Counted from the first letter of the stretch, positions 1 to 64,000 are shown. The stretch is 64,000 nt of DNA from Thermoplasmata archaeon (GCA_049300255.1 JBAQJJ010000049.1:43920-107919), one strand, 5' to 3'. The notes: a model not told the origin generated them from the letters alone. A program made the numbers and translations.

Positions 1-94
1 ATCCGCTCCCCACGGAGAGGATCTATGACGAGGTTGACGATCTCCCTCACGGACCCCCTGATTCGGGGGCGCCCCATAAGGGGACTGTCGACCT

Positions 95-1747
95 TCAGTC
101 CGGCGGGAGCTCTTTGCTGATCAGGTTCACCGGGACCCCACGACTCCGCTGGATCACATAGGAAATGAAGTAAACTGCGAGTCCAACGGCGAAGACAATG
201 GGGAGGAAGAGCAGGTAGAGGTAGCTATAGGCCCCGGTCGGCTCAACGTACGATGCGGTCGACGCGGCATAGCTGACGTACCAGGAAGCGATCCACGAGG
301 CTCCCCCGACAAGCGTTATCACCGGGACTGGCCCAACCTTCGCGCGCACGATCCGCGGAGCGTTGTTGAACAGGTTCTTCTTCAGGAAGGGAAAGAGAGC
401 ACCCCCCAGGCACACCAGTCCGACCGCGAACCAGAAACCGAAGTTTGCGTAAGAGAGGTAGTTGAAAATCGTGTAATAGACCCCCAGCCACAGGCACAAG
501 AACGAGGCGGCGGCGAGGACAAGGACCGCGACCCACGGTACGCCGTTGCGCGAAACTCGAGTGAGGAAGGACGGCAGGATCCGGTCAAACGACCAGGCAA
601 ACAGATTCCGGGTGGGGACGATGAAGTAGATCAACGAGAAGGCGAAGAAGGTCAGTGCGATCCCGAAGGTGAGGAAGCCGGCGATCCAAGGGTCGGAGAT
701 GAGATACGCCACGAGAAGGAGCGGCGACGGCATAGTGGTGGGCCCGGAGCCGAACCAGTTCTGGCTCGCCCCCACGATGAAGTTCCGTCCGAATGTGTTG
801 TAGGTGACCGCGTACAGGAGGGCGATCATGGCCGCGAAGATTAGCGGCGCACCGAAGATCGCCAGGCCCTGCGTACGAGTCGGGTTCCCTCGGATTTCGC
901 CGCCATAATAAGAGCTGTTGGCGTACCCAATGAAACTCAACATCGTGTAGACGATCCCGAGGAACGTTCCGCTGATGGTAATCGAATCTACCGCCGCGCC
1001 GCTTCGCGCGAGCGTGGCATACGCGCCGGCCCCGTTCACGGCGTTGTAGTGGCTCGCGAAGGTCGCTTGGGAAGTCGAGGCCAGAATTCCGATCATGATG
1101 GCATAGATTACGAACGTGACGGCGAAAATTCCTATGGAGGTCCGGAATATCCACTTCGTGGGGAGCAGACTGACGAGCACGACCACAAGCAGGAAGAGCG
1201 CGCCAATCGCGAACTGATAGGTGGTGCTGTTCAATATGGTGTTTGCCCACGCCAACGGCTGCGCACCGCCGCCCGCGATACTGAAGCTCGCGAAGAGCAT
1301 CGGGAGTCCGTAGAACGCCAGATAGTAGGAAAAGTATCCGGCCCAAGTGATGAAAACCACTGTAAACACGAGATTCGTCGCGAATCCGATACTCGGGTGG
1401 AAAATCCGACCGAGGAAGATGTAGTCGCCTCCCGAGCGAGGCATAGCGCTCGCGAGCATCCAATACACATACCCCACCCCGATATTGATCAGAACCCCGA
1501 TTGCGACCGTCGTAATGAGGTTCGCATTGGGGTACCCCGCTGAAGCGAACACGACCCAGAAAAAGTTCACGATGATGCCCATGCCGACCAGGTTTGCGAT
1601 CAGCGCCGTCCGAGGCCCGACGGTTCGGACGAGTCCGGACGACTGGCGGACGTAGACGTCCTTCGAAGATACCTCACGGCGGACCGACTCGGCCGCCGGC
1701 AGGTTGACCACGGTTCCCGGCAGATTCGCTTCGGTCGCTGCGGTCAC
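95..1747 (-). CDS. Amino acid/polyamine permease (APC superfamily), polytopic membrane transporter
   Basis: 550-aa ORF with about 12 hydrophobic helices and APC-like Gly-rich segments; my reading of the translation, no search run. Confidence 0.75.
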   Translation of the reverse strand: MTAATEANLPGTVVNLPAAESVRREVSSKDVYVRQSSGLVRTVGPRTALIANLVGMGIIVNFFWVVFASAGYPNANLITTVAIGVLINIGVGYVYWMLASAMPRSGGDYIFLGRIFHPSIGFATNLVFTVVFITWAGYFSYYLAFYGLPMLFASFSIAGGGAQPLAWANTILNSTTYQFAIGALFLLVVVLVSLLPTKWIFRTSIGIFAVTFVIYAIMIGILASTSQATFASHYNAVNGAGAYATLARSGAAVDSITISGTFLGIVYTMLSFIGYANSSYYGGEIRGNPTRTQGLAIFGAPLIFAAMIALLYAVTYNTFGRNFIVGASQNWFGSGPTTMPSPLLLVAYLISDPWIAGFLTFGIALTFFAFSLIYFIVPTRNLFAWSFDRILPSFLTRVSRNGVPWVAVLVLAAASFLCLWLGVYYTIFNYLSYANFGFWFAVGLVCLGGALFPFLKKNLFNNAPRIVRAKVGPVPVITLVGGASWIASWYVSYAASTASYVEPTGAYSYLYLLFLPIVFAVGLAVYFISYVIQRSRGVPVNLISKELPPD

Positions 1748-1930
1748 CCTTTCTCACTCCGTCATGGAAGTCGCCTGGCCGTCGAGTGATGCCGTAGCAC
1801 GGCCACTTCGTGTAGGTATTAAAAACATCCGAGGAGGGAAAAATACAGTTCGACTCCCCTAGCGTTCATTTGTAAAGTCCTAACGAGTCGAACCCTTCAA
1901 TTCCGTCGAGGGATATGGATCCCGGTCCCC

Positions 1931-3070
1931 ATGAAGTGGAACACCCGGCTGATTCACGACGGGCAGGCGCCCGACCCGCTGACGGGCGCCGTCAACGTTC
2001 CGGTCTACCTCACTTCCACCTACGCGGAAATCTCACCGGGAAAGGCGAGGGGGTTCGTCTATTCCCGAACGGGAAATCCGACGCGCGCCGTTCTGGAAAG
2101 AGTCTTGGGCCGCCTCGAATCGGGAGTTGGTGCTCTCGCATTTGGCTCCGGCCTCGCTGCGACTTCCGCTCTGCTAATGGCGTATCCGAGCGGCAGTCGG
2201 ATCGTAGCCGGGGACGACCTCTACGCGGGAACCTGGCGGCTCCTCCAAGTTGCGCGGACCCACGGAGTTCAGGTTGATTTCATCGATACGACGAATCTCG
2301 CTAACATCCGACAAGCGTTGGGCGCCGGACCTCGGGCCGATCTCCTCTACGTAGAGACCCCCACAAATCCGCTTCTGAAGATCACGGACCTTCGAGGAAC
2401 GATCGCGATCGCCCGGTCAACTCGAACCCGGGTCGCCGTGGACAACACGTTCGCCTCCCCCGTGCTCCAACGACCCCTCGAACTCGGTGCAGATGTGGTC
2501 ATTCACTCGACGACCAAATATCTTGGCGGGCACAGCGACCTCATTGGAGGGGCGCTGGTTTTCCGATCGAAAGCTTGGCTCGAGAAATATCGATGGTATC
2601 AGAACACACAGGGAGGGATTCCGGGCCCCCTTGAATGCTTCCTGGTACTGCGGGGCATCCACACCATGGCCTTACGCGTACGTGCTCATTGCGCAAACGC
2701 ACGCAGGGTGGCCACATTCCTCTCGCGTCATCCCAAGGTCCTGCGAACCCTCTATCCGGGATTACGCACGCACCCCGGGTTCCGCGTGGCCCAGCGCCAG
2801 ATGGACGACTTCGGGGGCATGGTCTCTGCGGAGATTCGAGGGGGACTACCCGCCGCACGACGTGTTGTTCGTCGGTTGAAGGTCTTTACGCTCGCTGAAA
2901 GCCTCGGCGGAGTAGAGTCCCTCGTGAACGTTCCGGCGCTGATGACACATCGATCCGTCCCGAAATCTCTTCGGGAGCAGCAAGGAATCCGAGATGGATT
3001 GCTCCGTTTCAGCGTCGGCGTTGAAGACGCAGAAGATCTCGTGGCCGACCTGCGGCAAGCCCTGGCTTGA
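1931..3070 (+). CDS. Cystathionine gamma-synthase/beta-lyase family PLP enzyme (Cys/Met metabolism)
   Basis: Translation has the PLP-lysine motif STTKYLGGHSDLIGG and starts MKWNTRLIHDG, typical of the MetB/MetC/MetZ family. Confidence 0.88.
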   Translation: MKWNTRLIHDGQAPDPLTGAVNVPVYLTSTYAEISPGKARGFVYSRTGNPTRAVLERVLGRLESGVGALAFGSGLAATSALLMAYPSGSRIVAGDDLYAGTWRLLQVARTHGVQVDFIDTTNLANIRQALGAGPRADLLYVETPTNPLLKITDLRGTIAIARSTRTRVAVDNTFASPVLQRPLELGADVVIHSTTKYLGGHSDLIGGALVFRSKAWLEKYRWYQNTQGGIPGPLECFLVLRGIHTMALRVRAHCANARRVATFLSRHPKVLRTLYPGLRTHPGFRVAQRQMDDFGGMVSAEIRGGLPAARRVVRRLKVFTLAESLGGVESLVNVPALMTHRSVPKSLREQQGIRDGLLRFSVGVEDAEDLVADLRQALA

Positions 3071-3117
3071 ACCGAACCGTCGGCACCGACAAATAGCGTG
3101 CGAGGTGTCGCCGGCGC

Positions 3118-3474
3118 ATGCCGTTGTGGGAAGACAAGCCGGGGGCTTGGCACGAGATTCTGCCGGGAGTCCGCCGACGAATCCTGGCGCATGATTCGGG
3201 AGTGATGATGGTCCTCTATCACATCGCGCCGGGAAGCCTCTTCCCGCGGCACACCCATCCTCACGTTCAATCGGGAACCGTGCTCGAGGGCGGAGGCGAC
3301 TTCGTGGTCGGCGGGGAGGTTTGGAAGCTCCGGCCGGGCTCGTCCTACTCACTTCCCGGAGGGGTACCTCATGAGTTGAGGACGGATCCCAAAGCGCCGA
3401 CCGTGATTGTGGACGTGTTCACGCCTCGACGGGAGGATTTCCTCCCAGAGACGGTTCCCCCCGATCGCGAGTGA
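3118..3474 (+). CDS. Cupin-domain protein
   Basis: 118 aa with a His-rich cupin_2-like core (HTHPHVQSGTVLEGG ... VPHEL). Confidence 0.6.
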   Translation: MPLWEDKPGAWHEILPGVRRRILAHDSGVMMVLYHIAPGSLFPRHTHPHVQSGTVLEGGGDFVVGGEVWKLRPGSSYSLPGGVPHELRTDPKAPTVIVDVFTPRREDFLPETVPPDRE

Positions 3475-3480
3475 ATCCCG

Positions 3481-4275
3481 TTACCCGACCGAGCGCAGGA
3501 TCCCACCATCGACCGGTAGGAGGGCTCCGCTGACGTAGCTCGACATATCGCCCCCGAGGAATACGACGGCCCGAGCGAGTTCCTCGGGAGACCCGATCCT
3601 CCCCAAGGGGATTTCGCCTTCCATCTTGTGAATTACCTCCTCGGTCGTGGTCCCACTCCGACGCGCGGCGTCGCCGGCCACTTCGTCAATCCGCGCGGTG
3701 CGAATGTAACCGGGCAGAATGCCGTTGACTCGAATCCCCTTAGGTCCTAGTTCCCGAGCGAGTGTCCTAACCAGCCCGGCCACAGCGATTCGACAGACGC
3801 TCGAGAGCGCAAGATTCGGTATCGGTTCGCGCATGGCGACGGATCCCAAGAACACCATTCGACCGGCGGTCTTGCCGGCCAGCATCGCCTCGGCGGTCTT
3901 GCGGGCGAGGTACGACGGTCCGACGACCAACAGCGCGGCGGCGCGCGACCAGTCGTCGAATCCTTGCTCGAGGAATACCCCGGGGCGCGGCGAGCCCGTG
4001 ACGTAGACCATCGTGTCGACCCCTCCGAGGAAACGCACCGTTTCCGCAAGAAGGCGGTCGAGGTCCGCTTGCCGGGAGAGGTCGGCGACCACTCCGTGCA
4101 CTTCGCCCCGGCTGCTCAACCTCCGGACCGCCGTTTCGAGCCGCCCCTCGTTCGAGGAGTTGATCACGACTCTCGCGCCTTCCCCCAGAAACGCCTCGGC
4201 TACGGCAAAGCCAATTCCTTGACTCGATGCGGTCACGAGAACGCGAGCTCCGTCAAGGCCGGAGGAAAGCGGCAT
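3481..4275 (-). CDS. Short-chain dehydrogenase/reductase (SDR) family oxidoreductase
   Basis: N-terminal TASSQGIG glycine motif, catalytic YxxxK region (MSSYVSGA), 264 aa. Confidence 0.85.
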   Translation of the reverse strand: MPLSSGLDGARVLVTASSQGIGFAVAEAFLGEGARVVINSSNEGRLETAVRRLSSRGEVHGVVADLSRQADLDRLLAETVRFLGGVDTMVYVTGSPRPGVFLEQGFDDWSRAAALLVVGPSYLARKTAEAMLAGKTAGRMVFLGSVAMREPIPNLALSSVCRIAVAGLVRTLARELGPKGIRVNGILPGYIRTARIDEVAGDAARRSGTTTEEVIHKMEGEIPLGRIGSPEELARAVVFLGGDMSSYVSGALLPVDGGILRSVG

Positions 4276-4283
4276 CCAAACGC

Positions 4284-4943
4284 CTACGATTCGATCGCGA
4301 ACACCCGCGCCATCGCTCCGCTGCCGCCGGCGATCTTGAGGGGGGCCGCGATCAGCGTGTATTCTTCGCCTTCGACCAATTCATCGAGGTGATCGAGCGC
4401 TTCTAGGATCCAGATCCCCCTTCTCAAGAGGGCTTTGTGGGCCTCGAATTTCTGATTCGCAAACGGGTCGATCCCGAGTGTGTCTGTGCCGACTCCCTGA
4501 ATCGACTGCTTGACTAGCCACTCCGCTCCCTCCGGATCGATCCCCGGAAATTCGTACAGGTAGTGCGCCGTGGGCGCCCGTTCGCGGCTCCAGCCGGTTC
4601 GGAGCAGAACAACCTCAGGGTGCTTGCCGCGGGGCCATCGCTTGGCCAGCGACTTGGCCGGGATGATCGAGCCTTCGATCTCCGAGCGGACGTCCAGCAC
4701 GGCAGCGGTCCCGACGAGTCGCTCGGGGGGAATTTGGTCGATGGTTGCTCCGTCCTCAAGGAAGTGGGACGGTGCGTCCATATGGGTGCCGGTGTGGGTG
4801 AGGCAGTTGATGCGTTCAATGGCATAGCCATCCCGGGCCACGAAGCCGACGGGCTCGATAACCGGGAGTGGCGACGTGGGCCACACCGGCATATACGATT
4901 GCAGCGTGGCGGTCAGATCGTGGACGCGGCGCGGCGGAGGCAT
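4284..4943 (-). CDS. Cyclase-family protein (kynurenine formamidase-like metal-dependent hydrolase)
   Basis: Cyclase signature HTGTHMDAPSHF. The start is probably the internal Met (MPPPRRVHDL...) rather than the ORF-track start at 5117. Confidence 0.7.
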   Translation of the reverse strand: MPPPRRVHDLTATLQSYMPVWPTSPLPVIEPVGFVARDGYAIERINCLTHTGTHMDAPSHFLEDGATIDQIPPERLVGTAAVLDVRSEIEGSIIPAKSLAKRWPRGKHPEVVLLRTGWSRERAPTAHYLYEFPGIDPEGAEWLVKQSIQGVGTDTLGIDPFANQKFEAHKALLRRGIWILEALDHLDELVEGEEYTLIAAPLKIAGGSGAMARVFAIES

Positions 4944-4998
4944 AGCCAAGGCGAGCCTTTTCGGGTACAAAAAGAGGGGCCGGAAGTCTTCCGCCACC

Positions 4999-6150
4999 TT
5001 AGGGAGAAGCCGAGTGGTGGTGTCGGAGGAATCGCTCCAAGCGATCCACTCCCTCGTCCAGGACGGAAACCGGCGAGCTATACGAGATCCGAATGTGACC
5101 CTCTCCGTGGGGGCCAAATGCCACGCCCGGAACGACCGCCACGCTCTGATCCCTCAAGAGCTCCGCACAAAATTGGACCGACGAGAGGCGCAGATCGTAC
5201 CGTGGAAAAATGTAGAACGCTCCCTCCGGAGCCACAGTGGTCAGTCCGTCGACTCGGGCGATCCGACGGAGGAGGTGGTCGCGACGCTCTCGGAAGACGC
5301 CCCGGATCCGTTCTTCGTCCGATCCGGCGTTCGCCAGCGCCCACACGCTCGCCTTTTGGATGAATGGCGGCACGCACGTGAGCGTGTGCTCCATCACTTT
5401 CACGAGACGCGAGACGACTTTGGGAGGGGCAATGGCGAAGCCCACGCGCCAGCCCGTCATTGCATAGATCTTCGAGAAGCTCCCCACCGTGATCACGGGA
5501 ACCTTCCCGTCCGCTATACTCGCCGGGCTCACGTGGCGACCCTCATAGACGAGCGCCTCGTACGTTTCGTCGCTGACGACGGTCAAGTGGCGGTCCCTTG
5601 CTACTTCGAGCGCCGCGCGGATTTCTTCGCGCCGCAACACTCGCCCCGTCGGGTTGGCCGGCGAGACGAGGATCAACATCTTCGTCCTCGCGGTAACGGC
5701 CGAGCGGAGGGCGTCCGCATCGAGCGAAAAGCCCGCTCGGAGCGGTACGTAAACCGGGCGAGCGCCCACGAGTTGGATCGGTTGTTCAAAGAGATACGTC
5801 GGATCGGGGAGTAGGACTTCGTCACCGGACGAGACGGTGGAGAGGAGCGCCGCGTAGATCGCGAACTTTGCGGGCAGCACCACCACGTCGTCGGCTTGAG
5901 CGGGTATTCTGTGTCGATCGGATACGCGCTGCGCGATGGCGGCACGAAGTTCCGGCATACCCTGCGCCGACGTGTAATGGGTGAATCCTTCGTTCATCGC
6001 GCGATAGGCCGCGTCGCGGATCCCCTGCGGCGTGTCGAAATCCGGTTCGCCAATATGCAGGCTCAGCACTTCGTGTCCCGCCAGTCGCATACGGAATATC
6101 TGGTCGATCAGCGATAAGATCGGGGACTCCGAGATCTCGTCGACCCGCAT
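4999..6150 (-). CDS. Class I/II PLP-dependent aminotransferase (aspartate aminotransferase family)
   Basis: Aminotransferase fold motifs (SFSKIYAMTGWRVGF with PLP-Lys, NPTG). I place the start at the internal Met (MRVDEISESP). Confidence 0.85.
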   Translation of the reverse strand: MRVDEISESPILSLIDQIFRMRLAGHEVLSLHIGEPDFDTPQGIRDAAYRAMNEGFTHYTSAQGMPELRAAIAQRVSDRHRIPAQADDVVVLPAKFAIYAALLSTVSSGDEVLLPDPTYLFEQPIQLVGARPVYVPLRAGFSLDADALRSAVTARTKMLILVSPANPTGRVLRREEIRAALEVARDRHLTVVSDETYEALVYEGRHVSPASIADGKVPVITVGSFSKIYAMTGWRVGFAIAPPKVVSRLVKVMEHTLTCVPPFIQKASVWALANAGSDEERIRGVFRERRDHLLRRIARVDGLTTVAPEGAFYIFPRYDLRLSSVQFCAELLRDQSVAVVPGVAFGPHGEGHIRISYSSPVSVLDEGVDRLERFLRHHHSASP

Positions 6151-6175
6151 TCGGACCCTACGGGAACGACTCGGA

Positions 6176-6790
6176 TTAAGGGCGTCGATTTCGGCCCCGG
6201 CTAGCCGTCCTCGCACGACGACCTTCTCGCCGAGGAGCACGCAAATACTCCCCGACGCGCTTCAACGCCCGGGCCCGATGCGAGATGGCGTTCTTAGCGT
6301 TCGGGGGGGCTTGCGCAAACGTCTGCTTCCAATCGACCGGGATGAAGATCGGATCGTACCCGAATCCGCGATCCCCTCGGGGCTGCCGAGCAATCGAGCC
6401 AACCGTCTCTCCCTTGAATATTGTCACTCGAGACCCCGATCGAAGGCCCGCGACGGTTCGGAAGATCGCGCGTCGGTCTCGCTTTCGGAGAAGGTCGAGA
6501 AAAGGCTCAAAGTCGCGATTCTTACCCCAGATCTTCTCGATGTACGACGAGTAGACTCCCGGAAAACCCCCCAGCGCCGGAATGAAAAGACCGGAATCCT
6601 CGACCAACACTTTCCCGGGAATATCGCCTACCGCTCGCAATTTGGCCCGGACCACCGACTCCAGATCGTCGGCTTGCGGCTCCCCGAGCTTGCGTCGCCG
6701 CCAGCGAACCCGAATCCCGAAAGGACGCAGGATGTCGGCGACTTCTCGCGACTTGCCATGATTCGACGAGACGAACGTGACGGCCTTCAC
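6176..6790 (-). CDS. Non-canonical purine NTP pyrophosphatase (Ham1/RdgB/ITPase family)
   Basis: Ham1 motifs (VTFVSSNHGKSRE, FGYDPIF, SHRARAL). The N-terminal 140 aa of the track ORF overlap the nitroreductase in another frame. A GTG at 6790 lies just after the nitroreductase TAG (6799-6801), so I trimmed the start to it. Confidence 0.8.
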   Translation of the reverse strand: MKAVTFVSSNHGKSREVADILRPFGIRVRWRRRKLGEPQADDLESVVRAKLRAVGDIPGKVLVEDSGLFIPALGGFPGVYSSYIEKIWGKNRDFEPFLDLLRKRDRRAIFRTVAGLRSGSRVTIFKGETVGSIARQPRGDRGFGYDPIFIPVDWKQTFAQAPPNAKNAISHRARALKRVGEYLRAPRREGRRARTASRGRNRRP

Positions 6791-6798
6791 GGGCGTAC

Positions 6799-7374
6799 CT
6801 ACCACGCGTATTGGTTGTATGCGATGATCTCGTCGGGGCTTTTGCGTCCGTCGGGCGCAGGAACGGTGCGCGCATTCCCGTTCTCGGCAGGATACCCAAT
6901 CGGAACGATCGCGATGGGGTGGATCCCTTCCGGAACTCCAAGGACGGCCCGCACCTTGTCCTCGTGGAACTCGACTATCCAGTTCGTTCCGAGCCCCTCC
7001 GCGGTCGCGGCAAGCTGGAGATTGTTCACCGCCACGGCCACATCGAGCGGATAGACCGACATATACCCGCCCACCGTGACCGGTATGTCCTCCTCGACCG
7101 AGAACGCAACTACGACAACCGGCGCCTCGGCCACCGGCTTTCCCTTTACGCACGCCTGCGCGAGGAGCCGCTTGCGCTCGTCGTCTTGCACGACGACGAA
7201 TCGCCACGGTTGGAGATTGTGTTGTGAGGGTGTCAGGCGGGCGGCGGCGAGGATCGATTTGAGCTTCTCGGGAGGGATCGGGCGAGGGTTAAACGACTGG
7301 CACGGGCGATAGGCGCGGATTGCCTCCAGAACATCCATGATGCTAACCGGCGAAAATAGAGGCTCGAGGGGCAC
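6799..7374 (-). CDS. Nitroreductase-family (FMN-dependent) oxidoreductase
   Basis: 191 aa, nitroreductase fold features (PSQHNLQPWRFVVV, NARTVP). Confidence 0.75.
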   Translation of the reverse strand: MPLEPLFSPVSIMDVLEAIRAYRPCQSFNPRPIPPEKLKSILAAARLTPSQHNLQPWRFVVVQDDERKRLLAQACVKGKPVAEAPVVVVAFSVEEDIPVTVGGYMSVYPLDVAVAVNNLQLAATAEGLGTNWIVEFHEDKVRAVLGVPEGIHPIAIVPIGYPAENGNARTVPAPDGRKSPDEIIAYNQYAW

Positions 7375-7458
7375 TTGGGGAGGTCATCCCTCCGTGGGGA
7401 CGTGAGGCATTTACAACAATGTGAGGGTGCTACCCATTAAAATCATTTCTGGAACGCG

Positions 7459-8040
7459 GTGAACGACGGGAGAGGCGAAACCTCTTGGTCCAAGCCGGAT
7501 TCCCAGCCGTCGATAGCTCAATCCGGCCCCGGTCCGGAATGCGAGCTCGCCACTTTCCATCGGTGGTTTCGCTACATTGCGGAGGCGCGAGCGGCGTTTC
7601 TCCAAGCGTCCTCGCGAACTCCGCCGGCACGGTTGACCGAGGACCGAGGCGCGAGTTACCCATCGATTTTGGATGTATTCGCCAAAGCCCTGTTCGCCCA
7701 CCAGGATTGGATCCTCTAGGCCTAACATGGCGGCGACTCGTCGCCGCTCAAGTCGACCGGGGGGACCCTTTCCGAAACCGAAGAGCTGGCCCAGAGCGTG
7801 AAGGAAATCCGGGAGAAGTTTTTGGCGTCCCTGCGGCCGGCGGATCTCGACCGAGAGTTCACGTTTCACTGGACGCCGGGGGACGAGAGCACGCGGGTTA
7901 CGAGGACAGTCCGAGACATGCTCGGCCACTGAGTCGAAGAGGAGCTTCAGCATCGCGGCGAGATCAACGCCTTGCTCTGGCAGAGGGACCTACCCGTCCC
8001 GATCCTCTCCTGGGATGACTGGGTCCGAGTCTGCCGCTGA
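7459..8040 (+). pseudogene. DinB/YfiT-like (DinB_2) metal-dependent hydrolase family, disrupted by three in-frame stop codons
   Basis: One frame reads a DinB-like N-terminus (FHRWFRYIAEARAAFL ... HQDWIL), then TAG (7717-7719), Ala, TAA (7723-7725), then continues (...FTFHWTPGDESTRVTRTVRDMLGH), TGA (7930-7932), then VEEELQHRGEINALLWQ. The HxxxxHRG motif of the DinB family is split by the TGA. Confidence 0.5.
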
Positions 8041-8175
8041 CCGTCGATCGCGGCAGCCGATTGGTCGAACCAGGAAGGTCCGGCTAGATTCGTCGAGGAA
8101 GTAGTCCCGGTGGAGCGAAGTCGCGTCGGTCCGGAAGTACATTGTCGAAGGAAGCCCGTTCCCAAAACGAGAGGG

Positions 8176-9270
8176 TCACCCGTTTAGAGGTAGGGCCTTT
8201 CCGTCGACCTCGACTGTTGCGCCCACGTTGATAACCCATCCGAAGAGGGAAGAGGGGTTCTTCCCGCCGGAAAATTTGTTGCCGCCCACCGACACCATCA
8301 CCGCACCGAGTTCGATATCCTCGGTCTGGGGCGTATTGTGGAGCTCCGGATTGAACCCGATACCGAGGAGGCCCGGCTGATCGCGCCCCTTTCCTCCGGT
8401 CTTGTAGGGTTTGTCGAACCGCTCTCCGCCGCGCTCATACTCGGCGTCGGTCAGCTTCCCGCGGCGGAATCGGAAGACGCCCCCGGTCGCTGTCCCGTCG
8501 TCATAGTAGTTCGTGCGGTTCGCTACGATCGTGCCATCGGCGACCGATTCGTCCAGGGCCACGCGGATGGAGCCCGTCGGCAACGTGGTCAACATCTGGA
8601 AGGGCTTCTTCAGGTTCGGCCGGCCCGTGGACGTATTCACCTTGCGTTTGGCGAGGCCGACAGTAAGGTCGGTTCCGTTATTGTCATGGATATGGACACT
8701 CTTGCCTCGCTCGAGCGCTCGAGCGACGGGGTTGATTGCCCGCTCGAGCTTGTCCGGGGAAACCATGGAGGCGCGAACCAGCTGATCAGTCCACTTCGAA
8801 AGATCATACCTATAGGCCCGGGAGAGCGTCGGATAGGGTCGCCCGATCTCCAATCGAGCACCCCGGAGTCCGGCCTTGGTCGCGGCCGCGTACCAGGCAT
8901 CATTGAATGCAAACAGGCGATTGGACTGTTCCTCCGGTAAGGCGTTCAGCCGTACCCGGTCGCCGGGGCCCCACATGTGAATATAGACGTCCGTCTTTGC
9001 GAGCGCTGCCCATTCATGCGCAGCGGCCTTACCGAGGACCTTGTCGTCGCCTGCCTTGACGGCGTCCCAATACATACCTTCGTCTTCGTAGGGAATGAGC
9101 GGAAGCGCTCCCATACGGCGCGCCTCGCGAGCGAATGTCACCGCCCACGGGAGGGTATGTGTCCACGCTTCCACCACGACACGTTCCCCCGGTTTGACTT
9201 GGAGATTGTTGCGAAGCACGGAGCGGGCCAATTTTGCGCGGGTCGCCTCGGAAACGTGATCGTCCGACAT
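8176..9270 (-). CDS. Aminopeptidase, M29 (AmpS/aminopeptidase T) family
   Basis: 364 aa with overall similarity to thermophilic aminopeptidase T-like proteins; the assignment is from memory of the family. Confidence 0.65.
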   Translation of the reverse strand: MSDDHVSEATRAKLARSVLRNNLQVKPGERVVVEAWTHTLPWAVTFAREARRMGALPLIPYEDEGMYWDAVKAGDDKVLGKAAAHEWAALAKTDVYIHMWGPGDRVRLNALPEEQSNRLFAFNDAWYAAATKAGLRGARLEIGRPYPTLSRAYRYDLSKWTDQLVRASMVSPDKLERAINPVARALERGKSVHIHDNNGTDLTVGLAKRKVNTSTGRPNLKKPFQMLTTLPTGSIRVALDESVADGTIVANRTNYYDDGTATGGVFRFRRGKLTDAEYERGGERFDKPYKTGGKGRDQPGLLGIGFNPELHNTPQTEDIELGAVMVSVGGNKFSGGKNPSSLFGWVINVGATVEVDGKALPLNG

Positions 9271-10021
9271 GGTGGCGGCCCTAATGCCGGACTACTATGT
9301 ATAGCTGGCTTGATTCGTCAGTCCTGTAAGGTGCTCGCCCCTACGATAACTGCGGGTGGTCGGAACCGGACGCAGGTACAGGACCCATAGCCGACTCATG
9401 TCCGGGGCTGGAATTCCGATGCGCGCGTCGCTCACCGGACGTAGAATCGATGTGTGTGCTGAACACGTGACGGTCATGACTTCTGGGAGGGTTGGTACGT
9501 GCTGGGCCGATGAAACGTACCGGAGCTTCGAGCCCTCTCGTTCGGTCGTCCCAACGCGTCGGCCGGCGGCGGACGGGCCGCGCGGTGGGAGGGACGGCAA
9601 TCGCGAGCATGGAGAGTCCATAGGCAACGGATAGGATGATACCGAGAGAGAACTACGGAACGGTAAAGACCGTTAACCCGAAGGAGGCGGCCGCCGAGCC
9701 CTGGGCAATATTCCACCCGATGCGAAGGAGACGCCTATCCCATCATCGGAGTACGTGATGCGAGCGCTCGGAATTCGGAACGCGCGCCGAACACGTCGAG
9801 CCTGATTGCATCGGTTGTCGCTATCGCAGCGGGTGCCCTAGCACCCCTGGTCGGTCGGCCTGGCTTCAGGGCTCTTAGCCGGCGAGTACATTCTGCTCGG
9901 CGTCCGGTTGGATCGAACTCTCTCGGGCCGATGCCTTCGCCAACGACTCCTCGGCGCCCTAGGGTCCGAGCTCGTGTTCAATAGGGCGAGCGTATTCCGC
10001 ATTCAAAATTTGGAGGAGCGA

Positions 10022-10033
10022 GGAAAGCTTTCC
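10022..10033. promoter_or_regulatory. Perfect 12-bp palindrome GGAAAGCTTTCC in a long intergenic region upstream of a small ORF
   Basis: Read directly; it lies about 100 bp upstream of the ATG at 10137. Confidence 0.3.
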
Positions 10034-10136
10034 GGCTCGATTTCGACCCCTCCGCTGCGTGCTTCCCCCCCTTTTCGAGGTTCAAGCAAACGTTTCTCGG
10101 CGGCAGCTCACCTACGAGATTCGGGAGAAGCTAACA

Positions 10137-10325
10137 ATGGCTGTCTACACAAATGAAAGTGTGAACGACGCGCTACGTACGATGCGACGCTTCCAGCTTG
10201 ACGTTACCAACGCTATGGCTCAGAACCTGGAGAAGATCCAGCAGGCCACTCTCGGGCTCGTCCAAGAGTGTTTGGACGCGGCGGAAGAATTACGAATCGC
10301 TCTCGGACCCGGAGCTGCGAGCTAA
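10137..10325 (+). CDS. Small hypothetical alpha-helical protein (62 aa) with atypical, AT-ending codon usage
   Basis: GGAG 8 nt upstream of the ATG; codons such as aca, aat, agt, cta, ctt, gtt, tta are unlike neighbouring genes. Confidence 0.3.
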   Translation: MAVYTNESVNDALRTMRRFQLDVTNAMAQNLEKIQQATLGLVQECLDAAEELRIALGPGAAS

Positions 10326-10471
10326 TTTCTCGCATCGGAGCATTGGCCCTACACTGTCAGAACCAGCGCGAAGACGACGGCCTGGGGCAGAGGACCCGCC
10401 CGGACGCAGCCCCCGCGGCCCCGGGGGCACTTCGCACCGCGAGGGGCGCGCCGGTCGGTCTCCCAGGGAAT

Positions 10472-13400
10472 TCACGGCGGTGGAGGAGGAGTTCCCGGAA
10501 ATACCTCGGGCGGGGGTGATGGTCCCACAGGGCGAGGGGGCTCTTTGCGACGTAGCCGAAGTAGGGTCGCCACGATTCCGATGGCTACTACTGCAACGAT
10601 CGCGCCGAGTAGCGCATAGCCCTGGGCCAGAGGCAGACCGAGGAACTTTTGCGAGCCGGTCCCACCTGTGGAGGAGGAACTGAAGGTGATCGATTGGGAG
10701 GCAGCCTTTCCGTTCACAGTGATGGCACCGGCTCCCGGAGTTGCCAGGTACCCGGCAACGGCCCCCACGCTAAACGAGTAGGTGCCATTGGGCTCCATGT
10801 ACGTGATCAGCGAGACAATCGAACTGTTTGTTGTCATATTCAGTGTCAAACCCCAGGTCGTTCCGGAGGGCAGCCCCACCTCCAGGAAACTTACTGAGAA
10901 GACTGCCGAGAACCGAATGGTCTCGGCCAGGGCTTCCCCTGCCACCACGAAGCCCCCTCTCGCTAGAGTGGGCGCGTAGTGCGTGTTCGGCGACGCGGCC
11001 GAGTAAGAATAAGTCCCATTCTCCAGTGAGATGGCGGCGGTCGCGGAGGTTGAGGAAATGGAGGGCTCTCCGGAGACGTTCAGGTACCAATCCGCCCCCA
11101 GGGGAAGTCCGGTTTCAGTGAAGGTCACGGGATATGTCGCAAGTGTTGGGCTCGTGGTAAATGTAATCGGTTGAGAGATCGTCTTTCCGGTGACCGTCAC
11201 ATTTCCTGAATCCGGAATTGCCGAATATTCCGCCTCATGCCCAATATTGAACGGATAGGTGCCGTTTGGTTCCAAGAAAGATATCGAGGAGTTCGTCGAA
11301 CCTTCATTAGTCTGGTTCAACACCACCGACCATAATGATCCGGCAGGGAGTCCCGTCTCCGTGAAGGTCACATTGAACGCGGCGATTGAAGTCCTCTGCG
11401 AAATAATTGAGACCGTCCCCTGGAAAAAGTTCCCGACGTACATCTTTCCATTGGCCACATCATACGCGAAGGTATCCGGCTCGCCACCTACCGCAAGCGT
11501 GGCGATCACGGTGTTCGCCGTATCGTTGATGACGCTCAGATCGTTCGGAACTTCGTTTGCGACGAAGACCTGCCCCTCTCTGCCGTCGTAGCCCACTGCG
11601 TCCGAGCCGTTTCCTACTGAGACGCTCGTAAGCACTGTGTTCGTCCGGTCGCTAATGACGCTCAGATTACTCGAGCCCTCGTTCGCTACGAAGAGCTCCC
11701 CCTTCCCGCTATCGTACGCGATACCGTCGGGAAAGCTTCCTACCGCGACGGTGGCGATCACAGCGTTCGTGGTCGCGCTGATGACAGTCACGTTGCTCGA
11801 CTCGTCGTTCGCGACGAACGCCTCCGCCTTTTCGCTATCATAGGCGAGCGCAATGGGAGAATTGGTAGAGATAGTATCGACGACCGTCCTCATCGTATCG
11901 TTGATGACGCTCACATTGTTGGAATCGAAGTTCGCGACGAAGATCTCCCCCTTTTCACTATCATAGACGGCCGCTTCGGGACCACTCCCTACTGATACGT
12001 TGGCCACCACAAGGTTGGTCTCATCGTTAATCACACTCACGCTGTTCGAATAGAAATTCGCCACGAAGAGCTCCCCCTTCCCGCTATCGTACGCGATACC
12101 GTCGGGGGCGCTTCCGACCGCGACGGTCGCTACCTCGTTGTTCGTCGTATCATTAATGACGCTCACATTGTCCGATTCGTCGTTGGCGACAAATACCTCC
12201 CCCTTCCCGCTATCGTACGCAACAGCCCTGGGGCTCGCGCCCACCGCAACGGTCGCCACGACGGCGTTCGAGTCTGAGATTACGCTCAGCGAGTCCGAGA
12301 AATCATTTGCGACGAAGACCTCCCCCTTCGCATTATCATCCGCCATCCCGGTGGGATCGTTTCCCACATCGATGGGTGCCCCGACGACGTCCCCGACATC
12401 CGAGATCACGGTCACATTATTTGAGTTTGAATTGGCGACGAAAATCTCTCCCGCGTCCGCGTCAAAGGCGACGCCAGACGGGGTTTCCCCCACACCAACC
12501 GTCGCGACGACTGAGAAGGTCTCGTCGGAAATCAGACTGAGGTTATTCGTCCCTGAATCCGTAACGGCGACCTCGTTCTCTGCACTGACGTAGGCAACGG
12601 TCGAAGGGGAAGCTTGGACTTCGACGGTTTTTAGAATAGAGTCCGATAGACCTCCCAGTACGCTCACGTTGGCCGATCCCAGGTTCGCCACGAATAACTC
12701 CCCTTCCCCACTGTCATACGCGATGCCGTCGGGACCGTATCCGACCGAGACGAGAGCCACCTCGGAGTTATTCGAATCCGAAATCACCTCCACTTTGTTT
12801 GAGGCTGTTAGGGTCACGAAGATCGTGCCTTGTTCCGGGTCGTACGCGATTCCGCCCGAAGGGTTCCCAGCAGGAGAGCCAGCCAAGGAGATCGTCCTCA
12901 CTACAGTGTTCATCGTGTCGTTGATGACGGTCACGTTGTTTGATGCCCAATTGAAGACGAAGACCTCTCCCATCCCACCGTCGTAAGCGATACCGTAGGG
13001 CAAGTTTCCGACCGGGACGGTAGCGACCAGAGCGTTCGTCGAGTCGTTGATCACACTGACGCTGTTCGAGTATTCGTCCGCCGCAAAAATCTCCCCCTTC
13101 CCGCTGTCGTACGTGGCTGCCACAGGGCGCAGGCCATTACCCGATCGGAAGTTTCCTGGAACGAGCGTGTGGTTGAGCAATACCAGCGTCTCGGCCACAT
13201 AAGGTATCGACGCAGCCGGAATCTCTTGAGAGGGACTGATCGCATGTCGACCTGTCGGAGAGAGCCCAGACTGTGGAAGATGGGTCGAGGTCATGAGTCC
13301 TCCGCTCTCTTCCGATTGGTTCTCAAACGTAGAAGAAGTGCCGGCGGAAGAAGGCTGCGAGCGCGTAGCGGCATGAAGGAACCCTCCCAGGCTCACTCCG

Positions 13401-13483
13401 CCCATAACAAAAAGACAAGAAAATGCAATCGCGGCGAGGGACCAACCGCCGCCTCTTTTCAGATGAAATCTGAGGTTTTCCAT
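10472..13483 (-). CDS. Large surface protein built of YVTN-family beta-propeller repeats, with signal peptide, C-terminal TM anchor and Pro-rich tail (S-layer-like)
   Basis: 1003 aa. Repeating about 40-aa units (e.g. ...GIAYDSGKGELFVAN.. SNNVSVIND..), dozens of N-x-S/T sequons, N-terminal hydrophobic segment, C-terminal hydrophobic helix followed by RRKEPPRPVGPSPPPEVFPGTPPPPP. Confidence 0.85.
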   Translation of the reverse strand: MENLRFHLKRGGGWSLAAIAFSCLFVMGGVSLGGFLHAATRSQPSSAGTSSTFENQSEESGGLMTSTHLPQSGLSPTGRHAISPSQEIPAASIPYVAETLVLLNHTLVPGNFRSGNGLRPVAATYDSGKGEIFAADEYSNSVSVINDSTNALVATVPVGNLPYGIAYDGGMGEVFVFNWASNNVTVINDTMNTVVRTISLAGSPAGNPSGGIAYDPEQGTIFVTLTASNKVEVISDSNNSEVALVSVGYGPDGIAYDSGEGELFVANLGSANVSVLGGLSDSILKTVEVQASPSTVAYVSAENEVAVTDSGTNNLSLISDETFSVVATVGVGETPSGVAFDADAGEIFVANSNSNNVTVISDVGDVVGAPIDVGNDPTGMADDNAKGEVFVANDFSDSLSVISDSNAVVATVAVGASPRAVAYDSGKGEVFVANDESDNVSVINDTTNNEVATVAVGSAPDGIAYDSGKGELFVANFYSNSVSVINDETNLVVANVSVGSGPEAAVYDSEKGEIFVANFDSNNVSVINDTMRTVVDTISTNSPIALAYDSEKAEAFVANDESSNVTVISATTNAVIATVAVGSFPDGIAYDSGKGELFVANEGSSNLSVISDRTNTVLTSVSVGNGSDAVGYDGREGQVFVANEVPNDLSVINDTANTVIATLAVGGEPDTFAYDVANGKMYVGNFFQGTVSIISQRTSIAAFNVTFTETGLPAGSLWSVVLNQTNEGSTNSSISFLEPNGTYPFNIGHEAEYSAIPDSGNVTVTGKTISQPITFTTSPTLATYPVTFTETGLPLGADWYLNVSGEPSISSTSATAAISLENGTYSYSAASPNTHYAPTLARGGFVVAGEALAETIRFSAVFSVSFLEVGLPSGTTWGLTLNMTTNSSIVSLITYMEPNGTYSFSVGAVAGYLATPGAGAITVNGKAASQSITFSSSSTGGTGSQKFLGLPLAQGYALLGAIVAVVAIGIVATLLRLRRKEPPRPVGPSPPPEVFPGTPPPPP

Positions 13484-14242
13484 TAGAAGTAACTCCGAAG
13501 TCCGTGGGAAGCGCGAACGGGCGGGACGGGTTCAAGTCTATTCATTCTTCCTACCCTCCAACGGATCTCGAGGCGCCCTCCAGGCCGGCTGGAGCACGTG
13601 CAGTTCCCTTCGCTCGCTCCGAGAAGGAAACGCTAGCTGGTAGGCCTGACCGGGCTTCTGCCCCCGTCGAAATTTCGTCTCCTGCGACTGTTCGGAGTGA
13701 CTTCAAGCTGTCTTGGACCACCTCCTGTTGCCCCACCGAACCGCGGGAACCCGCGAGGACCCACGGCTTCACGCTCGACCCCGGGGCGCAGGTCAGTTCC
13801 CTTGGTCTGTCGATGCTGCTGATGCGAGACTGATTACTCAACAGCAGAAGGCGCTGCGCACGGATGCGCAGAACGCGCTACTCAGCGGTCCGATACTGCC
13901 CAGTCCTGTGCCCGTGGACTAGTTGTAGCTGTTCCGTGGCTCTGGACGCGAATATCTGGTGGCTTTCCGCGCGGTCAGAACGTAGGTGGATGGCCCACGT
14001 TGGGGTTTAGAGCGGTCGGGAAACTGTTTGGCTGGTTTGCGAGGGCATCAATGGGCAGAGGAAAGGGCGGTACTTGCGACCCGCCCCGAGCCGAATGCGA
14101 GGGGAAAATACGCCGTCCGTTCCCCTCATCCTGATTGGGGACACCGCCATCCCGAGGCCGTGAGTTCACTGCCGATCCCGCCGTCCCCTCAAGAGCAATT
14201 TAGCCGCTGGATCCAGCGTGAACTCGATCGAGGGATGTTGGC

Positions 14243-14515
14243 GTGACGGTCGCCTCGGTCGCGTTGTTCCTAATCATCGTCGCGACACTCGTCATTCAGG
14301 TCGCCCTTGTTTTCATCCTTTGGCTTTCGGTCTACCCCCTCGCGTCGGGGGCGACCGAAAAGACCATCGTTCTCGTCGCGATCTTCGGAGCGCTAGCCGT
14401 CTTCCTCGGAGAGCTAAGCACCGTGTTCTCGTCGAGCCTCGTCTACCTCTTTCTAACTCGATCTCGGTGCGGGAGACGGACGAAAATACTCGAGGATTCT
14501 AGTCAGGCCGACTGA
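14243..14515 (+). CDS. Small hypothetical membrane protein (2-3 TM)
   Basis: 90 aa, hydrophobic; lies in the lower-GC island. Confidence 0.3.
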   Translation: MTVASVALFLIIVATLVIQVALVFILWLSVYPLASGATEKTIVLVAIFGALAVFLGELSTVFSSSLVYLFLTRSRCGRRTKILEDSSQAD

Positions 14516-14529
14516 CGATGGAACCGTTG

Positions 14530-14817
14530 TCACGGTTTGAGGGCTTCGAAGCCCCTGCCCTCGGAACTTTCCAATCGACCCGCGTTCCCCCCCGGCCGTC
14601 TTTCGAACCACCCTATCCAGTAGCCGAAAAGCAACCCGGCCGCGCTCATAATAGCGAACCCGTAGATGATAACCAGCTCGTAGCCCGGGGCCGCGTAGCC
14701 CATGTATTCCGATGGGCCGTATTGGGCACTCAAAGTGGTACCCACGAAAATAGTCCCAAGTAAGCCCAACTCACAAAAAATCACGATGGCGGCGATGTAT
14801 GCTAGTCTCATAGTCAC
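14530..14817 (-). CDS. Small hypothetical membrane protein
   Basis: 95 aa, three hydrophobic helices; convergent with the preceding ORF. Confidence 0.3.
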   Translation of the reverse strand: MTMRLAYIAAIVIFCELGLLGTIFVGTTLSAQYGPSEYMGYAAPGYELVIIYGFAIMSAAGLLFGYWIGWFERRPGGNAGRLESSEGRGFEALKP

Positions 14818-15048
14818 ACGGCCGCGATCGATCTCGAGGTAACACCGATGACTTTCATCTTATTGTAAATTCGCACTTCTGATAGACGAAGACGTCTCGG
14901 CAGGATTCATACTTGCCGTAGTTCCCGGAACTGCCGGGTCTCGCTCCTCGACCTCGTCTGGTCGGCGCTCTAACGCGAGTTACGGTCGAATAAGAACAGT
15001 ATCGGTTACGGATACTATAAGTACGCCCGCGACCGTTACTCCGACCGG

Positions 15049-15537
15049 ATGCGGACCGATATCGACCCCGGGATCGTCGCGTTATTCGGCGGCGAGACGC
15101 GGGTCTTAACGCTCGCGGCGCTCGCGAACTCCGAGCGTCCTCTAACCGGGTACCGGGTAACGAAATTAACCGGGCTCCAGCCGACGAAAGTATACGACGA
15201 ACTCCGTCGCCTCGCGTCCGCCGAGGTCGTCCGTGCGTGGCCGGTCGATAACGGTCGAGCGAATAAAGTCTGGACGATCTCCGACCCGGATCTCCGCGCT
15301 TTCGTTCGGAAACGGGTTCGCCTGGTCTCGGCAGCGGAATGGGCGCGCGAGGTCGACGAACGCGTCCGCCGACGGAAACCGATCGCCTCGGGCGACCTCG
15401 GGATCGACCTCTCCCGGTATCGGGCGAACCCTAGCGCCGTTCCGAATCGGAGGGAGTTCGAACGCCCCGCCTCGAAAGACCGAGCACTCGCGTCGGCGGG
15501 GCTTAGGGTCTCTCGGCGAAAGAACCTCCGACGATGA
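15049..15537 (+). CDS. Winged-helix DNA-binding protein, putative antitoxin or regulator of the downstream nucleotidyltransferase
   Basis: N-terminal wHTH-like segment (RVLTLAALANSERPLTGYRVTKLTGLQPTKVYDELRRL). Its stop overlaps the next start (ATGA). Atypical codon usage (tta, ata, aaa). Confidence 0.5.
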   Translation: MRTDIDPGIVALFGGETRVLTLAALANSERPLTGYRVTKLTGLQPTKVYDELRRLASAEVVRAWPVDNGRANKVWTISDPDLRAFVRKRVRLVSAAEWAREVDERVRRRKPIASGDLGIDLSRYRANPSAVPNRREFERPASKDRALASAGLRVSRRKNLRR

Positions 15538-16091
15538 CGTCCGCCGAGGAGGTCGAACGGGTCCTCACGTCGGACCCGTCCCCCGACCAACGGATCCTAA
15601 ATTTCGCCGGGCTCCTCCAACGCGACAGCGGAAGCGAGGTCATCATCGTCGGGGGCTCGGCGATCGAGGTCCATAGCCGCGGAAAGTACCATTCCGACGA
15701 CCTCGACCTCCGAGGAGATCGGGAGGCCATCCGTCGCGTCCTCGCCCGCTGGGGGTTCCGAAACGCGGGTAAGATTTGGTTACGAGAGGACTGGAAGATC
15801 GCCGTCGACGTCGTCGGAACGAAATATACGGGCGATCCGTACCGGGCGGTCCGGGTCGAAACGAAATTCGGTCCCGTCCGCGTCGCCGTCGTCGAGGACC
15901 TAATCATTAAACGCCTTGCCGAAGCGAAGCATTGGAAAACGAAAAAGGCGATCCAGGAGGCCGCGGTCCTCTGGGCGGACTATCGGGACCGGATCGACTT
16001 CGAGTACCTTAACCGGCAGGCGCGGGAGTACGACGTCGTCGACCTCCTCGCCGATTTCCGCGAGCGGCTCGACGGGACCGTAAGCGACTAG
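15534..16091 (+). CDS. Minimal nucleotidyltransferase-fold protein (AbiEii/DUF1814-like or MNT-like), putative toxin
   Basis: Motif IIVGGSAIEVHSRGKYHSDDLDL matches the GS-x(9-13)-D-x-D nucleotidyltransferase signature. 185 aa, translationally coupled to the upstream wHTH gene. Confidence 0.5.
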   Translation: MTSAEEVERVLTSDPSPDQRILNFAGLLQRDSGSEVIIVGGSAIEVHSRGKYHSDDLDLRGDREAIRRVLARWGFRNAGKIWLREDWKIAVDVVGTKYTGDPYRAVRVETKFGPVRVAVVEDLIIKRLAEAKHWKTKKAIQEAAVLWADYRDRIDFEYLNRQAREYDVVDLLADFRERLDGTVSD

Positions 16092-16239
16092 CGTTCCCGT
16101 CGCCGCTGTCCCTTTACGACCTCGACCTTGCCTCGGCAGAATTCCACGACCTGTTCGATCCTCGTTTTACCCCGCTTTTCGTCACTATGAATGACCCGCT
16201 AGCGTTACAGTTCCCTTCTGGCCGAACGATTAAATATGG

Positions 16240-16284
16240 CTGACAGGACTCTTATGCGGCTGCTGACAACTGTCTGACAAACAG
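16240..16284 (+). promoter_or_regulatory. Triple CTGACA(A) repeat with an inverted-repeat arm (CTGT...ACAG) upstream of smc, preceded by an AT-rich TTAAATAT (16230-16237)
   Basis: Read directly: gCTGACAggactcttatgcggctGCTGACAActgtCTGACAAacag; about 55-100 nt upstream of the smc ATG. Confidence 0.3.
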
Positions 16285-16339
16285 CCTAGATCAGCGTGCG
16301 GGATCGAGAAACTACCCCTCCAGCGAGGATAATCTCTCC

Positions 16340-19300
16340 ATGTATCTCAAGCGGATCAAGGTTCGAAATTTCAAGTCATTCGCGGGTGCGACCGAACTGC
16401 CCTTTCAGCCGGGCTTTACGGGCGTCGCCGGCCCAAATGGGATGGGAAAATCCAACATCTCGGATTCGATCCTGTTCGTCCTCGGGCCGACCAGTTCGAA
16501 GGCACTGCGTGCCGATCGCTTGACTCACCTCTTCTTCAATGGGGGAGCCGCGAAGAAGCCGGCGACGGAATGTGAGGTGTCGTTGGTCTTCGACAATCAG
16601 GACCAGCTCCTTCCGGTCAATGCCGCCGAAGTGGAAATCACCCGATACGTGAAGCTCGCCCCGAGTGACCCAAATGGCTACTACTCCTACTTCTACGTGA
16701 ACGGAAAAAGGACCACCCAGACTGAGATTGACGCGATTCTGTCCCACGCCCGATTGTCGGGGGATGGCTACAATCTCGTCCAGCAAGGCGACGTCAACAA
16801 GGTCGTCAGTATGGGCCCCATTCCTCGACGGGGTCTGGTGGAACGGCTTGCCGGAATCAGCCAATACGACGAAGAACTCGAGCGGGCCGAAACCAAACGC
16901 ACGGACCTTGACACTAACTTGGACCGGATCAATACCCTGCTCACCGAGATACGAAATCGGATCTCGGCCCTCGAGTCCCAACGACTCCAAGCGATCCAGT
17001 ACCGGCAGATCCAAGAGGAAAAGCGCCGGGCCGAGGCCCAACTGGCCCGCGCTGGCCACGTACTCGCGCGCCAAGAGGTGACGACGTGCGAGACGCAGCT
17101 CGCCCAGCTCACCGCCGAGATCGAGAAGCTCAAGGCCGAAGCTGGGAAGCTGACCGAGGAGCGCGATTCCGCTGCGGAGGCGATTGACGCGGCCGAGAAG
17201 GAGATCGCTCGACAAGGCGGGGAATCCGCGGCGAAATTCAAGCTCGAGTTAGACGACAAGCGGCTGGCCTTTGCCAAGCTCGATCAGAATCTTCAGAGCC
17301 TCCAAGAGACCCTTCACGGACTGGACGATCGAATTCACGTTCTTTCGGAACAGGTCAAGGCCGACGAGAAGGACGCTCACAAATTCGAAGCTCAGGAAAG
17401 GACGCTCGCGAGCCAGCTCGAAGAGTTGGCACAGCAAGCGGAATCCCAGGCGCGCGACCTCAAGCGAGCAACAGGGGACGCGGAGCAGTCCCAAGGAAAG
17501 TTGGTCGGGACGCGGAAGCAAGTGCTCGAGCTCGAACGACAATACGAGCTCAAGCAGAAGGCCTGGCAAGAGATCGTCCAACGGCGTGAGAGCGCGAAGG
17601 CGTCGCTCGACGCAGCCGATCGAAGCCAAGCCCAGGCCGAGGAGGATCATCGCGACCGCGAGCTCGAACTCAAGGATCTCGAACTCAGGATCAAGCAGTC
17701 GGGGGCGGGGCCCAAGGGCGTCCAAGTTCGCACCGCTGACCTCCAGAAGGAGCTCCAGCAACTGAAGACGCAGGAGAAGGAACTGACGGCGAGCACGGAC
17801 CGCCTCGCCCAAGAGGTGGCCGAGCTCAATCGTCGGTACCTCGCGCTCGATGCACGGCTGAAAGCCCGCGCGGAGAGCGGAAGCCGGGCGACGCCGATGG
17901 CCGCAGTCGATTTCTTGCTTTCGCAACGGAACCTGGGCAAACTCCCCGGCATCCGCGGGACCGTCGAGGAGTTGGCCCAGTTCGACGCGAAATTTCAGAC
18001 CGCGCTCAATGTTGCCGGTGGAAGTCGTTTCCAAGCGTTGGTCGTGGAAACCGACCAAGTCGCGGAGGAGTGCATCAAACTGCTCAAGGCCGAGAAGCGG
18101 GGACGCGCGACGTTCCTCCCGCTCAACAAGATGTTACCGGGTCGCCCTCATGGAAAGGCACTCATCGCATCGCAGACTGCCGGCACCCAAGGTTTCGCCT
18201 TGGATTGCGTCCACTTTGACGAATCTCTACGCCCCGCCTTCTGGTACGTGTTTGGCGAGACGGTCATCATGGACGATCTCGGCCACGCGCGTGCGCAGAT
18301 GGGCGGAGTTCGTCTCGTCACCCTGGGAGGCGACCTGATAGAAGCCACAGGCGCCATTTCGGGAGGCTATCTCGAGACGGGCGAGAAGGGCCGGGGCGGC
18401 GATACTGGCGTCGAACTCAAACGGCTAGGCGAAGAGTTGCGAACCAAAAGCGCGGCGGAAAGCACCGCTCGCCAGTCTCTCCAAAAGGCTCTCGAACGCA
18501 TCCGGGGACTGGGTGAAGAACTCACCAAACGCTCGGTCGAAGACGAGGCGCATCGATCGACTCGGGATCTCCTGGACGGCGACCTCACTTCCGCTCGGGA
18601 TCGACTGACGGAAGCGAAGGATCGGGTCGACTCGGTCTTGGCGGCCCGCATCAAGGCCGAAACTGCCTATCAGAAAGCTAACGTCGAGGCGGACTCCTCG
18701 GCCAATGAGCTCACCCGATTGAAAGAGCAACTATCGAAGATCCACGAGGAGTACCTGGGCCATCTTCCGGGTGCTCTCTCGGCTCGCCTGCGAGAATTGC
18801 AAGAGGCAAGCCAGACCACCGCGGACGCCCGCGTCAAGCTCAATGGAGAATTGGAGTCGGTGCGGGCGTCGCTCGCGGCGTTGCTGCAGAATCTCACGAC
18901 CCACCGTAGTGAAGTAGGCGAGGCCAAGCAACAGTCTGCCGAAAAGCGAAAGGAGCTCCAGGCCGTCACCAAAGGGCGCGACGGGGCGAAGGAAGCGCTG
19001 GAAGCACTCAAGACAGTCGAGTCCCAGCAATCCGAGACGGTCAAGGCCGCGACGGAGAAGAAGCGCAAGCTGGACGCGGAGCGCCTCAAGATCGTCGAAA
19101 AGCTGGCGCGGGCTGAGACGCAGATCAGCGGACGACAGACGATGCTCGACCAGGAGCAAATCCGCCTCGCTACCGCGCAACAACGTCTCGCCGAAGTTGA
19201 AGCGGCCCTCAAGGAGTTCCCGGAGCCGGCGGCGGACGAGAAACCGATCGCCGTCGACGAGCTCAAACGCACGATCACCACCCTCGGCGCCCAACTCGAC

Positions 19301-19969
19301 TCGATGGGATCCGTCAACCAGCGCGCGCTCGAAGAATACGATCAGGAGAAGCGACGGCTCGACGAATTCCAGTCCGAGGCGGAGCGTCTCTCGTCCGAGA
19401 AGAAGGAACTGCTGGGCCTCGTGGGCGAGATCGAGAAGAAGAAACGCGAGAAGATCGGACAAGTCGTGGTCGCGGTCAACGTAGCCTTCAAGGAAATCTA
19501 CGGGGAGCTCTCGGGAGGCGGCATCGGAGAAATCGCCCTCGAATCACCGCAGGATCCCTTGGCCGGCGGGCTGCTGATCCGAGCCAGTCCGGTCGGGAAG
19601 ACCGTCGAACGGCTCGAACAGTTGAGTGGCGGCGAGAAGTCGCTCGCCAGCTTGGCATTCATCTTCTCGCTCCAGCGATACGACCCAAGTCCGCTCTATG
19701 TGTTCGACGAGGTGGATATGTCGCTCGATGGCCTCAATGCGGAGAACGTCGGCCGCATGTTGCGGCGCAATTCCGAACGCGCCCAATTCATCGTGATCTC
19801 GCTCCGGAAGGTGACCCTGAAGTTCGCCCATCGACTCTTCGGCGTTACGATGCACGGAGATGGATGCTCACGGGTCGTCGGACTCAACCTCGACGAGATC
19901 GTCGACATCGACGAACGAGACCGGCTGACCCCCACCGCCGCGGCTCCAACTCCCTTGGAGGCCCGATGA
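16340..19969 (+). CDS. smc: Chromosome segregation protein SMC
   Basis: 1209 aa. N-terminal Walker A (GPNGMGKSNI), long coiled coils, hinge, C-terminal signature LSGGEKSLASLAFIFSL and Walker B LYVFDEVD. Confidence 0.95.
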   Translation: MYLKRIKVRNFKSFAGATELPFQPGFTGVAGPNGMGKSNISDSILFVLGPTSSKALRADRLTHLFFNGGAAKKPATECEVSLVFDNQDQLLPVNAAEVEITRYVKLAPSDPNGYYSYFYVNGKRTTQTEIDAILSHARLSGDGYNLVQQGDVNKVVSMGPIPRRGLVERLAGISQYDEELERAETKRTDLDTNLDRINTLLTEIRNRISALESQRLQAIQYRQIQEEKRRAEAQLARAGHVLARQEVTTCETQLAQLTAEIEKLKAEAGKLTEERDSAAEAIDAAEKEIARQGGESAAKFKLELDDKRLAFAKLDQNLQSLQETLHGLDDRIHVLSEQVKADEKDAHKFEAQERTLASQLEELAQQAESQARDLKRATGDAEQSQGKLVGTRKQVLELERQYELKQKAWQEIVQRRESAKASLDAADRSQAQAEEDHRDRELELKDLELRIKQSGAGPKGVQVRTADLQKELQQLKTQEKELTASTDRLAQEVAELNRRYLALDARLKARAESGSRATPMAAVDFLLSQRNLGKLPGIRGTVEELAQFDAKFQTALNVAGGSRFQALVVETDQVAEECIKLLKAEKRGRATFLPLNKMLPGRPHGKALIASQTAGTQGFALDCVHFDESLRPAFWYVFGETVIMDDLGHARAQMGGVRLVTLGGDLIEATGAISGGYLETGEKGRGGDTGVELKRLGEELRTKSAAESTARQSLQKALERIRGLGEELTKRSVEDEAHRSTRDLLDGDLTSARDRLTEAKDRVDSVLAARIKAETAYQKANVEADSSANELTRLKEQLSKIHEEYLGHLPGALSARLRELQEASQTTADARVKLNGELESVRASLAALLQNLTTHRSEVGEAKQQSAEKRKELQAVTKGRDGAKEALEALKTVESQQSETVKAATEKKRKLDAERLKIVEKLARAETQISGRQTMLDQEQIRLATAQQRLAEVEAALKEFPEPAADEKPIAVDELKRTITTLGAQLDSMGSVNQRALEEYDQEKRRLDEFQSEAERLSSEKKELLGLVGEIEKKKREKIGQVVVAVNVAFKEIYGELSGGGIGEIALESPQDPLAGGLLIRASPVGKTVERLEQLSGGEKSLASLAFIFSLQRYDPSPLYVFDEVDMSLDGLNAENVGRMLRRNSERAQFIVISLRKVTLKFAHRLFGVTMHGDGCSRVVGLNLDEIVDIDERDRLTPTAAAPTPLEAR

Positions 19970-20928
19970 CTGCTCCCTCCGACGCGAGTGTAGATTCCGT
20001 CTTCCCGACCGCGCCCTCCGAGATCCCGCGCGAAGCGGCCGAAAAAATGCTCAACTATCTCGTATTCCACCGATCGCTCCTCGGGGAGACCGAAGATTCC
20101 ACGCAGTTACTCGAACGGTACCTGACGCTGGTCCGCGAGCTCAAGGACGGTGTGCACGTCGTGATCACCGACCCGTTCCAAAAGGCGACCGCCCTCCTCC
20201 TCGAACTCGTCATGGACGAGGAGTTCGACCCGTGGGAGATCGACCTGGTCAAGTTCACCGACGCCTACTTGGAACGCGTGCGTGCGGACGGGAGCGTTAA
20301 TTTCGCGGTCGCGGGTCGGCTGCTCTACATGGCGTGGAGCATCCTCTATCTTCAGTCCGAAGAACTTCTCAAAACTCGCGAGCCGCCCGCTGAACCGACG
20401 GGAGACGACGGGCTTCCCCCCGAAGGGCTGGACGATGGTTACCTCGGGATGATGGATACTCCGGAGGCGGTGGATGTCACCTCGTCGGTCCTCGGGTCCG
20501 TGGACCCTCCGGCCCTCGTGGGAATGGTGCGCCATTCCGAAACTCGGCCCGTCAGCCTGCTCGAACTCGTTCGCGCCTTTGGCGAGGCCGAACAGGACGC
20601 CCGCCGGGCGGTTCGGGTACAGGAACTACGGGACCGGCTCCGCGAGGAGCAACGGGCGCCACCCGAGGTTCTCGTGCACGGCGATATCCCGGCCGAGGAT
20701 CTCGCCGATGCGTGGGAGATCGCCCGACGCCGCCCGTCTGGGTCCCCGTTCGCGCTGCTCGACCTGTGGACCCCGCTGCAAGGGCGAGATCGTTTGGTTT
20801 CACTCTTCCTCGCCGTCCTCTTCCTCGCGCGAGAAGGCGCGATTGAACTGGACCAGGCGAAGGTCGGAGCGGGCCCCATATTGATCGTTCGGATCCGCGA
20901 GGATCGCGTTCCCGTCACGGAGGGGTGA
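19966..20928 (+). CDS. scpA: Segregation and condensation protein A (ScpA kleisin)
   Basis: ATG overlaps the smc stop (ATGA at 19966-19969). Product about 320 aa; smc-scpA-scpB gene order. Confidence 0.8.
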   Translation: MTAPSDASVDSVFPTAPSEIPREAAEKMLNYLVFHRSLLGETEDSTQLLERYLTLVRELKDGVHVVITDPFQKATALLLELVMDEEFDPWEIDLVKFTDAYLERVRADGSVNFAVAGRLLYMAWSILYLQSEELLKTREPPAEPTGDDGLPPEGLDDGYLGMMDTPEAVDVTSSVLGSVDPPALVGMVRHSETRPVSLLELVRAFGEAEQDARRAVRVQELRDRLREEQRAPPEVLVHGDIPAEDLADAWEIARRRPSGSPFALLDLWTPLQGRDRLVSLFLAVLFLAREGAIELDQAKVGAGPILIVRIREDRVPVTEG

Positions 20929-20934
20929 TCGCCC

Positions 20935-21561
20935 ATGCCATCCAAGGTCGATGAATTGGTCCTACGGATCGAAGCGGTGCTGTTCGCCAGCGGGAAACCC
21001 ATGTCGGTCAAGGAACTGACGGACGCGCTCGAGCTCACGGATTTTCGACCGGTCCAACACGCGCTCAAGACCCTTCTCCACACGTACGAGAACCGTCAGA
21101 CGGCGATCGAGGTCCGCCGCGTCGGCGACCGGTACGCTTTGCAACTGAAGGAGGCGTTCGTCGCCTCCGCGCATGCCGTTACCCCGGTCGACCTCGGCCC
21201 GCGCACGATCAAGGCGCTCACCCTGATCGCCTACCACCAACCGATCCTCCAGAGCCGGCTCGCCCGGATGATGGGAGACGTCGCCTACGAAGAGGTCCAG
21301 CGCTTGAAGACGGCGGAGCTGATCCGCGCCGAGCCGAAGGGCGCAACCTTCGAACTCACGACCACGCGCCAATTCGCGGAGTACTTCGGTATCGCCTCGA
21401 CAAGGCCGGAAGAGATCCGTAAGTTCCTCGAGCAGAAGCTCGGGGTCCAGCCGACGACGCTCCCGCCGGCCCTCCCTGCAGAAGAAGTCCTCCCCTCAGC
21501 GCCGGACGCGCCCGCAGTGGACGAAGCCCCGCCGGAAGACCCCCTCGCCCCCACGCCGTGA
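20935..21561 (+). CDS. scpB: Segregation and condensation protein B (ScpB)
   Basis: 208 aa, tandem winged-helix organisation, directly downstream of scpA. Confidence 0.85.
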   Translation: MPSKVDELVLRIEAVLFASGKPMSVKELTDALELTDFRPVQHALKTLLHTYENRQTAIEVRRVGDRYALQLKEAFVASAHAVTPVDLGPRTIKALTLIAYHQPILQSRLARMMGDVAYEEVQRLKTAELIRAEPKGATFELTTTRQFAEYFGIASTRPEEIRKFLEQKLGVQPTTLPPALPAEEVLPSAPDAPAVDEAPPEDPLAPTP

Positions 21562-21565
21562 TCCG

Positions 21566-23887
21566 TTAGAGTTGCCCACAATAGGGGCAGCGGACCGGTT
21601 CGGCAGGACGGGGGGCGCCGCAATAGGGACACGCCATCGTCCCCGGAGAACCCGTCGCCGCTCCTGCGAGCGGGGGCGGTGGGGGTGGCGGCATTTCGTA
21701 CGAGGGAGAAGGCCATCCATAGCTTCCCGGGGGTGGGATGATCGGACCGGTGGGCTGCTTGGTCCGTCCGAAGACTATGATCAATACGACCGCGACGGCC
21801 AGGGCTACTCCGATGATGACAATCAGGAACGAGACCGGGATGGGGCTAGTGGCGCTGTTCGATGGAGGCAGCAATGGCACGGGGCCAGAATACGTGTAGT
21901 TCCGAATCGCGGGGTTCGCGTCCGCCGCCAGGAACGCCGATGGATCGATCGACCCCCAGCCCGTGGTCGCGTCCCACCCGGGTCCGGCGGAAAACACGTA
22001 GTTGGATCCTTGCGTGATGTCCTCGAACGGATTGGCGGCTCCCGGATTCTGGGCATAGTAACTCGCGATCCGATAGAGCTCGGGGTCGATGTACCCGAAG
22101 AGATGATGGGAGCTGCCCGCGAGGACGGCTAGGATCCCGGCAAATACCGGAGCCGCGACGCTCGTGCCTCCGAGCAACGTGAAGTAGGTCCCCGAGGCAT
22201 TTCGCTCGACATAGGCAATCGTCGAATTCGCGACAAACGCCACATCCGGCTCGGCCCGACCGATCGACCCGGCGCCCTGCAGGATCGTAGCATTGACGAT
22301 CGCCGGCTGGGCCGCTGAATGCATCTGCCACGAAGGCTCGGGGTAGACGGCGCTGATGCCTCCCTCGCTCCCGCCGACCACGCCAAACGAGGTCTGATAC
22401 CAGGTCGCCTGGGAGAAGATCGTTCCGGCCCGCGCGTCAAAACTCGCATTGAGGTCCGTTCCGTTCCAGGTTCCTGCCGGTTCGCCTTGCAGTTCGATCT
22501 CGGTGCCGCCGACGGCGACATCGCCGAAGGATTCGAACGCCGCCGAGGCGGGCCATACAGGCCACTGTCCATCCTCACCCCCGGTGAGAGAATTGGGGGC
22601 ATTGCCCGCATCTCCGCTCGACGCGACCACGGTCGTTCCGATCGCCGCCGCATGCATCAGCTCGGCATCCCACATCGAATCGTTTAGGTCAGGGAGGCCA
22701 AAGGAGCCACTGACGACCGCCAATTGGGCCGCTCCATAGTTGTAGGAGAGAGCCGAGGCGAGGCCCTGCGCCAGATCGTCCGCGAGGTCCGAATAGGTCG
22801 GACTACCTACGAACACGCTACCCGGAATGTAGAAATTGTAGAGAGATGCCCCCGGCGCGAGACTGCCCGCCATTTCCAGATCGAGTGAGTTCTCGAGCTC
22901 GTCCGAAGTGTCGTCGCTCCAGTTCCCAAAGTAGCCCGGAGCAGGCGCAGTCGCGTAACCAGGGATCGCCACCGGAACACCCGTATACTGGGGGACGGGC
23001 CACCACGACGGAAGCGTGTCGTTGAAGTATTCTTGGAGGACGGTTGGATCCCACGGCGGCAGGTTCGCCCCGATCGTCACATTGTAAGCCGATGCCAGAA
23101 GAGTCGCGATCGCTTCGCCGGCCCCGAAGGAGGCATTCGGACTCGAAGAGTTGCTCGGAAACAGGTTGCTGACGCCGTACGCCTGCGTGAAATCGGATCC
23201 GAGGTACCATTGGTCACCCGTCGAGGGATCGACGACGAATGAGTTGGACGTGGTCGCGACCCGTCCCTCGCTCTGGGAGACGAGCGTAGCAGCCGTTGCC
23301 GATGCGACATTCGAAAGGTCGCTGAATCCTCCCGCGCCCATCACTTGACCCTCGAGCGAAGTGGGCAATGTCGGGGGCGACGTCGCGCTGTAGACCCAGT
23401 TTCCGGTTGGCGTACGGTACTGAACGAGCGTTGTGTGGAAGGCAGAATCAATCGTTTGCACCGCTAGTGTCGCGGTGACTCCCATCCTATCCGGAGTGGC
23501 CTGGATTCCGCGCCCCCCCAATTGCACGAGCGTGGACTCGACTGAGGCGACGGTTCCGGCCGTCGGGGCGAATCGTTGCTCGAACTCCGACTCGGTCAAG
23601 AAGTGTCGATACTCGATTGCCGACGGATCGGAAAGCTGAGTGAGTAGCGCATTCAGCCCCTCCAGATCGTGAGGGGCGAGCGTGAGGGTGATGTCGACGC
23701 TAGCGGCCGGCGGGAGCGGCTGAATCGCAACGCCGCGGGGGAGTGGGGTAGCATCGGTCGCGAAGCCTGGCGTGCTCGCGCGCGGGGCGACGGCGACGGC
23801 CGCGGCCGGGAGTGCCAATCCCGAAGCGGGAACCGCGAGCAGAAGAATGACGGTCAGGAAAACGAGTGCGAGCGTCGATCCGCGCAT
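21566..23887 (-). CDS. Sedolisin-like (S53) serine-carboxyl peptidase with pro-kumamolisin-type N-terminal propeptide, C-terminal TM anchor, Pro-rich linker and terminal C4 zinc ribbon
   Basis: Signal peptide; catalytic-Ser context LLGGTSVAAPVFAGILAV and SGDAG (S53-like); many N-x-S/T sequons. The C-terminus reads ...IPVSFLIVIIGVALAVAVVLIIVFGRTKQ.. PPPPPPP .. CPYCGAPRPAEPVRCPYCGQL. Confidence 0.75.
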   Translation of the reverse strand: MRGSTLALVFLTVILLLAVPASGLALPAAAVAVAPRASTPGFATDATPLPRGVAIQPLPPAASVDITLTLAPHDLEGLNALLTQLSDPSAIEYRHFLTESEFEQRFAPTAGTVASVESTLVQLGGRGIQATPDRMGVTATLAVQTIDSAFHTTLVQYRTPTGNWVYSATSPPTLPTSLEGQVMGAGGFSDLSNVASATAATLVSQSEGRVATTSNSFVVDPSTGDQWYLGSDFTQAYGVSNLFPSNSSSPNASFGAGEAIATLLASAYNVTIGANLPPWDPTVLQEYFNDTLPSWWPVPQYTGVPVAIPGYATAPAPGYFGNWSDDTSDELENSLDLEMAGSLAPGASLYNFYIPGSVFVGSPTYSDLADDLAQGLASALSYNYGAAQLAVVSGSFGLPDLNDSMWDAELMHAAAIGTTVVASSGDAGNAPNSLTGGEDGQWPVWPASAAFESFGDVAVGGTEIELQGEPAGTWNGTDLNASFDARAGTIFSQATWYQTSFGVVGGSEGGISAVYPEPSWQMHSAAQPAIVNATILQGAGSIGRAEPDVAFVANSTIAYVERNASGTYFTLLGGTSVAAPVFAGILAVLAGSSHHLFGYIDPELYRIASYYAQNPGAANPFEDITQGSNYVFSAGPGWDATTGWGSIDPSAFLAADANPAIRNYTYSGPVPLLPPSNSATSPIPVSFLIVIIGVALAVAVVLIIVFGRTKQPTGPIIPPPGSYGWPSPSYEMPPPPPPPLAGAATGSPGTMACPYCGAPRPAEPVRCPYCGQL

Positions 23888-23988
23888 TATCAGAACGTAC
23901 TAGATGCGCACGGCAGATAACCGTGGGGGATTCCCGAGACCTTGCTCGACCTCGCCAACTCTTTATCTCGGACGTCCGTGCCCGGCGT

Positions 23989-24411
23989 ATGAGCCCGCCG
24001 GAATCGCCGTCCGAGCGGTGCATCTTCTGCGAGATCGTTGCTGGGCGATCCCCAGCGTATGTCGTGTATGAGGACCCGCACACGATTGCGTTTCTCGATC
24101 TCTTCCCCTTCACGCGTGGCCATCTGCTCGTCGTACCGAAACGCCATGTGCCCCGACTCACGGACCTGCGGAACGACGAGCATGCGGACTTCCTGCGCGC
24201 GCTCACCGCGGTTTGCCAGCGGGTCGAACGATTGTCGAGCGACTACAACGTCGCCATGAATCAAGGGGCCCGGGCGGGTCAGGTCGTTTTCCATCTTCAC
24301 TTCCACATCATCCCCCGTTACGGCGAGGCCAATCCCTTCGGACGACAGCCGCGGATTCGACTCGGCGAACCGGAGGCCCGCGAGCTAACGACCCAATTAT
24401 CTGCCCCGTGA
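23989..24411 (+). CDS. HIT-family (histidine triad) nucleotide hydrolase/transferase
   Basis: CIFCEIVAG... and the histidine triad HLHFHIIPR. I chose the internal Met as start. Confidence 0.85.
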   Translation: MSPPESPSERCIFCEIVAGRSPAYVVYEDPHTIAFLDLFPFTRGHLLVVPKRHVPRLTDLRNDEHADFLRALTAVCQRVERLSSDYNVAMNQGARAGQVVFHLHFHIIPRYGEANPFGRQPRIRLGEPEARELTTQLSAP

Positions 24412-25259
24412 AGGCCTCCGTGCCGAAATTTCGATCGCCCGCCGTCGCTGGGCAATTCTACGAATCCGACGGTCAGCGACTCGCCCGTCAGATCGAGAGC
24501 TGCTTCATGGACCCGCGAGGTCCGGGTCATCTTCCCCCCCATCATCGGAGCAAACCGCGGCAGCTACGGGCGGCCATCGTCCCGCACGCCGGATACCGCT
24601 ATTCGGGTCCCATCGCCGCCCACGTCTACGCCGCGATCGCGGCGGAAGAGCCGCCGACGACCGTCCTGATCCTCGGGGTAGATCATCACGGCGGTGCGGT
24701 CCGGGCGGCGACTTCGAATGTGGATTGGCTGACGCCCCTCGGGCCGGTCGAGATCGATAACGACGTCGTGGGCCAACTAGCGAAACCCCCGATCGTGATC
24801 GACGAAGAGACCCAGGCGCTCGAGCACTCGATTGAGGTTCAGCTCCCGTTCCTCCAGTACGTTCTGCCGCATCCTCGGTTCGTTCCCTTGATGGTCCGCT
24901 ACGGGTCCTACGACTCGCTTCACGAAATCGCCGTCGCGGTCCGGTCGGTCGTTGCCTCGCGCCCCGATATTCTGGTCCTGGCCTCTACCGATTTTTCGCA
25001 CTACGTACCAGCGTCCGAGGCCGATCGACTTGACCATCTGGCGATATCGGAGATCCTACGGTCCGACCCGAAAGGACTCTACTCCGTGGTGGCGCGCCAT
25101 GACATTTCGATGTGCGGCATCGCGCCGACGACCGTTCTTCTCGATGCGCTGCAGCATGAGTCGCTCACTCCGACGCTACTTCGCTGGGGTCATTCTGGCG
25201 AGGACACACCGATGCCCGAGGTGGTAGGGTATGCCGCGATCACGCTCACTCGGACGTAG
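24408..25259 (+). CDS. MEMO1/AmmeMemoRadiSam-system protein B family
   Basis: Motifs AGQFYE, VPHAGYRYSG, LILGVDHHG, STDFSHY. A GTG start overlaps the HIT stop (GTGA), indicating translational coupling. Confidence 0.75.
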   Translation: MKASVPKFRSPAVAGQFYESDGQRLARQIESCFMDPRGPGHLPPHHRSKPRQLRAAIVPHAGYRYSGPIAAHVYAAIAAEEPPTTVLILGVDHHGGAVRAATSNVDWLTPLGPVEIDNDVVGQLAKPPIVIDEETQALEHSIEVQLPFLQYVLPHPRFVPLMVRYGSYDSLHEIAVAVRSVVASRPDILVLASTDFSHYVPASEADRLDHLAISEILRSDPKGLYSVVARHDISMCGIAPTTVLLDALQHESLTPTLLRWGHSGEDTPMPEVVGYAAITLTRT

Positions 25260-25394
25260 ACGACCCCCCCCAACGCCGGGTCGAAGCCGATCGGTGGCCC
25301 TCGCTCGTGAGGAGGGCGCACCCGCAGCGTCGCCAGTACCGAGCCACCGCTTACTCCATTAAATACGGCCCCGAGTTCGCCGCCGCCGACTCGC

Positions 25395-25970
25395 ATGATC
25401 CTAAGTGACACCAAGATCCGCGCGGAAATGCGACGGGGGAACATCGTAGTACGACCGTTTCGGCTCAGCTGTCTTGGTACGAATTCCTACGACGTTCACC
25501 TGGGGCCCTACCTCGCGACCTATCGCGACGGAGCCTTGGACGCTCAACAGGCAAATCCGATCCACGAATTCCGGATTCCGCCGCAGGGCTTCGTCCTGGT
25601 TCCCGGTCAACTGTACCTGGGCGTGACGGAAGAGTACACCGAGACCCATGGATTCGTCCCCTTCCTCGAGGGGAAGTCGAGTGTGGGACGATTGGGAATC
25701 GATATCCACTCGACCGCCGGAAAGGGCGACGAAGGGTTCTGCAATTACTGGACCCTCGAAATGTCGGTCAAGCTCCCGGTCCGGGTCTACGCGGGCATGC
25801 CGGTCGGTCAGTTGATCTACTTCGAGATCTCCGGACGTGTGGCGCGCAGCTATTCCAAGAAATCCTCGGCGAAATATCGCACGATCTCCCGGCATCCGAT
25901 CCCATCGCGGATGCATCTGAATTTTCCTTCCGCGTCGCGGCACAGGCGGCGGAGGTCGACCCGCCGCTAG
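25395..25970 (+). CDS. dcd: dCTP deaminase
   Basis: MILSDTKIRAEM..., HGFVPFLEGKSSVGRLG, QLIYFEI motifs. The C-terminal about 30 aa are basic and atypical for the family. Confidence 0.85.
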   Translation: MILSDTKIRAEMRRGNIVVRPFRLSCLGTNSYDVHLGPYLATYRDGALDAQQANPIHEFRIPPQGFVLVPGQLYLGVTEEYTETHGFVPFLEGKSSVGRLGIDIHSTAGKGDEGFCNYWTLEMSVKLPVRVYAGMPVGQLIYFEISGRVARSYSKKSSAKYRTISRHPIPSRMHLNFPSASRHRRRRSTRR

Positions 25971-28846
25971 ACCGTGGTCAAGAGGTAGAAGGCCGGACGG
26001 CCGGGACGCGCCCGCTCGCGGCGACCCTTGGGGTCGTGAGGAGCGGCCTCGGTCTCGGGGTAGACGGAGATCTGTCGGAACTGGAACCGACGCAGGAGGT
26101 ACCCCTCGGACGTTCGCAGGGCTCGGTGCTCGTCGAGGACGATGGGCGAGAGGGGCGGTTCGGAGCGGAGCTGCGGCGTTACGCGTTGGACGTACCCGGG
26201 GATCTCGGCGCGATATGCGGCGAGCTCAGGATGGCGGGCGACTCGTTGCATCATTTCGGCGACCGAGGGCAGTCGTCCAGCCTCCACCACTTCTCGCATC
26301 CACCCTTCCACCGTGCGCTTCCACGGCGCGGCTATGTAGAAGACCGCCTCATCGAGCCTTTGCCCGCGATCAGTAGCGGCGCGCAGCACGGCGCGTAGGT
26401 CGTCTTCTAGGCGCTCCAGAAAGGCCTCCTCTTCCATGGCAGTGGGATTCGTTTCAAACTCATCCGGTGTCGGAAATGGCTCGACGCTCACCAAGCCCGC
26501 AAAGCGATGCTCCCCGAGTTCTTCGGCCAAGTGTGGCGTGATCGGGGCCATCATCCGAATCCACGCCCGCGCGATCCGTTGGAGCAATCGCCCGGAGGTT
26601 CCGCCCCGGGTCGTGTAGCGACGAATCAAGTTTGGGATTCGAACATAGATCAGTTCCCCCGCTTCCCGGATCGAAACGGTCGCAAGATGACCACGCACGG
26701 CGTGGACCACGCCGTGCATCTCGGACTCGAGCCAGGCATCCAGCTCGGGCGGTCCGTCGCCGGACCGAAACATGCTAGGGACCATCCGCTCGATCTCTTC
26801 CAATCGCGTCCGGGCGACCTCGACCTGTTCGGGGTTCCATTCTACGTCCTGGAACGGGGAGGCACCCGTAGCATGGAAAAGCCGCAGGGCATCGGCGCCC
26901 CATTCCTGGAACGCTTCGTCGATACCGACCATCGCGCCCCCCCTCCCGACTTGCTTTTTGGAGAGTTTTGCCCCAGACTCACCCGTCATCCACCAATGAA
27001 TGAAGATCCCGCGCGGTTCGAGCTCACGTGGGAGGAGTAGCGCGTGCGTATACAGGAAGACCGGGAAGTGAACGCGCTTGTGTTCCTTCCCGCCGATATT
27101 GAGATCGAGCGGATACCAGTACAGGAATTCGGAGCGGAGTTCGTCCCGAAGGCTCGCCTCGACCGACGGTTCCCCGGGTCCGGTTCCGAGGATCACGGAA
27201 TCAAAGAACGCGTCGGTCAGTTGGGATACACGGAGACGTCCGTCGTGGACGTAGCGCCGGATGACGAAATACGCGGGGTAGAGGGTCGAGTCGGCGATCG
27301 GCTCGATGATCCACTCCGGATCGTATGGAAACGGGGTTCCCAGCCAACGTCCCCGCCGCGTGCACGGGCGATCCTGGAACCACTCGAGGATGCTCGGGAG
27401 CTCTTTCCCATAATCCTGCGGCTGGTTCGTCATTCGGCCGACGAGGTCGAGGGTAAGATCCTTCCACGCCCGGTCGCTATAGTGCAGGAACCATTGCTCG
27501 GGGACGCGGCGAATCACGACCTGGTGCCCATTACGACAGATCACCGGCTTAGAGAACTCCTGGAGATCGCGGCTCGTCCCAAGAGCCTTCAAGGGGGACG
27601 CCACTTTTTCACGCGCGTCCGCTACCGACTCGCCCGAGTACTCCGAGGTCGCCATTCGCCCCCGAGTCAGTTCGAGTCGGTACAGCCGTTCGGTCGCTTC
27701 CCCCAACGCCCCGACATCTTGCAAGGTACGGGCGCCGGTGGCCCGAGCTGCCCGTTCCGCCGGGGTTCCTTCGCCGACGTTCAGTGCCCGCTCCGAAGCC
27801 GTCCACGTCTCGGGCTTCGTCAGCGTGATGATCACGGGCACCTCCCCCAGCTGAGCGCGGTCCGTTTCCGATAACTCGCGAAGGGCTAGATGGTCGACCG
27901 GCGCATGAGCCGGTACAGACATCACAACCCCCGTACCGACTTGGGGGTCGACGATCTTGCTCGCTAAGATTGGCACGCGCCGTCCCAAGAAAGGAACGGT
28001 AACCATTCGCGTCACGAGATCCTGGGCCGGCGTTTCGTGGCCAATCTTGCCGCCGTGTTGTTCGACCAATCGCTCCGCGCCGGGACGGGCGACTAGGTAT
28101 TCGGCGTGTTCGTGATGCCAAACGACCAACGATTCGTCCGGCGCGAGCCAAAGGTTGGTAACGCCGTACACGGTCTCCGGACGCAACGTGGCGGCCAACA
28201 GGATTCGGCCATCTTCCAAGGCGAACGGCACCGTTGTGTACCGAATGACCTCCGCGTCGCCTCCGCTCGCAAGGTCCGTCTCCGACGCATCGACCGAGAC
28301 CGGCCCGCAGACGGGGCACACGGCTGAGAAGTGAGGGGCTTGGACCAGCGCGTGCCGATCGTGCAGACGATGGAATTGCCACCGGATGAACGCTTGGTAG
28401 TCCTCATCGACCGTCGTGAGGTAGGCACTTTCATCGACCAGGAAGCCAGCCCGTCGAAAGGTTTCCAGATAGCTCTGCCCAAGTATGCGAGCCGCCGTTT
28501 CGGGATCCTCGAGCCGACCCCACTCGATCGGGTCGATCCTGTGGCTTTCCAGTTGTTCCAATGTCGCCGGGTCTCGGTCGTGGACGCGCTGAGCGAACGT
28601 CACAGCTGGTAGACCGGAGGCGTGGGCCCCCGTCGGAAAGAAAACCTGGTGGCCGAGCATCCGGTGGTACCGATGAAGGGCATCGGCGATCACGAGCCCG
28701 CGGAGATGACCGACGTGAAGGAAACCGCTGGTACCCGGATAAGCGACCAGCGCGTAGAACTTCTCTCGACCCGGAATCCGGGTTGCCACGCTCAGATGCT
28801 CTCGGGCCCAGACTGCCTGCCAGTAAGCCTCGCGTGAGCGCTCCAT
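25967..28846 (-). CDS. leuS: Leucyl-tRNA synthetase, archaeal/eukaryotic type
   Basis: 959 aa; HIGH motif (FLHVGHLRG) and KMSKS-like motif (AKLSKKQ), with a large editing-domain insertion. Its length and domain order match archaeal-type LeuRS. Confidence 0.93.
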   Translation of the reverse strand: MERSREAYWQAVWAREHLSVATRIPGREKFYALVAYPGTSGFLHVGHLRGLVIADALHRYHRMLGHQVFFPTGAHASGLPAVTFAQRVHDRDPATLEQLESHRIDPIEWGRLEDPETAARILGQSYLETFRRAGFLVDESAYLTTVDEDYQAFIRWQFHRLHDRHALVQAPHFSAVCPVCGPVSVDASETDLASGGDAEVIRYTTVPFALEDGRILLAATLRPETVYGVTNLWLAPDESLVVWHHEHAEYLVARPGAERLVEQHGGKIGHETPAQDLVTRMVTVPFLGRRVPILASKIVDPQVGTGVVMSVPAHAPVDHLALRELSETDRAQLGEVPVIITLTKPETWTASERALNVGEGTPAERAARATGARTLQDVGALGEATERLYRLELTRGRMATSEYSGESVADAREKVASPLKALGTSRDLQEFSKPVICRNGHQVVIRRVPEQWFLHYSDRAWKDLTLDLVGRMTNQPQDYGKELPSILEWFQDRPCTRRGRWLGTPFPYDPEWIIEPIADSTLYPAYFVIRRYVHDGRLRVSQLTDAFFDSVILGTGPGEPSVEASLRDELRSEFLYWYPLDLNIGGKEHKRVHFPVFLYTHALLLPRELEPRGIFIHWWMTGESGAKLSKKQVGRGGAMVGIDEAFQEWGADALRLFHATGASPFQDVEWNPEQVEVARTRLEEIERMVPSMFRSGDGPPELDAWLESEMHGVVHAVRGHLATVSIREAGELIYVRIPNLIRRYTTRGGTSGRLLQRIARAWIRMMAPITPHLAEELGEHRFAGLVSVEPFPTPDEFETNPTAMEEEAFLERLEDDLRAVLRAATDRGQRLDEAVFYIAAPWKRTVEGWMREVVEAGRLPSVAEMMQRVARHPELAAYRAEIPGYVQRVTPQLRSEPPLSPIVLDEHRALRTSEGYLLRRFQFRQISVYPETEAAPHDPKGRRERARPGRPAFYLLTTV

Positions 28847-28956
28847 TGCCGCTCGCTCGGATTCGGGAATCGTATTTCAATGATTGTGACCAGGAGGCCC
28901 TCACGGAACGGCGCGGGGGCAAGCGCCTTTAGTACGGTTCTCCCCTGGTTTGTCCC

Positions 28957-29586
28957 ATGCGCATCATCGAGGTCTTCTACTCCCTGCAAGGGGAGGGGCC
29001 GCTCTCCGGGGTACGCACTTCGTTCATACGAACGGCGCGCTGCAATCTGCGTTGCACGTGGTGCGATACGACCTATTCCTTTGGTCCGGGGCGAGAGCGA
29101 TCGATCGAATCGCTGCTGCGCGAGGTCACTGGCCACCGAACGAGATATGCCTGCCTGACGGGCGGCGAACCGCTGCTTCAGCGGGAATCGGTCCGCCTTT
29201 TGCGAGCGCTCGCTCGGAAAGGAATGACCACCGTGGTAGAGACTGGCGGTTCGTTGGACGTCGCGCCGTACCTTTCCATCCCGCGCGTGATCCTTAGCGT
29301 TGACGTGAAGTGCCCTGCCTCGCGAATGGAATCGCATAACCGCTGGGAGAACCTGCCCCTCTTGCGACCGACGGACGTCGCAAAATTTGTCGTTCAGGAC
29401 CGAGCGGATTACCTCTACGCCAAACGGACCATGAAGCTCCATTCGACTCGCGCCCAGCTCGTCTTCCAGCCGGTTTGGGGAACGGACGCCGGACGTCTCG
29501 CGGATTGGGTTCTCGCCGATCACTTGGACGTACGCGTGCTCTTGCAAGAACACAAGGTTCTATGGGGAGACGTCGCCGGTCGCTAG
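28957..29586 (+). CDS. queE: 7-carboxy-7-deazaguanine synthase (radical SAM, QueE; archaeosine/queuosine precursor pathway)
   Basis: MRIIEVFYSLQGEG ... CNLRCTWCDT radical-SAM cluster motif characteristic of QueE. Confidence 0.85.
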   Translation: MRIIEVFYSLQGEGPLSGVRTSFIRTARCNLRCTWCDTTYSFGPGRERSIESLLREVTGHRTRYACLTGGEPLLQRESVRLLRALARKGMTTVVETGGSLDVAPYLSIPRVILSVDVKCPASRMESHNRWENLPLLRPTDVAKFVVQDRADYLYAKRTMKLHSTRAQLVFQPVWGTDAGRLADWVLADHLDVRVLLQEHKVLWGDVAGR

Positions 29587-29762
29587 GCGCCCGGCGCTGA
29601 GTCGGAAGCCGACGGTCGCGGCGAGCTCGTGCGTCGGACGCCCGCCCGCCGCGGGAAGCCTAAAGAGGCGGCATCCCTGCTCGCCTCGAATACCTTATGG
29701 AATCTGCTTCCCCCAAGTACTCGCCGGTCGGATTGGATAGTCCGTTTGGTAAGTCCCGTTCG

Positions 29763-30800
29763 ATGATCTTCCCGCGCGTGGTGCTCGCGGGCCACGGGGT
29801 GCTTCAAGAACTCGGGGCCACCTGCACCCAGTTCGATTTCCCTCGCCAAGGCGCCGTGATCACCGGGCCGAAAACGGCCGGCCTCGCCGGTAACCGCGCG
29901 GCGATGATCCTGAAGGAGTCGGGATTCGAAGTGGCCACCTTCATTGCAAAGGAGTCGACGCTGGATGAGGTCAACCGGCTGGAGAAGGAGGTCCAGTCGG
30001 CGGACGCCCGCTTCCTGGTCGCCGCCGGGGGCGGAAGCAAGATCGATATCACGAAGGTGATCGCCTCGCGCCTCAAGATCCCGTTCGTCAGCGTTCCGAC
30101 CTCCGCCGCCCACGACGGCATTTCTTCGCCGCGCGCCTCACTGCGGGACCCCAATAGTACGACGAGCGTGCAGGCCGTCGTTCCGATCGGAGTCATCGCG
30201 GATACCTCGGTGATCGTTCAGGCCCCTTTCCGTCTCCTCGCCTCGGGATGTGCCGATGTCATCTCCAACACCACGGCCGTGCTGGACTGGAAGCTGGCCG
30301 CGCGGCTCCGCAACGAGGAGTACTCGAGTACGGCGGCAACGCTGTCCGAATACACCGCCCAGGAGATCATTGATCGGGCGGGTCTGATCAAGCCTAACCT
30401 CGAGGAGTCGGTGTGGATCGCGATCCGGCCGATGATCATGGCCGGGATTGCCATGAGCGTCGCCGGCTCCTCCCGCCCGTGCTCCGGCAGCGAGCACCTC
30501 TTCAGCCATGCGCTGGACCGAGGCGCAGGCCAGCCAAGCCTCCATGGGGAGCAATGCGGCGTGGGGTCGATCATGATGATGTACCTGCACGGCGGGGATT
30601 GGGGGCGACTTCGCAGTGCCCTGCGAACGATTGGCGCTCCCACGACGGCGCGCGAGCTGGGGGTCACGCCGCAGGAAGTGATTGATGCGCTGGTGGCGGC
30701 GCACCAAATCCGGCCCGAGCGGTACACCATCCTGGGGGACAACGGACTGAGCCGAGATGCCGCCGAGCGGCTCGCAACGGTAACTGGGGTGATCAACTAA
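29763..30800 (+). CDS. egsA: Glycerol-1-phosphate dehydrogenase [NAD(P)+] (archaeal lipid backbone synthesis)
   Basis: AraM/EgsA family motifs (AAGGGSKIDITK, PTSAAHDG, GSEHLFSHALD). The start is probably the Met at 29763 (MIFPRVVLAGHG). Confidence 0.85.
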   Translation: MIFPRVVLAGHGVLQELGATCTQFDFPRQGAVITGPKTAGLAGNRAAMILKESGFEVATFIAKESTLDEVNRLEKEVQSADARFLVAAGGGSKIDITKVIASRLKIPFVSVPTSAAHDGISSPRASLRDPNSTTSVQAVVPIGVIADTSVIVQAPFRLLASGCADVISNTTAVLDWKLAARLRNEEYSSTAATLSEYTAQEIIDRAGLIKPNLEESVWIAIRPMIMAGIAMSVAGSSRPCSGSEHLFSHALDRGAGQPSLHGEQCGVGSIMMMYLHGGDWGRLRSALRTIGAPTTARELGVTPQEVIDALVAAHQIRPERYTILGDNGLSRDAAERLATVTGVIN

Positions 30801-30802
30801 GC

Positions 30803-31231
30803 ATGGCCGAGATCACGCTCCTTTCCCACTCGCAAGCCCAGCCGGGCTTCGAATTCATCTATCAGGGCGGCGCACCGGTCTGTCGGACGTGTCCGTATCG
30901 GCATGCGTGCCTCACGCTGGACCCGGGGCGTCGTTACGCCGTGGTCAAGGTCCGGCCGGTGCAGCATCCCTGTGCGCTCCAGGAGACACAGGCCAATGTG
31001 GTCGAAGTACGGCCCGTCGCCCGATCCTTGGTGGTTGAAGCGCGGAGCGCAGTGATCGGCGGGTCCGTTGAGACCGGGCGCTACGCGTGTGGTCGTCTCG
31101 ATTGTCCGAACTGGTCGATCTGCGCAGGACCCTTGATGCCAGCGAAACAACGGTATCGGATCGAGAAGGTCGACGACGAACCCGCCGAATGCCGCATCGG
31201 CCGAACCCTCAAACGGGTGGACGCGATCTAG
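30803..31231 (+). CDS. Conserved archaeal Cys-rich small protein (UPF0179-like)
   Basis: 142 aa with CxxC...C and C..C..C clusters. Its stop/start is 3 bp after egsA. The family name is from memory. Confidence 0.45.
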   Translation: MAEITLLSHSQAQPGFEFIYQGGAPVCRTCPYRHACLTLDPGRRYAVVKVRPVQHPCALQETQANVVEVRPVARSLVVEARSAVIGGSVETGRYACGRLDCPNWSICAGPLMPAKQRYRIEKVDDEPAECRIGRTLKRVDAI

Positions 31232-31505
31232 CAAGCGATGCGGGGCTGTGGGGTAGCTACGGGTCGGAGGACGGTCCTCGGCTCGCTCTACTGGTCCATC
31301 CTTCGGGCTTTGGGAGCCCGGGACCCCGATTCAAATTCGGGCAGCCCCACGAGAGGTTCGCGACCATCCAGCGAGCTCTGACACCGACCCGGGCGGGCGG
31401 CCTGCCACTACCCTGGTTGAGAACGCAAGCGCACACTCCCCCGTGGCTTCCTTCCGCCCATTCGAATCCTATATGAAGTGACCCGTCGCTCACTCCCCGC
31501 TCAGT

Positions 31506-33005
31506 GTGGCGATCTCCTTGGCTCTGTCCCAGACCGAGTTCATTGTCGATCTCTTCCTCCTGCTGGCGGGATCGCTGTTTGCCGGCGAACTCGCGAGCCG
31601 GTTGGGCCAACCGGCATTGGTCGGACAATTGCTGGTGGGCGTGCTTCTCGGACCAACAATCCTCGGGCAATACCTCGGGCTTTCGACGCTCCCGCCGGAA
31701 TTCTCTTCCCTCCAGTTTCTCGCGACCGTCTTCATCCTGTTCCTCGCCGGTCTTGAAACCGCGCCCGAGGAAATCCTTCGGATGGGTGCGCTCACGGCCC
31801 TATTGGGCATCGCGATTTTCGTGATCCCATTTACCGGCTTATTCTTGGTCATCACCTTGCTCCTCCCGGGAGTATCGATTCTCAAAGCTCTGTTCATCGC
31901 GCTGACGCTCTCCATCACGGCGCTTCCGGTCATGGGGATCATGCTGGCCCAGTTCGGTCTCTTGCACAAACCCATCGGGAAGTTTCTGATGAACGCGGCA
32001 CTCATCAACGAGTTGACCGCCGTCACCGTCTTCGCGGTCCTGCTCGAACTCTTCCTCGGCAAGGGGACGGGATACACCGCCGTTGGATTGGCGTTGGTGG
32101 ACCTGTTCGTTTTCCTGGGCGTCATGGTCGGGATCTACCTCGGGATCCGGCTTCTTCAGCGGACCCCGATATGGGGAGAAGTTCGGGATCGGTTCGCTCG
32201 AGATTGGCGGTCAAAGGGAGTCGGCTTTGCTCTCCTCATGGTATTGTTGGTGGGGGCATCGCTCTTTTCGCAATTCCTGGGGCTTACCTTCGTCGTGGGG
32301 GCCTTCTACGCGGGCCTTCTCGTGACGCGCGATACGGCCGGAGCCTCCGCGCACCGGTCGATTAGTACCGTTTTCGACACCATAAGTTGGGGCTTCTTCA
32401 TTCCACTTTTCTTCGCCTTCGTGGGCCTGCAGATGAACCTCCGATTGGTTGGGACGCCGGATCTGATCCTTGTCTTTGGCGTCCTCCTCGTCGTAGCCGT
32501 AGTCCTGAAGGTTCTCGTAGGGGACCTCGCAGGACGGCTTCGCGGATGGGGCGCCGCCGATGCTCGAGCCATCGGCTTCCTCGTCTCCAGCCGTGGCGCG
32601 GTCGAGCTCGCCATGGCGCTGATCCTCTTGCAAGACGGGGTCTTCGATGTTCAGCTCTTTACGATCGTAGCCGGCGTCGGACTCCTGACAACCATGATCG
32701 CCCCGATCGGAGCCCTCCGGGCGTGGCAGTCGACCCTGGAATCCCGAACGGAACTCCTTCAGCGGGTCCCCAGCCTTCAGGGCGTTCGCGGACGAGCATG
32801 GATCCGGACGCCCGCTTTGGCCTTTGGGGACGTTCGAGATTTCCATTCCGATCCTTCGGCTTCCACCTCCGGACGCACGCCGCCGGCCACGCGTTCCACA
32901 CCCGATTCGGGTGAAGGTACGGTCAAATCGGACCCGCTCGCACTTCCGGACAATCCGGCTCGCCCGCCGTTACCCGCTGTCAAGAGAAAGCCGCCCGCCG
33001 ACTAG
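31506..33005 (+). CDS. Monovalent cation:proton antiporter (CPA2/Kef-NapA type)
   Basis: 499 aa, about 12 TM helices, Na+/H+-exchanger-like Gly/Leu-rich helices; C-terminal low-complexity tail. Confidence 0.8.
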   Translation: MAISLALSQTEFIVDLFLLLAGSLFAGELASRLGQPALVGQLLVGVLLGPTILGQYLGLSTLPPEFSSLQFLATVFILFLAGLETAPEEILRMGALTALLGIAIFVIPFTGLFLVITLLLPGVSILKALFIALTLSITALPVMGIMLAQFGLLHKPIGKFLMNAALINELTAVTVFAVLLELFLGKGTGYTAVGLALVDLFVFLGVMVGIYLGIRLLQRTPIWGEVRDRFARDWRSKGVGFALLMVLLVGASLFSQFLGLTFVVGAFYAGLLVTRDTAGASAHRSISTVFDTISWGFFIPLFFAFVGLQMNLRLVGTPDLILVFGVLLVVAVVLKVLVGDLAGRLRGWGAADARAIGFLVSSRGAVELAMALILLQDGVFDVQLFTIVAGVGLLTTMIAPIGALRAWQSTLESRTELLQRVPSLQGVRGRAWIRTPALAFGDVRDFHSDPSASTSGRTPPATRSTPDSGEGTVKSDPLALPDNPARPPLPAVKRKPPAD

Positions 33006-33114
33006 GCGACGGAGAATCCCTTCGGCCCCCCCCGTCTACATGACCCAGAGCTCTACTTCGGTGCACTCAATCCAGTGATTTTCCAACCCTGATTTCTGTG
33101 CCAAGGAGCGCCCG

Positions 33115-33522
33115 ATGTCCAATCTTCTTGGTCAAATTTTGGACCGAAATATATCCGTGCATTGGAAGTTCGCGCGTTCGAGGAGACCGATGCCCGCGTT
33201 ATCCGTGACCTGTCACTCGTGTGCCCGGGAATTCCTGAGCGATGTGCCTCTCGATGGGCAGGGAGCCGGTCGCCCCGTTTCCGAGGGCCATGTGTTAGAA
33301 TGTCCACATTGCGGTATCCGGGACCCATACTTTTCTTCTGATTATCACGGGCCAGTTGTGGACGACCGTGACGACGATCAGGTCCCGAAGCGCGGATGGA
33401 GAGAGAGTCTCAGTACCCATCTTGCAGGGGTTTGGTGGCCCATGCTGGTGGTCCTCCTCCTGGTCACATCACTCGTGCTCGGGCACATGATCCACGACCG
33501 GTCAATCGTCATCGGACGTTGA
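33115..33522 (+). CDS. Zinc-ribbon protein with C-terminal TM helix (hypothetical)
   Basis: CHSC ... CPHCG Cys pairs followed by a hydrophobic helix WWPMLVVLLLVTSLVLG. Confidence 0.35.
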   Translation: MSNLLGQILDRNISVHWKFARSRRPMPALSVTCHSCAREFLSDVPLDGQGAGRPVSEGHVLECPHCGIRDPYFSSDYHGPVVDDRDDDQVPKRGWRESLSTHLAGVWWPMLVVLLLVTSLVLGHMIHDRSIVIGR

Positions 33523-33831
33523 AGAATATTCGGCGGATCCGTCGGGCGAACGAGGGGCTTGGAGGAGCCGGCCCCGGTCTTCTGCTTCCACGCTGGAAGG
33601 CAAGCCTGATGGATCCCACTCCGGATCGTGGGTATCCTCTCGATCCCGCAAGTCATTTTGGCCGTCCGGGCCGTGGCTTCCTTCATCGGAGCCACCCTCG
33701 TGTGCGGATTGTAACGCCAACCCAGGGTTGCCCGAACGATGCCGCGCGGAGGACGCACGGGACTCGGTCGCCGAGCCGGACTCGCCTCGGGGAGTTATAT
33801 CCCCCCATTGTTCCCCGGCGCCACGAGCGAA

Positions 33832-34536
33832 ATGAAACAGAAAGTTCCCCCTCGTCCCCGACGAATCCTCATCCTCGATATCGGAGGAACCCATGTGCGG
33901 GTGGCCCTTACCTCCCCTATGCGCACCCTACGTATCTCGTCCGGGCCCACGATGGACCCGCAGACCATGTTGCGGAAGATCAAGAAGTGGCTGAAGGGGG
34001 AGCGGTACGATGCCGTTTCAGTGGGATATCCGGGGGTCGTGCTCCGTGGTCGGATCGTCCACGACCCGGCAAATCTGGGTAAGGGCTGGGTCGGTTTTGA
34101 CTTTCGAAAGGCGTTCGGACGCCCGACCCAGATCGTCAATGATGCTGCGATGCAGGCGCTGGGGAGCTACGAGGGCGGGAAGATGCTGTTCCTTGGGCTG
34201 GGCACTGGATTGGGGACTGCGATGATCCTCGATGGAGAGATCGAGCCGATGGAGCTGGGCCACCTCCCGTACAAGAAGGGAAAGTCGTACGAGGATTTCG
34301 TCGGAGAGCGGGGTCGTCGCGCTCTGGGCCGCAAGAAGTGGTCGAAGGAAGTCTTCGAAGTGGTGAAGAGACTCTCGGACGCCCTCGAGCCGGATTATGT
34401 GGTCTTGGGCGGTGGAAATGTACGTAAGCTCAAGGTTCTGCCTCCCGGCGCCCGCCGAGGAGATAATCGCAAGGCCCTCGTCGGAGGGGCGCGCCTCTGG
34501 ACCCGCGCCGGGGTCCGTGGGATGAAAAGGACGTAG
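33832..34536 (+). CDS. ROK-family glucokinase (polyphosphate/ATP glucokinase-like)
   Basis: ILILDIGGTHVRVAL ATP-binding motif, ROK-like core. I chose the internal Met start (MKQKVPP...). Confidence 0.75.
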   Translation: MKQKVPPRPRRILILDIGGTHVRVALTSPMRTLRISSGPTMDPQTMLRKIKKWLKGERYDAVSVGYPGVVLRGRIVHDPANLGKGWVGFDFRKAFGRPTQIVNDAAMQALGSYEGGKMLFLGLGTGLGTAMILDGEIEPMELGHLPYKKGKSYEDFVGERGRRALGRKKWSKEVFEVVKRLSDALEPDYVVLGGGNVRKLKVLPPGARRGDNRKALVGGARLWTRAGVRGMKRT

Positions 34537-34557
34537 CCACGAGGCTTTGCCACACAC

Positions 34558-35346
34558 CTAGGTGGGTCGCGAGGATGCGGCGGTCGTAACCGCCGTCGGA
34601 AGTGCCGCGGCTGCCTCTCGATCGAGAAACCAGTGCGTGGGTCCCGCACTTCGTACGAGGCTCGCGGGCAGTTCATGGGTTCCGCGGGGAAAGGACCGGA
34701 AGATAGCCTCCACCGCCTTCTCCTTGTCCCTCCCCGACACGAGGAAACACACCTCCCTGGAGGACGCGAGCGCGGGAAGGGTCAGCGTGAGTCGGGGTAG
34801 AAACGGGGGCTGTCCGGCACGCCGAATCGCGACGACCGTTTGGCGCTTCTCGCGCAAGGCCCGCCCTCGAGGAAAGAGAGAAGCCGTGTGACCGTCGGGG
34901 CCAATGCCGAGCAGCACGACATCGAACCGGGGCGGCGCACGGCTGTCCAGTCGAATTGGCCCGAGCGCACGAGCATAATCACGCGCCGCTGCCGAGGGAG
35001 GACGGACCTCCCCGCGCATCCGATGCACGCGTCGGCGCGGCACGGACACGTGAGAGAGGAGTGATTCCCACACGGTGCGGTAGTTGCTCGCCGCGGCGCG
35101 GGGGCCGACACACCGTTCGTCGCCAAAGAACACCTCGGTGTCCTTCCAGGGAAAGCGCATCCGGTACTCCCGCGCGAGGAGCTCATACAGGCCTTGGGGA
35201 GTGTGCCCGCCGGCAACCACCCAGGAGAACACGCCTCGCACCCGAACAGATTCCCTCGCCTTGAGGTTCAGATGTCGTGCCAAAGCCGAGGTGGCCGAGG
35301 GGAGCGTAGGGTGAATGTGCAGGACGCGCGCTACGGCGGGCTCCAC
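34558..35346 (-). CDS. pgl: 6-phosphogluconolactonase
   Basis: SWVVAGGHTPQGLYELLA, GDERCV, LLGIGPDGHTASLFP motifs. The GTG at 35346 gives about 260 aa and a 16-bp overlap with the zwf stop; the ATG at 35457 is the alternative. Confidence 0.8.
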   Translation of the reverse strand: MEPAVARVLHIHPTLPSATSALARHLNLKARESVRVRGVFSWVVAGGHTPQGLYELLAREYRMRFPWKDTEVFFGDERCVGPRAAASNYRTVWESLLSHVSVPRRRVHRMRGEVRPPSAAARDYARALGPIRLDSRAPPRFDVVLLGIGPDGHTASLFPRGRALREKRQTVVAIRRAGQPPFLPRLTLTLPALASSREVCFLVSGRDKEKAVEAIFRSFPRGTHELPASLVRSAGPTHWFLDREAAAALPTAVTTAASSRPT

Positions 35347-36788
35347 TGGTGTCCCCACTGCTGGACGAGCGCCTGCGCCTCGGGCGGCCCCCAGGTATTT
35401 GCCGGATAGAAGACGATCGGAGGGGGATGTTCTAGCAGCGGAGCGTACATTCGCCACGACTCCTCGACCTCGTCCGCTCGAACGAACAACGTGGGGTCGC
35501 CCAGTATCACATCGATCAGGAGCGTCTCGTATCCGTCCGGGAGTTCTCCGAAGACATCGGCGTAGTGGAATTTCATACGGTTGGTCTGCACGCGGATCTC
35601 CCGCCCCGGTACCTTGATCTCGAAGGCGAGCTCGAAGCCCTCGTCCGGTTGGATCAGGATCGAGATCCGATCCGGGTTCGCGTCATACTCCCCTTCCGCT
35701 TGAAAGAACGAGACGGGTGGTGCTTTGAACGTCAGCACGACCCGGGTGGACTTGGCCGGAAGGCGCTTGCCCGTTCGTACAAAGAATGGGACGCCCTGCC
35801 ACCGCCAGTTGTCGACCTTGAGGCGAAGGGCGATGAACGTCTCGGTCTCGGAAGTGGAGGAAACGCCCGGCTCGTCGCGGTACGCCTTCACCAACTGTCC
35901 GTCCACGGTGCCCGCGACGTACTGCCCCCGAACGACGTCCTTCGCCCGTAACGGGACCACGCTTTCGAGCACCTTGACCTTCTCGTTCCGTATCGCTTCC
36001 TCATCTTTCGTGGCGGGGGGCTCCATCGCGATCAACGAGAGGAGCTGCGTCACATGGTTCTGCACCATGTCGCGCAGTGCCCCCGACCCGTCGTAGTACT
36101 GGGCCCGACCTTCGAGACCGAGCCGCTCGGCGACGGTGATCTCCACTTTCTCCACCTGGGCGCGATTCCAGACCGACTCCACGAACATGTTGGCGAACCG
36201 GAAGACCATCAGGTTCTGGACCGTCTCCTTGCCTAGATAGTGGTCGATCCGAAAGATCTGCGACTCTTGGAAATTCTTCAGTAGGAGTTGATTGAGCGCT
36301 TGGGCCGATGCCAAGTCGCGTCCAAACGGCTTCTCCACCACCACTCGGGTCCACCCCGGACTCGTGTGGAGACCGGCGTGGCCGATCCCTTCGAGCGTAG
36401 GGGTGAATGCCTCGAGAGGGAGCGCGAGGTAGAAGATCCGGTTGCCCGGGAGTCCATGGGCTTCCTCGGACGCTTCGATGCGCGTGCGAAGGTCGTCGTA
36501 CCCGGTCGGTGACTCGTCGTCCAGTTTGTGATACAAGAGCGTCGAGGCGCAGAACTGTTGGATCTCCGCATCGCTCCCCAATTTCTCGGCCCTCAGGGAT
36601 TGCATGGCCATGGCGCGGAACGTAGCGTCGTCCATCGGACGCCGCGCGATTCCGAGCACGATACTCCCGGCCGGGAACGCCCCCTTCGCCGCGAGACGAA
36701 AGAGCACGGGCATCAGCTTGCGCTGAAACAAATCCCCGGTCGCCCCGAACACGGCCATAAGGTGCTTCGCCGGTACGGGGTTTTCCAT
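35331..36788 (-). CDS. zwf: Glucose-6-phosphate 1-dehydrogenase
   Basis: MAVFGATGDL NAD(P)-binding motif and the G6PD active-site region (RIDHYLGKE). I placed the start at MENPVPAK, which has a GGGAGAG Shine-Dalgarno-like element 8 nt upstream. Confidence 0.9.
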   Translation of the reverse strand: MENPVPAKHLMAVFGATGDLFQRKLMPVLFRLAAKGAFPAGSIVLGIARRPMDDATFRAMAMQSLRAEKLGSDAEIQQFCASTLLYHKLDDESPTGYDDLRTRIEASEEAHGLPGNRIFYLALPLEAFTPTLEGIGHAGLHTSPGWTRVVVEKPFGRDLASAQALNQLLLKNFQESQIFRIDHYLGKETVQNLMVFRFANMFVESVWNRAQVEKVEITVAERLGLEGRAQYYDGSGALRDMVQNHVTQLLSLIAMEPPATKDEEAIRNEKVKVLESVVPLRAKDVVRGQYVAGTVDGQLVKAYRDEPGVSSTSETETFIALRLKVDNWRWQGVPFFVRTGKRLPAKSTRVVLTFKAPPVSFFQAEGEYDANPDRISILIQPDEGFELAFEIKVPGREIRVQTNRMKFHYADVFGELPDGYETLLIDVILGDPTLFVRADEVEESWRMYAPLLEHPPPIVFYPANTWGPPEAQALVQQWGHQWSPP

Positions 36789-36790
36789 GC

Positions 36791-37699
36791 TCAGCTCTCC
36801 CGCTTGACTTCGTGCCCGCCGAACTTGTTCCGCATCATCGCGAGGAGGCGCTCGGTGAACGGATCCTGCTCCCGCGAGCGTAACCGCTGTTGCAACGACA
36901 ACGTGATCACGGGAGCCGGAATGTTGAGGTCCATCGCCTCGGTAACGGTCCAGCGCCCTTCTCCAGAGTCCGCGACCCAGGGTTCGATACCCGCGAGCGT
37001 TGGGTTCTCCGCCAGAGCGGATTCGGTCAATTCCAGCAACCAGGAACGGATCACGCTCCCGTAGCGCCACACCTGGGCGACTTGGTGAAGATCGAGCGCG
37101 AAATCGGTCTTCCCCTGGATGACGGCGAAGCCTTCCGCGTAGGCTTGCATCATGCCGTACTCGATCCCATTGTGTACCATTTTCACAAAGTGTCCGGAGC
37201 CGACGGCTCCCATGTGACCCCAACCTTTCTGCGGGCCGGGCGCCAACGTCTCCAGGATGGGTCGGATCCGCTCGACATCCGCCTTCTCTCCGCCGACCAT
37301 CATCGAGTACCCCTCGGCGAGCCCCCAGATCCCACCGCTCGTACCGACATCGACGTAGCGGAACCCCCAGCCCTTCACGAGCGCCGCTCGCCGCAACGTA
37401 TCGCGATAGTAGGAGTTCCCTCCGTCCACGATCATGTCACCGGGCGCGAGCAGCGCGTGGAGCTCTTCCAGGGTTTGGTCGACCGGGGCCCCGGACGGAA
37501 TCATGAGCCAGACGATCCGGGGAACCGCCAACTGACGGACCAGCTCGGCCAGCGAATAGGCGCCGACCGCACCCTGCGCCACCACGGCATCGACGGTCGC
37601 CCTCGTCCGAGCGAATCCGACGACTCGGTGGCCCCCCTTGACCAGACGCTCCGTCATGTTCGCTCCCATCTTTCCCAATCCGACCATTCCTAGTTCCAT
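36791..37699 (-). CDS. gnd: 6-phosphogluconate dehydrogenase (decarboxylating), short Gnd-like form
   Basis: MVGLGKMGANM N-terminal Rossmann motif, 302 aa, typical of the about 300-aa gnd subfamily. Its stop is 3 bp after the zwf start. Confidence 0.85.
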   Translation of the reverse strand: MELGMVGLGKMGANMTERLVKGGHRVVGFARTRATVDAVVAQGAVGAYSLAELVRQLAVPRIVWLMIPSGAPVDQTLEELHALLAPGDMIVDGGNSYYRDTLRRAALVKGWGFRYVDVGTSGGIWGLAEGYSMMVGGEKADVERIRPILETLAPGPQKGWGHMGAVGSGHFVKMVHNGIEYGMMQAYAEGFAVIQGKTDFALDLHQVAQVWRYGSVIRSWLLELTESALAENPTLAGIEPWVADSGEGRWTVTEAMDLNIPAPVITLSLQQRLRSREQDPFTERLLAMMRNKFGGHEVKRES

Positions 37700-37709
37700 G
37701 GTTCTTCTC

Positions 37710-38324
37710 CTACCCTGACGCGATGCCGGCGAGCGCTAACTCTTCCCCCAAGTGCTCGGGGTCTCGTACCTGTAAGGTATGGAGGCCCAGTCGAGCCGCC
37801 GCGGCAATATTCTCGGGCCGATCGTCGAGAAAGAGGGTCTCTTCAGGCGTGCGTTGAGTGAGCGTCAGCGCGTTTTGGAAGGCCGCCGGTTCCGGCTTCC
37901 GCCAGCCGGTGTAGCACGAGCTGAAAAAGACGTGGAAGACTTCCTTCAACCCGAACGCCTGGATCCGATATTCGTTGAGCATCCGGGATTCGTTGTTCAA
38001 TGCCGCCATGACATACCTACCTTCACCTCGGACTGCTCGAGCTGCCGCCAGCGCGGCGACGTTGCGACGGGAGCGGTCCCGCATGAACTGGAGATAGGTT
38101 TCCGGGGAAAACGACCGGGGCGCGTAGAAGACCGTAGCCTCAAGATAGCCGGGGACGTCAAGCCGTCCGGTCTCGAACGCGGCGTCCACGAGCTGATGGC
38201 GCCGTTCCAATTCGTTCGGGTCCAATTCGAAATGGGCAGCGGCCGCGGCCCGCGCCCTGTGGTCCCAGCCATTCGACAGCAACACACCTCCGACGTCCCA
38301 GAGCAACAGGGAGACGTTAGCCAT
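37710..38324 (-). CDS. HAD-superfamily hydrolase/phosphatase
   Basis: Motif I region LLWDVGGVL and motif IV FLDDRPENI; embedded in the pentose-phosphate operon. Confidence 0.65.
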   Translation of the reverse strand: MANVSLLLWDVGGVLLSNGWDHRARAAAAAHFELDPNELERRHQLVDAAFETGRLDVPGYLEATVFYAPRSFSPETYLQFMRDRSRRNVAALAAARAVRGEGRYVMAALNNESRMLNEYRIQAFGLKEVFHVFFSSCYTGWRKPEPAAFQNALTLTQRTPEETLFLDDRPENIAAAARLGLHTLQVRDPEHLGEELALAGIASG

Positions 38325-41073
38325 GGAGCGCCTCCTGGAGTATCTGGAGGCCGCCCGCAACATCTGCGCCCAAGTCGATCCGAAGGACGCGACGGTGCTT
38401 CTGCTGGAGGGCCTGGTAGTCGCCCACCGACTGAGAACGGATCAAGTCTCCAAAGGAGTAGTTGGCGCCGGGGACGGGGATGTCCTGGGTCGGAGTGTCG
38501 ACGAGCTGGAGAAACAAGCCGGTGTTCGGGCCGCCCTTGTGCAGCTGCCCGGTGGAGTGGAGGAAGCGCGGCCCGTACCCGAAAGTGGTGGCAACGTGGA
38601 GTCGCTCCAGGAGCCCCCGGCGCAGCGTCTCGAGCGCGTTCGAAGTGGCCGGGCGGGGCGCGAGATACGCTTGGATCCCCACGTAGTCCCCGGGTCGGCA
38701 CGTACTAATCCACCGCCGGAACTCCGCCACCAGCACGCCGCGATCGGCGCTCGGCACGGTGACGATACCGGACGCTCCGGAGGACCCACTGGGCGGGGCC
38801 ATTACTTTGCGGGCGAGCTCCTTTGCGAGCTCTACGTCCGGCTGGTCGTAGGGGTCAATGCCGAGGATCATTCCCGCACTGGCCACCGCCACCTCCCATC
38901 GGAAGAACTCCTCGCCGACTGCGAGTGGGTCGGACACCCGGACCCGAACGACAGGAAAACCCGCCGTCTCGAGTCGGGACGTGTGGGCCCGCAGCGCGGT
39001 GTCCGGCGCCGTACCGACCTGGATCTCGACGAACAGACGATCCGAGCCGTACTGCTCGACCGAGACCGGGGGTTCGTCGACGACGGGGACGATGCCCTTG
39101 CCTATCTTGCCAGTACTTTCTGCCACCAATTGCTCGACCCAGATCGGAAACGGAGCGAACCCTGCCGCTGCGTAGAAGGTCAACTTGTCCCGACCGCCCG
39201 CGCCCAGTTCTCCAAGGACCGCCCCCAAGGAGAGTCCGGGGTTCTCGTCGACCCGGAGCGATGGCGCGCAAGCTTCCGCCATCGTCCAGGCGCGGTCAAG
39301 CAAAGCGCGGACATCCAGACCGATGAGAGCAGCGGGGACGAGTCCGAACATCGTGAGCGCCGAATACCGGCCCCCTACGGTCGGGAGCGCTAGGAATACC
39401 TCACGGAATCCTTCGCCCCGGGCCAGCTTCTCTAGGGAGGTACCCGGATCGGTGATCGCCGCAAAGCATCGGCCCGGCGGAACCCCGCTCACCCGAAGCT
39501 GCTCCCAAAAGTAACGATAGAAGGAGAGGGGCTCGAGGGTCGTGCCCGATTTGCTCGAGACGAGGAAGAAAGTGTGCGCGGGATCGATCCGGGCGCGCAC
39601 GGCGGCGATCGCATCGGGGTGAGTGCTGTCGAGCACGAGCAGCTCCGGATACCCGGGTCGGTGCCCGAAGAGGCCCCCTAACACGTCCGGGGCGAGGCTC
39701 GAACCGCCCATGCCGAGTACGATGACATGACGAAATCCCTCGGAACGGATCTGATTCGCAAAATGCTCGAGACGGGCCACCTGCTCGTGCATCATCTCTG
39801 GGAGCTGGAGCCAGCCCATTCGCTCTGCCACGTCCGTAGGCGGCGCGGCGGGCCACAGCGTCGCGTCGCGCTTCCAAAATCGCTCCGCGACCCTCTCGCT
39901 CTGCCAGCTCAGCAAGCGAGCCGCGACTCGGGCGCCGTCGCTCCCCAGGGTCCAGGACTGGGGGTCCACCCGACCGACCAAGATCGCCTCCTTCTTGGTC
40001 GCCAGCGAACGGAGGAGGAGCGCGTAGGAATCCGAGAACAGCGCGACGCCCTCCGTTTGCAGATCCTCGGTGATTTGATCGAGGTTGATCCCCACACTCG
40101 CGGCCCGTTGGAGCAGCTGCCGCGCGTCGGAGATCCCCTCCCCGAGCGTGTCTCCGCGTACCACTCCGTGGTCTTCGAATGCTGTGATAGTGGCCGGTGG
40201 GATCGTATCCACGGTCTCGGGTCCGATCAGCTCCTCGACGTAGAGGGTGTCCCGGAAATGTGGGTCCTTGGTGCTGGTGCTCGCCCAGAGGACCCGCTGC
40301 GGCCGCGCCCCTCTCGCGCTCCACGGCGTGAACGACGCCCCGTGGAAGATTTCCTGAAATCGCGCATAGATCACCCGTGCGTTGGCGAGCGCGATCTTGC
40401 CCTTCAATACGGACGCATCGGGGGCGCTAGAGGCCTCGAGCGCTCGATCGACGGCCGTATCGATCCGACTCACGAAGACGGAGGCGACGGAGGCGACGCG
40501 CGTTGGGTTGTTAGCACGCTCTATCCCGCGTAGATAGGCTTGCGCGACGGCTTCGTATTGGGGAAGGGAGAACAGGAGCGTGATGTTGACGTTGATTCCT
40601 TCGGCCAGCAGCGCCTCGATCGCCGGTACCCCTTCCTTCGTTCCGGGAACTTTGATGAGAATGTTCGGTCGGTCGACCTTCGCCCACAAGCGCTGGGCCT
40701 CCGAAATCGTACCGGCGGTATCGTGAGCAAGGCCGGGGGCGACTTCCAGACTGACGAACCCGTCCTGTCCCCGCGTACGGTCGAAGACGGAGCGCAACAC
40801 ATCGGCCGCCAAGCGCACGTCTTCCACGGCCAAGCGCTCGTAGAGCTCCGCGGGGCCGAGGTGAGGATCCTGGGCCAGGATCTCTTGGAGCGAAGCGTCG
40901 TAATCGTGACTCCCGGCGATGGCCTTCTCGAAGATAGTGGGATTGATCGTAACTCCCGTAATCCCGTCCTTCTCGACCATCCGTTTCAGTTCGCCGCTGG
41001 TGAGAAGGCTTCGGCGAATGTAGTCGAGCCAAGGCGATTGACCCTGAGCCAGCAAGGCGGCCAGGCCGGTCAT
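38317..41073 (-). CDS. Bifunctional transaldolase / glucose-6-phosphate isomerase fusion
   Basis: 918 aa. The N-terminal about 350 aa are transaldolase ([23 protein letters not shown]). The C-terminal about 550 aa are a PGI (sugar isomerase SIS-type motifs [13 protein letters not shown]). Confidence 0.85.
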
Positions 41074-43085
41074 GGAATGCTCACCCGCACGCGCTTCCCA
41101 AGCACCCGCTCCGCTGACTCAAGCACATGATCCACGGTGAATCCGAATTCTCGCTGGAGGATCGGTCCCGGCGCGGAAGCACCGAAATGGTCGATCCCGA
41201 TGGATTCGCCCGTCGCGCCAACGTATCGAGACCAACCCAGCGTACTGCCGGCTTCGACGGAGACTTTCGGGAGGTCCCGCGGCAGGACCGAATCTCGATA
41301 CGCCAGGGATTGTTCGTCGAATATTTTCCAACACGGCAGCGACACGACGCGAGCTTGGATCCCCTTTTCGACCAACCGCCCCTGCGCTTCCAATACGAGT
41401 CCTACTTCCGAGCCCGTTGCAATCAGGATCAATTCCGGACGACCGGAGGGGGCTTCGGACAGCACGTACCCTCCACGTGGGGTTCCCTCCGCTATCGGGT
41501 ATCGGTTCGGGTCCAAAACCGGGACCTTCTGTCGAGTGAAAACTAGCGCCGTCGGGCCCGCACGCTCGACTGCCACCCTCCATGCTGCGACGCTCTCATT
41601 CGCATCCGCGGGCCGAAACAATGTCAGGCCCGGAATCGCGCGCAGGCTGGTCAACTGCTCGATCGGTTGGTGAGTGGGCCCGTCCTCGCCCATTCCGATG
41701 CTGTCGTGCGTGAAGACCAAGACGATGTGAGTCTGCTGCAGCGCCGCGAGTCGAATCGCCCCGCGCGCGTAGTCGGAGAAGACCAGGAATGTTCCGCCAT
41801 AGGGGAGAAGGCCCCCGTGCAGCGCCATGCCGTTGAGGCAGCCGACCATAGCGTGTTCGCGAACACCAAAGTGGAAATTACGTCCGAGAGCGTCGGAAGG
41901 GGAGTAGTCAAGCGAGCCGGGCAACAGGGTCTTCGTCGAGGGAGAAAGGTCAGCGGCGCCACCGAGCAGCGCCGGGAGTTTGGGCGCCAGTGCGTCAAGC
42001 ACTTTTTGGGAAGCATCTCGGGTCGCCATCGGACCGTCGCTCGGCTTGAATGTGGGCAGGGCCGAATCCCAACCCGACGGGAGCGTCCCGGTGAATTGGG
42101 CTTCAATCTGATGTGCGAGCTCCGGTTGCTGGGTGCGGAGTCGATCTCTAAGGGCTTCCCACTCCTGCTGCCACTGAGCACCCCGGCTCATCGCGCCCCG
42201 AAAGTGTGTTCGAACTTCCTCGGGTACGAGGAACGTCGGTTCCAACGGCCAGCCGAGTTTCTCCTTGGTCGCTTTCAGGTTTGCCGGACCCAGCGCCTCA
42301 CCGTGAGCCTCCCGCGTGTCTTGGACCGGGCTTCCGTACCCTATGTGGGTGCGAACACAAATGAGCGAAGGTCGCTTGGTTTCGTCTCGCGCTTGGCGCA
42401 AGGCGGTTTCGATCGCGGTCAAGTCGTTCCCATCGGATACACGCAACACTTGCCAGCCGTAGGCCTCGAAGCGTTTCGGAACGTCTTCCGTGAACGCCCA
42501 GATGGTGGGTCCTTCGAGCGTGACGTGGTTGTCATCGTAGAGGTAGATCAGCTTGCCCAGCCCGAGGGTTCCCGCGAGCGAAGCGGCCTCGGATGCGATC
42601 CCCTCCATCAGGTCCCCATCCGATACGATCCCGTAGGTGTAGTGGTCGACGAGCGGAATGCCGTCTTGATTCCAAGTCGCAGCAAGATGCCGCTCGGCGA
42701 TCGCCATCCCGACGCCCATCGCGAACCCTTGCCCCAATGGACCAGTCGTCGCCTCGACTCCCGCGGTTCGACCATACTCCGGGTGCCCCGGGGTGCGGCT
42801 ACCCCACTGACGAAATTGTTGGAGCTCCGCGATCGGCAGGTCGTAACCGGTGAGGTGGAGCAATGCGTAGAGTAGGGCGGACCCGTGCCCCGCCGAGAGA
42901 ACGAATCGATCTCGATTCGGCCACTGCGGATTGGCCGGATTGTGCCGCAGAAATCTATCCCAAAGAACGTAGGCCATTGGAGCGGCCCCAAGCGGTAGCC
43001 CAGGATGGCCGGACTTCGCCTTCTCCACCGAGTCCACAGCCAGGAATCGAATCGTGTTGATACAGGTCAGGTCCAAGTCGTCCAT
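41070..43085 (-). CDS. tkt: Transketolase
   Basis: 671 aa. TPP-binding motifs ([18 protein letters not shown]), transketolase C-terminal domain. The stop overlaps the tal-pgi start by 4 bp. Confidence 0.92.
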
Positions 43086-43102
43086 GTTGACTGCGGGAAC
43101 AC

Positions 43103-43119
43103 AGCATATAGGAAAAGCT
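43103..43119 (-). promoter_or_regulatory. AT-rich TATA-like element (minus-strand sense TTTTCCTATATGCTGT) about 20-35 nt upstream of the tkt start
   Basis: Stands out against 65% GC; the position is consistent with an archaeal TATA box and a short leader. Confidence 0.35.
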
Positions 43120-43313
43120 GACGGGCTGGGATACCAAGTTCAATCCTACACGCGGGCGTCGCCAAGTGAAAGGTCCGAAACCCCCGGGATAAGTAGGCCC
43201 GGGTGCTCCCACGAGTGGCGATGGATTCCTCGCGAGTGCGAGAGCCCGAAAGGACGACGACGGGATTGTGCGGGAATGGTCGCGGATGTAACATGATTCA
43301 CGAGGTGGTGTAG

Positions 43314-44249
43314 ATGGGAGAATCGGTACGTACCGTTAGTCGAAAGTTCCGGGGCGCGGAAACGATGGAAGGAGCCGGGGTCCGCCTCAAGCGGATGTTC
43401 GGAAACAACGAAGTCCCACTCCTCGACCCCTTTCTGCTGCTCGATAACTTCGGGTCGACCAACCCGGCGGACTACGTGAAGGGGTTCCCGTGGCACCCCC
43501 ACCGCGGGCTCGAGACCGTTACGTACATGCTCTCGGGGAAGACCGAGCATGAAGACTCCTTGGGCAATCAGGGCGTCATCGACTCTGGCGATGTTCAGTG
43601 GATGAGCGCGGGAAGCGGCATCATGCACCAAGAGATGCCCAAGCGCACGGAGGGGCTACTCTCGGGTTTTCAACTTTGGGTGAATCTTCCTCACAGCCTC
43701 AAGATGGAGACGCCGTCCTATCGGGGGGTCGGGGCTGTGGACATCCCCGTTGTTCGCGGAGAGGATGGCCGCGTCGTGAAGGTGATCGCCGGTTCGTATG
43801 ACCGCGTCGAAGGGCCAGTCCGGCACATTCCGGTGGACCCGCTCTACCTCGATGTCACGCTGCCCCCCAATACCGAGTTTCAGCACCCGGTCAAGCAGGG
43901 TTACACCGTGTTCGCCCAGGCCATCGATGGGGCGGGTTGCTTCGATCCGATGGGCGCCCCTGCGGTGGGGGAGGAACCCAAGCCGCTCTACAGTGGCTCC
44001 ATCAGTCCTTCCAATGAATCGGTTTCTCGCCCCGGCCATACCGTGCTGTATGGAGACGGGGACACCGTGCGCATCCATGCGCAGGACGGAGGGCTGCGTT
44101 TCATTCTAGTATCGGGCAAGCCGCTGCACGAACCGGTCTCTTGGTACGGCCCGATTGTGATGAATACGCGGGAAGAGATCTTGGAGGCCGTGACGGACCT
44201 TCGAAAGGGAACGTTCATCCGGTCGCAGAAGGTCATCAACGAGGCGTGA
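43314..44249 (+). CDS. Pirin-family bicupin protein
   Basis: Cupin His motifs (HPHRGLETVTYML ... MHQEMP), 311 aa, typical pirin architecture. Confidence 0.85.
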   Translation: MGESVRTVSRKFRGAETMEGAGVRLKRMFGNNEVPLLDPFLLLDNFGSTNPADYVKGFPWHPHRGLETVTYMLSGKTEHEDSLGNQGVIDSGDVQWMSAGSGIMHQEMPKRTEGLLSGFQLWVNLPHSLKMETPSYRGVGAVDIPVVRGEDGRVVKVIAGSYDRVEGPVRHIPVDPLYLDVTLPPNTEFQHPVKQGYTVFAQAIDGAGCFDPMGAPAVGEEPKPLYSGSISPSNESVSRPGHTVLYGDGDTVRIHAQDGGLRFILVSGKPLHEPVSWYGPIVMNTREEILEAVTDLRKGTFIRSQKVINEA

Positions 44250-44448
44250 CGGTTCTTTCGACTGCGATCCGCTCCCCGAAGGGCCCTCCACCGGACCCCG
44301 AGGGCTGCAGCACGGCCTATTTAGTTCGCGCCGGAATGCAGCGGCCCGTGCGGAGTAGCCCTTTCTATGTCGGTTCGACGAGCGGATACAATGGGGTTTG
44401 CGAATTTCACCGGGGAATCCGTTCTCATAACGCCGCCGGCGTGAGAGC

Positions 44449-45306
44449 ATGACCCCTTCTCCGTCAAATTTCACGCTCCGCGTTCGCTGGGGAATTTTCT
44501 GCCTCGCGCGAATCTGCCTCGCCTATTTTGCCCACCCGGATCCGCCGCCAGTTTGGCGGTACTTCGCTTCCAGTCTCGTCGATGCGCGAGCGCGAGTGCA
44601 TTCTCTGGCGCTTCTCAGCGCGCTCGAATGCGACCGCGATAAGGCGGCGGTCGAAAAACTCGAATTCATCCGGGACACCCTGCCGAACGCACGGCTGACC
44701 GCCTCTCGGTGGGACGTCTTGGACATCGCCTTACAACGGGTGACCTTGGACGGATTCTACGCAGAATTCGGCGTGGCCGATGGCCAGAGCCTGCGTTTCA
44801 TCTGCCAGCGCGTGAACCGACCCGTCTACGGGTTCGATTCGTTTCGAGGGCTCCCGGAGTACTGGAAGCCGGGCGTTTGGCCCGGCACTTTTGCGCGCCC
44901 GCGTGGAATGCCGCCCGCGGTACCGAAAAACGCTGTTGTCGTTTCGGGCTATTTCGACCAAACGCTTCCCGGTTTCATACAAGGTCTCGATGCTCGGCCG
45001 GCGGCATTCCTCCATTTGGACGCCGACCTGTACTCGTCCACGACGACCGTCCTCTCGGCCCTTCGAGAGCGCATCGTACCGGGCACGATCCTCGTCTTCG
45101 ATGACTACTTCGGCTATCCGGGATGGAAATCGGGGGGCGAATTCTTGGCGTTCGCCGAGTTCCTCGCTGTCTCTGGCTACCCGTTCGAGTATCTCGCGTG
45201 TAATGCCGCCGGTCAACAGGTCGCGGCGCAGATCCTTCCGAAATCGGAGGGCTCCGATCGGTCGTCCAGCGGAGTGCCTCAGCAGGTCCCAGCAGGGAGC
45301 GTATAG
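44449..45306 (+). CDS. Class I SAM-dependent O-methyltransferase, TylF/MycF (macrocin O-methyltransferase) family
   Basis: FYAEFGVADGQSLRF ... LHLDADLYSSTTTVL ... GTILVFDDY matches the TylF-family pattern (from memory). Confidence 0.65.
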   Translation: MTPSPSNFTLRVRWGIFCLARICLAYFAHPDPPPVWRYFASSLVDARARVHSLALLSALECDRDKAAVEKLEFIRDTLPNARLTASRWDVLDIALQRVTLDGFYAEFGVADGQSLRFICQRVNRPVYGFDSFRGLPEYWKPGVWPGTFARPRGMPPAVPKNAVVVSGYFDQTLPGFIQGLDARPAAFLHLDADLYSSTTTVLSALRERIVPGTILVFDDYFGYPGWKSGGEFLAFAEFLAVSGYPFEYLACNAAGQQVAAQILPKSEGSDRSSSGVPQQVPAGSV

Positions 45307-45872
45307 TTGTACCGGCTTCCGTTACGATCGTGCGCCACTTCGATCGAACACTCGTCGCCCGGGTACATGATCCAAGTCGCACCGGAGCCCGGGAGTCCCA
45401 AGCCGTCGCCGAAACCGTGAATGACGATCGTCGTATTGTTCCAACTGAAGTAGAATAGTCCAATCGCGTTCGTCGCCGTGCAGATACCGTGGGAGCCGAA
45501 GAATCGCCCCGCGGCCCATTGGCCCTGCCCCCAATCCAAGATACGAAGGCTCGGTCCGTCGATCGCGCCTCCGCAATCGTAGGTGTCCTTTCCCGTGTAG
45601 CCATACGGAGCGAGCGAGACGTAGTGGGGGTCGGTCCCGAAGCACTGGCCCCTGATCGTGATCGAGTTCGAAAGTGATTTGAACGTGACTCCGGTTACCG
45701 ATTCAATCCTGACGTAGCACTTGGCGGCCGCAGTCGAAGGCGAGTGCACTAAGGACCCTCCACGAACTTCGACCAACCCGGCCTGCAGGAGCAGGACCCC
45801 TATGCAAAGAATCGCTACTACGAGGGTCCACGCAGCGCCGAGAACGCTACCCGACCGTTGGAATCTCGTCAT
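45279..45872 (-). CDS. Secreted/membrane-anchored Cys-containing hypothetical protein
   Basis: N-terminal hydrophobic signal/anchor (AAWTLVVAILCIGVLLLQAG), 6 Cys, N-x-T sequons; no family recognised. Confidence 0.35.
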   Translation of the reverse strand: MTRFQRSGSVLGAAWTLVVAILCIGVLLLQAGLVEVRGGSLVHSPSTAAAKCYVRIESVTGVTFKSLSNSITIRGQCFGTDPHYVSLAPYGYTGKDTYDCGGAIDGPSLRILDWGQGQWAAGRFFGSHGICTATNAIGLFYFSWNNTTIVIHGFGDGLGLPGSGATWIMYPGDECSIEVAHDRNGSRYNYTLPAGTC

Positions 45873-46067
45873 GCCGGAAGCCCCGACCCGTACGCGATTC
45901 GGCGCGACGGGATCGCTTCTCTCGCGGGGTGAGGTGCGGAAGTACGCCAAAGACCCCTCTCAATAACTACTTTCGGAGGACTCTCGACTTTCGCCGAAAC
46001 GGCGCGGACTGTGGAGCCCTCATGGCGAACGAGCCGAGCTAACACGTCAATCGAATCGACCCTGGGT

Positions 46068-47225
46068 TCATGAGAGCCCCATCGGTGCTCTGACCTTCTC
46101 CGACTCGGCCCCAGGGCGTCGCGCGACTGACTGGTACACCGCGAGATAGCGATCGATCATGCGCTCGGGAGTATAGGCCCGAACCGCCTCTCGCCCCACC
46201 GCGCCCATCGACTCGAGTTGAGCAGGCGGGACCTTCAGCCTCTCGATCAACTCGTCCTCACTCTGGACACTGAAACCGGCGCCCGTGCGGCTCAACTCTC
46301 GCGCCGCACCGGTATCGAAGGCGATGAAGGGGCGGCCCGCCGCCATCGCCTCGAGCAAGCTGACGCCGAACCCTTCGAACGCGCTCCCTTGCAGGTACGC
46401 GTCGGCCGCGAACATCGCCGAGACCACCACCGACCTCGGCTGAGCCCCTAGAAAACGAACCGGAGCGGCCAACTGCCTGGCCAGCTGTTCGCAGTGGGCT
46501 CGATCGTAAGGAGAATCCGGACCGTCGCCGCCGATCACTACGAGTCCCCATTCCCCATGAGTCGCCGTTACAGCACGGATCAAACGGTCAACCCGCTTGT
46601 TATCGAAGAGTGCGCCGACAAACAGGCCGATACGAGGAGTAGGGAGTCCCCAGCCGGCGCGGAGCGCCCGGACGTTGTTCGGTGGGGAGGTGAATTCGAC
46701 GAGGTCGACCGAAGCAGGGATGACCTCGATTCGATCCAACGGATAGCCCCAGCTGACGGCTTGGTCGCGTTCGCCTTCCGTGTGAGCCGAGTACGCACCG
46801 AATGCCCGGAGGCGGCCCGGAAAGTAATGCTGGTAGTAGAGCCAACGAACGAACCCTCGCCGCATCCAGTAGTGATAGAATCCGTGCGGTGTGATCACTT
46901 GGGGCCACGAAAACGACCGCGCCCAAGGCAGGTAGTAGTCCACACACCAGATTCGATTTCCGTGGAGGTGGAACACATCCGCCGGCAATGACCGAAGGAG
47001 GGCGAGGTACCCACGCGGAATTCGGAATCGCCCGAACTTTCGCATCTCGATCCGAATGACGGTTACTCCGTGGAGCGCCTCCCGGGCGGGCGCGCCCGGT
47101 TCGGCCTGGGTCACGACGGTGACTTCGTGACCCCGCAGCGCGGCTCCTTCTGCAATCACTTGAGCGGTCCGTTCGCTCCCACCGGTCGCTGGAAAATATC
47201 GATGGATCGCTATGACAATTCGCAC
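46068..47225 (-). CDS. Glycosyltransferase family 4 (GT-B, RfaB-like)
   Basis: 385 aa; C-terminal GT4 signature region (GLSVGSN.../ EGFGVSLLEAMAAGRPFIAFDTGAARE). Confidence 0.85.
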   Translation of the reverse strand: MRIVIAIHRYFPATGGSERTAQVIAEGAALRGHEVTVVTQAEPGAPAREALHGVTVIRIEMRKFGRFRIPRGYLALLRSLPADVFHLHGNRIWCVDYYLPWARSFSWPQVITPHGFYHYWMRRGFVRWLYYQHYFPGRLRAFGAYSAHTEGERDQAVSWGYPLDRIEVIPASVDLVEFTSPPNNVRALRAGWGLPTPRIGLFVGALFDNKRVDRLIRAVTATHGEWGLVVIGGDGPDSPYDRAHCEQLARQLAAPVRFLGAQPRSVVVSAMFAADAYLQGSAFEGFGVSLLEAMAAGRPFIAFDTGAARELSRTGAGFSVQSEDELIERLKVPPAQLESMGAVGREAVRAYTPERMIDRYLAVYQSVARRPGAESEKVRAPMGLS

Positions 47226-47326
47226 AGCGTTACCCGTCCGTCGAACGCCCCCTTCGCGTAAATGTTTGCGTCCCGGGCACCCACCCTCAAACGCTATGCG
47301 CCCCTAACCCGAGGCGTCGCGGCTGT

Positions 47327-48139
47327 ATGGGGGAAGCTTCCAGTTCGGCGGCCACGACTGCTCCGAATCCAGCCACCCTGAGGGGCGGTCTGATCTTTTG
47401 CGAGAACTGTGGGAAAGAAACGCTCCATCGAATCGTCAAGGTCACCGATCCTCGATCGCGCCGCGTCGAAGGGTTGGCGCGGTGCAACGATTGTCGATGG
47501 ACTCATCCATTCTCTATCCAACGCGCGGAACTGCGGACGATTCGCCAGATCGTTTCACACGGGAAAGTATCAGAGGCAGCGTCCGTTCGCTTGCCGATCA
47601 CCGAACGGCTCGCGGTTGGTCACCGAGTTCCAGAATCCGCTCCCGCAATGCGGATTCTCCGCATCGATACCCGCACGGGGCACCGGGTCTCATCCGAAAC
47701 GGTTGGCCACATCAGTGCGATCTGGGTCACCCCCGACGAAGGGAGCGCCGTGCCCGTCTCGATCGTTGAAGGGAGGCGCACACGCCCAGCCCGCATCGTT
47801 CTGCCAGCCCAGACGCTCCTCACGGTCGGGGAGGAGATTCGCGTGGAAGGAGATCGCCTCTTCATCGCCGCGCTTCGCGCGCGCGGACGGACGTGGCGAC
47901 GCGAGGACGACGGCTTTGAAGCGCGTGAGGTGCAGCGAATCTACGCGCGACGAACGTCGATCCCACCTGCGGGCAACAGCGACTGGAGTCGCGGACGGGA
48001 GATGCCGAGGTCGCGGGCCAGCGCCACTTCGCGCTCATCACGTTCCCGCTCGAGTCCCGGCGTCAGCAGGAACCGGATTTTGCCCCGCGCGCGCACCGCC
48101 GGGGGCGGGGCCACCGTCCACAACGACTCCCCCTTGTAG
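47327..48139 (+). CDS. N-terminal C4 zinc-ribbon protein (HVO_0476-like family?), C-terminal extent uncertain
   Basis: CENCGK...CNDCRW zinc ribbon followed by a conserved-looking about 170-aa domain. The last about 65 aa are Arg/Ser low-complexity and overlap the convergent NFACT gene. Confidence 0.4.
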   Translation: MGEASSSAATTAPNPATLRGGLIFCENCGKETLHRIVKVTDPRSRRVEGLARCNDCRWTHPFSIQRAELRTIRQIVSHGKVSEAASVRLPITERLAVGHRVPESAPAMRILRIDTRTGHRVSSETVGHISAIWVTPDEGSAVPVSIVEGRRTRPARIVLPAQTLLTVGEEIRVEGDRLFIAALRARGRTWRREDDGFEAREVQRIYARRTSIPPAGNSDWSRGREMPRSRASATSRSSRSRSSPGVSRNRILPRARTAGGGATVHNDSPL

Positions 48140-49857
48140 TCGATCTCTCCAATGGCGAGTTGTAGTGGAAGGTCCGGCAGGACGTGCTTGGTCCCATGAA
48201 TGACCCATGCCCCTTTCGCGACGAACTCGCCGCTGGCTCCGGATTTGGAGACCTGATCGTAGGCGACCCAGAAGGCCGCCGCGGACGCAAGTCCGGCGCG
48301 CCAGGCCTTCGAGTAGGCGACCGCCCACTGCGCGGCTTCGCGATACGTGGTTTCCGATAGATCCGGATCGCCCGGAGCAGGGTGCTTCACGATAACGCTC
48401 GCGGCGCCGTGGATGTCCGCGTGGAGATAGATGTCGCCCTCGCGCAAGTAGCGCCGAACGACATAGTCGTTGGTCGTCGCGTCCCGGCCGGCCACCACGA
48501 TCGCTCCCTCGGAGGAGATGAACCAACGATACTTTTCGAACCAGTGGGCTTTGCGTGGTGGGGCCGTCGTCGACTGTACGCGCACCCGTTCTGCCTTCGC
48601 GGCCTCGGCGTCCGTCGAATCCCGAATTCGCGACTCGGTCTCGGCGAGCGCGGCGGACGCACCGCTCAACTTTGCCTGAACTCGCTTTCCCTCGTCGTAG
48701 AGGGCCTGGGCCGATTCCCGAATCGTCCGATCCCGGTAGACTGATACGGTGCGCCCGTCCACCGAAATCGCGACGTGCCGGTCTCGCTCACCGCTCGCTC
48801 GGCTTGCCTCTGTCAGCGCGTTTTCGGCCTCGGTATAGTGGGAGAACAGAGTATCGGCCTGAGCTTGGAGCTCGGCGACCTCAGTTCGTAGCTGCGTTAC
48901 CGCCGAAATTTGTTGGTCCCGCTGGCGCAGGAGCTCTCGATTCGGCCCCGACTCACGTTCGGGAACGGAGGGGGCCACAATCGCCAGGCCGTTAAAGAAT
49001 TCCTGAGCGGCTTCGCCGAAGGTCGGCGTGCTGCGCTCCTCGACACCGGGTACATTCGACCACCGCGCGGATCGAAATGGTTCGACATCGACGATCGAAT
49101 CGTTGCTCCAATACAGGTAGCCCTTAGGGCGCTCCCCCAATTCCGCGAGTAGCTCTCGAATCGTTCGATGCACTTCCCCGGCCGCCGGGCCGGCGTCGAC
49201 CGAGGCGGGCGTCAATCCATCGAGGTGCGCGCGGGCAATCACCTCCTCTGCGAGGGGACCGCCAAGCGCCAAGCGGGCCGCGAGGGTGTGAGTGCGGTCG
49301 TTTCGCGACCGCTGAAACTCCGACTCGAGCTCGCTGGCGGAGGCAGTCCACGGGTTCAATCGCACCGGGGGTCGCTGGTAAGCCGCTCCCCTTCGTACGG
49401 CTCGGTGCGCCCAAGTCTTGGCGTGCGCGACGGCCACGATGATCCCCGCGCGTGCGACGAGCAGGTTGCCCGTCCCGAACATTTCCAGCGCCAACGTGAG
49501 CCCCTCGGGGGAATCGGCGCGCTGGAATTGCACCTCCAAGTACCGTTCGCCCCCGGGTTCTGCGACCTCCGTGGCCACGGCCCCGGAGAGCAACCGGCGC
49601 AGGTCGCGTGCCATCGGGGTGAGCTCCTCCGTATGAGCCATCGGCTCCGGGATGAGGGCTGCGTAGCGGCCGGGGACCAGGACCAGTTCGCGTCGGCCTT
49701 CTCCGGCGACCCGCAGTGAGAGGATCCAACCCCCTCCGATGCGGTCGAAGACTTTGTCGACGCGCCACCGACCGAGGGCACGCAGCTCCCGTACCACGGC
49801 GAGCGTGTCGAGGGACGTAAATCGATCCTTGAGCGACGGGGCCGCGGACAGAGCCAT
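47941..49857 (-). CDS. NFACT-family protein (archaeal Rqc2/NEMF/FbpA homolog; ribosome quality control)
   Basis: NFACT-N (MALSAAPSLKDRFTSLDTLAVVRELRALG), coiled-coil middle, NFACT-R/DUF814 (FWVAYDQVSKSGASGEF.. HGTKHV). Start chosen at the internal Met. Confidence 0.8.
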   Translation of the reverse strand: MALSAAPSLKDRFTSLDTLAVVRELRALGRWRVDKVFDRIGGGWILSLRVAGEGRRELVLVPGRYAALIPEPMAHTEELTPMARDLRRLLSGAVATEVAEPGGERYLEVQFQRADSPEGLTLALEMFGTGNLLVARAGIIVAVAHAKTWAHRAVRRGAAYQRPPVRLNPWTASASELESEFQRSRNDRTHTLAARLALGGPLAEEVIARAHLDGLTPASVDAGPAAGEVHRTIRELLAELGERPKGYLYWSNDSIVDVEPFRSARWSNVPGVEERSTPTFGEAAQEFFNGLAIVAPSVPERESGPNRELLRQRDQQISAVTQLRTEVAELQAQADTLFSHYTEAENALTEASRASGERDRHVAISVDGRTVSVYRDRTIRESAQALYDEGKRVQAKLSGASAALAETESRIRDSTDAEAAKAERVRVQSTTAPPRKAHWFEKYRWFISSEGAIVVAGRDATTNDYVVRRYLREGDIYLHADIHGAASVIVKHPAPGDPDLSETTYREAAQWAVAYSKAWRAGLASAAAFWVAYDQVSKSGASGEFVAKGAWVIHGTKHVLPDLPLQLAIGEIDYKGESLWTVAPPPAVRARGKIRFLLTPGLERERDEREVALARDLGISRPRLQSLLPAGGIDVRRA

Positions 49858-49990
49858 GACGTCTCGGGTCCCACCGCATGAGGCAGTCAATAAGAGTTCC
49901 TTAGTCCCTAGGTCAGGGCACACTCGAAAGAGTGTTTGGGTCATCGAAATGCGAGGGTCGAATTGTTCGGCCGGTGGAGGACGGTGATCC

Positions 49991-51157
49991 ATGAATATCC
50001 TGCGAATCAACGGTTGGGATGGACCCGGCTTTGGTGGCGCCGAAATCTACATAAAACGCATCAACCCGATACTTGAGGCTCTGGGACATCACACCACGAC
50101 GGCTGTGATCGTGACGGACCCACCTCCCAGTAGTTTGGGGCCGATCGAGACCTTCCTCGTTCCACACTCGATCGCGCGTCAAGCGGTAGGGAGCCTGCTG
50201 GCGCCGGGGGCCTTGACCGATTGGCTCGACCGGGTGGCAGCCAAGGCGAAGCCCGATCTCATTCATCTTCACCACTTTCGTGCTGGCTTCCCGGCCCTGG
50301 GACCCTGGCTCGCCCGACGGAGCGAGCCAATCGTGTTTACCGCGCACGATGTCGAACTCGTCTGCCCAATCGCGACACTAACGCTCCCGGATGGCTCATC
50401 ATGCCGGGGAGGGGTACTCCCTCGGTGTCAATTCACGGGATGCAAAGTCGGCTATGGACTGCCCGTGAATTTAGCAGAGCGGTACTACTTTGACAGGTAT
50501 GTGAAGCGCAAGATTTCCACGTACATCGCGGTGAGCCATGCGACGCAAATCGCCCTCGACACAAACGGCTATTCTCCGACTGCGCTGGTGCGCCCCATGA
50601 TCCCCTTCCCTGACGCTCCTGTCTCGGCGCCATCGGGCCCGTTTACTTTGGGCTTCTTCGGTCGATTGGCCTGGTTCAAGGGGATTGACGTCTTGTTAGA
50701 GGCTTTCGACCTCGTGCGGGTTACCCATCCTGATACTCGCCTAAGAATCGCCGGAGAAGGGCCTCATCCCATAAGCCCCAGGGAGGGTATGACCCTGGAC
50801 GGTTGGATCGGGAATAGTCGCGACTGGTTCTCCCAGATCCATCTCTTGATCGTGCCTTCGCTCGGATGGGAGAACTTGGGCAACTCGCCAATCGAAGCGC
50901 TGGGCTGGGGGGTGCCTGTGATTGTCTCTCGGTCCGGCGGTTTGCCTGAAACTGTGGGAGAATTCGGTACCGTGGTCCCGCAAAAGGACGCAAGCGCACT
51001 TGCGGCTGCTATCATCCGGACGATCGACGATTATTCTGCAGCTCGCGAACTCGCGCGGCGTGGCCGGGAATGGGTCCGCGATGAGTACTCAGTTGAGGCT
51101 CATCTATCGCGCCTCCTCACGATCTACGAGGGCGCACTTCGCTCGGAAACCCGATAG
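49991..51157 (+). CDS. Glycosyltransferase family 4
   Basis: 388 aa. GT4 C-terminal motif region (PSLGWENLGNSPIEALGWGVPVIVSRSGGLPE). Confidence 0.85.
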   Translation: MNILRINGWDGPGFGGAEIYIKRINPILEALGHHTTTAVIVTDPPPSSLGPIETFLVPHSIARQAVGSLLAPGALTDWLDRVAAKAKPDLIHLHHFRAGFPALGPWLARRSEPIVFTAHDVELVCPIATLTLPDGSSCRGGVLPRCQFTGCKVGYGLPVNLAERYYFDRYVKRKISTYIAVSHATQIALDTNGYSPTALVRPMIPFPDAPVSAPSGPFTLGFFGRLAWFKGIDVLLEAFDLVRVTHPDTRLRIAGEGPHPISPREGMTLDGWIGNSRDWFSQIHLLIVPSLGWENLGNSPIEALGWGVPVIVSRSGGLPETVGEFGTVVPQKDASALAAAIIRTIDDYSAARELARRGREWVRDEYSVEAHLSRLLTIYEGALRSETR

Positions 51158-51338
51158 CCTCCCCAGTGACTCAACTTGCGCGGAGTCTCGAGTCGCCATC
51201 CAAACCTCGAATTCATAGCTCCGTTCTACTCCGCCGATCGCGTCTCGGCCCGGTAAGTGTCGATTGCCGAAGCTGCGGGCGCCCGGCGACCCTTGCCCCC
51301 ATCGAACAGCTTATCAGACCGGATGCTCGCCCTGCGAC

Positions 51339-52310
51339 GTGGTCCGGGTAGGAGTTACAGGAGCGACCGGATTCATCGGAGGGGCCCTAGTTCCCCACCT
51401 GGAGCGACTTGGATACGACCTCGTCCCCGTTGACGACAGATCGGGACCAATCGTGGTCGAGCACCCAGAACGGCCCGCTCTCGTCGCGGATTTCTCTAGC
51501 GCCCTTGCCCTGAAGGCCCTCTCCGATTGCGACGTGATTCTTCATCTCGGGGCTGTGTCGGGAGTTATGATCTCCGCCCAGGAGCCGGAGCGCACCGCTC
51601 GAATCAATATCGACGGAACCCGCCGCCTAGTCGAGCTTTGCCGCGAGCGTGGGATTCCGCTTGCGTTTGCAAGCAGTTTTGCCGTGGTAGGTCGCCCCGA
51701 ACGCCTTCCGGTGACCGAAGATACTCCTGCCCGTCCGACCCATGAGTACGCACGCCAGAAGGCCGCTGGCGAGTCCCTCGTTTTGAGCCTGGCGGAAAGC
51801 GGGAGAGCCCCGTCAGCGACACTTAGAATGAGTAATGTCTATGGCGGTTATTCCGTTGGGGGTCGATCGATCGCGAAGGGAAACGTGATCGAGCTGTTTG
51901 CTCGCCAAGCCCGAAGCGGACGGTTAACGGTCAACTCGCCGGGAACTCAGCGTCGCGACTTCATTCATCTAGAAGATGTACTTTCTCACTGGGAAGCGCT
52001 CGTCCGATTTCTTCAGCACTCCACGGGCGCGCCGATTGCTCGCACCTTCAACGCGGCCAGTGGAGAGGCGCTATCCGTGCTCGAGGTCGCCGGAAAGGTC
52101 CAGCGTGTATACTCACGATTGAGACCCGATGCGGAGACGCTCGTTATCGAAGTTGTTCCCAACCCCCGTGAGGGAATCGAGCTCGTCGAACCCGGATTTG
52201 CAGTCAACCGTGAAATGACCGAGCGTGCCCTGGGCGTCTCATGTCGATTCACCCTCGACAACGTCCTCCCTTCGATACTCGGCGAGCCGGCAGTGCTCGC
52301 GCCACAGTAA
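51339..52310 (+). CDS. NAD-dependent epimerase/dehydratase (UDP-sugar 4-epimerase-like)
   Basis: GVTGATGFIGGALV Rossmann motif, catalytic YxxxK (YARQK). GTG start chosen so the Rossmann motif is N-terminal. Confidence 0.8.
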   Translation: MVRVGVTGATGFIGGALVPHLERLGYDLVPVDDRSGPIVVEHPERPALVADFSSALALKALSDCDVILHLGAVSGVMISAQEPERTARINIDGTRRLVELCRERGIPLAFASSFAVVGRPERLPVTEDTPARPTHEYARQKAAGESLVLSLAESGRAPSATLRMSNVYGGYSVGGRSIAKGNVIELFARQARSGRLTVNSPGTQRRDFIHLEDVLSHWEALVRFLQHSTGAPIARTFNAASGEALSVLEVAGKVQRVYSRLRPDAETLVIEVVPNPREGIELVEPGFAVNREMTERALGVSCRFTLDNVLPSILGEPAVLAPQ

Positions 52311-52380
52311 ATCCGCGCCCTCCCATTTCCCGCCCGAGCAGTACGCGACTTTAAGGCGGCGTTGAACCAAGCTTGGAACG

Positions 52381-53520
52381 ATGGAAATGGAGTCGTCGTC
52401 CCCTGAATCCGCAGAGGGGTGGAGAGCTCGCGCTCATTCCTTTGCCACCAAGCGACTCCTTCCCCTAGCCGCGGAAATCGATCGTACCGACCGCATTCCT
52501 CAAGAGATCCTGGTGGGACTCGCCGAGCAACGATTCACAGGCCTCGGAATCCCCAAACTCTTGGGCGGTGCTGCGGGAGATGCCCGGGCTATCGCCGCTG
52601 TCCTAGAGGAGTTGGCGTATGGGAGTGCTTCCGTCGCGACGCTCCTAGCAGTCCATCTCTCCGTCTGCGCGACTCCCATCCTCGAGTGGGGAACGCCGGA
52701 GCAACAGGAACAGTATTTGCGGCCCTTGGCGCAAGGGCAAATCATTGGAGCATTCGGCCTGACCGAACCCGGGGCGGGCTCGGATGCTGCTCGGTTGGTG
52801 TGCCGATACCGCCGAGATCCAGAGGGCTACATCCTCGACGGAACAAAGATCTTCATCACCGACGCGGGACTGGCCGGAGTCACGCTGGCCTTTGCGACCC
52901 GCGACCCCAACCTTGGCCATCAGGGGATCTCGGCCTTCCTGGCTCCTCGAGGAGCCCCCGGATTTACCGTGGCTCAGCGCCTCGATAAGCTAGGAATACG
53001 GGGCAGTGAGACGACCGAACTCGTGTTCCAGTCGGCGAGGCTACCTTTGGGGGCAATGCTGGGCCCCGAAGGGGCGGGCTTCAAAATCGCGCTCACTGCT
53101 CTGACTGGAGGTCGGATCGGCATCGCGGCGTGCGCGCTCGGAGTTGCGCGAGCCGCATTCGACGAGATGAGACATGCTGTCGAACGAGTCCCCGAAGATT
53201 GGAGGAAAAGCCTCCTCGCTGAATCGTACGCGCAATTGGCTGCGGCAACCGCGCTCGTGAACGACGCCGCGGCACGCAAGGCGTCGGGACTTCCGTATGT
53301 GGACCAGGCATCGTGCGCGAAACTTTTCGCCTCTCGTACCGCCGTTGTTCTTGCCAATCGTGGACTAGAGCTCGCGGGCCTCGAAGGCGCTGAGTCCGGT
53401 CATCGAGCGGAACGACTATTTCGCGACGCCCGAGTTTTTCCCATCGTCGAAGGAACGACGGAAATCCAACAACTGATCCTCGGACGCGCCCTAATCGCCG
53501 CTCGCCAATCCCTGGCGTGA
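52381..53520 (+). CDS. Acyl-CoA dehydrogenase
   Basis: 379 aa; ACAD motifs (GAFGLTEPGAGSDAA, catalytic-base region IVEGTTEIQQ). Confidence 0.88.
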   Translation: MEMESSSPESAEGWRARAHSFATKRLLPLAAEIDRTDRIPQEILVGLAEQRFTGLGIPKLLGGAAGDARAIAAVLEELAYGSASVATLLAVHLSVCATPILEWGTPEQQEQYLRPLAQGQIIGAFGLTEPGAGSDAARLVCRYRRDPEGYILDGTKIFITDAGLAGVTLAFATRDPNLGHQGISAFLAPRGAPGFTVAQRLDKLGIRGSETTELVFQSARLPLGAMLGPEGAGFKIALTALTGGRIGIAACALGVARAAFDEMRHAVERVPEDWRKSLLAESYAQLAAATALVNDAAARKASGLPYVDQASCAKLFASRTAVVLANRGLELAGLEGAESGHRAERLFRDARVFPIVEGTTEIQQLILGRALIAARQSLA

Positions 53521-53715
53521 CGCCCAAAGGAGTTCATCTAATCGGGGCGGCCGTTCGGCATAGAACGAATGCTCGCGAGGGTCTTGTCGAGGCGTGCCAG
53601 AGGAATTCCCAAGTTCACGCATGCTCCTGAATCCCCACTCTCGGATAGATTCGAGTTCGGAGACATTCCGGTATCGCTGAGCTACGGCGCCCGAACATCC
53701 GAACGGACGCGTGGT

Positions 53716-55785
53716 CTAAGTGAGGCTAAATCGAGCGATTTCATCATTGTAGAGAAAGTCGGTCGCGAACAGGAATCCGGAATCCGGCGCGACCGCTAGA
53801 AAGTAAGGGTGAGGGGCCGCGTAGTACGTGATCGAGTTGAAGAACGTGCTCGCTGAAATCTCGTACACCCCACCGTTTTCGGGATCCGCCACAAAGAGGT
53901 TCCCACCGTCCACGACCACCCCAGTGGGATTTCCACCGAGGTAGATGGTCGTTACTACCTGGCCATTCGACACGTTCACGACGTCGAGGTCACCTGTGCC
54001 TGTGCTCGTCACGAAAAGGTTTCCTTGATCGACCGCAAGCTGCTGAGGCTGGAGGTCCACCGAAAAAGTGTTGACCACTTTATGCGAGGCACCAGAAACG
54101 ACGGATACTGAGCCAGAGTACGAATTCGACACATAGACGGTTCCGTGGCTCGCGAAGACGCCGACCGGCCCATGGCCCACCAGAGTCGCGGCCGTAACCA
54201 GATAAGAATGGTCATTGATGAACATCAAGGAATTCGAGGCGAAATTGGCCACGTCGACCGTGTGATCTACCGGGTCGTACGAAATTCCTTCGGGCTGCAA
54301 TCCGACCGGGATTGTGGCGATGACTTTGTTGGAAGCCACAGCGATGACAGAAACCTCGGCTGCAAGCGAGTCGGTGACGTAGATGGCATTTGTTCCGGAA
54401 TCATAGGCCACGCCATAGGCGCCAGCGCCGACCGTGAGGACATGAACGACCTTGTTCGTCGCCTCGCCGATTACCGCCACGGTTCCCGAGCTATAGCGTG
54501 CGACATATTCCGTCCCCGTTGGAGTCGTCGCGAGTCCGGCTGGTTCTGTTGTGTACAACTTCGCAACCGGGCTGAGAGGAGGTCCGCGAATATCGTCAAT
54601 CGTGTTTTCCTCCTGATCGGGCACGTACATTGCACCGTTCGATTGGTCGTAGAACGGCGTCTGGGGGTCCTCGAATGTGTTAATCGATGCGAGCACCCCC
54701 GAGCCGCTGTCGATTTCGACCGACACTCCAGTTGTTACCAAAAGTCCCTCCAGAGGGTAGTATCCAATGTTAAAATCCGCACAGTCACTGTCCACGTAGA
54801 ACGTGTGAGTCACTGTTAGATCGGCAATTTGCGTGACCGCCGAACAGTCTTCGCCCCCAACCCCTCCGTAATCCACTACGTAAACATCTGTATTTGCGGC
54901 ATCGTAAACAATCCCAACAGGATAGTTTCCAACCTTTATCGTCTGCACAACCGTGGTCATAGCCGCGTTGACGACGATTACTTTGTTGCAGTAAGAGAGC
55001 GTAATGTAGACGAACCCGTTGGTCGGGTCGAACGTCATCTGGTTCGAAAAGCAATTGCTTCCTAGTGGGATGCGGGCGGTCACCGCATAAGTGCTGGGGG
55101 AAATGGCGCTCAAGTTCGAGCTTTCGTCCGTGACATAAATCAGATTGGAAATCGGATTGTAGAGCGTCCATGTCGGATCAGGCCCAACCCTAATCGACCG
55201 TGTAACGGTAAGCCCATGGATTACGGTCACATTGTCACCACCTCGATCAGCGACGAACGCGTCGTTTGTCTTCGGGTCTACGGCCACTCCCCACGGCTCC
55301 GTCCCCACTGGATCTGTAGCTAGCGGCTCGCTCGTCTTGCTCGAAAAAATCGATACAGTGTTGCTATAGATGTCCGTCACGTAGATTCTTCCCGAGCTCG
55401 GGTCTACGGCCCCATACTGAGGCCCCTGCCCCAAACTAATGGACCGCCCCGCGATCGCTGCGCTCGGTCCTTGAGCCAACGCCTGTTTCCCGGTGGGAAT
55501 CCCCCCGGAACGCACGTCGGCCCCAGAAACGACATGGCCAAGAAATGCAGGCTGGATCGAGATCGCAAGTAAGAAAATCGGAATCGAAATTACTAGCCAC
55601 CCGGACCGTTGCGCGGTGACTCTGTGTCGATTCTTCACAATTGTTCGAAACTCGCGTATTTGGACAAACCGGTTAAAGCCAGCGATGTGTGCCGAATCCG
55701 GTTCGGCCGTGCCTTCGCCGTAACACATTCGGGCGGCGTCGATGGCAGGGTCGCTGGCAGAGCCAAGAAAGTCTATGTAACTCAC
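53716..55785 (-). CDS. YVTN beta-propeller repeat surface protein with N-terminal membrane anchor
   Basis: 689 aa; repeated ..VYVTD/ IYVTN.. about 40-aa units, N-terminal hydrophobic helix (WLVISIPIFLLAISI); the start may be an internal Met or Val. Confidence 0.78.
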   Translation of the reverse strand: MSYIDFLGSASDPAIDAARMCYGEGTAEPDSAHIAGFNRFVQIREFRTIVKNRHRVTAQRSGWLVISIPIFLLAISIQPAFLGHVVSGADVRSGGIPTGKQALAQGPSAAIAGRSISLGQGPQYGAVDPSSGRIYVTDIYSNTVSIFSSKTSEPLATDPVGTEPWGVAVDPKTNDAFVADRGGDNVTVIHGLTVTRSIRVGPDPTWTLYNPISNLIYVTDESSNLSAISPSTYAVTARIPLGSNCFSNQMTFDPTNGFVYITLSYCNKVIVVNAAMTTVVQTIKVGNYPVGIVYDAANTDVYVVDYGGVGGEDCSAVTQIADLTVTHTFYVDSDCADFNIGYYPLEGLLVTTGVSVEIDSGSGVLASINTFEDPQTPFYDQSNGAMYVPDQEENTIDDIRGPPLSPVAKLYTTEPAGLATTPTGTEYVARYSSGTVAVIGEATNKVVHVLTVGAGAYGVAYDSGTNAIYVTDSLAAEVSVIAVASNKVIATIPVGLQPEGISYDPVDHTVDVANFASNSLMFINDHSYLVTAATLVGHGPVGVFASHGTVYVSNSYSGSVSVVSGASHKVVNTFSVDLQPQQLAVDQGNLFVTSTGTGDLDVVNVSNGQVVTTIYLGGNPTGVVVDGGNLFVADPENGGVYEISASTFFNSITYYAAPHPYFLAVAPDSGFLFATDFLYNDEIARFSLT

Positions 55786-58119
55786 GTGGCTTCAAATCGC
55801 GTGACTCCAAACGTCGGTCGCCCCGACGCCAACTCTCCCCCGCCGTCGGACGCCGAGCGACGCATTCCCCTGACGGCAGTGAATCTCGATCCGGCGTGGG
55901 TGCGCATTCTCGAACGGGAGGGGATTTCATCGCTCTACCCGCCCCAGGCTGAGGCGATCCCGCCGGTGCTCGCGGGCGAGAGCGTGCTCCTCGCCTGCCC
56001 GACGGCCAGCGGAAAATCGTTGGTGGCTTATCTCGCGCTCGTTCGCGCGGCGACGCGGCACCAGACCGGCCTCTACCTGGTCCCTCTACGCGCTTTGGCT
56101 CAGGAGAAGTACGACGAGCTTCGGGCGTTCGAGGAGCTGGGTCTCCGGATCGGCCTATCGATCGGCGACTTCGACCTACCCGCCGATCGACTGGCCAAGC
56201 TCGACATCCTCGTGGCGACCAGCGAAAAGGCGGACGGCCTATTGCGGAAGGGCAGTCCCTGGTTAGATCGACTCGGCGTCGTCGTTGCGGACGAGATTCA
56301 TCTCATGCGGGATCCCGAGCGAGGTCCGACGTTAGAAGTGACCCTGACCCGCCTCAAACGGGTCTTGCCGGAACTACAGATCGTGGGTCTATCCGCGACG
56401 GTCGGGAACTCGCAGGAGATCGCCGACTGGCTCAAGGCACGTCACATCCGCAGCGAGTTTCGTCCGGTCCCCTTAAAGTCGGGCGTCTACCACGCGGGAC
56501 GAATCCTCTTCACCGACCTCACGACTCGAGATTTGGACGCGCCGGGCGAGGCGCTTCCCCGCCTCGTGCGCACCGTCATTGAGGAGGGCGGGCAGGCACT
56601 CGTCTTCGTCAATACACGTAAGGCCAGCGAGCAGACAGCGCAGCAGTTGACGGCGACCGTCCGCCCGCTTCTCACATCCGCGGAGCGCAGTGCGGCGCGC
56701 GTCACCGGCGAGGAACTGCAATCCGTGTCGGAAGAAGACACGGAGGGAATTCGTCGACTGGCCGCACTGCTTCCTCACGGGGTCGCGTTCCATAATGCGT
56801 CCTTGACGAACCCGGAGCGTCGCGTCGTGGAACGCGCGTTTCGGGACCGAGTGTTAAAGGCCCTGGTTGCGACCCCGACCCTCGCGGCCGGGATCAATCT
56901 TCCGGCCCGACGGGTCATCGTGCGCGACACGACGCGCTACGATGACCGGATCGGCATGCAGGCGCCCATCTCGGCCATGGAAGTGCAACAGATGTGCGGC
57001 CGAGCCGGCCGACCCCGATTCGACCGAACGGGCGAAGCGATCCTCATCGCCCGGAGCGAGGACGACGTGGAGCGACTGTTGGACGACTACCTTTCGGCAC
57101 CGCCCGAGGACATTCGATCTCGCCTCGCCGCCGAACCCGCGCTTCGAATGCACGTGCTCGCCCTCATCGCGAGCCAGGCGGTACAGACTGAGGACGAGCT
57201 CGAGGATTTCTTTCAAGGGACCTTTTACGGGCACACCCTCCCTCTGCCGGATCTCGCCGACACGATCCGGTCGGTGCGGCGTTTCCTCGAAGAGAACGAC
57301 CTATTGGCGCCCGGCACCGCGTTGCGGGCGACGCCGTTCGGGGCCATGACATCGGAGCTGTATCTCGATCCGCTGAGCGCCATCGTACTCCGCTCGATGC
57401 TCGAGAAAGCGCCGATCGGCGTTCAGCCGTTCTCGATTCTCGCCGCCGTGGCCGCGACGCCGGACCTCCCGCCGGTGTTCTTGCGACGTGGCGAAGAGGG
57501 CCAATACCTCGCGCGCTTTACCGACGAGTCCGCCGAGCTGTTGGTCCAGCCCGAAGAGGCGCCCCTCGAGCTCGATCTCGACCTCTTTCTCGCCACGCTC
57601 AAGACTGCGGCCATCCTCGAGGATTGGATCGCAGAGACCCCTATTGTCACTCTGACGGAAAAATTTGGGATCGGGGCGGGAGACTTGCGGACGAAGGTCG
57701 AAGATGCGGACTGGCTCCTCTTCGGTGCCTCGCGGCTCGCCACCCGTTTTCAGCGACGCCTGTCGCGGCCGATCGACGACCTCGCGATGCGGATCCGCTA
57801 TGGGGTCCGCGAAGAGCTACTGGACCTGGTTCGGCTGCGCGGAATCGGACGCGTCCGCGCCCGTCTCCTCTTCCGGGCCGGATACGAGGACCGGAATGCG
57901 CTCCGAGCGGCACCGCTCGAGCGAATTGCCCAAGTGCTCAGGTCGCCCCAATTGGCCGCGTCGGTGCTCGAGCAGGTACGCCGCGGTCGAAAGGAGGCCA
58001 TGGAGTCGACCCCCCCGCCACTCGCTCCGGTCTCGGGGGGGGTCCCGACGCCGCGACCCACGGAGAAGCAGAAACGACCTCGAACTCTCGACGAGTTTCC
58101 AGCGGCGCCCGACTCTTGA
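55786..58119 (+). CDS. Hel308/Ski2-like ATP-dependent DNA helicase
   Basis: Q-motif PPQAEA, Walker A CPTASGKS, DEAH box (VVADEIH), SAT, helicase C motifs, and C-terminal WH/ratchet/HhH regions. A GTG start is assumed immediately after the upstream gene. Confidence 0.85.
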   Translation: MASNRVTPNVGRPDANSPPPSDAERRIPLTAVNLDPAWVRILEREGISSLYPPQAEAIPPVLAGESVLLACPTASGKSLVAYLALVRAATRHQTGLYLVPLRALAQEKYDELRAFEELGLRIGLSIGDFDLPADRLAKLDILVATSEKADGLLRKGSPWLDRLGVVVADEIHLMRDPERGPTLEVTLTRLKRVLPELQIVGLSATVGNSQEIADWLKARHIRSEFRPVPLKSGVYHAGRILFTDLTTRDLDAPGEALPRLVRTVIEEGGQALVFVNTRKASEQTAQQLTATVRPLLTSAERSAARVTGEELQSVSEEDTEGIRRLAALLPHGVAFHNASLTNPERRVVERAFRDRVLKALVATPTLAAGINLPARRVIVRDTTRYDDRIGMQAPISAMEVQQMCGRAGRPRFDRTGEAILIARSEDDVERLLDDYLSAPPEDIRSRLAAEPALRMHVLALIASQAVQTEDELEDFFQGTFYGHTLPLPDLADTIRSVRRFLEENDLLAPGTALRATPFGAMTSELYLDPLSAIVLRSMLEKAPIGVQPFSILAAVAATPDLPPVFLRRGEEGQYLARFTDESAELLVQPEEAPLELDLDLFLATLKTAAILEDWIAETPIVTLTEKFGIGAGDLRTKVEDADWLLFGASRLATRFQRRLSRPIDDLAMRIRYGVREELLDLVRLRGIGRVRARLLFRAGYEDRNALRAAPLERIAQVLRSPQLAASVLEQVRRGRKEAMESTPPPLAPVSGGVPTPRPTEKQKRPRTLDEFPAAPDS

Positions 58120-59197
58120 CCCATTCTTCCACCGGCACGAGGAGCTGGATCATCGTCCGGGTACCGCCGTCGCCTCCGGGCCGGACCTCGCGCCGCACCA
58201 CGCCGGCTTGCTCGAGACGAATCATACGTCGCCAAAAAGTCGTCGCGGCCAAGGGGCGCACGCCGGTTTCTCGGGCGAATCGGGCCTCCCAGACGCGAAC
58301 GGCCGCGACCGACGAGGACGTGCCTTGGCATGCGCGGTCTAACGCCCATAGGACGCGCGGTTCGATACTCCCGCGGGACCACGAATCGGTGAGCGGTCCC
58401 ATCGAAGCGGGGGGAAGGGTCGTGGGAATCGAAAGTTCGCGCCGTAGCAGCTCCATGGCTCGTCGGGCCCCTCCTCCGTCTCGGAGAACCCGATCCGTAA
58501 CTCGGCGGGCGAGGTCCGGAGGGGGTGCTCCCCCGAGCGCTCGTCGGGCCCGCTCCTCCACGATCTGATAGATCTCTTCTCGCGAGTACTCCCGCAGACC
58601 AATCGACCGACGCGGCATCTCAAGCTCGGGCACTTCCCGCCCCAGTCCCGCGACCTGTTCGGTCACTCCCGCGAGAATGATCCACATCGGGGGGAGGCCG
58701 GATTCTCCTTCCGGGAGAAATCGGTCGGGCGAATTGAACGCACGCAGGATGGGAACGACCGAGGGCCCCCCCACGTCGATATCTTCTAAGACCACAACGG
58801 TCGGCCGGTTCATCCGGCGGAGACGTCGTAGATAGCCGGCCAGAATTTCGACGACCGGGAAACCTCGACCGCGAAACCCCTCGTCCAACTGCTGCACGAG
58901 GGCGGTCGCCACACCCAGAGTTCCCCGACACCAACGGACCCGGACCGTCGAAGTCAACGGAAGGGGCCCGGCTCGCGCCGTACGCAACCGGTCGACCACT
59001 TCGCGCGCCGCCCGGCGAGCAATGATCGAGGTCCCACTCCCGCGTGGACCGATCACGGAAGCGACCCGGGCCGGTCCTTTCGGGGGGTAGTCAGGGTCGA
59101 GCAGGGCCAGCAGCCTCTGTACCTCGCCGTGGCGGGCGAGGGCGGTCGGGGGGAGCCAATCGGTGGTGAGCACTTCCGGATAGGTCGCACGCAACAT
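57938..59197 (-). CDS. Orc1/Cdc6-family AAA+ protein with degenerate Walker A (GPRGSGTS) and C-terminal winged helix
   Basis: Orc1/Cdc6-like N-terminus (DWLPPTALARHGEVQ), Walker B VVVLEDID, sensor-2 region GGGARRAMELLRR, WH end FWRRMIRLEQAGVV. The P-loop lysine is replaced by Thr. The 3' 180 nt overlap Hel308. Confidence 0.7.
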   Translation of the reverse strand: MLRATYPEVLTTDWLPPTALARHGEVQRLLALLDPDYPPKGPARVASVIGPRGSGTSIIARRAAREVVDRLRTARAGPLPLTSTVRVRWCRGTLGVATALVQQLDEGFRGRGFPVVEILAGYLRRLRRMNRPTVVVLEDIDVGGPSVVPILRAFNSPDRFLPEGESGLPPMWIILAGVTEQVAGLGREVPELEMPRRSIGLREYSREEIYQIVEERARRALGGAPPPDLARRVTDRVLRDGGGARRAMELLRRELSIPTTLPPASMGPLTDSWSRGSIEPRVLWALDRACQGTSSSVAAVRVWEARFARETGVRPLAATTFWRRMIRLEQAGVVRREVRPGGDGGTRTMIQLLVPVEEWVKSRAPLETRREFEVVSASPWVAASGPPPRPERVAGGSTPWPPFDRGVPARAPTRPIGAT

Positions 59198-59203
59198 GCG
59201 TCA

Positions 59204-59238
59204 TAGGAATTCTTCTTGCTATAAGAATTCTTATAATC
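59204..59238. promoter_or_regulatory. AT-rich palindromic element (AAGAATTCTT twice) with TATA-like TTATAAG, 20-40 nt upstream of the Orc1/Cdc6 start
   Basis: taggaattcttcttgctataagaattcttataatc read directly; it is the only strongly AT-rich stretch in the icd/cdc6 divergent intergenic region. Confidence 0.4.
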
Positions 59239-59366
59239 GCACCCTTCACCCCCGGATGCCCCTCGACGAGAACCAATGCCCGATCGGCCCGGATGAGTCG
59301 CCCTCAGGTAATCTGGAAGTCACGTGGCCGCTCACGATTTAACTGGGGGCCGGCCTCGGGCCGACC

Positions 59367-60497
59367 TTGGAGCGAAGAATGACCTATCGCGTCACGCTGA
59401 TCCCGGGGGACGGGATCGGGCCGGAAGTTACGCAGGCCGCGCGGCTCGTCGCCGAAGCGACCGGCGTCCCGATCACGTGGGAAATTGCCGAAGCCGGCGA
59501 GAAAGCCATCGAATCGACCGGCACGCCACTCCCGGCTTCGGTTCTCGAATCCGTCCGAAAGAATCGCCTGGCCCTCAAGGGGCCGATCACCACGCCGATC
59601 GGAGGAGGATTCCGATCCGTCAATGTACAGCTCCGAGTGGAGCTGGACTTGTTCGCGTCGGTGCGACCGGCCCGCGCGATCGCGGGGGAAGGGACGCGCT
59701 TTCCCGAGACCGACCTAATCGTCGTACGCGAGACCACAGAAGGTCTCTACTCGGGGGTCGAACACTGGGTCGATCGAAATCACACCGCCGCGGAGACCGT
59801 AGCGATCGTGACCCGCGCGGCGTCGGATCGGATCATCCGATTCGCTTTCGAACTCGCGCGCCGGCAGGGCCGACGCCACCTCACAGCGGTCCACAAGGCC
59901 AACATCATGAAGACGACCGGGGCGCTGTTCCAAACCGCCTTTCGCGAAATGGCCCCTCAGTATCCGGATATCGAAAGTGACGAGCGTCTGATCGACAACA
60001 TGTGCATGCAACTCGTGAAGAAGCCATCCGAATACGACGTGATCGTCACGACCAACCTGATGGGCGACATCTTGTCGGATCTGTGCGCTGGGTTGGCGGG
60101 AGGTTTGGGCGTGGCGCCGGGAGCGCTCCACGGCGATTCGATCGCCGTGTTCGAGCCGGTGCACGGATCCGCTCCCAAGTACGCGGGACAGGACAAGGCG
60201 GATCCCGTGGCGGAGATCCTGTGCCTCGAGCTCTTATTCCGTCACCTCGGCGAAAACGAGGCGGCCGAACGTATCTGGCGAGCCGTGTGGGAAACGATCG
60301 CGGAGAAGAAGGTCGTGACCTACGACCTCGCATTGCCACAGTACACGACGCGGCCGGTCACGCCGTCGAGCTGCTCGGCCATGGCGCAGGAGATCGCGCG
60401 GAAGGTTCCGCTGGTCGATCTTACCAAACCGGCCCCGGTCTACACGCCCCACCCGTTGAGTGCGACCAAAGGGATCGACGATCACTTGCAAAATTGA
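59367..60497 (+). CDS. Isocitrate/isopropylmalate dehydrogenase family enzyme (most like NAD(P)-isocitrate/homoisocitrate dehydrogenase)
   Basis: IPGDGIGPEV, HKANIMK, NLMGDILSDLCAGLAGGLG motifs of the beta-decarboxylating dehydrogenase family. Confidence 0.85.
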   Translation: MERRMTYRVTLIPGDGIGPEVTQAARLVAEATGVPITWEIAEAGEKAIESTGTPLPASVLESVRKNRLALKGPITTPIGGGFRSVNVQLRVELDLFASVRPARAIAGEGTRFPETDLIVVRETTEGLYSGVEHWVDRNHTAAETVAIVTRAASDRIIRFAFELARRQGRRHLTAVHKANIMKTTGALFQTAFREMAPQYPDIESDERLIDNMCMQLVKKPSEYDVIVTTNLMGDILSDLCAGLAGGLGVAPGALHGDSIAVFEPVHGSAPKYAGQDKADPVAEILCLELLFRHLGENEAAERIWRAVWETIAEKKVVTYDLALPQYTTRPVTPSSCSAMAQEIARKVPLVDLTKPAPVYTPHPLSATKGIDDHLQN

Positions 60498-60501
60498 GGG
60501 G

Positions 60502-60912
60502 CTATTCCCCCCAGACCTTCACCACAACGCGTTTACGGCGCTGCCCGTCGAACTCCGCGTAGAACACTTGCTCCCATGGGCCGAGGTCGAGGTCGCCGTG
60601 CGTGATCGGCAGGACGACCTGGTGGCCGAGGAGGAGATTCTTGAGATGCGCATCCCCGTTCGATTCTCCAGTATGGTGATGCGCGTAATCTCCCGGAGGG
60701 GCGAGCCGATCCGCCCATCGTTCGATATCCCCGATCAATCCGGATTCGTCGTCGTTCACGTAGACCGCGGCGGTGATGTGCATCGCCGAGACGAGGACCA
60801 ATCCGTCGCGGACCTGACTCGATTTCACGATCCGCCGCACTTGATCGGTGATATTCAGGAACTCCCGTCGCTGCGTCGTTTCAAACCACAGATACTCCGT
60901 TGCGATCTTCAT
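60502..60912 (-). CDS. YjbQ/UPF0047 family protein (secondary thiamine-phosphate synthase-like)
   Basis: [25 protein letters not shown] ... [15 protein letters not shown] conserved core. Start set to the internal Met. Confidence 0.75.
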
Positions 60913-61133
60913 CGAGCGGGTGCCAGTCGGAGAGCCAACTTTAAGATTCGGCCCCGCGCCTGAAGCTCCGAGAGAGGTTGATGCAAGCCGACCGACCCAT
61001 TCGAATCCCCCGTTCCGCGACGGCGGAGGCCCCGGCTCCCACACCCTCTTCCTCCCCGGCAGCCCCCACGACCCCGCCCGTTCTCGCCGCGGGAGGAACC
61101 TACCGGCCCAACCCGGGAGGTTTCGCTCGCATG

Positions 61134-61547
61134 TTGCGGATCTACCTCCTCTACATACTGGCGCTCGTCGCGCTCTACGGGTTCTTTCTAGAACTCGACG
61201 TTCGCTCGACGGTGGCTGGGACCTCGATCAACGAATCCGGGATTCTGGGCTTCACGTTGGTGGCACTGGCCCTTGCCGGAGTCGGAGCGTGGATGACGCT
61301 GGGTCAAGCGCCGCGAGGCGCGCGGATCGGGCCGAGGGAGATCATCGTCACGGAGCGCTGGGGACGCGAGGTTACCTTTCCGCCCGCCGACGAAATCAAG
61401 ATTCGACTCGTTCGACGCCACGGGCGAGGCGTTCTCTCACCGCAACCCACGGCCACGGTCCTCGTCATGACCCTAGCCGGGGCACGGCGTACGTACGTGA
61501 TCGACGAGCAGATGTTGCCCGGCGACCCCACGACGTGGTTGGTCTGA
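61134..61547 (+). CDS. Hypothetical membrane protein (2 TM followed by a bPH/YdbS-like soluble domain?)
   Basis: Two hydrophobic helices, then a small beta-rich domain; the upstream part of the track ORF is Pro/Ala low-complexity. Confidence 0.35.
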
Positions 61548-61576
61548 GCGAGCACCCTCGGGGTGAGGGAACTCGC

Positions 61577-61939
61577 TTACTCGAGGATGTCTTCGAGTTC
61601 GTTGGCCACGAGCGTGAGCAGTTGATCAAGAAACCGGTTCTTGAGCTCCGTGATCTGCCCCGCATCCGTCTCGAGGCGGGCCATGAATTCGTCCCCGTCC
61701 CGAACGAAGGATAGGGAAAGCACATGACGACGGGAATCGGCCGACCGCGGCAAGGGGGGCAGCTCCACGACCTCCGGCTCCGGCTTCGGTTTGACAAGTT
61801 TGGAGGGTTTCGTTTTGGGAGCCGGGCGGCGTAGTGTGGCCTTACGTGCCGGTTTCTTTGGAGCCGGTTTGCGAGCCGGCTTGGCTGGGGAGCGGTGGGA
61901 TTTGCTCCCCTTACCGCGGCCGGACCTACTCGGCATCCG
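61577..61939 (-). CDS. Small basic protein with Lys/Pro/Ala-rich (histone-H1-tail-like) N-terminal region and conserved-looking C-terminal helical domain
   Basis: ...GKGSKSHRSPAKPARKPAPKKPARKATLRRPAPKTKPSKLVKPKPEPE... followed by HVLSLSFVRDGDEFMARLETDAGQITELKNRFLDQLLTLVANELEDILE. Confidence 0.4.
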   Translation of the reverse strand, partial: RMPSRSGRGKGSKSHRSPAKPARKPAPKKPARKATLRRPAPKTKPSKLVKPKPEPEVVELPPLPRSADSRRHVLSLSFVRDGDEFMARLETDAGQITELKNRFLDQLLTLVANELEDILE

Positions 61940-62100
61940 AGAATCCTCGCGTCGGCCGCACCAGCCCCCCCTATTTATGACTACTGCCGAAGAACGCCAC
62001 TCGATTCCATCGACTTCGTTCCGGAGACATGGCTTTACGGGCAAGCCCATACCCTCCCACCGAAGGGAATGAGGGTCCCAAGACCGATCGGACCAGAGCG

Positions 62101-63864
62101 ATGAGTCGCACGACCTTCCTCTGGCTCTTTTCGCTCGCGTTCTTCCTGGTCTTTCTCGCGTTGCAACCGCTGTTTAGTTTCGCGCTCTTCGGCTCCGACA
62201 CCGGAGAATACTATCGGCTCACCGCGGTGTTGTTGACGACTGGCCACTTGCCCCACGGGGGGGCGTACCTGGGGTGGGGAGCGGCGTATCCCGACTTCCC
62301 GGGGATCTTCCTACTTTCCGGCGCCGCCGCCGGCGCTTACGGGACGGACGCACTGACCGCGCTGATCGTCGTCGTACCTGTGGTCGCCGTTCTCTCGGTT
62401 TTCCCTCTGTTCCTTCTCTTTCGGCGGCTCTTCCCGCAGGATACGATCGCCCTGCTCGCGGCGGCCATTTCGAGCCTCGCGATGCCGCGGCTCTTCTCGA
62501 TCGCCCACCCAGCCCCTTTGTCCATCGGAGACTTTCTCGTGGTGGCCGCGCTCTGGATGCTCGTCGAGGGCCGTCGTGATCTTCGTTGGTACGTGCCTCT
62601 CTCGTTGACCAGCGCGGCGCTTATCGTAACCCATCATCTTTCCAGTTACTTCTTCGTGGTGAGCGCCCTGGGTGGGATTCTCTTACTCGAGCTTTGGAAA
62701 CCCGGACTATGGAGCCGGCGGTATCCAACTCGTGAATTGGTGTTCATGGCCGCATTTCTGACGGGCCTGTTCGTGTTTTGGTTCTACGGCACAACGACGT
62801 TCGTAGCGAAAGTCATTTTAGCCGGCGTCCTGATCCACGTGAGCACCGGCGTTATTTTTGCCAGCTTCGAGGCCGCCGGTCTGGTCGCGGTCGCCTTCGT
62901 CGGGGGTTTGATCGCGCTCCGCCGTCGCTTCGCGAGAAGCGCGCGACCGTGGGTGCGCCTTCCGACGGATCGGAGCGTGATGCGCGACGCGATACTCATC
63001 GCGGCCGCTGTGTTCGGCGGTGTGGTGGTTGTGGTCTTCGTCCCTATTCCCGGAACGTCTCAGACGACCACCCTCGCGGCGATTCTGTTTTTCGCGCCGA
63101 TCCTCGCTCTGTCGATCTTCGGAGCGGGCAGTCGACGCGCGCTGACCCCGAGTCGGATGGCCCCCTTCTCGGTCACCTGGCTCGGCGCGCTCGGATTATC
63201 CGCCTTAGGCTGGCTCATCTTCTCAAGCTATCTTGCGAACGCCAATGTTAGTCAGATCGTGCCGGCGGCGCGGCACGTCGAGTACCTGTTCCTTCCTCTC
63301 GGGCTGCTATTCGCAGTCGGGATCGGCCGTTTGGTCGCTCGCGCGGGCGATCGGTACGGTCGTCGCGCCATCGTGGTGAGCTCGGTCGCCGTCGTGTTGC
63401 TTCTGGGCGCGAACGCGGCAATCGTCTATCCGCCGCAGAACGATTTTGGAGGATTTCAAGAAGGCCTCACGGTACAGGACGCCGCCCTCTGGATGTGGGT
63501 CGGAATCGACGTCTCCTCCCACGCCGTCGTGGCTTCGGACCACCGATTGAGCTCGATGATTTTCGGTTTCGACGGGAATCCCGCTACTTGGGATTCTACT
63601 CCCGCCCTTTTCACCGGATCCAATTGGTCGGCGGCGGCCTCCGAGCTAAGAGGCTCTCCGGCGCCCTCGCTGGTTCAACCCGTTTCGTACGTCGCCGTGG
63701 ACGCGGTGATGTATGCCGGCGTCGCCTTGAACCCGACCGGCGCGGCACCACCGCTGAGTGCAGCAGCCATCGCGTGGTTCATGGCAGCCCCGTTTGTCCT
63801 CGTCTACGAAAATGGCCAGCAGGCGATCTATCTGGTCGACGCGAATTACTTGCCGCCGACGTAA
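62101..63864 (+). CDS. Polytopic membrane protein, GT-C-fold glycosyltransferase-like (PMT/ArnT/DUF2079-like)
   Basis: About 590 aa with 12 or more TM helices and a C-terminal soluble domain; no AglB WWDYG motif seen. Confidence 0.5.
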   Translation: MSRTTFLWLFSLAFFLVFLALQPLFSFALFGSDTGEYYRLTAVLLTTGHLPHGGAYLGWGAAYPDFPGIFLLSGAAAGAYGTDALTALIVVVPVVAVLSVFPLFLLFRRLFPQDTIALLAAAISSLAMPRLFSIAHPAPLSIGDFLVVAALWMLVEGRRDLRWYVPLSLTSAALIVTHHLSSYFFVVSALGGILLLELWKPGLWSRRYPTRELVFMAAFLTGLFVFWFYGTTTFVAKVILAGVLIHVSTGVIFASFEAAGLVAVAFVGGLIALRRRFARSARPWVRLPTDRSVMRDAILIAAAVFGGVVVVVFVPIPGTSQTTTLAAILFFAPILALSIFGAGSRRALTPSRMAPFSVTWLGALGLSALGWLIFSSYLANANVSQIVPAARHVEYLFLPLGLLFAVGIGRLVARAGDRYGRRAIVVSSVAVVLLLGANAAIVYPPQNDFGGFQEGLTVQDAALWMWVGIDVSSHAVVASDHRLSSMIFGFDGNPATWDSTPALFTGSNWSAAASELRGSPAPSLVQPVSYVAVDAVMYAGVALNPTGAAPPLSAAAIAWFMAAPFVLVYENGQQAIYLVDANYLPPT

Positions 63865-64000
63865 GGATGCAACGTTCCATCGATCTCCCACGTTACGATG
63901 GGCGCAGTGGATCGCTCGGCCAATACACCAATTAGCCGGCGGGCCCACTCGAGTTTCGCCCGTTTACGATCGGCGGACGCGGCGTCGCTCTCCTCAACGC

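Follow-up and report, generated by a model that had tools for sequence, protein, structure and literature searches.

A core membrane-anchored pro-sedolisin of Thermoplasmata with a conserved, putatively cytoplasmic C-terminal zinc ribbon

The gene at positions 21566..23887 (minus strand) of the window, that is, of the whole 64,000-nucleotide stretch of Thermoplasmata DNA analysed here, encodes a membrane-anchored pro-sedolisin with a C-terminal zinc ribbon, and it is a core gene of Thermoplasmata of the Candidatus Lutacidiplasmatales type. We regard it as probable that the product is a core surface acid peptidase whose ribbon, lying in the cytoplasm, acts as a protein-docking module. The open reading frame, as given in the ORF list, starts with ATG, ends with a stop codon at 21566-21568 and codes for 773 amino acids, in which seven parts can be told apart: a signal peptide, a pro-kumamolisin domain, an S53 catalytic domain, a stalk, a transmembrane (TM) helix, a linker and the ribbon. 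A preliminary description of this DNA had named a sedolisin with a signal peptide, pro-domain, S53 domain, one TM helix, a Pro-rich stretch and a terminal Cys4 ribbon, and Pfam, hydropathy and motif analyses agree with it. The AF2 model of the full-length protein has a mean pLDDT of 84.3 and a pTM of 0.81. Public records of the family miss the ribbon tail: they carry only PF09286 and PF00082, under names such as 'protease pro-enzyme activation domain-containing protein'.

Residues 55-187 (23327..23725, minus strand) match the pro-kumamolisin activation domain (Pro-kuma_activ, PF09286; E 2e-21) at 77.2 bits against a cutoff of 23.5, and thus provide the pro-domain of an S53 peptidase. The catalytic domain extends over residues ~226-660 (21908..23212, minus strand), and phmmer against PDB sequences matches it to kumamolisin (1gt9, E 7e-18). 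On the same strand, catalytic residues E332 (22892-22894) and D336 (22880-22882) pair with kumamolisin E78 and D82, the oxyanion residue D426 (22610-22612) with D164, and the nucleophile S576 (22160-22162), within the GGTSVAAP motif at residues 573-580, with the GGTS serine S278. All four residues, the triad and the oxyanion Asp, are invariant in an alignment of the best 120 of 299 homologues, and the active site of the sedolisin is intact. When the AF2 model was compared with the PDB by Foldseek, the top match was pro-kumamolisin 1t1e (E 2e-29), aligned over the whole precursor; the TPP1 precursor 3edy was also retrieved, and the top 17 PDB matches were all kumamolisin, TPP1 or sedolisin structures (E 2e-29 to 3e-18; target-normalised TM 0.66-0.81). 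The model (pLDDT 84) and these matches together indicate a subtilisin-like alpha/beta fold that is closest to the solved sedolisins. Pfam also reports a weak Peptidase_S8 match at residues 378-589.

S53 enzymes are serine-carboxyl peptidases that are active at acid pH. The protein shares with kumamolisin, sedolisin and TPP1 (MEROPS S53) the pro-kumamolisin domain, the subtilisin-like fold, the Ser-Glu-Asp triad with its oxyanion Asp, the SGD and GTS motifs and an origin in organisms of acid habitats. Whereas the characterised enzymes are soluble secreted or lysosomal proteins with precursors of ~550 residues, the sedolisin described here adds ~90 residues within the catalytic domain and, beyond it, the stalk, the TM anchor, the Pro-rich tether and the ribbon; of the 15 sequences matched by phmmer in the PDB, none reaches past query residue 661.

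A putative signal peptide, recognised by hydropathy as an N-terminal hydrophobic segment, occupies residues 1-35 (23783..23887, minus strand; MRGSTLALVFLTVILLLAVPASG...), where AF2 predicts a helix at residues 2-17 followed by disorder at 20-39. Between the catalytic domain and the membrane lies a Pro/Ser/Thr-rich, putatively extracellular stalk (residues 661-684; 21836..21907, minus strand), apparent from its sequence and its lowered pLDDT. The single TM helix, residues 685-707 (21767..21835, minus strand), has a Kyte-Doolittle peak of 3.5, is modelled by AF2 as a helix at 685-706 and is followed by GRTK. N-X-S/T sequons number 12 against 4.4 expected, all of them between residues 246 and 663, while cytoplasmic neighbours have 0-3. 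The whole protein has four Cys, all in the ribbon, and its sole Lys is at the cytoplasmic face. Across the sedolisin homologues, the first eight positions past the helix contain on average 2.5 basic and 0.17 acidic residues. A type I single-pass topology, with the ectodomain outside and the ribbon in the cytoplasm, is therefore strongly supported by hydropathy, the AF2 helices, the positive-inside bias and the partition of sequons and Cys, and these last three features likewise uphold the cytoplasmic placement of the ribbon proposed in the preliminary description.

The predicted cytoplasmic part begins with a Pro/Gly-rich linker (residues 708-749; 21641..21766, minus strand), which is disordered in the AF2 model (pLDDT <50 at 709-747) and includes a PPPPPPP run at residues 732-738. 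Its counterparts in the homologues are 34-81 residues long (median 39), with 29% Pro, 14% Gly and a mean pairwise identity of 0.32. The C-terminal Cys4 ribbon follows at residues 750-773 (21569..21640, minus strand; TMACPYCGAPRPAEPVRCPYCGQL), as located by its motif, its conservation and the AF2 strands, and reads C753-P-Y-C756-G ... C767-P-Y-C770-G-Q-L773. The two CPYCG motifs are separated by nine residues, APRPAEPVR; the ribbon had been correctly recognised as CPYCG-x13-CPYCGQL, with a spacing that has to be corrected to x9, 13 being the count from the first to the third Cys. A model of the tail had been suggested as a check; in the AF2 model of the full-length protein, disorder separates the TM helix from a hairpin that is folded with confidence, the ribbon strands lying at 750-752 and 759-761 (pLDDT ~85). 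The two CxxC knuckles on this beta-hairpin have the canonical CxxCG-x9-CxxCG spacing, the same as that of ribbons scored by PF13240 in other proteins. The Pfam models Zn_Ribbon_1, Zn_ribbon_3 and DZR score 13.7, 13.0 and 12.6 bits, below their gathering thresholds of 25, 27 and 27.3, and a ribbon profile run against PDB sequences found no significant relative, the matches being at the level of single knuckles (C2H2 fingers, KCMF1, eS27, rubredoxin and RadA). Because Pfam remains below threshold and the PDB offers no significant relative, metal binding (Zn or Fe) and the fold of the ribbon are predicted from the motif and the AF2 model. The terminal ribbon, with a net charge near +2, is best described as a divergent, family-specific zinc ribbon.

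The ribbon tail is present in 120/120 of the best 120 of 299 homologues, which are proteins of 711-917 residues (most of them 755-813) from Thermoplasmata, and in 82/82 orthologous loci with a complete 3' end, 78 of which show the strict pattern and four have variant knuckles (CSRC, CGTC, CAQC and CGFC). Six loci had seemed to be ribbon-less; four proved to be those with variant knuckles and the other two are cut by contig ends. The ribbon has the highest mean pairwise identity of any region, 0.80; the catalytic domain reaches 0.61, the TM helix 0.42 and the linker the low value given above. Its consensus across the sedolisin family is TFLCPYCGaxRPAEPVRCPxCGaL. Residues C753, P754, C756, G757, R760, C767 and C770 are invariant in the best 120 of 299 homologues, and the non-ligand loop residues R760, P761, E763, P764, V765 and R766 are conserved to 90% or more, which exceeds what a purely structural ribbon would need. 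The entropies at the three codon positions of the ribbon are 11.0, 10.0 and 29.6; the third positions, at about three times the values of positions 1 and 2, are free to vary, and selection therefore acts on the protein rather than on DNA or RNA. The ribbon is under purifying selection at the protein level, and its slower evolution than that of the domain bearing the active site argues for recognition of the tail inside the cell.

A relative of the sedolisin is present in 164 GTDB species genomes. The orthologous loci come from Thermoplasmata MAGs, including Ca. Lutacidiplasmatales/UBA184, of acid soils and peat. The gene is single-copy, syntenic and order-wide, and occupies the slot LeuRS-DCD-Memo-HIT / sedolisin / ScpB-ScpA-SMC in essentially all of these loci. 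The sedolisin and ScpB genes are convergent, with their 3' ends abutting in nearly all loci, and the surrounding 20-kb block is syntenic as a whole. An order-level lineage of uncultured acid-soil archaea keeps one membrane-tethered sedolisin in a fixed housekeeping locus.

Small TM-adjacent zinc ribbons abound in the membrane proteins of archaea and bacteria and, to our knowledge, are almost entirely uncharacterised; we likewise know of a function for few of the generic membrane-proximal ribbons. We searched 1.84 billion representatives exhaustively with a profile HMM of the sedolisin ribbon, and the best 150 of 290 matches were listed, down to 39.5 bits. The top scorers were multi-copy generic CPxCG ribbon proteins, whose score accumulates over the copies. 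As judged by BLASTP against the query, the RPAEPVR-type ribbon occurs, among the best 150 of 290 matches, only in sedolisin members and fragments of them; members of the sedolisin family score 40-52 bits in this search, a range at which divergent copies on other ectodomains could escape. A word-index search with a 42-column ribbon profile returned six short fragments; it did not recover the full-length sedolisin family and is hence uninformative for the ribbon. Other membrane proteins, too, combine a TM helix and a Pro-rich linker with a generic zinc ribbon: small, unrelated ones from the same genomes do so, and other surface proteins with an ectodomain, a TM helix and a cytoplasmic ribbon are P0193 (PKD/Big_5/CarboxypepD_reg), P0196 (PKD) and P0258. 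Such generic proteins (Zn_Ribbon_1 PF13240, Zn_ribbon_3 PF13248 and DZR PF12773) resemble the sedolisin in having CxxCG-x9-CxxCG ribbons joined to a nearby TM helix by a low-complexity linker. The sedolisin ribbon, unlike theirs, is present in one copy rather than in acidic tandem arrays, scores below the Pfam cutoffs and has a near-invariant RPAEPVR loop that is sedolisin-specific among the best 150 of 290 matches.

Two characterised systems lend the docking function moderate support by analogy; they are analogues, not homologues. The signalling or cytoskeletal contact envisaged in the preliminary description would likewise be plausible by analogy only, with such ribbon-bearing membrane proteins (PMC11135422; bioRxiv 10.64898/2026.07.16.738847). 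The ribbon (ZnR) of Caulobacter ZitP binds PopZ and that of Myxococcus GltJ binds MglB and the linker, so that they serve as docking or switch modules (PMC11135422). Like the sedolisin ribbon, these are small Cys4 ribbons that membrane proteins carry in the cytoplasm on flexible linkers; unlike it, they are bacterial and N-terminal, have a longer spacing (C5, C8, C28, C31) and belong to motility and polarity proteins rather than to an exo-protease, and no sequence relationship between them and the sedolisin ribbon was detected. In the archaeon Haloferax volcanii, the FtsZ1 membrane anchor CdpC (HVO_0399, DUF7093) binds FtsZ1 through a C-terminal C4 ribbon on a long disordered linker (bioRxiv 10.64898/2026.07.16.738847). 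The likeness is one of layout (an archaeal protein with membrane attachment, long linker and C-terminal C4 ribbon), whereas CdpC is a cytoplasmic protein on an amphipathic helix, without an ectodomain; the sedolisin has no Pfam match to DUF7093 at E<=1.

We propose that a Sec-type signal peptide exports the pro-sedolisin, that the pro-domain would be removed outside the cell, and that the presumably glycosylated catalytic domain stays tethered to the surface by the short stalk and the one TM helix. There the enzyme would most likely digest extracellular protein for an acid-soil heterotrophic archaeon, keeping itself and its products at the cell. Among the extracellular peptidases of Lutacidiplasmatales, the acid-active S53 enzymes are the most prevalent (PMC9287336). 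Acid-pH peptidase activity and a nutritional role of the sedolisin are suggested by its family and by the acid soil and peat habitat; a single-copy, syntenic and order-wide sedolisin might just as well serve to process surface proteins. On the cytoplasmic side, a flexible Pro/Gly-rich tether of ~40 residues would present the 24-residue Cys4 ribbon, in which the exposed loop between the knuckles (R-P-A-E-P-V-R) and the fixed C-terminus, both nearly invariant, form a candidate interface. The ribbon would then be a protein-docking module that ties the protease to a conserved cytoplasmic partner for placement, clustering or turnover. The conserved neighbourhood holds no obvious candidate gene for this partner.

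Other readings of the tail were weighed against the docking module. The ribbon may have no partner and serve as a small, fast-folding plug in the cytoplasm, which would hold the C-terminus inside or keep the anchor of a heavily loaded surface enzyme stable, say against being extracted or slipping through SecYEG. Its minimal size (24 residues) and its constant position at the extreme C-terminus would suit such a plug, and the use of TM helix, Pro-rich linker and generic ribbon in small, unrelated membrane proteins from these genomes, and in PKD/Big_5 surface proteins elsewhere, suggests a general-purpose module. For a plug, however, the four Cys and the knuckle Gly/Pro would be enough, yet the exposed R-P-A-E-P-V-R loop and the T-F-L beside it hardly vary, even where the catalytic domain falls to 45-50% identity; YVTN-type surface proteins manage with a TM helix and RRRK alone, and a flexible tether of ~40 residues would be unnecessary. 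We therefore consider this explanation rather unlikely. Regulated proteolysis, in which the ectodomain is shed and an intramembrane protease frees the linker and ribbon to act in the cytoplasm, for instance on nucleic acid or on the transcription machinery in the manner of small archaeal CPxCG zinc-finger proteins, and so to report the availability of extracellular protein, is improbable. Cytoplasmic zinc-binding modules on membrane-anchored proteins are a common signalling design, as in the bacterial ZAS anti-sigma factors, which offer a parallel. The ribbon has conserved Arg residues and the archaeal CPxCG signature, and transcriptional regulation is reported for small CPxCG proteins such as Brz (PMC2253796). 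The conserved neighbourhood, however, links the gene to no site-2 protease, rhomboid or regulator, the ribbon is tiny and carries a net charge of about +2, and its similarity to TFIIB/TFS-type ribbons is not above noise in Pfam or in the PDB profile search. Equally improbable is a contact of the ribbon with the cytoskeleton, the divisome or the segregation machinery (FtsZ-type or SMC-ScpAB) that positions the protease or couples the envelope to division. CdpC has the same layout, being attached to the membrane and ending in a C4 ribbon on a long disordered linker, but DUF7093 is not matched by Pfam even at the permissive threshold used. As for SMC-ScpAB, ScpB-ScpA-SMC is the immediate neighbour of the gene in nearly all loci; we reject this adjacency as a specific signal, since synteny extends over the entire 20-kb block, the orientation is convergent, and transporter genes are inserted between sedolisin and ScpB in two loci (L014 and L039).

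The preliminary description had compared the sedolisin with the YVTN/NHL beta-propeller protein at 10472..13483 (minus strand) and suggested a shared membrane-anchoring or sorting signal. The likeness holds in part, as that protein ends in a TM helix, RLRRK and a 27-residue Pro-rich tail, so that both proteins in the window end in a TM helix, basic residues and a Pro-rich tail, with or without a ribbon, which an archaeosortase-like enzyme might recognise. The YVTN protein itself has no ribbon, though. Among homologues of its C-terminal module, 96/120 have a C-terminal TM helix, with tails of 3-67 residues that are Pro-rich in 34/96, and the ribbon is absent from all 96. No PGF-CTERM or related model in NCBIfam matches the sedolisin at E<=1, in line with the earlier view that any signal is distinct from PGF-CTERM; other NCBIfam matches are far below cutoff (mycosin, 17 bits against 279; PEP_CTERM_LEVG, 11 bits against 100, in the ectodomain). 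Sortase-type signals stop soon after the TM helix, whereas here a 66-residue tail follows, with a folded domain 40 residues on. Since the specific ribbon is confined, among the best 150 of 290 matches, to the sedolisin family, the sedolisin does not share it with the YVTN protein as a sorting signal, and the shared-signal reading is very improbable and largely refuted. Least credible of all is that the tail is a chance extension of the open reading frame, a mis-annotation, or a ribbon on the extracellular side. So short a motif, scoring below the Pfam thresholds, might suggest as much, but the presence of the tail in all of the best 120 of 299 homologues and in every complete locus, together with the synonymous-substitution pattern, excludes chance, and the positive-inside rule and the distribution of sequons and Cys all point inside. 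It had been held that absence of the motif from other surface proteins would mean a chance extension; this does not follow, as the order-wide conservation of the ribbon excludes chance.

With the docking module as the preferred reading, the sedolisin is a clean single-ribbon case, and its sharply defined candidate interface, the RPAEPVR loop and the fixed C-terminus, is usable as bait for a partner. The architecture also indicates that these abundant soil archaea proteolyse extracellularly at the cell surface, not via released enzymes. More speculatively, and with a low probability in our estimate, slightly below that of the plug, the ribbon may make the protease one half of a transmembrane coupling device, with a conserved intracellular partner of cytoskeletal, divisome, GTPase-type or regulatory kind that positions or gates it, or a released tail may report proteolysis outside the cell to the cytoplasm. 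If so, archaea would have an outside-in or inside-out link of a kind not described to date, one that would give a function to widespread, unexplained membrane-proximal zinc ribbons.

The overall design has an analogue in site-1 protease (MBTPS1) and the furin-type convertases, in which a clan SB ectodomain with a pro-domain is followed by one TM helix near the C-terminus and by a short tail in the cytoplasm for trafficking or regulation. The sedolisin shares this order of protease ectodomain with pro-domain, C-terminal TM helix and cytoplasmic tail by analogy only, whereas those enzymes belong to family S8, not S53, use a Ser-His-Asp triad and have a tail without a zinc ribbon. The Pfam match to MBTPS1_3rd is insignificant, and the distant Foldseek matches include the S1P ectodomain 9csd.

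The sedolisin gene (21566..23887, minus strand) starts with ATG and encodes 773 residues. Hydropathy analysis revealed a hydrophobic segment at the N-terminus (residues 1–35) and a transmembrane (TM) helix (residues ~685–707, immediately followed by GRTK), which is the only other strong membrane segment; a third, weaker peak corresponds to GGTSVAAPVFAGILAVLAG, a buried active-site helix. Pfam assigned a pro-kumamolisin activation domain to residues 55–187 (E 2e-21) and a weak Peptidase_S8 match to residues 378–589. When all PDB sequences were searched with phmmer, the protein matched kumamolisin, kumamolisin-As, TPP1 and sedolisin (best E 7e-18), with E332, D336 and D426 aligned to E78, D82 and D164 of kumamolisin and the GGTS serine to the nucleophile. 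These four residues are invariant among the window sedolisin and 119 homologues. An AlphaFold2 model built from the alignment of these 120 sequences (mean pLDDT 84.3, pTM 0.81) had the intact pro-kumamolisin 1t1e (E 2e-29) and the TPP1 precursor 3edy as its top Foldseek matches in the PDB, followed by other S53 structures only. The window protein is an intact pro-sedolisin ectodomain, and the signal-like N-terminus, pro-domain, S53 domain and single C-terminal TM helix named in the preliminary description were all recovered by hydropathy, Pfam, phmmer and AlphaFold2. Public annotations of the family list PF09286 and PF00082 only, and mention neither the TM helix nor the terminal Cys4 zinc ribbon.

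Membrane topology was deduced from five independent features of the sequence and the model. The signal-like N-terminal segment is accompanied by one further TM helix. In the homologues, basic residues average 2.5 and acidic ones 0.17 over the first eight positions past this helix. The window sedolisin has 12 N-X-S/T sequons against 4.4 expected by composition, all within residues 246–663 of the ectodomain; its homologues have 10–21, and the neighbouring SMC, ScpA, ScpB, LeuRS and DCD proteins 0–2. All four of its cysteines are those of the ribbon, and cysteines outside the last 30 residues are absent from 45 of 120 homologues and number 1–3 in the others. The lone lysine of the entire protein lies at the cytoplasmic face. 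In the AlphaFold2 model, a helix (685–706) is followed by a disordered stretch (709–747, pLDDT <50) and a confident hairpin (750–773, pLDDT ~85); the tether spans 34–81 residues in the homologues (median 39; 29% Pro, 14% Gly). Because of the charge bias, the placement of sequons, Cys and Lys, and the modelled tail, the ribbon is almost certainly cytoplasmic and held on a flexible tether, on the side of the membrane proposed earlier. We regard the architecture and topology as read here as very likely correct.

The CxxC...CxxC motif of the ribbon maps to 21578–21631 (minus strand), and the tail ends in ...EMPPPPPPPLAGAATGSPGTMACPYCGAPRPAEPVRCPYCGQL, directly before the stop codon. The paired CPYCG motifs of the preliminary description are present, but they are separated by nine residues, not thirteen. 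A protein search with the sedolisin returned 299 relatives, the best 120 of which were used for the tail analyses; nearly all of these come from Thermoplasmata MAGs, most are 755–813 aa long, and they share 45–86% identity with the query. All 120 end with a TM helix, basic residues, a Pro/Gly-rich linker and the ribbon (consensus TFLCPYCGaxRPAEPVRCPxCGaL), with the stop always exactly three residues beyond the last Cys. When one genome per GTDB species was scanned, 164 species proved to have relatives, and 80 loci were retrieved from these. Among the 84 loci compared, the ribbon was found by strict pattern in 78 and with variant knuckles in 4, the other 2 being cut by a contig end. The occurrence of the ribbon in all 120 best homologues and in 82 of the 84 loci contradicts the notion that the tail is a chance extension of the ORF.

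Mean pairwise identity is 0.80 in the ribbon, as compared with 0.61 in the catalytic domain, 0.44 in the pro-domain, 0.42 in the TM helix and 0.32 in the linker. The summed nucleotide entropies of the ribbon codons at positions 1, 2 and 3 are 11.0, 10.0 and 29.6, respectively; since entropy concentrates at the third position, the constraint acts on the peptide. The same values rule out a constraint imposed by an overlapping RNA element or by the 3′ end of scpB, which abuts the gene. Conservation is not limited to the metal ligands and the knuckle Gly/Pro residues: in the exposed loop, R760, P761, E763, P764, V765 and R766 each reach at least 90%. Purifying selection is stronger on the ribbon than on the enzyme.

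In one sedolisin-family fragment (P0141, 466 aa), the frame runs ~77 residues beyond the ribbon (…CPQCGAYQEGNGG…), and frameshift-like stretches occur within its catalytic domain; the extension probably stems from an error in sequencing or assembly rather than from a longer isoform. The sole further CxxC-x(n)-CxxC motif in long ORFs of the window (47399–47494, plus strand) lies near the N-terminus of a ~270-aa protein (ORF 47327–48139; CENCGKETLHRIVKVTDPRSRRVEGLARCNDC).

The preliminary description had also proposed a sorting signal shared with the YVTN protein (10472–13483, minus strand). This 1003-aa protein has a signal-like N-terminus, a propeller of NHL/YNCE-type repeats, three β-rich repeats of ~100 aa (FTETGLP...NGTY...) and 28 N-glycosylation sequons, and it does end, as described, in a TM helix, RLRRK and a 27-residue Pro-rich tail, which lacks Cys. 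Of the 120 homologues examined for its last 311 residues, 96 carry a TM helix near the C-terminus; the tails that follow are 3–67 residues long, only 34 of them are Pro-rich, and none includes a ribbon. The YVTN protein ends in a common stop-transfer anchor whose low-complexity tail varies, and this end does not constitute a conserved signal. Thermoplasmata contain many homologues of this C-terminal module, among them a fragment annotated as 'thermopsin precursor'.

Scoring the sedolisin ribbon profile against 1.84 billion representative proteins gave 290 matches. Among the best 150, all those with the RPAEP loop are sedolisin-family members or fragments, and the remainder are generic CPxCG ribbons, often tandem and acidic. 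Because, in these matches, the RPAEP ribbon is confined to the family and no PGF-CTERM or similar model matches the sedolisin, the shared sorting signal is unsupported. The general design nevertheless recurs. Three matched proteins from other organisms, unrelated to sedolisin, carry several acidic CPxCG ribbons cytoplasmic of a single TM helix: P0193 (three ribbons; PKD, Big_5 and CarboxypepD_reg domains), P0196 (a PKD domain) and P0258 (an unassigned ectodomain). In addition, small membrane proteins with TM segment(s), a poly-Pro or Pro-rich stretch and a C-terminal CxxCG-x9-CxxCG ribbon are encoded in the flanks of homologous sedolisin loci, at L025 20495–20896 (minus; ending in ...PPPPQVYNTPAPPPTTPTRVQICLKCGSVRQSPAAYCPHCGTVWPA), L017 18564–19163 (minus), L031 12903–13652 (plus), L008 6742–7188 (plus), L036 11426–11869 (minus) and L075 18716–19639 (minus); the arrangement is therefore a recurrent one in these Thermoplasmata. 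The sedolisin ribbon scores 13–14 bits against Pfam zinc-ribbon models with cutoffs of 25–27 and is most readily placed, as a divergent and family-specific representative, in a widespread membrane-proximal zinc-ribbon class.

The sedolisin gene is convergent with scpB (20935–21561, plus strand), the stop codons being 4 nt apart; in L001–L003 the two genes overlap by 4 nt. ScpA and SMC (16340–19969) lie upstream of ScpB, and on the other side a divergent HIT-family gene (23866–24411) is followed by Memo-like, dCTP deaminase (DCD) and LeuRS genes. This LeuRS-DCD-Memo-HIT/sedolisin/ScpB-ScpA-SMC block is conserved across the lineage, in essentially all retrieved loci with enough flank and even around homologues of just 47–51% identity; neighbouring genes are 60–88% identical where sedolisin is 45–50% identical. 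Sedolisin therefore belongs to the syntenic core of the lineage as a single-copy gene, rather than being a mobile or sporadically distributed exo-enzyme. Its adjacency to SMC-ScpAB is uninformative, because the whole block is syntenic, sedolisin and scpB converge, and L014 and L039 have an inserted multi-TM ORF, with a transporter-like sequence, between these two genes. Genomes with sedolisin include Ca. Lutacidiplasmatales (TMEG) AcS1-36, AcS1-3, AcS13-54, AcS1-67, UBA184 and GcC5-34. In the description of this order, S53 enzymes are reported to be its most prevalent extracellular peptidases, with acid activity stressed (PMC9287336).

We propose that the sedolisin would be exported, glycosylated, auto-activated at low external pH and retained on the cell surface, where it would degrade environmental protein for uptake. 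Such a nutritional role, which we consider reasonably probable, agrees with reports of peptide transporters and amino-acid catabolism in Lutacidiplasmatales (PMC9287336). The ribbon, with its putative bound metal, may be where a conserved cytoplasmic protein docks. We advance this docking function tentatively, at somewhat under even odds, chiefly because the exposed non-ligand residues and the C-terminal end are near-invariant, and also by analogy; a plug with a structural role only would need neither feature. Cytoplasmic zinc ribbons that have been studied by experiment on membrane-associated proteins act in just this way. The ribbons of ZitP, which binds PopZ, of GltJ, which binds its own linker and MglB as a switch (PMC11135422), of haloarchaeal CdpC, a C-terminal C4 ribbon on a long disordered linker that binds FtsZ1 (bioRxiv 10.64898/2026.07.16.738847), and of Thermoplasmatales heliorhodopsins, for whose zinc-ribbon fusions partner recruitment was proposed (bioRxiv 10.1101/2021.02.01.429150), are analogies to the sedolisin ribbon, not homologies. 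The Pfam scan found no DUF7093 match in sedolisin, and comparison of the ribbon profile with PDB sequences found no significant relative.

A plug or stabiliser acting without a partner is unlikely, as the conserved loop and long tether speak against it. Docking might in particular involve FtsZ or SMC-type machinery; this variant draws on the analogy with the CdpC-type ribbon but gains nothing from the uninformative synteny with SMC-ScpAB, and we consider it improbable. We give equally little credence to the idea that regulated intramembrane proteolysis frees the tail, which would then target transcription or nucleic acids; the neighbourhood showed neither an intramembrane protease nor a regulator linked to the gene. 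An archaeosortase-type sorting signal common to surface proteins is highly improbable, being contradicted by the YVTN-homologue tails, the family-confined ribbon and the lack of a PGF-CTERM match. Conservation and the topology indicators refute a chance extension or an extracellular ribbon, to which we assign a negligible likelihood.

S53 proteases are a familiar family, and zinc ribbons on the cytoplasmic side of TM helices are common, though of obscure function. The novelty lies in how the two are combined, in that a membrane-tethered S53 protease with a family-specific ribbon is an order-wide core gene product and the ribbon is its slowest-evolving part; our literature search found no published description of S53, TM helix and ribbon together. 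The architecture is solid and somewhat surprising, and the functional meaning of the ribbon hinges on its putative partner in these uncultured organisms.

Three minor observations concern the genomic data. The entire sedolisin-ScpB-ScpA-SMC block occurs on two contigs of one MAG (L031 and L042, isolate SMAG_U12138), which suggests that strains were mixed or the bin contaminated. The title of locus L058 reads 'bacterium' despite full Thermoplasmata synteny, so this is probably a mislabelled MAG. The window has a strong AT skew, −0.28 at its right end (62001–64000) and +0.18 over the SMC gene (16001–20000), which probably reflects strand-specific codon or amino-acid composition.

Follow-up and report, generated by a model that had tools for sequence, protein, structure and literature searches.

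Most archaea lack an oxidative pentose-phosphate pathway and make pentoses via the RuMP route. In the literature, the OPP pathway is described as missing from most archaea (PMC9700705), and the complete versions reported up to 2018 came from just a few DPANN genomes (PMC5864196). The complete pentose-phosphate pathways reported earlier are those of Nanohaloarchaea and Woesearchaeota genomes (PMC5864196), which, as DPANN, belong to other phyla than the Thermoplasmata clade described here; we compare them as reported. Haloferax volcanii (the 'archaeal Zwischenferment') is similar in being an archaeon that oxidizes glucose 6-phosphate to ribulose 5-phosphate. Among bacteria, Gluconobacter oxydans cycles its sugar phosphates because PFK is missing, and its protein GOX1704 is presumably a Tal/PGI fusion. 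In that organism, the transketolase GOX1703 and the transaldolase GOX1704 are encoded by neighbouring genes, and the pentose-phosphate pathway is partially cyclic (PMC4588806). The locus described here resembles it in having adjacent tkt and tal, in that the oxidative branch would cycle through re-isomerization of fructose 6-phosphate to glucose 6-phosphate (PMC4588806), and in having a short-form 6PGDH, as seen from the closest solved structures. However, G. oxydans is an alphaproteobacterium and is not closely related in sequence to the Thermoplasmata clade. Clusters of Acidobacteriota (Terriglobia), Latescibacterota and Melainabacteria share the same families, gene order and Tal-PGI fusion, have a short homologue of the ROK-like kinase within the cluster or next to it, and are phylogenetic neighbours of the archaeal genes (43–59% identity in Tal-PGI). 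Unlike the archaeal version, with its overlapping junctions and TATA-like promoter of apparently archaeal type, these bacterial clusters have longer intergenic gaps and no HAD gene between tal-pgi and gnd. We found no published discussion of the operon in this archaeal lineage.

The window analyzed here is a 64-kb stretch of DNA in which seven genes occupy 33.8–43.1 kb. A kinase gene on the + strand is convergent with six genes on the − strand, ordered tkt, tal-pgi fusion, HAD phosphatase, short-form gnd, zwf and pgl. All seven genes claimed by the initial annotation lie where it placed them; the pathway enzymes pass curated cut-offs, and the kinase matches only the general Pfam ROK family. 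The same annotation had called the pentose-phosphate set complete, which does not hold within the 64-kb window: none of about 50 ORFs scanned there matched Ribul_P_3_epim, Rib_5-P_isom_A or LacAB_rpiB, and rpe, rpiA and rpiB were not found.

The first gene of the operon, tkt (41070–43085, − strand), encodes a transketolase of 671 aa, placed in its family by three transketolase domains and a TIGR00232 score of 875 bits (cut-off 682). The next gene, tal-pgi (38317–41073, − strand), encodes a 918-aa protein that joins transaldolase and glucose-6-phosphate isomerase: Pfam TAL_FSA and PGI occur in one polypeptide, with Tal N-terminal and PGI C-terminal, and the match to NF007080 (1169 bits, cut-off 712) spans residues 2–917 of 918, as in members of that family. 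The 204-aa HAD-IA phosphatase (37710–38324, − strand) matches Pfam Hydrolase and HAD_2, and TIGR01509 with 47 bits (cut-off 29). Its start was taken at 38324, as in the public gene calls (204 aa), and its closest structure is PDB 3cnh, a 'hydrolase family protein' (E = 2e-50), followed by the glucose-1-phosphatase YihX. The product of gnd (36791–37699, − strand; 302 aa) is a short-form decarboxylating 6-phosphogluconate dehydrogenase, with an NAD_binding_2 domain and a truncated 6PGD C-terminal domain. It scores above the cut-offs of both NF007161 (447 bits vs 271) and TIGR00872 (378 bits vs 297), two families whose names conflict on the cofactor, and among solved structures the short 6PGDHs 6vpb, 4e21, 10gw and 8ihe come closest to it. 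Glucose-6-phosphate dehydrogenase (zwf, 35331–36788, − strand; 485 aa) is assigned by a TIGR00871 score of 563 bits (cut-off 401) and by G6PD_N and G6PD_C domains; the GATGDL and RIDHYLGKE (active-site) motifs are visible in its translation. The last gene, pgl (34558 to 35346 or 35358, − strand), starts with a GTG at one of these two positions and overlaps the end of zwf in either case. Its product belongs with the 6-phosphogluconolactonases (TIGR01198, 193 bits vs 124; PF01182, 208 bits) and scores just 38 bits against nagB deaminases. In public annotations the genes are already named correctly.

For the kinase, the earlier label 'ROK glucokinase' was overstated. The protein matches Pfam ROK with 33.8 bits (threshold 22.9) and misses the glucokinase and PPGK cut-offs: its best NCBIfam match, the polyphosphate-glucose phosphotransferase NF045942, reaches 75 bits against a cut-off of 250, and ROK_glcA reaches 25 bits against 260. 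It lacks the ROK zinc motif. The closest structure, PDB 3lm2 (E = 1e-76, residues 10–226 aligned), is labelled only 'putative kinase', and the second is the polyP/ATP glucomannokinase 1woq. We thus describe the protein as a ROK-like sugar kinase and a putative glucose-phosphorylating entry step. Its start had been placed at 33739, and the ATG at 33832 is likelier: 3lm2 aligns from residue 10 of the shorter form, and a TTATAT box (33795–33800, + strand), about 32–37 nt upstream of that ATG, falls inside the longer ORF, which supports the shorter gene model. The kinase gene probably spans 33832–34536 on the + strand and encodes 234 aa. Homologues at 51–61% identity occur in Acidobacteriota clusters.

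The six − strand genes are tightly packed. The tkt and tal-pgi genes overlap by 4 nt, tal-pgi and the HAD gene by 8 nt (with the HAD start at 38324), and 10 nt separate the HAD gene from gnd. The TGA of gnd is followed by GC and then by the ATG of zwf, leaving 2 nt between them, and pgl overlaps zwf by 16 or 28 nt depending on the GTG chosen (16 nt in the equivalent gene call of one relative, L083). The junctions reported earlier hold, namely the tkt/tal-pgi overlap, the pgl/zwf overlap and a zwf start just past the gnd stop. One strand, junctions that overlap or leave at most 10 nt, and a gene order kept across species (12 loci and L083) give the genes the layout of an operon. Upstream of tkt, a promoter-like AT-rich box, CAGCTTTTCCTATATG (43105–43120, − strand), lies 20–35 nt from the ATG. 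The box had been noticed before, and it proves to be kept in seven other Thermoplasmata loci (L001, L003, L004, L005, L007, L009 and L015), where its core CA(G/C)CTTTTC(C/G)T(A/C) occurs at an equal distance while the sequence around it is not conserved. Other genes of the window also have AT-rich boxes at this distance from their start codons. We read CAGCTTTTCCTATATG as an archaeal BRE/TATA element that would drive a leaderless or near-leaderless transcript. In 33400–43400 we found no sigma-70-like site, and terminator-like sites are not in excess (4 found vs 7.6 expected). We infer that the six genes are co-transcribed behind this one promoter-like box.

Judged by its genes, the host of the cluster is archaeal, as the initial annotation had argued. 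The genes around it, on both sides, encode EgsA, an archaeal-type LeuRS, SMC_prok_A, RqcH_arch, Hel308 and UPF0179, and public records list identical proteins as 'MAG: Thermoplasmata archaeon'. As metagenome-assembled genomes, such as the source of the window, can contain chimeric contigs, one may ask whether the contig is bacterial or whether a bacterial fragment was joined to archaeal DNA during assembly or binning. We consider such an artefact extremely unlikely, since the archaeal markers stand on both sides within a compositionally uniform 64-kb stretch and the same protein occurs on three independently assembled contigs (24.9 kb from NCBI, 47.6 kb from Logan and one of 173.6 kb). In addition, in L001, which is another species, the cluster sits within the same RqcH ... 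EgsA synteny, and the cluster is also found, in identical arrangement, on a 2.0-Mb contig.

The cluster occurs in no fewer than 15 species-level Thermoplasmata genomes and in more than 100 protein clusters. The order of the six genes is kept in all 12 Thermoplasmata loci with enough flanking DNA, and three shorter loci are fragments that fit this order. The kinase adjoins the cluster in 11 of the 12 and is convergent with pgl in 10. Every Thermoplasmata copy that reaches past tal-pgi has the HAD gene between tal-pgi and gnd, whereas none of the bacterial clusters sampled has it at that position. The carriers are diverged, with identities in Tal-PGI down to about 60%. Host and cluster genes diverge in parallel on two large contigs: for EgsA, Tal-PGI and Zwf, identities to the window are 95%, 86% and 89% on a 269,747-bp contig, and 93%, 89% and 88% on a 699,666-bp contig. 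When Tal-PGI was searched, all named members of the 105 best-scoring protein clusters (at least 58% identity) were Thermoplasmata archaeon, and the first bacterial name appeared at rank 106. The earlier view of Tal-PGI fusions as a bacterial feature is no longer strictly true given these 105 clusters.

The initial annotation had suspected a horizontally acquired module, in essence a recent genomic island specific to this organism. Such an island would account for bacterial-type genes between unrelated host genes, in a neighbourhood that changes between species: the flanking genes are common only to the window and its closest relative (L001). However, the comparison of codon usage and GC3 that the annotation had proposed left the cluster indistinguishable from its flanks (RSCU correlation r = 0.957; GC3 of 0.754 vs 0.716, p = 0.18). 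GC is flat across the locus, with no step at the cluster, and next to the cluster we saw neither a tRNA nor an integrase nor a repeat boundary. Together, the matching codon usage and GC3, the order kept in at least 15 diverged genomes and the absence of a sigma-70-like site indicate that the acquisition is old. The conserved upstream box, read as an archaeal promoter, and the nearest bacterial proteins, just 51–59% identical, also speak against a recent island. We regard this reading as largely refuted and very unlikely.

To trace the origin of the genes, we built neighbour-joining trees, rooted at midpoint, with a bacterial sample picked by Tal-PGI similarity. The archaeal sequences form one clade in all six gene trees. 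In the Tal-PGI tree, two bacterial loci form the sister group (support 100) of this clade (100); one of the two (L016) also encodes a sigma-54 enhancer-binding protein, and both groups fall inside a wider bacterial clade (100) with L018, L020 and L064. In the Tkt tree, the archaeal clade (100) is nested in a clade (100) that includes L020 and L064, and in the midpoint-rooted Gnd tree the archaeal clade (100) groups with L018 and L020. The Zwf, Pgl and kinase trees recover archaeal monophyly with support of 72–92, and nesting is not demonstrable from these alone. Among 1.84 billion proteins, the best representative for Zwf is only 51% identical, and all named members of the top ten Zwf clusters are bacterial. 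Gene order points the same way: in four bacterial loci (L025, L044, L066 and L069) talpgi-gnd-zwf-pgl follow one another as in the archaea, with tkt upstream in all but L066; L018 and L079 also have talpgi-gnd-zwf-pgl; and L044, L073, L075, L067 and L021 have a homologue of the kinase within such a cluster or next to it. By these sequence comparisons, the module is bacterial both in type and in ancestry. The suspected horizontal acquisition therefore stands as far as bacterial ancestry is concerned (trees, operon order and Zwf relatives), but the event was neither recent nor idiosyncratic. Phylogenies placing the genes in a vertically inherited archaeal clade had been named as evidence against it, and this applies by half: inheritance is vertical within the clade and bacterial before it.

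The opposite polarity, in which the pathway is ancestral in archaea or moved from archaea to bacteria, has in its favour that unrooted trees give no formal direction and that the archaeal clade is large and internally deep. We nevertheless judge it highly improbable. Fusion and operon order extend across Acidobacteriota, Planctomycetota, Nitrospirota, Methylomirabilota, Chloroflexota, Melainabacteria, Latescibacterota and Pseudomonadota, whereas among archaea just one clade carries them (80 best GTDB loci). In the Tal-PGI and Tkt trees this clade lies several well-supported nodes deep within the bacterial tree, and the OPP pathway is rare in archaea according to the literature (PMC9700705, PMC5864196).

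We therefore favour, with good confidence, the view that the locus derives from a bacterial operon for the oxidation of sugar phosphates, which was domesticated after its acquisition by the ancestor of a Thermoplasmata clade and has been inherited vertically since. The ancestor of this diverse, mostly soil, clade would have taken tkt, tal-pgi, gnd, zwf, pgl and the ROK-like kinase from bacteria whose relatives are today found among Terriglobia/Acidobacteriota, Chloroflexota (Anaerolineales), Melainabacteria and some unclassified soil bacteria. Probably the block was acquired in a single event. The bacterial loci closest in Tal-PGI (L014 and L016) have zwf directly after tal-pgi, and the exact archaeal arrangement with the HAD gene occurs in no sampled bacterium. 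As the donor architecture is not among the sampled bacteria, the cluster may instead have been assembled stepwise. After acquisition, vertical inheritance would have been accompanied by adoption of the host codon usage, gain of an archaeal TATA-type promoter and insertion of the HAD phosphatase gene between tal-pgi and gnd.

The enzymes are ordinary and the operon type is known; the locus holds no new enzyme, mechanism or system type. What it offers is a widespread soil archaeal clade with a canonical bacterial pathway as one conserved operon, against the textbook picture. It is also a clean and easily analyzed case of operon-scale transfer from bacteria to archaea, in which domestication (host codon usage, a putative archaeal promoter and an added gene) appears to be full. 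A more far-reaching scenario, which we put forward tentatively and consider rather doubtful, is that a single ancient capture of the whole glucose-oxidizing operon (kinase, cyclic oxidative pentose-phosphate pathway and Tal-PGI) founded the large soil Thermoplasmata clade. A bacterial-style NADPH and pentose economy would then have replaced the RuMP route or run beside it, and would have helped entry into aerobic, carbohydrate-degrading soil niches. If so, the clade-specific HAD protein would be a new regulatory or overflow step without a bacterial counterpart at that point.

The function of the operon can be proposed from the families to which its proteins belong. The kinase would convert glucose to glucose 6-phosphate, which Zwf, Pgl and Gnd would oxidize to ribulose 5-phosphate and CO2, yielding two reduced nicotinamide cofactors. 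The cofactor made is probably NADPH, since both Rossmann folds have an Arg and no acidic residue after strand beta-2 (in Zwf, the Arg of 'GIARRP'). The step after ribulose 5-phosphate would need Rpe and Rpi, necessarily encoded elsewhere than in the window. The fused PGI domain would regenerate glucose 6-phosphate from fructose 6-phosphate, and the pathway could thereby cycle, as in Gluconobacter oxydans. Glucose as input fits the GH15 glucoamylase genes that adjoin the cluster in three relatives (L083, L012 and L013).

Alternatively, the operon could be mainly biosynthetic, supplying ribose 5-phosphate, erythrose 4-phosphate and some NADPH, and not serve cyclic catabolic oxidation of glucose. 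We give this appreciable weight, though we lean against it. These enzymes universally serve to supply pentoses and erythrose 4-phosphate, the cluster adjoins no glycoside hydrolase in the window itself, and nothing in the window indicates that other glycolytic routes are absent. Yet the kinase kept beside the operon and the GH15 genes of the three relatives point to free glucose as feedstock, and the isomerase fused to Tal is the step needed for closing the cycle (G. oxydans precedent, PMC4588806). The two roles can also coexist. The operon should be considered in metabolic reconstructions of terrestrial Thermoplasmatota. Tal-PGI itself is predicted to be bifunctional with both catalytic sites kept: across 80 aligned sequences there is no variation at Tal D17, E110 and the Schiff-base lysine K141, nor at PGI G568-R569, Q744, K751 and H839-Q843, and the protein retains the PGI motifs GGRYS, QPDVE..K and LHSTGQ.HKGG. 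PGI residue 748 is E in 69 of the 80 sequences and Q in the other 11.

We identified the genes of the cluster by listing the open reading frames (ORFs) in all six frames and scanning them with HMMs, and all the genes named in the initial annotation are present. On the minus strand, in the order of transcription, they are tkt (41070-43085; TIGR00232, 875 bits against a cut-off of 682), a tal-pgi fusion (38317-41073; matched end to end by NF007080, 1169 bits against 712), a HAD-IA hydrolase (37710-38324; Pfam Hydrolase and HAD_2), gnd in its short form of 302 aa (36791-37699; NF007161, 447 bits against 271), zwf (35331-36788; TIGR00871, 563 bits against 401) and pgl (34558 to 35346 or 35358; TIGR01198, 193 bits against 124). 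The first two junctions are overlaps of 4 nt (tkt/tal-pgi) and 8 nt (tal-pgi/HAD), gaps of 10 and 2 nt (the latter TGA-GC-ATG) separate the HAD gene from gnd and gnd from zwf, and zwf and pgl overlap by 16 or 28 nt. The HAD start at 38324 matches public gene calls on identical DNA. A ROK-family kinase gene on the plus strand ends at 34536 and converges with pgl, their stop codons lying 21 nt apart. We replaced its previously proposed start: position 33832, which gives a protein of 234 aa, is most likely because the alignment with the best solved homologue begins at residue 10 of this form and because a TTATAT box lies ~32-37 nt upstream. All enzymes of the cluster are canonical, and public records already give them their correct names. 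The pathway had been described as complete. The full oxidative branch, Tkt, Tal and PGI are indeed encoded, but neither rpe nor rpi was found in the 64 kb of the window, smaller ORFs included, and thus the locus is not a complete pathway.

Family membership and conserved residues suggest how these enzymes would work together. The short ROK-like kinase would produce glucose 6-phosphate, its substrate and phosphoryl donor being putative. It carries the DIGGT ATP motif, and its nearest structures are 3lm2 (a "putative kinase") and then the polyP/ATP glucomannokinase 1woq. Although it belongs to the ROK family, it scores below the curated cut-offs for glucokinase, as it was first named, and for PPGK. 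Zwf, Pgl and Gnd would turn glucose 6-phosphate into ribulose 5-phosphate and CO2 and reduce two cofactors on the way. In both Zwf and Gnd, arginine rather than acidic residues follows the second beta-strand, which hints at NADP+ as the cofactor; for Gnd we take this as a hint only, because the relatives of the short form include NAD+-dependent enzymes. Tkt and the Tal domain would recycle the pentose phosphates, and the fused PGI domain would regenerate glucose 6-phosphate, allowing a partially cyclic pathway that may resemble that of Gluconobacter oxydans (PMC4588806). The catalytic residues of PGI are kept across 80 sequences, most of them invariantly (E748 is Q in 11).

The HAD gene is found in every archaeal copy that reaches past tal-pgi, and at that position it is absent from all the bacterial clusters sampled. 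Nevertheless, an association of HAD genes with tkt/tal-pgi clusters also exists in bacteria, since in an Anaerolineales locus (L064) a HAD homologue with 38% identity is encoded 2.4 kb downstream of tal-pgi. In this locus a 150-aa ORF (9529-9981) lies between tkt and tal-pgi, and a 615-aa ORF together with the HAD homologue follows tal-pgi (13266-15854). Among solved structures, the archaeal protein is most like 3cnh, an unnamed hydrolase, and more distantly like the glucose-1-phosphatase YihX. As a best guess, with low confidence, it may be a phosphatase for the overflow or entry of sugar phosphates.

Genes for GH15 glucoamylase/glucodextranase directly adjoin the operon in the genomes of three relatives within Thermoplasmata (L083, 17551-22757; L012, 16354-18396; L013, 16798-18885). 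The GH15 gene of L013 lies between pgl and the kinase gene, and L083 has a GH57 gene beside the operon as well. These neighbours fit free glucose as the input of the pathway and suggest that part of the clade has a larger module leading from glucan to pentose.

The host had been taken to be archaeal, and this is borne out by archaeal signature genes on both sides of the cluster. They encode EgsA (NAD(P)-dependent glycerol-1-phosphate dehydrogenase, 476 bits against 413), an archaeal-type LeuRS, SMC_prok_A with ScpA and ScpB (smc-scpA-scpB, 16340-21561), RqcH_arch, Hel308, an Orc1/Cdc6-like ATPase and UPF0179. The Tal-PGI and Zwf of the window have identical counterparts recorded under "MAG: Thermoplasmata archaeon", and these lie on three contigs that were assembled separately. 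GC content is ~0.62 all along the window, and the neighbourhood from RqcH to EgsA is the same in a different species (L001, Tal-PGI 87% identical). Given the markers, the even GC content, the independent contigs and this synteny, a contig that is chimeric or bacterial is very unlikely. Every label returned by a search with EgsA was "Thermoplasmata archaeon". The type genome of Lutacidiplasmatales has ~69% GC against ~62% in the window, and the paper on Lutacidiplasmatales leaves the pentose-phosphate pathway unmentioned.

The cluster is a character of the clade and is not peculiar to one genome. In the Tal-PGI search, 105 protein clusters (90% non-redundant, 58-100% identity) precede the first bacterial name at rank 106, and every named one is a Thermoplasmata archaeon; the same holds for the named ones among the best 120 Zwf matches (at least 66% identity). 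With one genome per GTDB species, a scan recovered at least 15 loci in Thermoplasmata, for the most part in MAGs of soil projects. The order tkt, tal-pgi, HAD, gnd, zwf, pgl is found in 12 of the 12 loci with enough flanking DNA, with the kinase gene nearby in 11, and the arrangement is identical on a 2.0-Mb contig, ERZ25039507:contig_6243. The divergence profile of the host marker EgsA parallels that of the cluster genes, and host genes and cluster genes alike have close relatives on the same large contigs, as vertical co-inheritance predicts.

For the origin of the cluster, we built neighbour-joining trees from Kimura distances (60-100 bootstraps) with sequences from 80 loci, repeating a first Biopython run of 50 replicates. 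For every gene treed, the archaeal sequences in this sample are monophyletic, with support of 100 for Tal-PGI, Tkt and Gnd, 92 for Pgl, 72-79 for Zwf and 74 for the kinase. The archaeal Tal-PGI clade is sister (100) to two bacterial loci, one of which (L016) is recognized as bacterial because it encodes a sigma-54 enhancer-binding protein. This group falls in turn within a bacterial clade (100) that also includes Anaerolineales L064, Melainabacteria L018 and Terriglobia L020, and ~60 more bacterial sequences from many phyla are placed outside that clade. The archaeal Tkt clade is likewise nested, in a clade (100) with L020 and L064 among its members; for Gnd, the midpoint-rooted tree places the archaeal clade together with L018 and L020. 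Gene order is also shared: talpgi-gnd-zwf-pgl occurs in the archaeal order in the bacterial loci L025, L044, L066 and L069, with tkt just upstream in all but L066, and both L018 and L079 have talpgi-gnd-zwf-pgl. A kinase homologue (51-61% identity) is present in or beside several such bacterial clusters. When 1.84 billion representative proteins were searched with Zwf, the top-ranking relative beyond the query's own group shared 51% identity, and the named members of the ten best Zwf clusters are all bacterial.

Because the bacterial sample was picked by Tal-PGI similarity and the trees are distance-based and midpoint-rooted, we limit the claim of nesting to two proteins. The suspected placement within bacterial clades is well shown in these trees for Tal-PGI and Tkt; the data for Zwf, Pgl and the kinase are only consistent with it, and the Gnd grouping carries no support value. 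The cluster is of bacterial ancestry and was probably transferred en bloc. Operons of this type are common in soil bacteria.

A recent transfer was rejected because neither the GC profile, GC3 nor RSCU carries a signal of it. In the comparison of codon usage and GC3 proposed in the initial annotation, cluster and flanks are indistinguishable: RSCU values of the cluster and of 23 flanking genes are correlated at r = 0.957, no cluster gene taken singly stands out from the scatter of host genes, and GC3 is 0.754 against 0.716 (Mann-Whitney p = 0.18). Scans of the window for tRNAs and Rfam families, as signs of island boundaries or riboswitches, gave no match. Within the cluster we saw no relics of bacterial regulation, as a sigma-70 scan returned 0 promoters and an intrinsic terminator scan gave terminator-like sites below expectation with no excess of hairpins. 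The operon was transferred long ago and has become domesticated.

In the window and seven further Thermoplasmata species, the element CA(G/C)CTTTTC(C/G)T(A/C) lies 22-35 nt before the tkt ATG, whereas the sequence around it has diverged. Other genes of the window likewise carry an AT-rich box at ~-25 to -35 from their starts, matching the distance at tkt. It is only this box that they share with tkt, not CTTTTCCTA, which was rejected as a general motif of the window (8 matches with at most 1 mismatch, 5.6 expected). Such boxes would fit TATA promoters of the archaeal type and mRNAs that are leaderless or nearly so.

Both branches of the pentose-phosphate pathway are missing from many archaea, which use RuMP instead (PMC9700705), and the only complete pathways reported by 2018 were those of a few Nanohaloarchaea and Woesearchaeota (PMC5864196). 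Within limited literature coverage, searches on the oxidative pathway in Thermoplasmata and Thermoplasmatota turned up no description of this cluster. That an operon passed from bacteria to archaea in ancient times and is now found clade-wide is well supported; this is moderately interesting for archaeal metabolism and soil ecology, and mechanistically it brings no surprise.

Elsewhere in the window, two very large YVTN/NHL beta-propeller repeat proteins (10472-13483, minus strand, 1003 aa; 53716-55785, minus strand, 689 aa) have a lower GC content (0.55-0.57) and are among the most deviant in codon usage (RSCU r = 0.55 and 0.75 against other genes). These outliers are possibly surface proteins or more recent acquisitions. 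A 773-aa protein with a pro-kumamolisin activation domain (21566-23887, minus strand; a sedolisin-type, acid-active peptidase) fits a protein-degrading lifestyle in acidic soil. AmmeMemoRadiSam system protein B (Memo-like; 24213-25259, plus strand) and a radical-SAM ORF a few kb away (28957-29586, plus strand) may belong to an AmmeMemoRadiSam system split by LeuRS. Just upstream of smc-scpA-scpB, nearly 3 kb (13483-16340) hold short ORFs only, of which a DUF6036 nucleotidyltransferase-like one (15534-16091) is the sole one with a family match. Between the Orc1/Cdc6-like gene (minus strand) and an isocitrate/isopropylmalate dehydrogenase gene (plus strand), the interval 59198-59366 contains, just upstream of the Orc1/Cdc6-like gene, the AT-rich palindrome TATAAGAATTCTTATA and a nearby imperfect copy, ATAGGAATTCTT (59203-59235). 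Possible roles of the palindrome are those of operator, promoter or origin-recognition element. As mechanical ORFs, Hel308 (55609-58119, plus strand) and the Orc1/Cdc6-like gene (57938-59197, minus strand) converge and overlap by ~180 nt, and either the end of the Orc1-like ORF or the C-terminus of Hel308 is probably a questionable model.

Follow-up and report, generated by a model that had tools for sequence, protein, structure and literature searches.

The minus strand of the 64-kb stretch of Thermoplasmata DNA analyzed here (the window) carries an Orc1/Cdc6-like gene without the Walker A lysine, identified from its open reading frame and by homology (57938 to 59197, stop codon included; ATG start, 419 amino acids). 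On balance, we favor the reading that its product is an ATP-hydrolysis-independent, non-initiator DNA-binding protein, derived from Orc1/Cdc6 and tied functionally to the helicase Hel308, in a vertically inherited clade of soil Thermoplasmata. At least 286 homologues of the protein were found, with T, S, or A at the lysine position in ~75 protein clusters. At least 131 Thermoplasmata species (GTDB) carried an intact copy of the gene, in soil MAGs of the UBA184/Lutacidiplasmatales type, and a search for viral homologues returned none. Its divergent neighbor is an isocitrate/isopropylmalate dehydrogenase family gene (icd; plus strand, 59379 to 60497, probable ATG at 59379), assigned by PF00180 in syntenic loci. 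Convergent with it is a gene for a 772-amino-acid Hel308 (plus strand, 55801 to 58119), whose probable GTG start at 55801 was placed from relatives and whose assignment comes from NF002654 (E = 2 × 10−232) and the Pfam domains DEAD, Helicase_C, and Helicase_dom4_arc. All long loci carried icd, the Orc-like gene, and Hel308 together; as judged from these comparisons, the Orc-like gene is a chromosomal, syntenic core gene of the whole lineage. A Hel308 neighbor was also looked for at canonical Orc1 loci, and none was found. Since convergent neighbors are not co-transcribed, the pairing with Hel308 could be inherited synteny.

Fold, ATPase site, and DNA-binding elements

The first-pass annotation had recognized an Orc1/Cdc6 architecture, with an AAA+ fold plus a winged helix at the C terminus, and structure prediction, structure searches, and alignments to solved Orc1 proteins bear this out. 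In the AlphaFold model, an AAA+ domain (residues 20 to 255) is followed by a disordered linker and a winged helix (residues 278 to 356), and the order of AAA+ domain, lid, and C-terminal winged helix seen with AlphaFold and Foldseek is that of Orc1/Cdc6. The top seven Foldseek matches were archaeal Orc1/Cdc6 proteins (E down to 1 × 10−15), with eukaryotic Orc1/Cdc6 next and NLR structures ranking under every Orc/Cdc6 match. In single-sequence comparison, Aeropyrum pernix ORC1 (2v1u) matched the AAA+ part (residues 9 to 253; E = 1.8 × 10−7), and S. solfataricus Orc1-1 (2qby_A) aligned over the same residues. The single sequence matched Orc1-1-type structures only, and the family profile matched 2qby_A and 1fnn, the P. 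aerophilum Cdc6 structure that is the best solved match of the nearest canonical relatives. Scores against curated models fell below the cutoffs (TIGR02928, E = 9 × 10−12, 44.6 bits versus 181.3; Cdc6_C, PF09079, weak at 16.7 versus 25.1; Cdc6_lid, PF22703, 15.7 versus 27).

The Walker A motif reads GPRGSGTS (residues 50 to 57; minus strand, 59027 to 59050), with Thr56 in place of the lysine. It aligns column for column with GLTGTGKT of A. pernix ORC1, so the lysine-less P-loop reported earlier was not a misreading. The lysine column held T in 29 and A in 1 of 30 family members, versus K in 38/38 canonical Orc1 proteins, and K was absent from this position in all ~85 related loci, where T, S, A, or P stood instead. 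Homology matches down to E ~ 10−19 all lacked the lysine and canonical GK[ST] proteins started at E ~ 10−17; the nearest canonical relatives scanned all retained GK[ST]. The Walker B equivalent, VVVLEDID (residues 134 to 141; minus strand, 58775 to 58798), contains LEDID here and hhhhLDD in most relatives. Its catalytic Glu column held D in 30/30 core family members and N, Q, or D in remote members, versus E in 31/38 canonical proteins, and the sensor 1 polar residue was not retained across the family. Because several catalytic positions (Walker A lysine, Walker B glutamate, and sensor 1) are degenerate across the whole family, loss of ATP hydrolysis can be soundly inferred. Of the earlier proposal that the protein is deficient in ATP binding or hydrolysis, the hydrolysis part therefore stands.

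Nucleotide or another phosphate ligand may still be bound in the pocket, because the core family conserves the P-loop glycines, the sensor-2 Arg, and the first acidic residue of Walker B. In the family alignment, G50, G53, G55, and S57 were invariant and T56 was present in at least 90%; the first Walker B acidic residue was invariant in the core family; and the Arg of the sensor-2-like GGGARRA (residues 241 to 247; minus strand, 58457 to 58477), which aligns with GDARRA of Orc1, was present in 23 to 27 of 30 core members. Taken further, a pocket that binds ATP, ADP, or another phosphate ligand without hydrolyzing it would make the protein a constitutively "on," ligand-stabilized switch of the Orc1 type, which we consider rather unlikely. 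The GSGRT of two relatives, with Arg at the lysine position, and the observation that Orc1 forms dead for hydrolysis represent the active, DNA-binding state in Sulfolobus (PMC9738581) are consistent with such a switch. However, the variety of residues at the lysine position points to no specific substitute, in remote members the sensor-2 arginine is missing as well and Walker B carries N or Q, and related proteins no longer bind ATP once the Walker A lysine is mutated (PMC9738581).

The putative DNA-binding elements were well conserved. In the initiator-specific-motif (ISM) region, located by family alignment (EGFRGRGFP, residues 106 to 114; minus strand, 58856 to 58882), R-G-F was invariant in 30/30 family members, and GRGFP aligned with [DE]RGFS of canonical Thermoplasmatota Orc1 and with VPFTGLS of A. 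pernix ORC1. The winged-helix domain (residues 278 to 359; minus strand, 58121 to 58366) comprises a recognition helix, TTFWRRMIRLEQAG, and a wing, RREVRPGGDGGT (elements H318-330, E334-341, and E345-352 in the AlphaFold model), and its invariant residues are W322, R323, R324, R327, R335, R336, R339, G341, G342, G344, G345, and T346. The family also has a nearly invariant loop of its own, PDRFLPEGESGLPP (residues 157 to 170; minus strand, 58688 to 58729; pLDDT 82 to 95), with invariant columns P157, D158, F160, L161, P162, E163, G164, and P169.

Promoter and origin signs

A core promoter of the BRE/TATA type, AGAATTCTTATA (minus strand, 59220 to 59231), lies 22 nt before the ATG, and this position of the TATA-type element implies a leaderless mRNA. 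TCTTATA was present in 72 of 73 upstream regions, with a spacing of 21 to 22 nt in 67, and 87 of the 88 occurrences of TTCTTATA in 1.45 Mb of related loci were at the promoter of the Orc-like gene. This comparison shows a near-invariant TATA-type promoter that is specific to the Orc-like gene and placed for a predicted leaderless transcript. The first-pass annotation had described an AT-rich palindromic promoter; a promoter is present, but conservation applies to the TATA-type element AG[AT][AT]TTCTTATA rather than to the palindrome. The perfect palindrome is the 16-mer TATAAGAATTCTTATA (59220 to 59235), of which the core promoter forms part. The stretch once taken for the only strongly AT-rich one in the area (59219 to 59238) is the longest of seven AT-rich stretches of at least 16 nt in the 64 kb. 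Of the two copies claimed for AAGAATTCTT, one is exact (59223 to 59232), but the second (59205 to 59214) reads AGGAATTCTT on the plus strand, with one mismatch; TTCTTATA was seen twice versus 0.2 expected. This imperfect copy, AAGAATTCCT on the minus strand, sits after the TATA element and before the start codon and was confined to the window's subclade, and other relatives carried a conserved AG..AT.C element at its place.

Nothing at the locus points to an origin. The earlier remark that canonical ORB repeats were missing and that this may not be an origin agrees with our results: scans detected no ORB repeat cluster in the 64-kb window or across related loci totaling 1.45 Mb, cumulative GC skew was monotonic without a turn, and no origin-like spacer lay upstream, the distance being 181 bp here and the neighbor's start codon lying ~95 to 100 bp upstream in most relatives. 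These observations bear on whether the protein could be the main or sole replication initiator, which would recognize the origin and recruit MCM with no ATP cycle in a lineage where the canonical Orc1/Cdc6 was lost or replaced. We judge this highly unlikely, even though no canonical Orc1/Cdc6 could be assigned to these genomes among the best 120 matches of homology searches, by contig look-ups, or in a metagenome scan, and none was present in the window or within 10 kb past its end, nor in flanks of 10 kb at 80 loci. An initiator role would also fit the gene's status as a conserved, single-copy core gene, the invariance of residues in its ISM and winged helix, and its nearest canonical relatives, which are Thermoplasmatota Orc1/Cdc6 proteins, some of them adjoining PriS/GINS. 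However, the search for a canonical Orc1 extended to the best 120 matches, and in every locus the surroundings of the gene lacked ORB repeats, a long AT-rich spacer, and a turn in GC skew. An origin is usually found next to the gene for the main initiator (PMC3914693, PMC4153887). Furthermore, the Orc-like protein evolves faster than the neighboring Hel308 (~48% versus ~70% identity in the same genomes), whereas slow evolution is described for the main initiator copy.

Convergent overlap with Hel308 and selection in the two frames

The two coding regions overlap convergently by 182 bp as defined by the ORF ends (57938 to 58119), counting the stop codon of the Orc-like gene; an overlap of 179 bp, by its own count, had been noted in the first pass. 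Among 85 related loci in other assemblies, ~75 again showed the overlap, its length ranging from 47 to 239 bp (most commonly 128 or 137 bp) and always equal to 2 mod 3. Since the same convergent overlap and relative frame recur in other assemblies, an assembly error is unlikely to be the cause. The Hel308 stop codon falls directly past the last conserved winged-helix residue, W359. From there, the Orc-like frame would run on, antisense to the linker and the terminal, partner-binding motif of Hel308, until the first stop, and the run-on is long because stops are rarely near in a genome of 62 to 65% GC. With 18 stops among the 772 antisense codons, such a run would arise by chance with a probability of ~0.25.

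Within the overlap, the C-terminal Hel308 motif RTLDEFP (plus strand, 58081 to 58101; family form R-x-L-[DE]-[DE]-[FY]-P) had nucleotide entropies of 0.06, 0.16, and 1.34 bits at codon positions 1, 2, and 3, respectively, across 67 loci. The C-terminal tail of the Orc-like protein, encoded antisense to Hel308 (residues 360 to 419; minus strand, 57941 to 58120), was predicted to be disordered (pLDDT ~30), varied in length and sequence among relatives, and showed codon differences of which 4 were synonymous and 20 non-synonymous; in its own frame, changes were most frequent at codon position 2. By these patterns, the selected frame in the overlap is that of Hel308, in its linker and terminal RxL[DE][DE][FY]P motif, and the tail is unconstrained antisense read-through of this conserved motif. 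For the domain, comparison with a relative at 86% identity gave 148 synonymous and 37 non-synonymous codon differences (26/20/161 differences at codon positions 1/2/3), a distribution that shows strong purifying selection on residues 1 to 359.

Judged by its sequence, the 3′ overlap looks like a harmless by-product without a function of its own, and it says nothing about the Orc-like protein. That it is instead a regulatory device, in which mRNAs complementary over at least 120 to 180 nt let expression of one gene dampen that of its partner, whether through duplex formation or transcriptional interference, seems very doubtful to us. The overlap was retained in most loci with a constant frame, and no intrinsic terminator-like element stood out in the region; however, the constant frame is a trivial consequence of both sides coding, the length is set by the first antisense stop, and a 59-codon run-on arises by chance about 1 time in 4. 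In addition, a remote member from a lower-GC relative (P0188) has the same Hel308 pairing with a 33-bp gap and no overlap, and selection inside the overlap tracks the Hel308 frame only.

A decaying, pseudogene-like orc1/cdc6 copy or a STAND/AAA_16 defense NTPase, to which the sub-threshold Cdc6 models of Pfam and NCBIfam, a generic AAA_16 as the best Pfam match, and a weak nSTAND5 match might point, can be set aside as far as sequence goes, given the strong purifying selection, the number of species with an intact gene, full-length structural matches that place Orc1/Cdc6 ahead of NLR/STAND proteins, housekeeping synteny without viral homologues, and a length of only 419 amino acids that includes a winged helix but no additional domains. 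The word "degenerate," applied earlier to this putative paralog, thus holds for the catalytic residues only and not for the protein itself, which is strongly selected and encoded by a lineage-wide syntenic core gene.

Relation to known Orc1/Cdc6 proteins and proposed role

The protein shares with archaeal Orc1-1-type proteins (2V1U; 2QBY chain A) the three-part architecture, a collinear AAA+ module, the G-aromatic core of the ISM, the sensor-2 GxARRA, a basic recognition helix, and a Gly-rich wing. Unlike them, it scores far under the family cutoffs and carries the invariant loop, and its family lacks the Walker A lysine, the Walker B glutamate, and the sensor-1 polar residue; its gene has no adjacent ORB repeats or origin-like spacer, and Hel308 replaces the origin and replication neighbors. 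Retention of the AAA+ fold as a structural or DNA-binding module after catalytic loss is known from eukaryotic Orc2/Orc3 and the clamp-loader delta-prime, which are fixed subunits of hetero-oligomers with active partners.

Among archaeal paralogs, Orc1/Cdc6.2 of Methanomassiliicoccales/Thermoplasmatales is a fast-evolving second copy without ORB association (PMC4153887, PMC3914693), described in Thermoplasmata relatives as "inactive or accessory" (PMC4153887). The Orc-like family resembles this Thermoplasmatota second-copy type in being faster evolving and not linked to ORBs but differs in its rigidly conserved context and degenerate ATPase site. In Sulfolobales, Orc1-2 is a non-initiator Orc1 paralog that acts as a global DNA-damage-response regulator and binds promoters, among them its own, by means of its ISM and winged helix; it needs ATP binding, the K72A mutant being inactive and binding DNA poorly, and ATP hydrolysis is its off switch (PMC9738581). 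The Orc-like gene combines a strikingly conserved promoter of its own with a DNA-repair-helicase gene as a constant neighbor, but both switch residues (Walker A and B) are replaced in its family. The DDRE hexamer ANTTTC was absent from the gene strand of the window's own promoter (59198 to 59260). Because the Walker A K72A mutant of Orc1-2 is non-functional, the Orc-like protein must work differently from this non-initiator, the best studied of its kind.

The clade, which comprises the UBA184/Lutacidiplasmatales-type lineage and some remoter relatives, has retained the AAA+ base, lid, ISM, and winged helix, whereas the residues for ATP hydrolysis have been replaced (Thr, Ser, or Ala at Walker A; Asp, Asn, or Gln at Walker B; sensor 1 gone). 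We propose that the protein would bind specific DNA by way of its ISM and winged helix and would do so with no cycle of ATP hydrolysis. Such a protein could serve as a non-initiator factor, perhaps regulating transcription, its own promoter possibly being among its targets. Alternatively, it may be an accessory DNA-binding partner acting with Hel308 in replication-fork or DNA-damage transactions. Its role in these soil Thermoplasmata would parallel that of the non-initiator Orc1-2 of Sulfolobales, minus the ATP switch.

Architecture and distribution of the lysine-less family

The Orc-like gene (positions 57938 to 59197, minus strand) starts with ATG and encodes 419 amino acids. Residues 9 to 253 aligned with the AAA+ domain of A. 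pernix ORC1 (2v1u; E = 1.8 × 10−7) and also with S. solfataricus Orc1-1 (2qby_A), with GPRGSGTS column-exact under GLTGTGKT, VLEDID under VLDEID, and GGARRAMELLR under GDARRALDLLR. An AlphaFold model built with 30 homologues contained a confident AAA+ module (residues 20 to 255; pLDDT about 90), a disordered linker (258 to 277), a winged helix (278 to 356), and a disordered tail (357 to 419; pLDDT about 30). The closest structures were A. pernix ORC2 and ORC1, S. solfataricus Orc1-1, and P. aerophilum Cdc6, followed by eukaryotic Orc1/Cdc6. The alignment, the model, and the structural matches therefore bear out both the Orc1/Cdc6 architecture and the lysine-less P-loop proposed in the first-pass annotation; a misread P-loop was ruled out by the alignment to ORC1 and by a joint alignment with canonical Orc1/Cdc6 proteins (those with GxxGxGK[ST]). 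Curated models detect the protein weakly: TIGR02928 scored 44.6 bits (cutoff, 181), and AAA_16, Cdc6_lid, and Cdc6_C all matched below threshold. The winged helix alone had no significant match among PDB sequences, and its arginines were hence not mapped onto R345, R346, R367, and R369 of ORC1. A loop that separates Walker B from the sensor-1 strand (PDRFLPEGESGLPP, residues 157 to 170; positions 58688 to 58729, minus strand) was confidently modeled and almost invariant in the family, with no counterpart noted in the compared Orc1 sequences, and may serve as an interaction surface.

The protein database contained at least 286 homologues, each about 400 amino acids long, nearly all from "Thermoplasmata archaeon" metagenome bins. 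Scanning one genome per GTDB species placed relatives in 131 species, including UBA184. One metagenome-assembled genome with a relative is labeled Candidatus Lutacidiplasmatales, the TMEG group of soil and peat (PMC9287336). The subclade of the window comprises relatives at 86%, 69%, and 68% identity, and shares no more than about 53% identity with the rest of the family. When 1.84 billion cluster representatives were searched exhaustively with a profile, the result split cleanly: all matches down to an E value of about 1e-19 (about 75 clusters) were without the lysine, and canonical GxxGxGK[ST]/hhhhDE proteins started at about 1e-17. Two members of the lysine-less clade, P0166 and P0167, carry Arg at this position (GPAGSGRT and GPPGSGRT), which may represent an intermediate or partly compensating state.

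Motif columns were compared in a joint alignment of the family (30 core members plus remote members) with 38 canonical proteins. The Walker A lysine column held Thr in 29/30 members and Ala in 1/30, with G50, G53, G55, and S57 invariant and T56 nearly so in the 30 aligned members; across about 85 loci, this position was T, S, A, or P and in none K. The catalytic Glu column of Walker B held Asp in 30/30 core members and Asn, Gln, or Asp in remote members. Sensor 1 was not retained, and the sensor-2 Arg was retained in the core family only. The R-G-F of the initiator-specific motif was invariant, as were W322, R323, R324, and R327 in the predicted recognition helix of the winged helix and R335, R336, R339, and GGxGGT in its wing hairpin. 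The family is without its catalytic ATPase residues and probably still binds DNA.

The Orc-like domain is under strong purifying selection. Relative to the 86% relative, differences at codon positions 1, 2, and 3 numbered 26, 20, and 161, with 148 synonymous versus 37 nonsynonymous codons in the domain region, which rejects a pseudogene. A mobile-element copy was likewise rejected, on conserved synteny, the 131-species spread, and the lack of any homologue in viral contigs. The family is a lineage-wide variant of Orc1/Cdc6, apparently new to the literature.

Promoter conservation and the origin question

The gene's own promoter region (positions 59198 to 59260) includes AGAATTCTTATA and a downstream AG..AT.C element. 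Within it, the AT-rich stretch at 59219 to 59238, one of seven such in the window, includes the 16-bp sequence TATAAGAATTCTTATA, which is perfectly palindromic; TTCTTATA, an 8-mer, is present twice versus 0.2 expected. TCTTATA was found in 72 of 73 aligned upstream regions from relatives, 21 to 22 nt ahead of the start codon in 67, preceded by an invariant A-G and followed 13 to 20 nt downstream by the conserved AG..AT.C element. This spacing would fit an archaeal BRE/TATA promoter of a leaderless mRNA. In 1.45 Mb of related loci, 87 of the 88 occurrences of TTCTTATA lay at the Orc-like promoter. Only in the window's subclade is there a palindromic extension or a second copy (AAGAATTCCT, positions 59205 to 59214). 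Elsewhere, GAATTC reads GTATTC, GATTTC, or GTTTTC, and the palindrome was therefore rejected as a conserved feature. The promoter described at first pass is AT-rich and does contain a palindrome, but what is conserved is a half-site plus the TATA element. A scan for sigma-70 promoters and terminators gave no useful information, which is to be expected in an archaeon.

Because the promoter is conserved across proteins only about 47% identical, these data suggest specific regulation. Orc1-2 regulates its own promoter (PMC9738581), and by analogy the Orc-like protein might autoregulate.

With the archaeal and Methanomassiliicoccales consensus sequences, no cluster resembling origin recognition (ORB) repeats was found near the gene, here or in the loci of relatives. 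A 181-bp spacer separates the gene from its divergent neighbor here; in most relatives, the divergent start codon lies about 95 to 100 bp upstream. Cumulative GC skew, run on the window, falls monotonically throughout. The closest lysine-bearing relatives, canonical Thermoplasmatota Orc1/Cdc6 proteins, occur in other contexts, e.g., beside PriS and GINS51, and none of the canonical loci examined adjoins Hel308. The evidence speaks against an origin at the Orc-like locus; the initial doubt on this point, raised for want of canonical ORB repeats, was justified by the ORB scans, the short spacer, and the lack of a skew turn.

Elsewhere in the window, a stretch of lower GC content (0.56 to 0.58; positions 10400 to 16340) has several AT-rich patches and matches the ORB core 12-mer with a single mismatch at 11416, 11445, 13477, and 14568. 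Encoded there are a beta-propeller surface-type protein of the NHL/YncE kind (10472 to 13483) and, upstream of SMC (16340 to 19969), a small overlapping ORF pair (15049 to 15537 and 15534 to 16091); the stretch could be an inserted element or simply a variable surface-protein region. A pentose-phosphate cluster (35331 to 43085, minus strand) consists of glucose-6-phosphate dehydrogenase, a transaldolase-phosphoglucose isomerase fusion, and transketolase in a row. The dehydrogenase (PF00479/PF02781), an oxidative-branch enzyme of a kind uncommon in archaea, has an N-terminal extension of about 150 amino acids in its ORF. The whole 64 kb contained no tRNA genes in a tRNA scan and no Rfam families at the gathering threshold.

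Pairing and overlap with Hel308

The order of a divergent isocitrate dehydrogenase family gene, the Orc-like gene, and convergent Hel308 (55801 to 58119, plus strand) was kept in every long locus. Immediately upstream of Hel308 is the gene for a second NHL-repeat beta-propeller protein (53716 to 55785). At its maximal length, the Hel308 ORF begins at 55609 and overlaps this gene; the GTG at 55801 is probably the true start.

The coding regions of the Orc-like gene and Hel308 share positions 57938 to 58119. The overlap reported at first pass as 179 bp is real and measures 182 bp with the Orc-like stop codon counted. Convergent overlap recurred in about 75 of 85 loci, which rejects an assembly artifact; it ranged from 47 to 239 bp (most commonly 128 or 137 bp) and was invariably 2 mod 3. 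The Hel308 stop always fell at nucleotides 1055 to 1082 of the Orc-like gene (mostly 1067 to 1082), just past W359, the last invariant winged-helix residue, and the overlap therefore corresponds to the Orc-like tail. This tail varies among relatives in both length and sequence. Its codon differences within the close-relative comparison were 4 synonymous versus 20 nonsynonymous.

On the other strand, Hel308 ends in RTLDEFP (positions 58081 to 58101, plus strand), which in the family (loci L001 to L085) reads R-x-L-[DE]-[DE]-[FY]-P after a variable Pro-rich linker. Nucleotide entropy at codon positions 1, 2, and 3 of the motif was 0.06, 0.16, and 1.34 bits (67 loci), indicating that it is under selection; its variable sites fall at position 2 of the Orc frame, where they produce R/P/H/L-type changes. 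Over the 182 bp, substitutions peaked at Hel308 position 3 (16/31, 27/61, and 28/62 among the three closest genomes). Stops are sparse in the antisense frame of Hel308, with only 18 among its 772 codons, and a run-on of 59 codons would therefore arise by chance with a probability of about 0.25. In a remote family member (contig GC content, 59%), Hel308 is again the convergent neighbor, but a 33-bp gap separates the two genes and they do not overlap. From the run-on odds, this nonoverlapping pair, and the selection on the Hel308 frame, we conclude that the pairing is old and conserved and that the overlap is a GC-driven passenger. The overlap noted at the outset is thus explained and ordinary, and it can serve annotation practice as an illustration of extensive convergent overlap in a GC-rich genome where selection acts on only one partner.

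P. furiosus Hjm carries a C-terminal PIP box (PMC2636818), and a C-terminal RPA-binding motif is known in Hel308-type helicases (PMC13623763). The conserved Hel308 motif fits such peptides and is probably a partner-binding motif of PCNA or RPA type. In the remote relative L116, Hel308 ends in RDLLGEF.

Possible roles of the lysine-less protein

According to the literature, Thermoplasmata relatives usually carry both Cdc6.1, which evolves slowly and is linked to an origin, and the fast-evolving Cdc6.2, termed "inactive or accessory" (PMC4153887, PMC3914693). We favor a non-initiator role for the Orc-like protein because its clade evolves faster than the neighboring Hel308 (about 48% versus about 70% identity), because origin features are absent, and because of this literature pattern.

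A quite different reading makes the lysine-less protein the sole Orc1/Cdc6 homologue of these soil Thermoplasmata, initiating replication without an ATP cycle. Querying the window and 85 loci with the AAA+ domains of A. pernix and S. solfataricus (tblastn) returned the lysine-less gene only. Among the matches listed in homology searches with P0215 and P0210, the most promising canonical proteins, all belonged to other Thermoplasmatota lineages and none lay on known long contigs; the canonical candidates P0407, P0210, P0244, and P0254 were located in other genomes or on short contigs. The 10 kb beyond the window end (locus L093) carries L11, HSP20, and GatE and no Orc1, and neither cdc6 nor K10725 is listed in the supplements of the Lutacidiplasmatales paper. 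A metagenome scan with the canonical protein of locus L096 (64% GC) found only relatives resembling Methanomassiliicoccales, a guessed lineage. We nevertheless consider the sole-homologue reading improbable, and the extended form, in which an archaeal order initiates replication, or restarts it with Hel308, by a non-ATP-cycling initiator, shares its low standing. The same slim chance is spread over a milder form, a dedicated DNA-bound partner recruiting Hel308 or MCM to stalled forks; if true, this would be an Orc-Hel308 module not recognized before.

The canonical orc1/cdc6 of L096, on a 64%-GC contig, has an in-frame TAG (L096:930-932) where six relatives, Methanomassiliicoccales-like in appearance, have Ala or Ser. 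Methanomassiliicoccales are a pyrrolysine-using group, and the TAG may reflect a sequencing error, pseudogenization, or codon recoding.

Orc1/Cdc6 is the archaeal model for ATP control of origin recognition and helicase loading. Whereas Orc1-2, the sole well-studied non-initiator relative, is still ATP-switch dependent, the family described here has lost both the catalytic lysine and the glutamate. As a lineage-wide, strongly selected derivative that keeps all DNA-binding elements, the family amounts to a natural experiment on the Orc1 scaffold without ATP hydrolysis, and its weight would be greater should these genomes prove to be without a canonical initiator. Concrete, testable leads on the control of replication or repair in abundant, uncultured soil archaea come from two features of the family: its fixed pairing with the fork-repair helicase Hel308, and a private promoter of unusual conservation.
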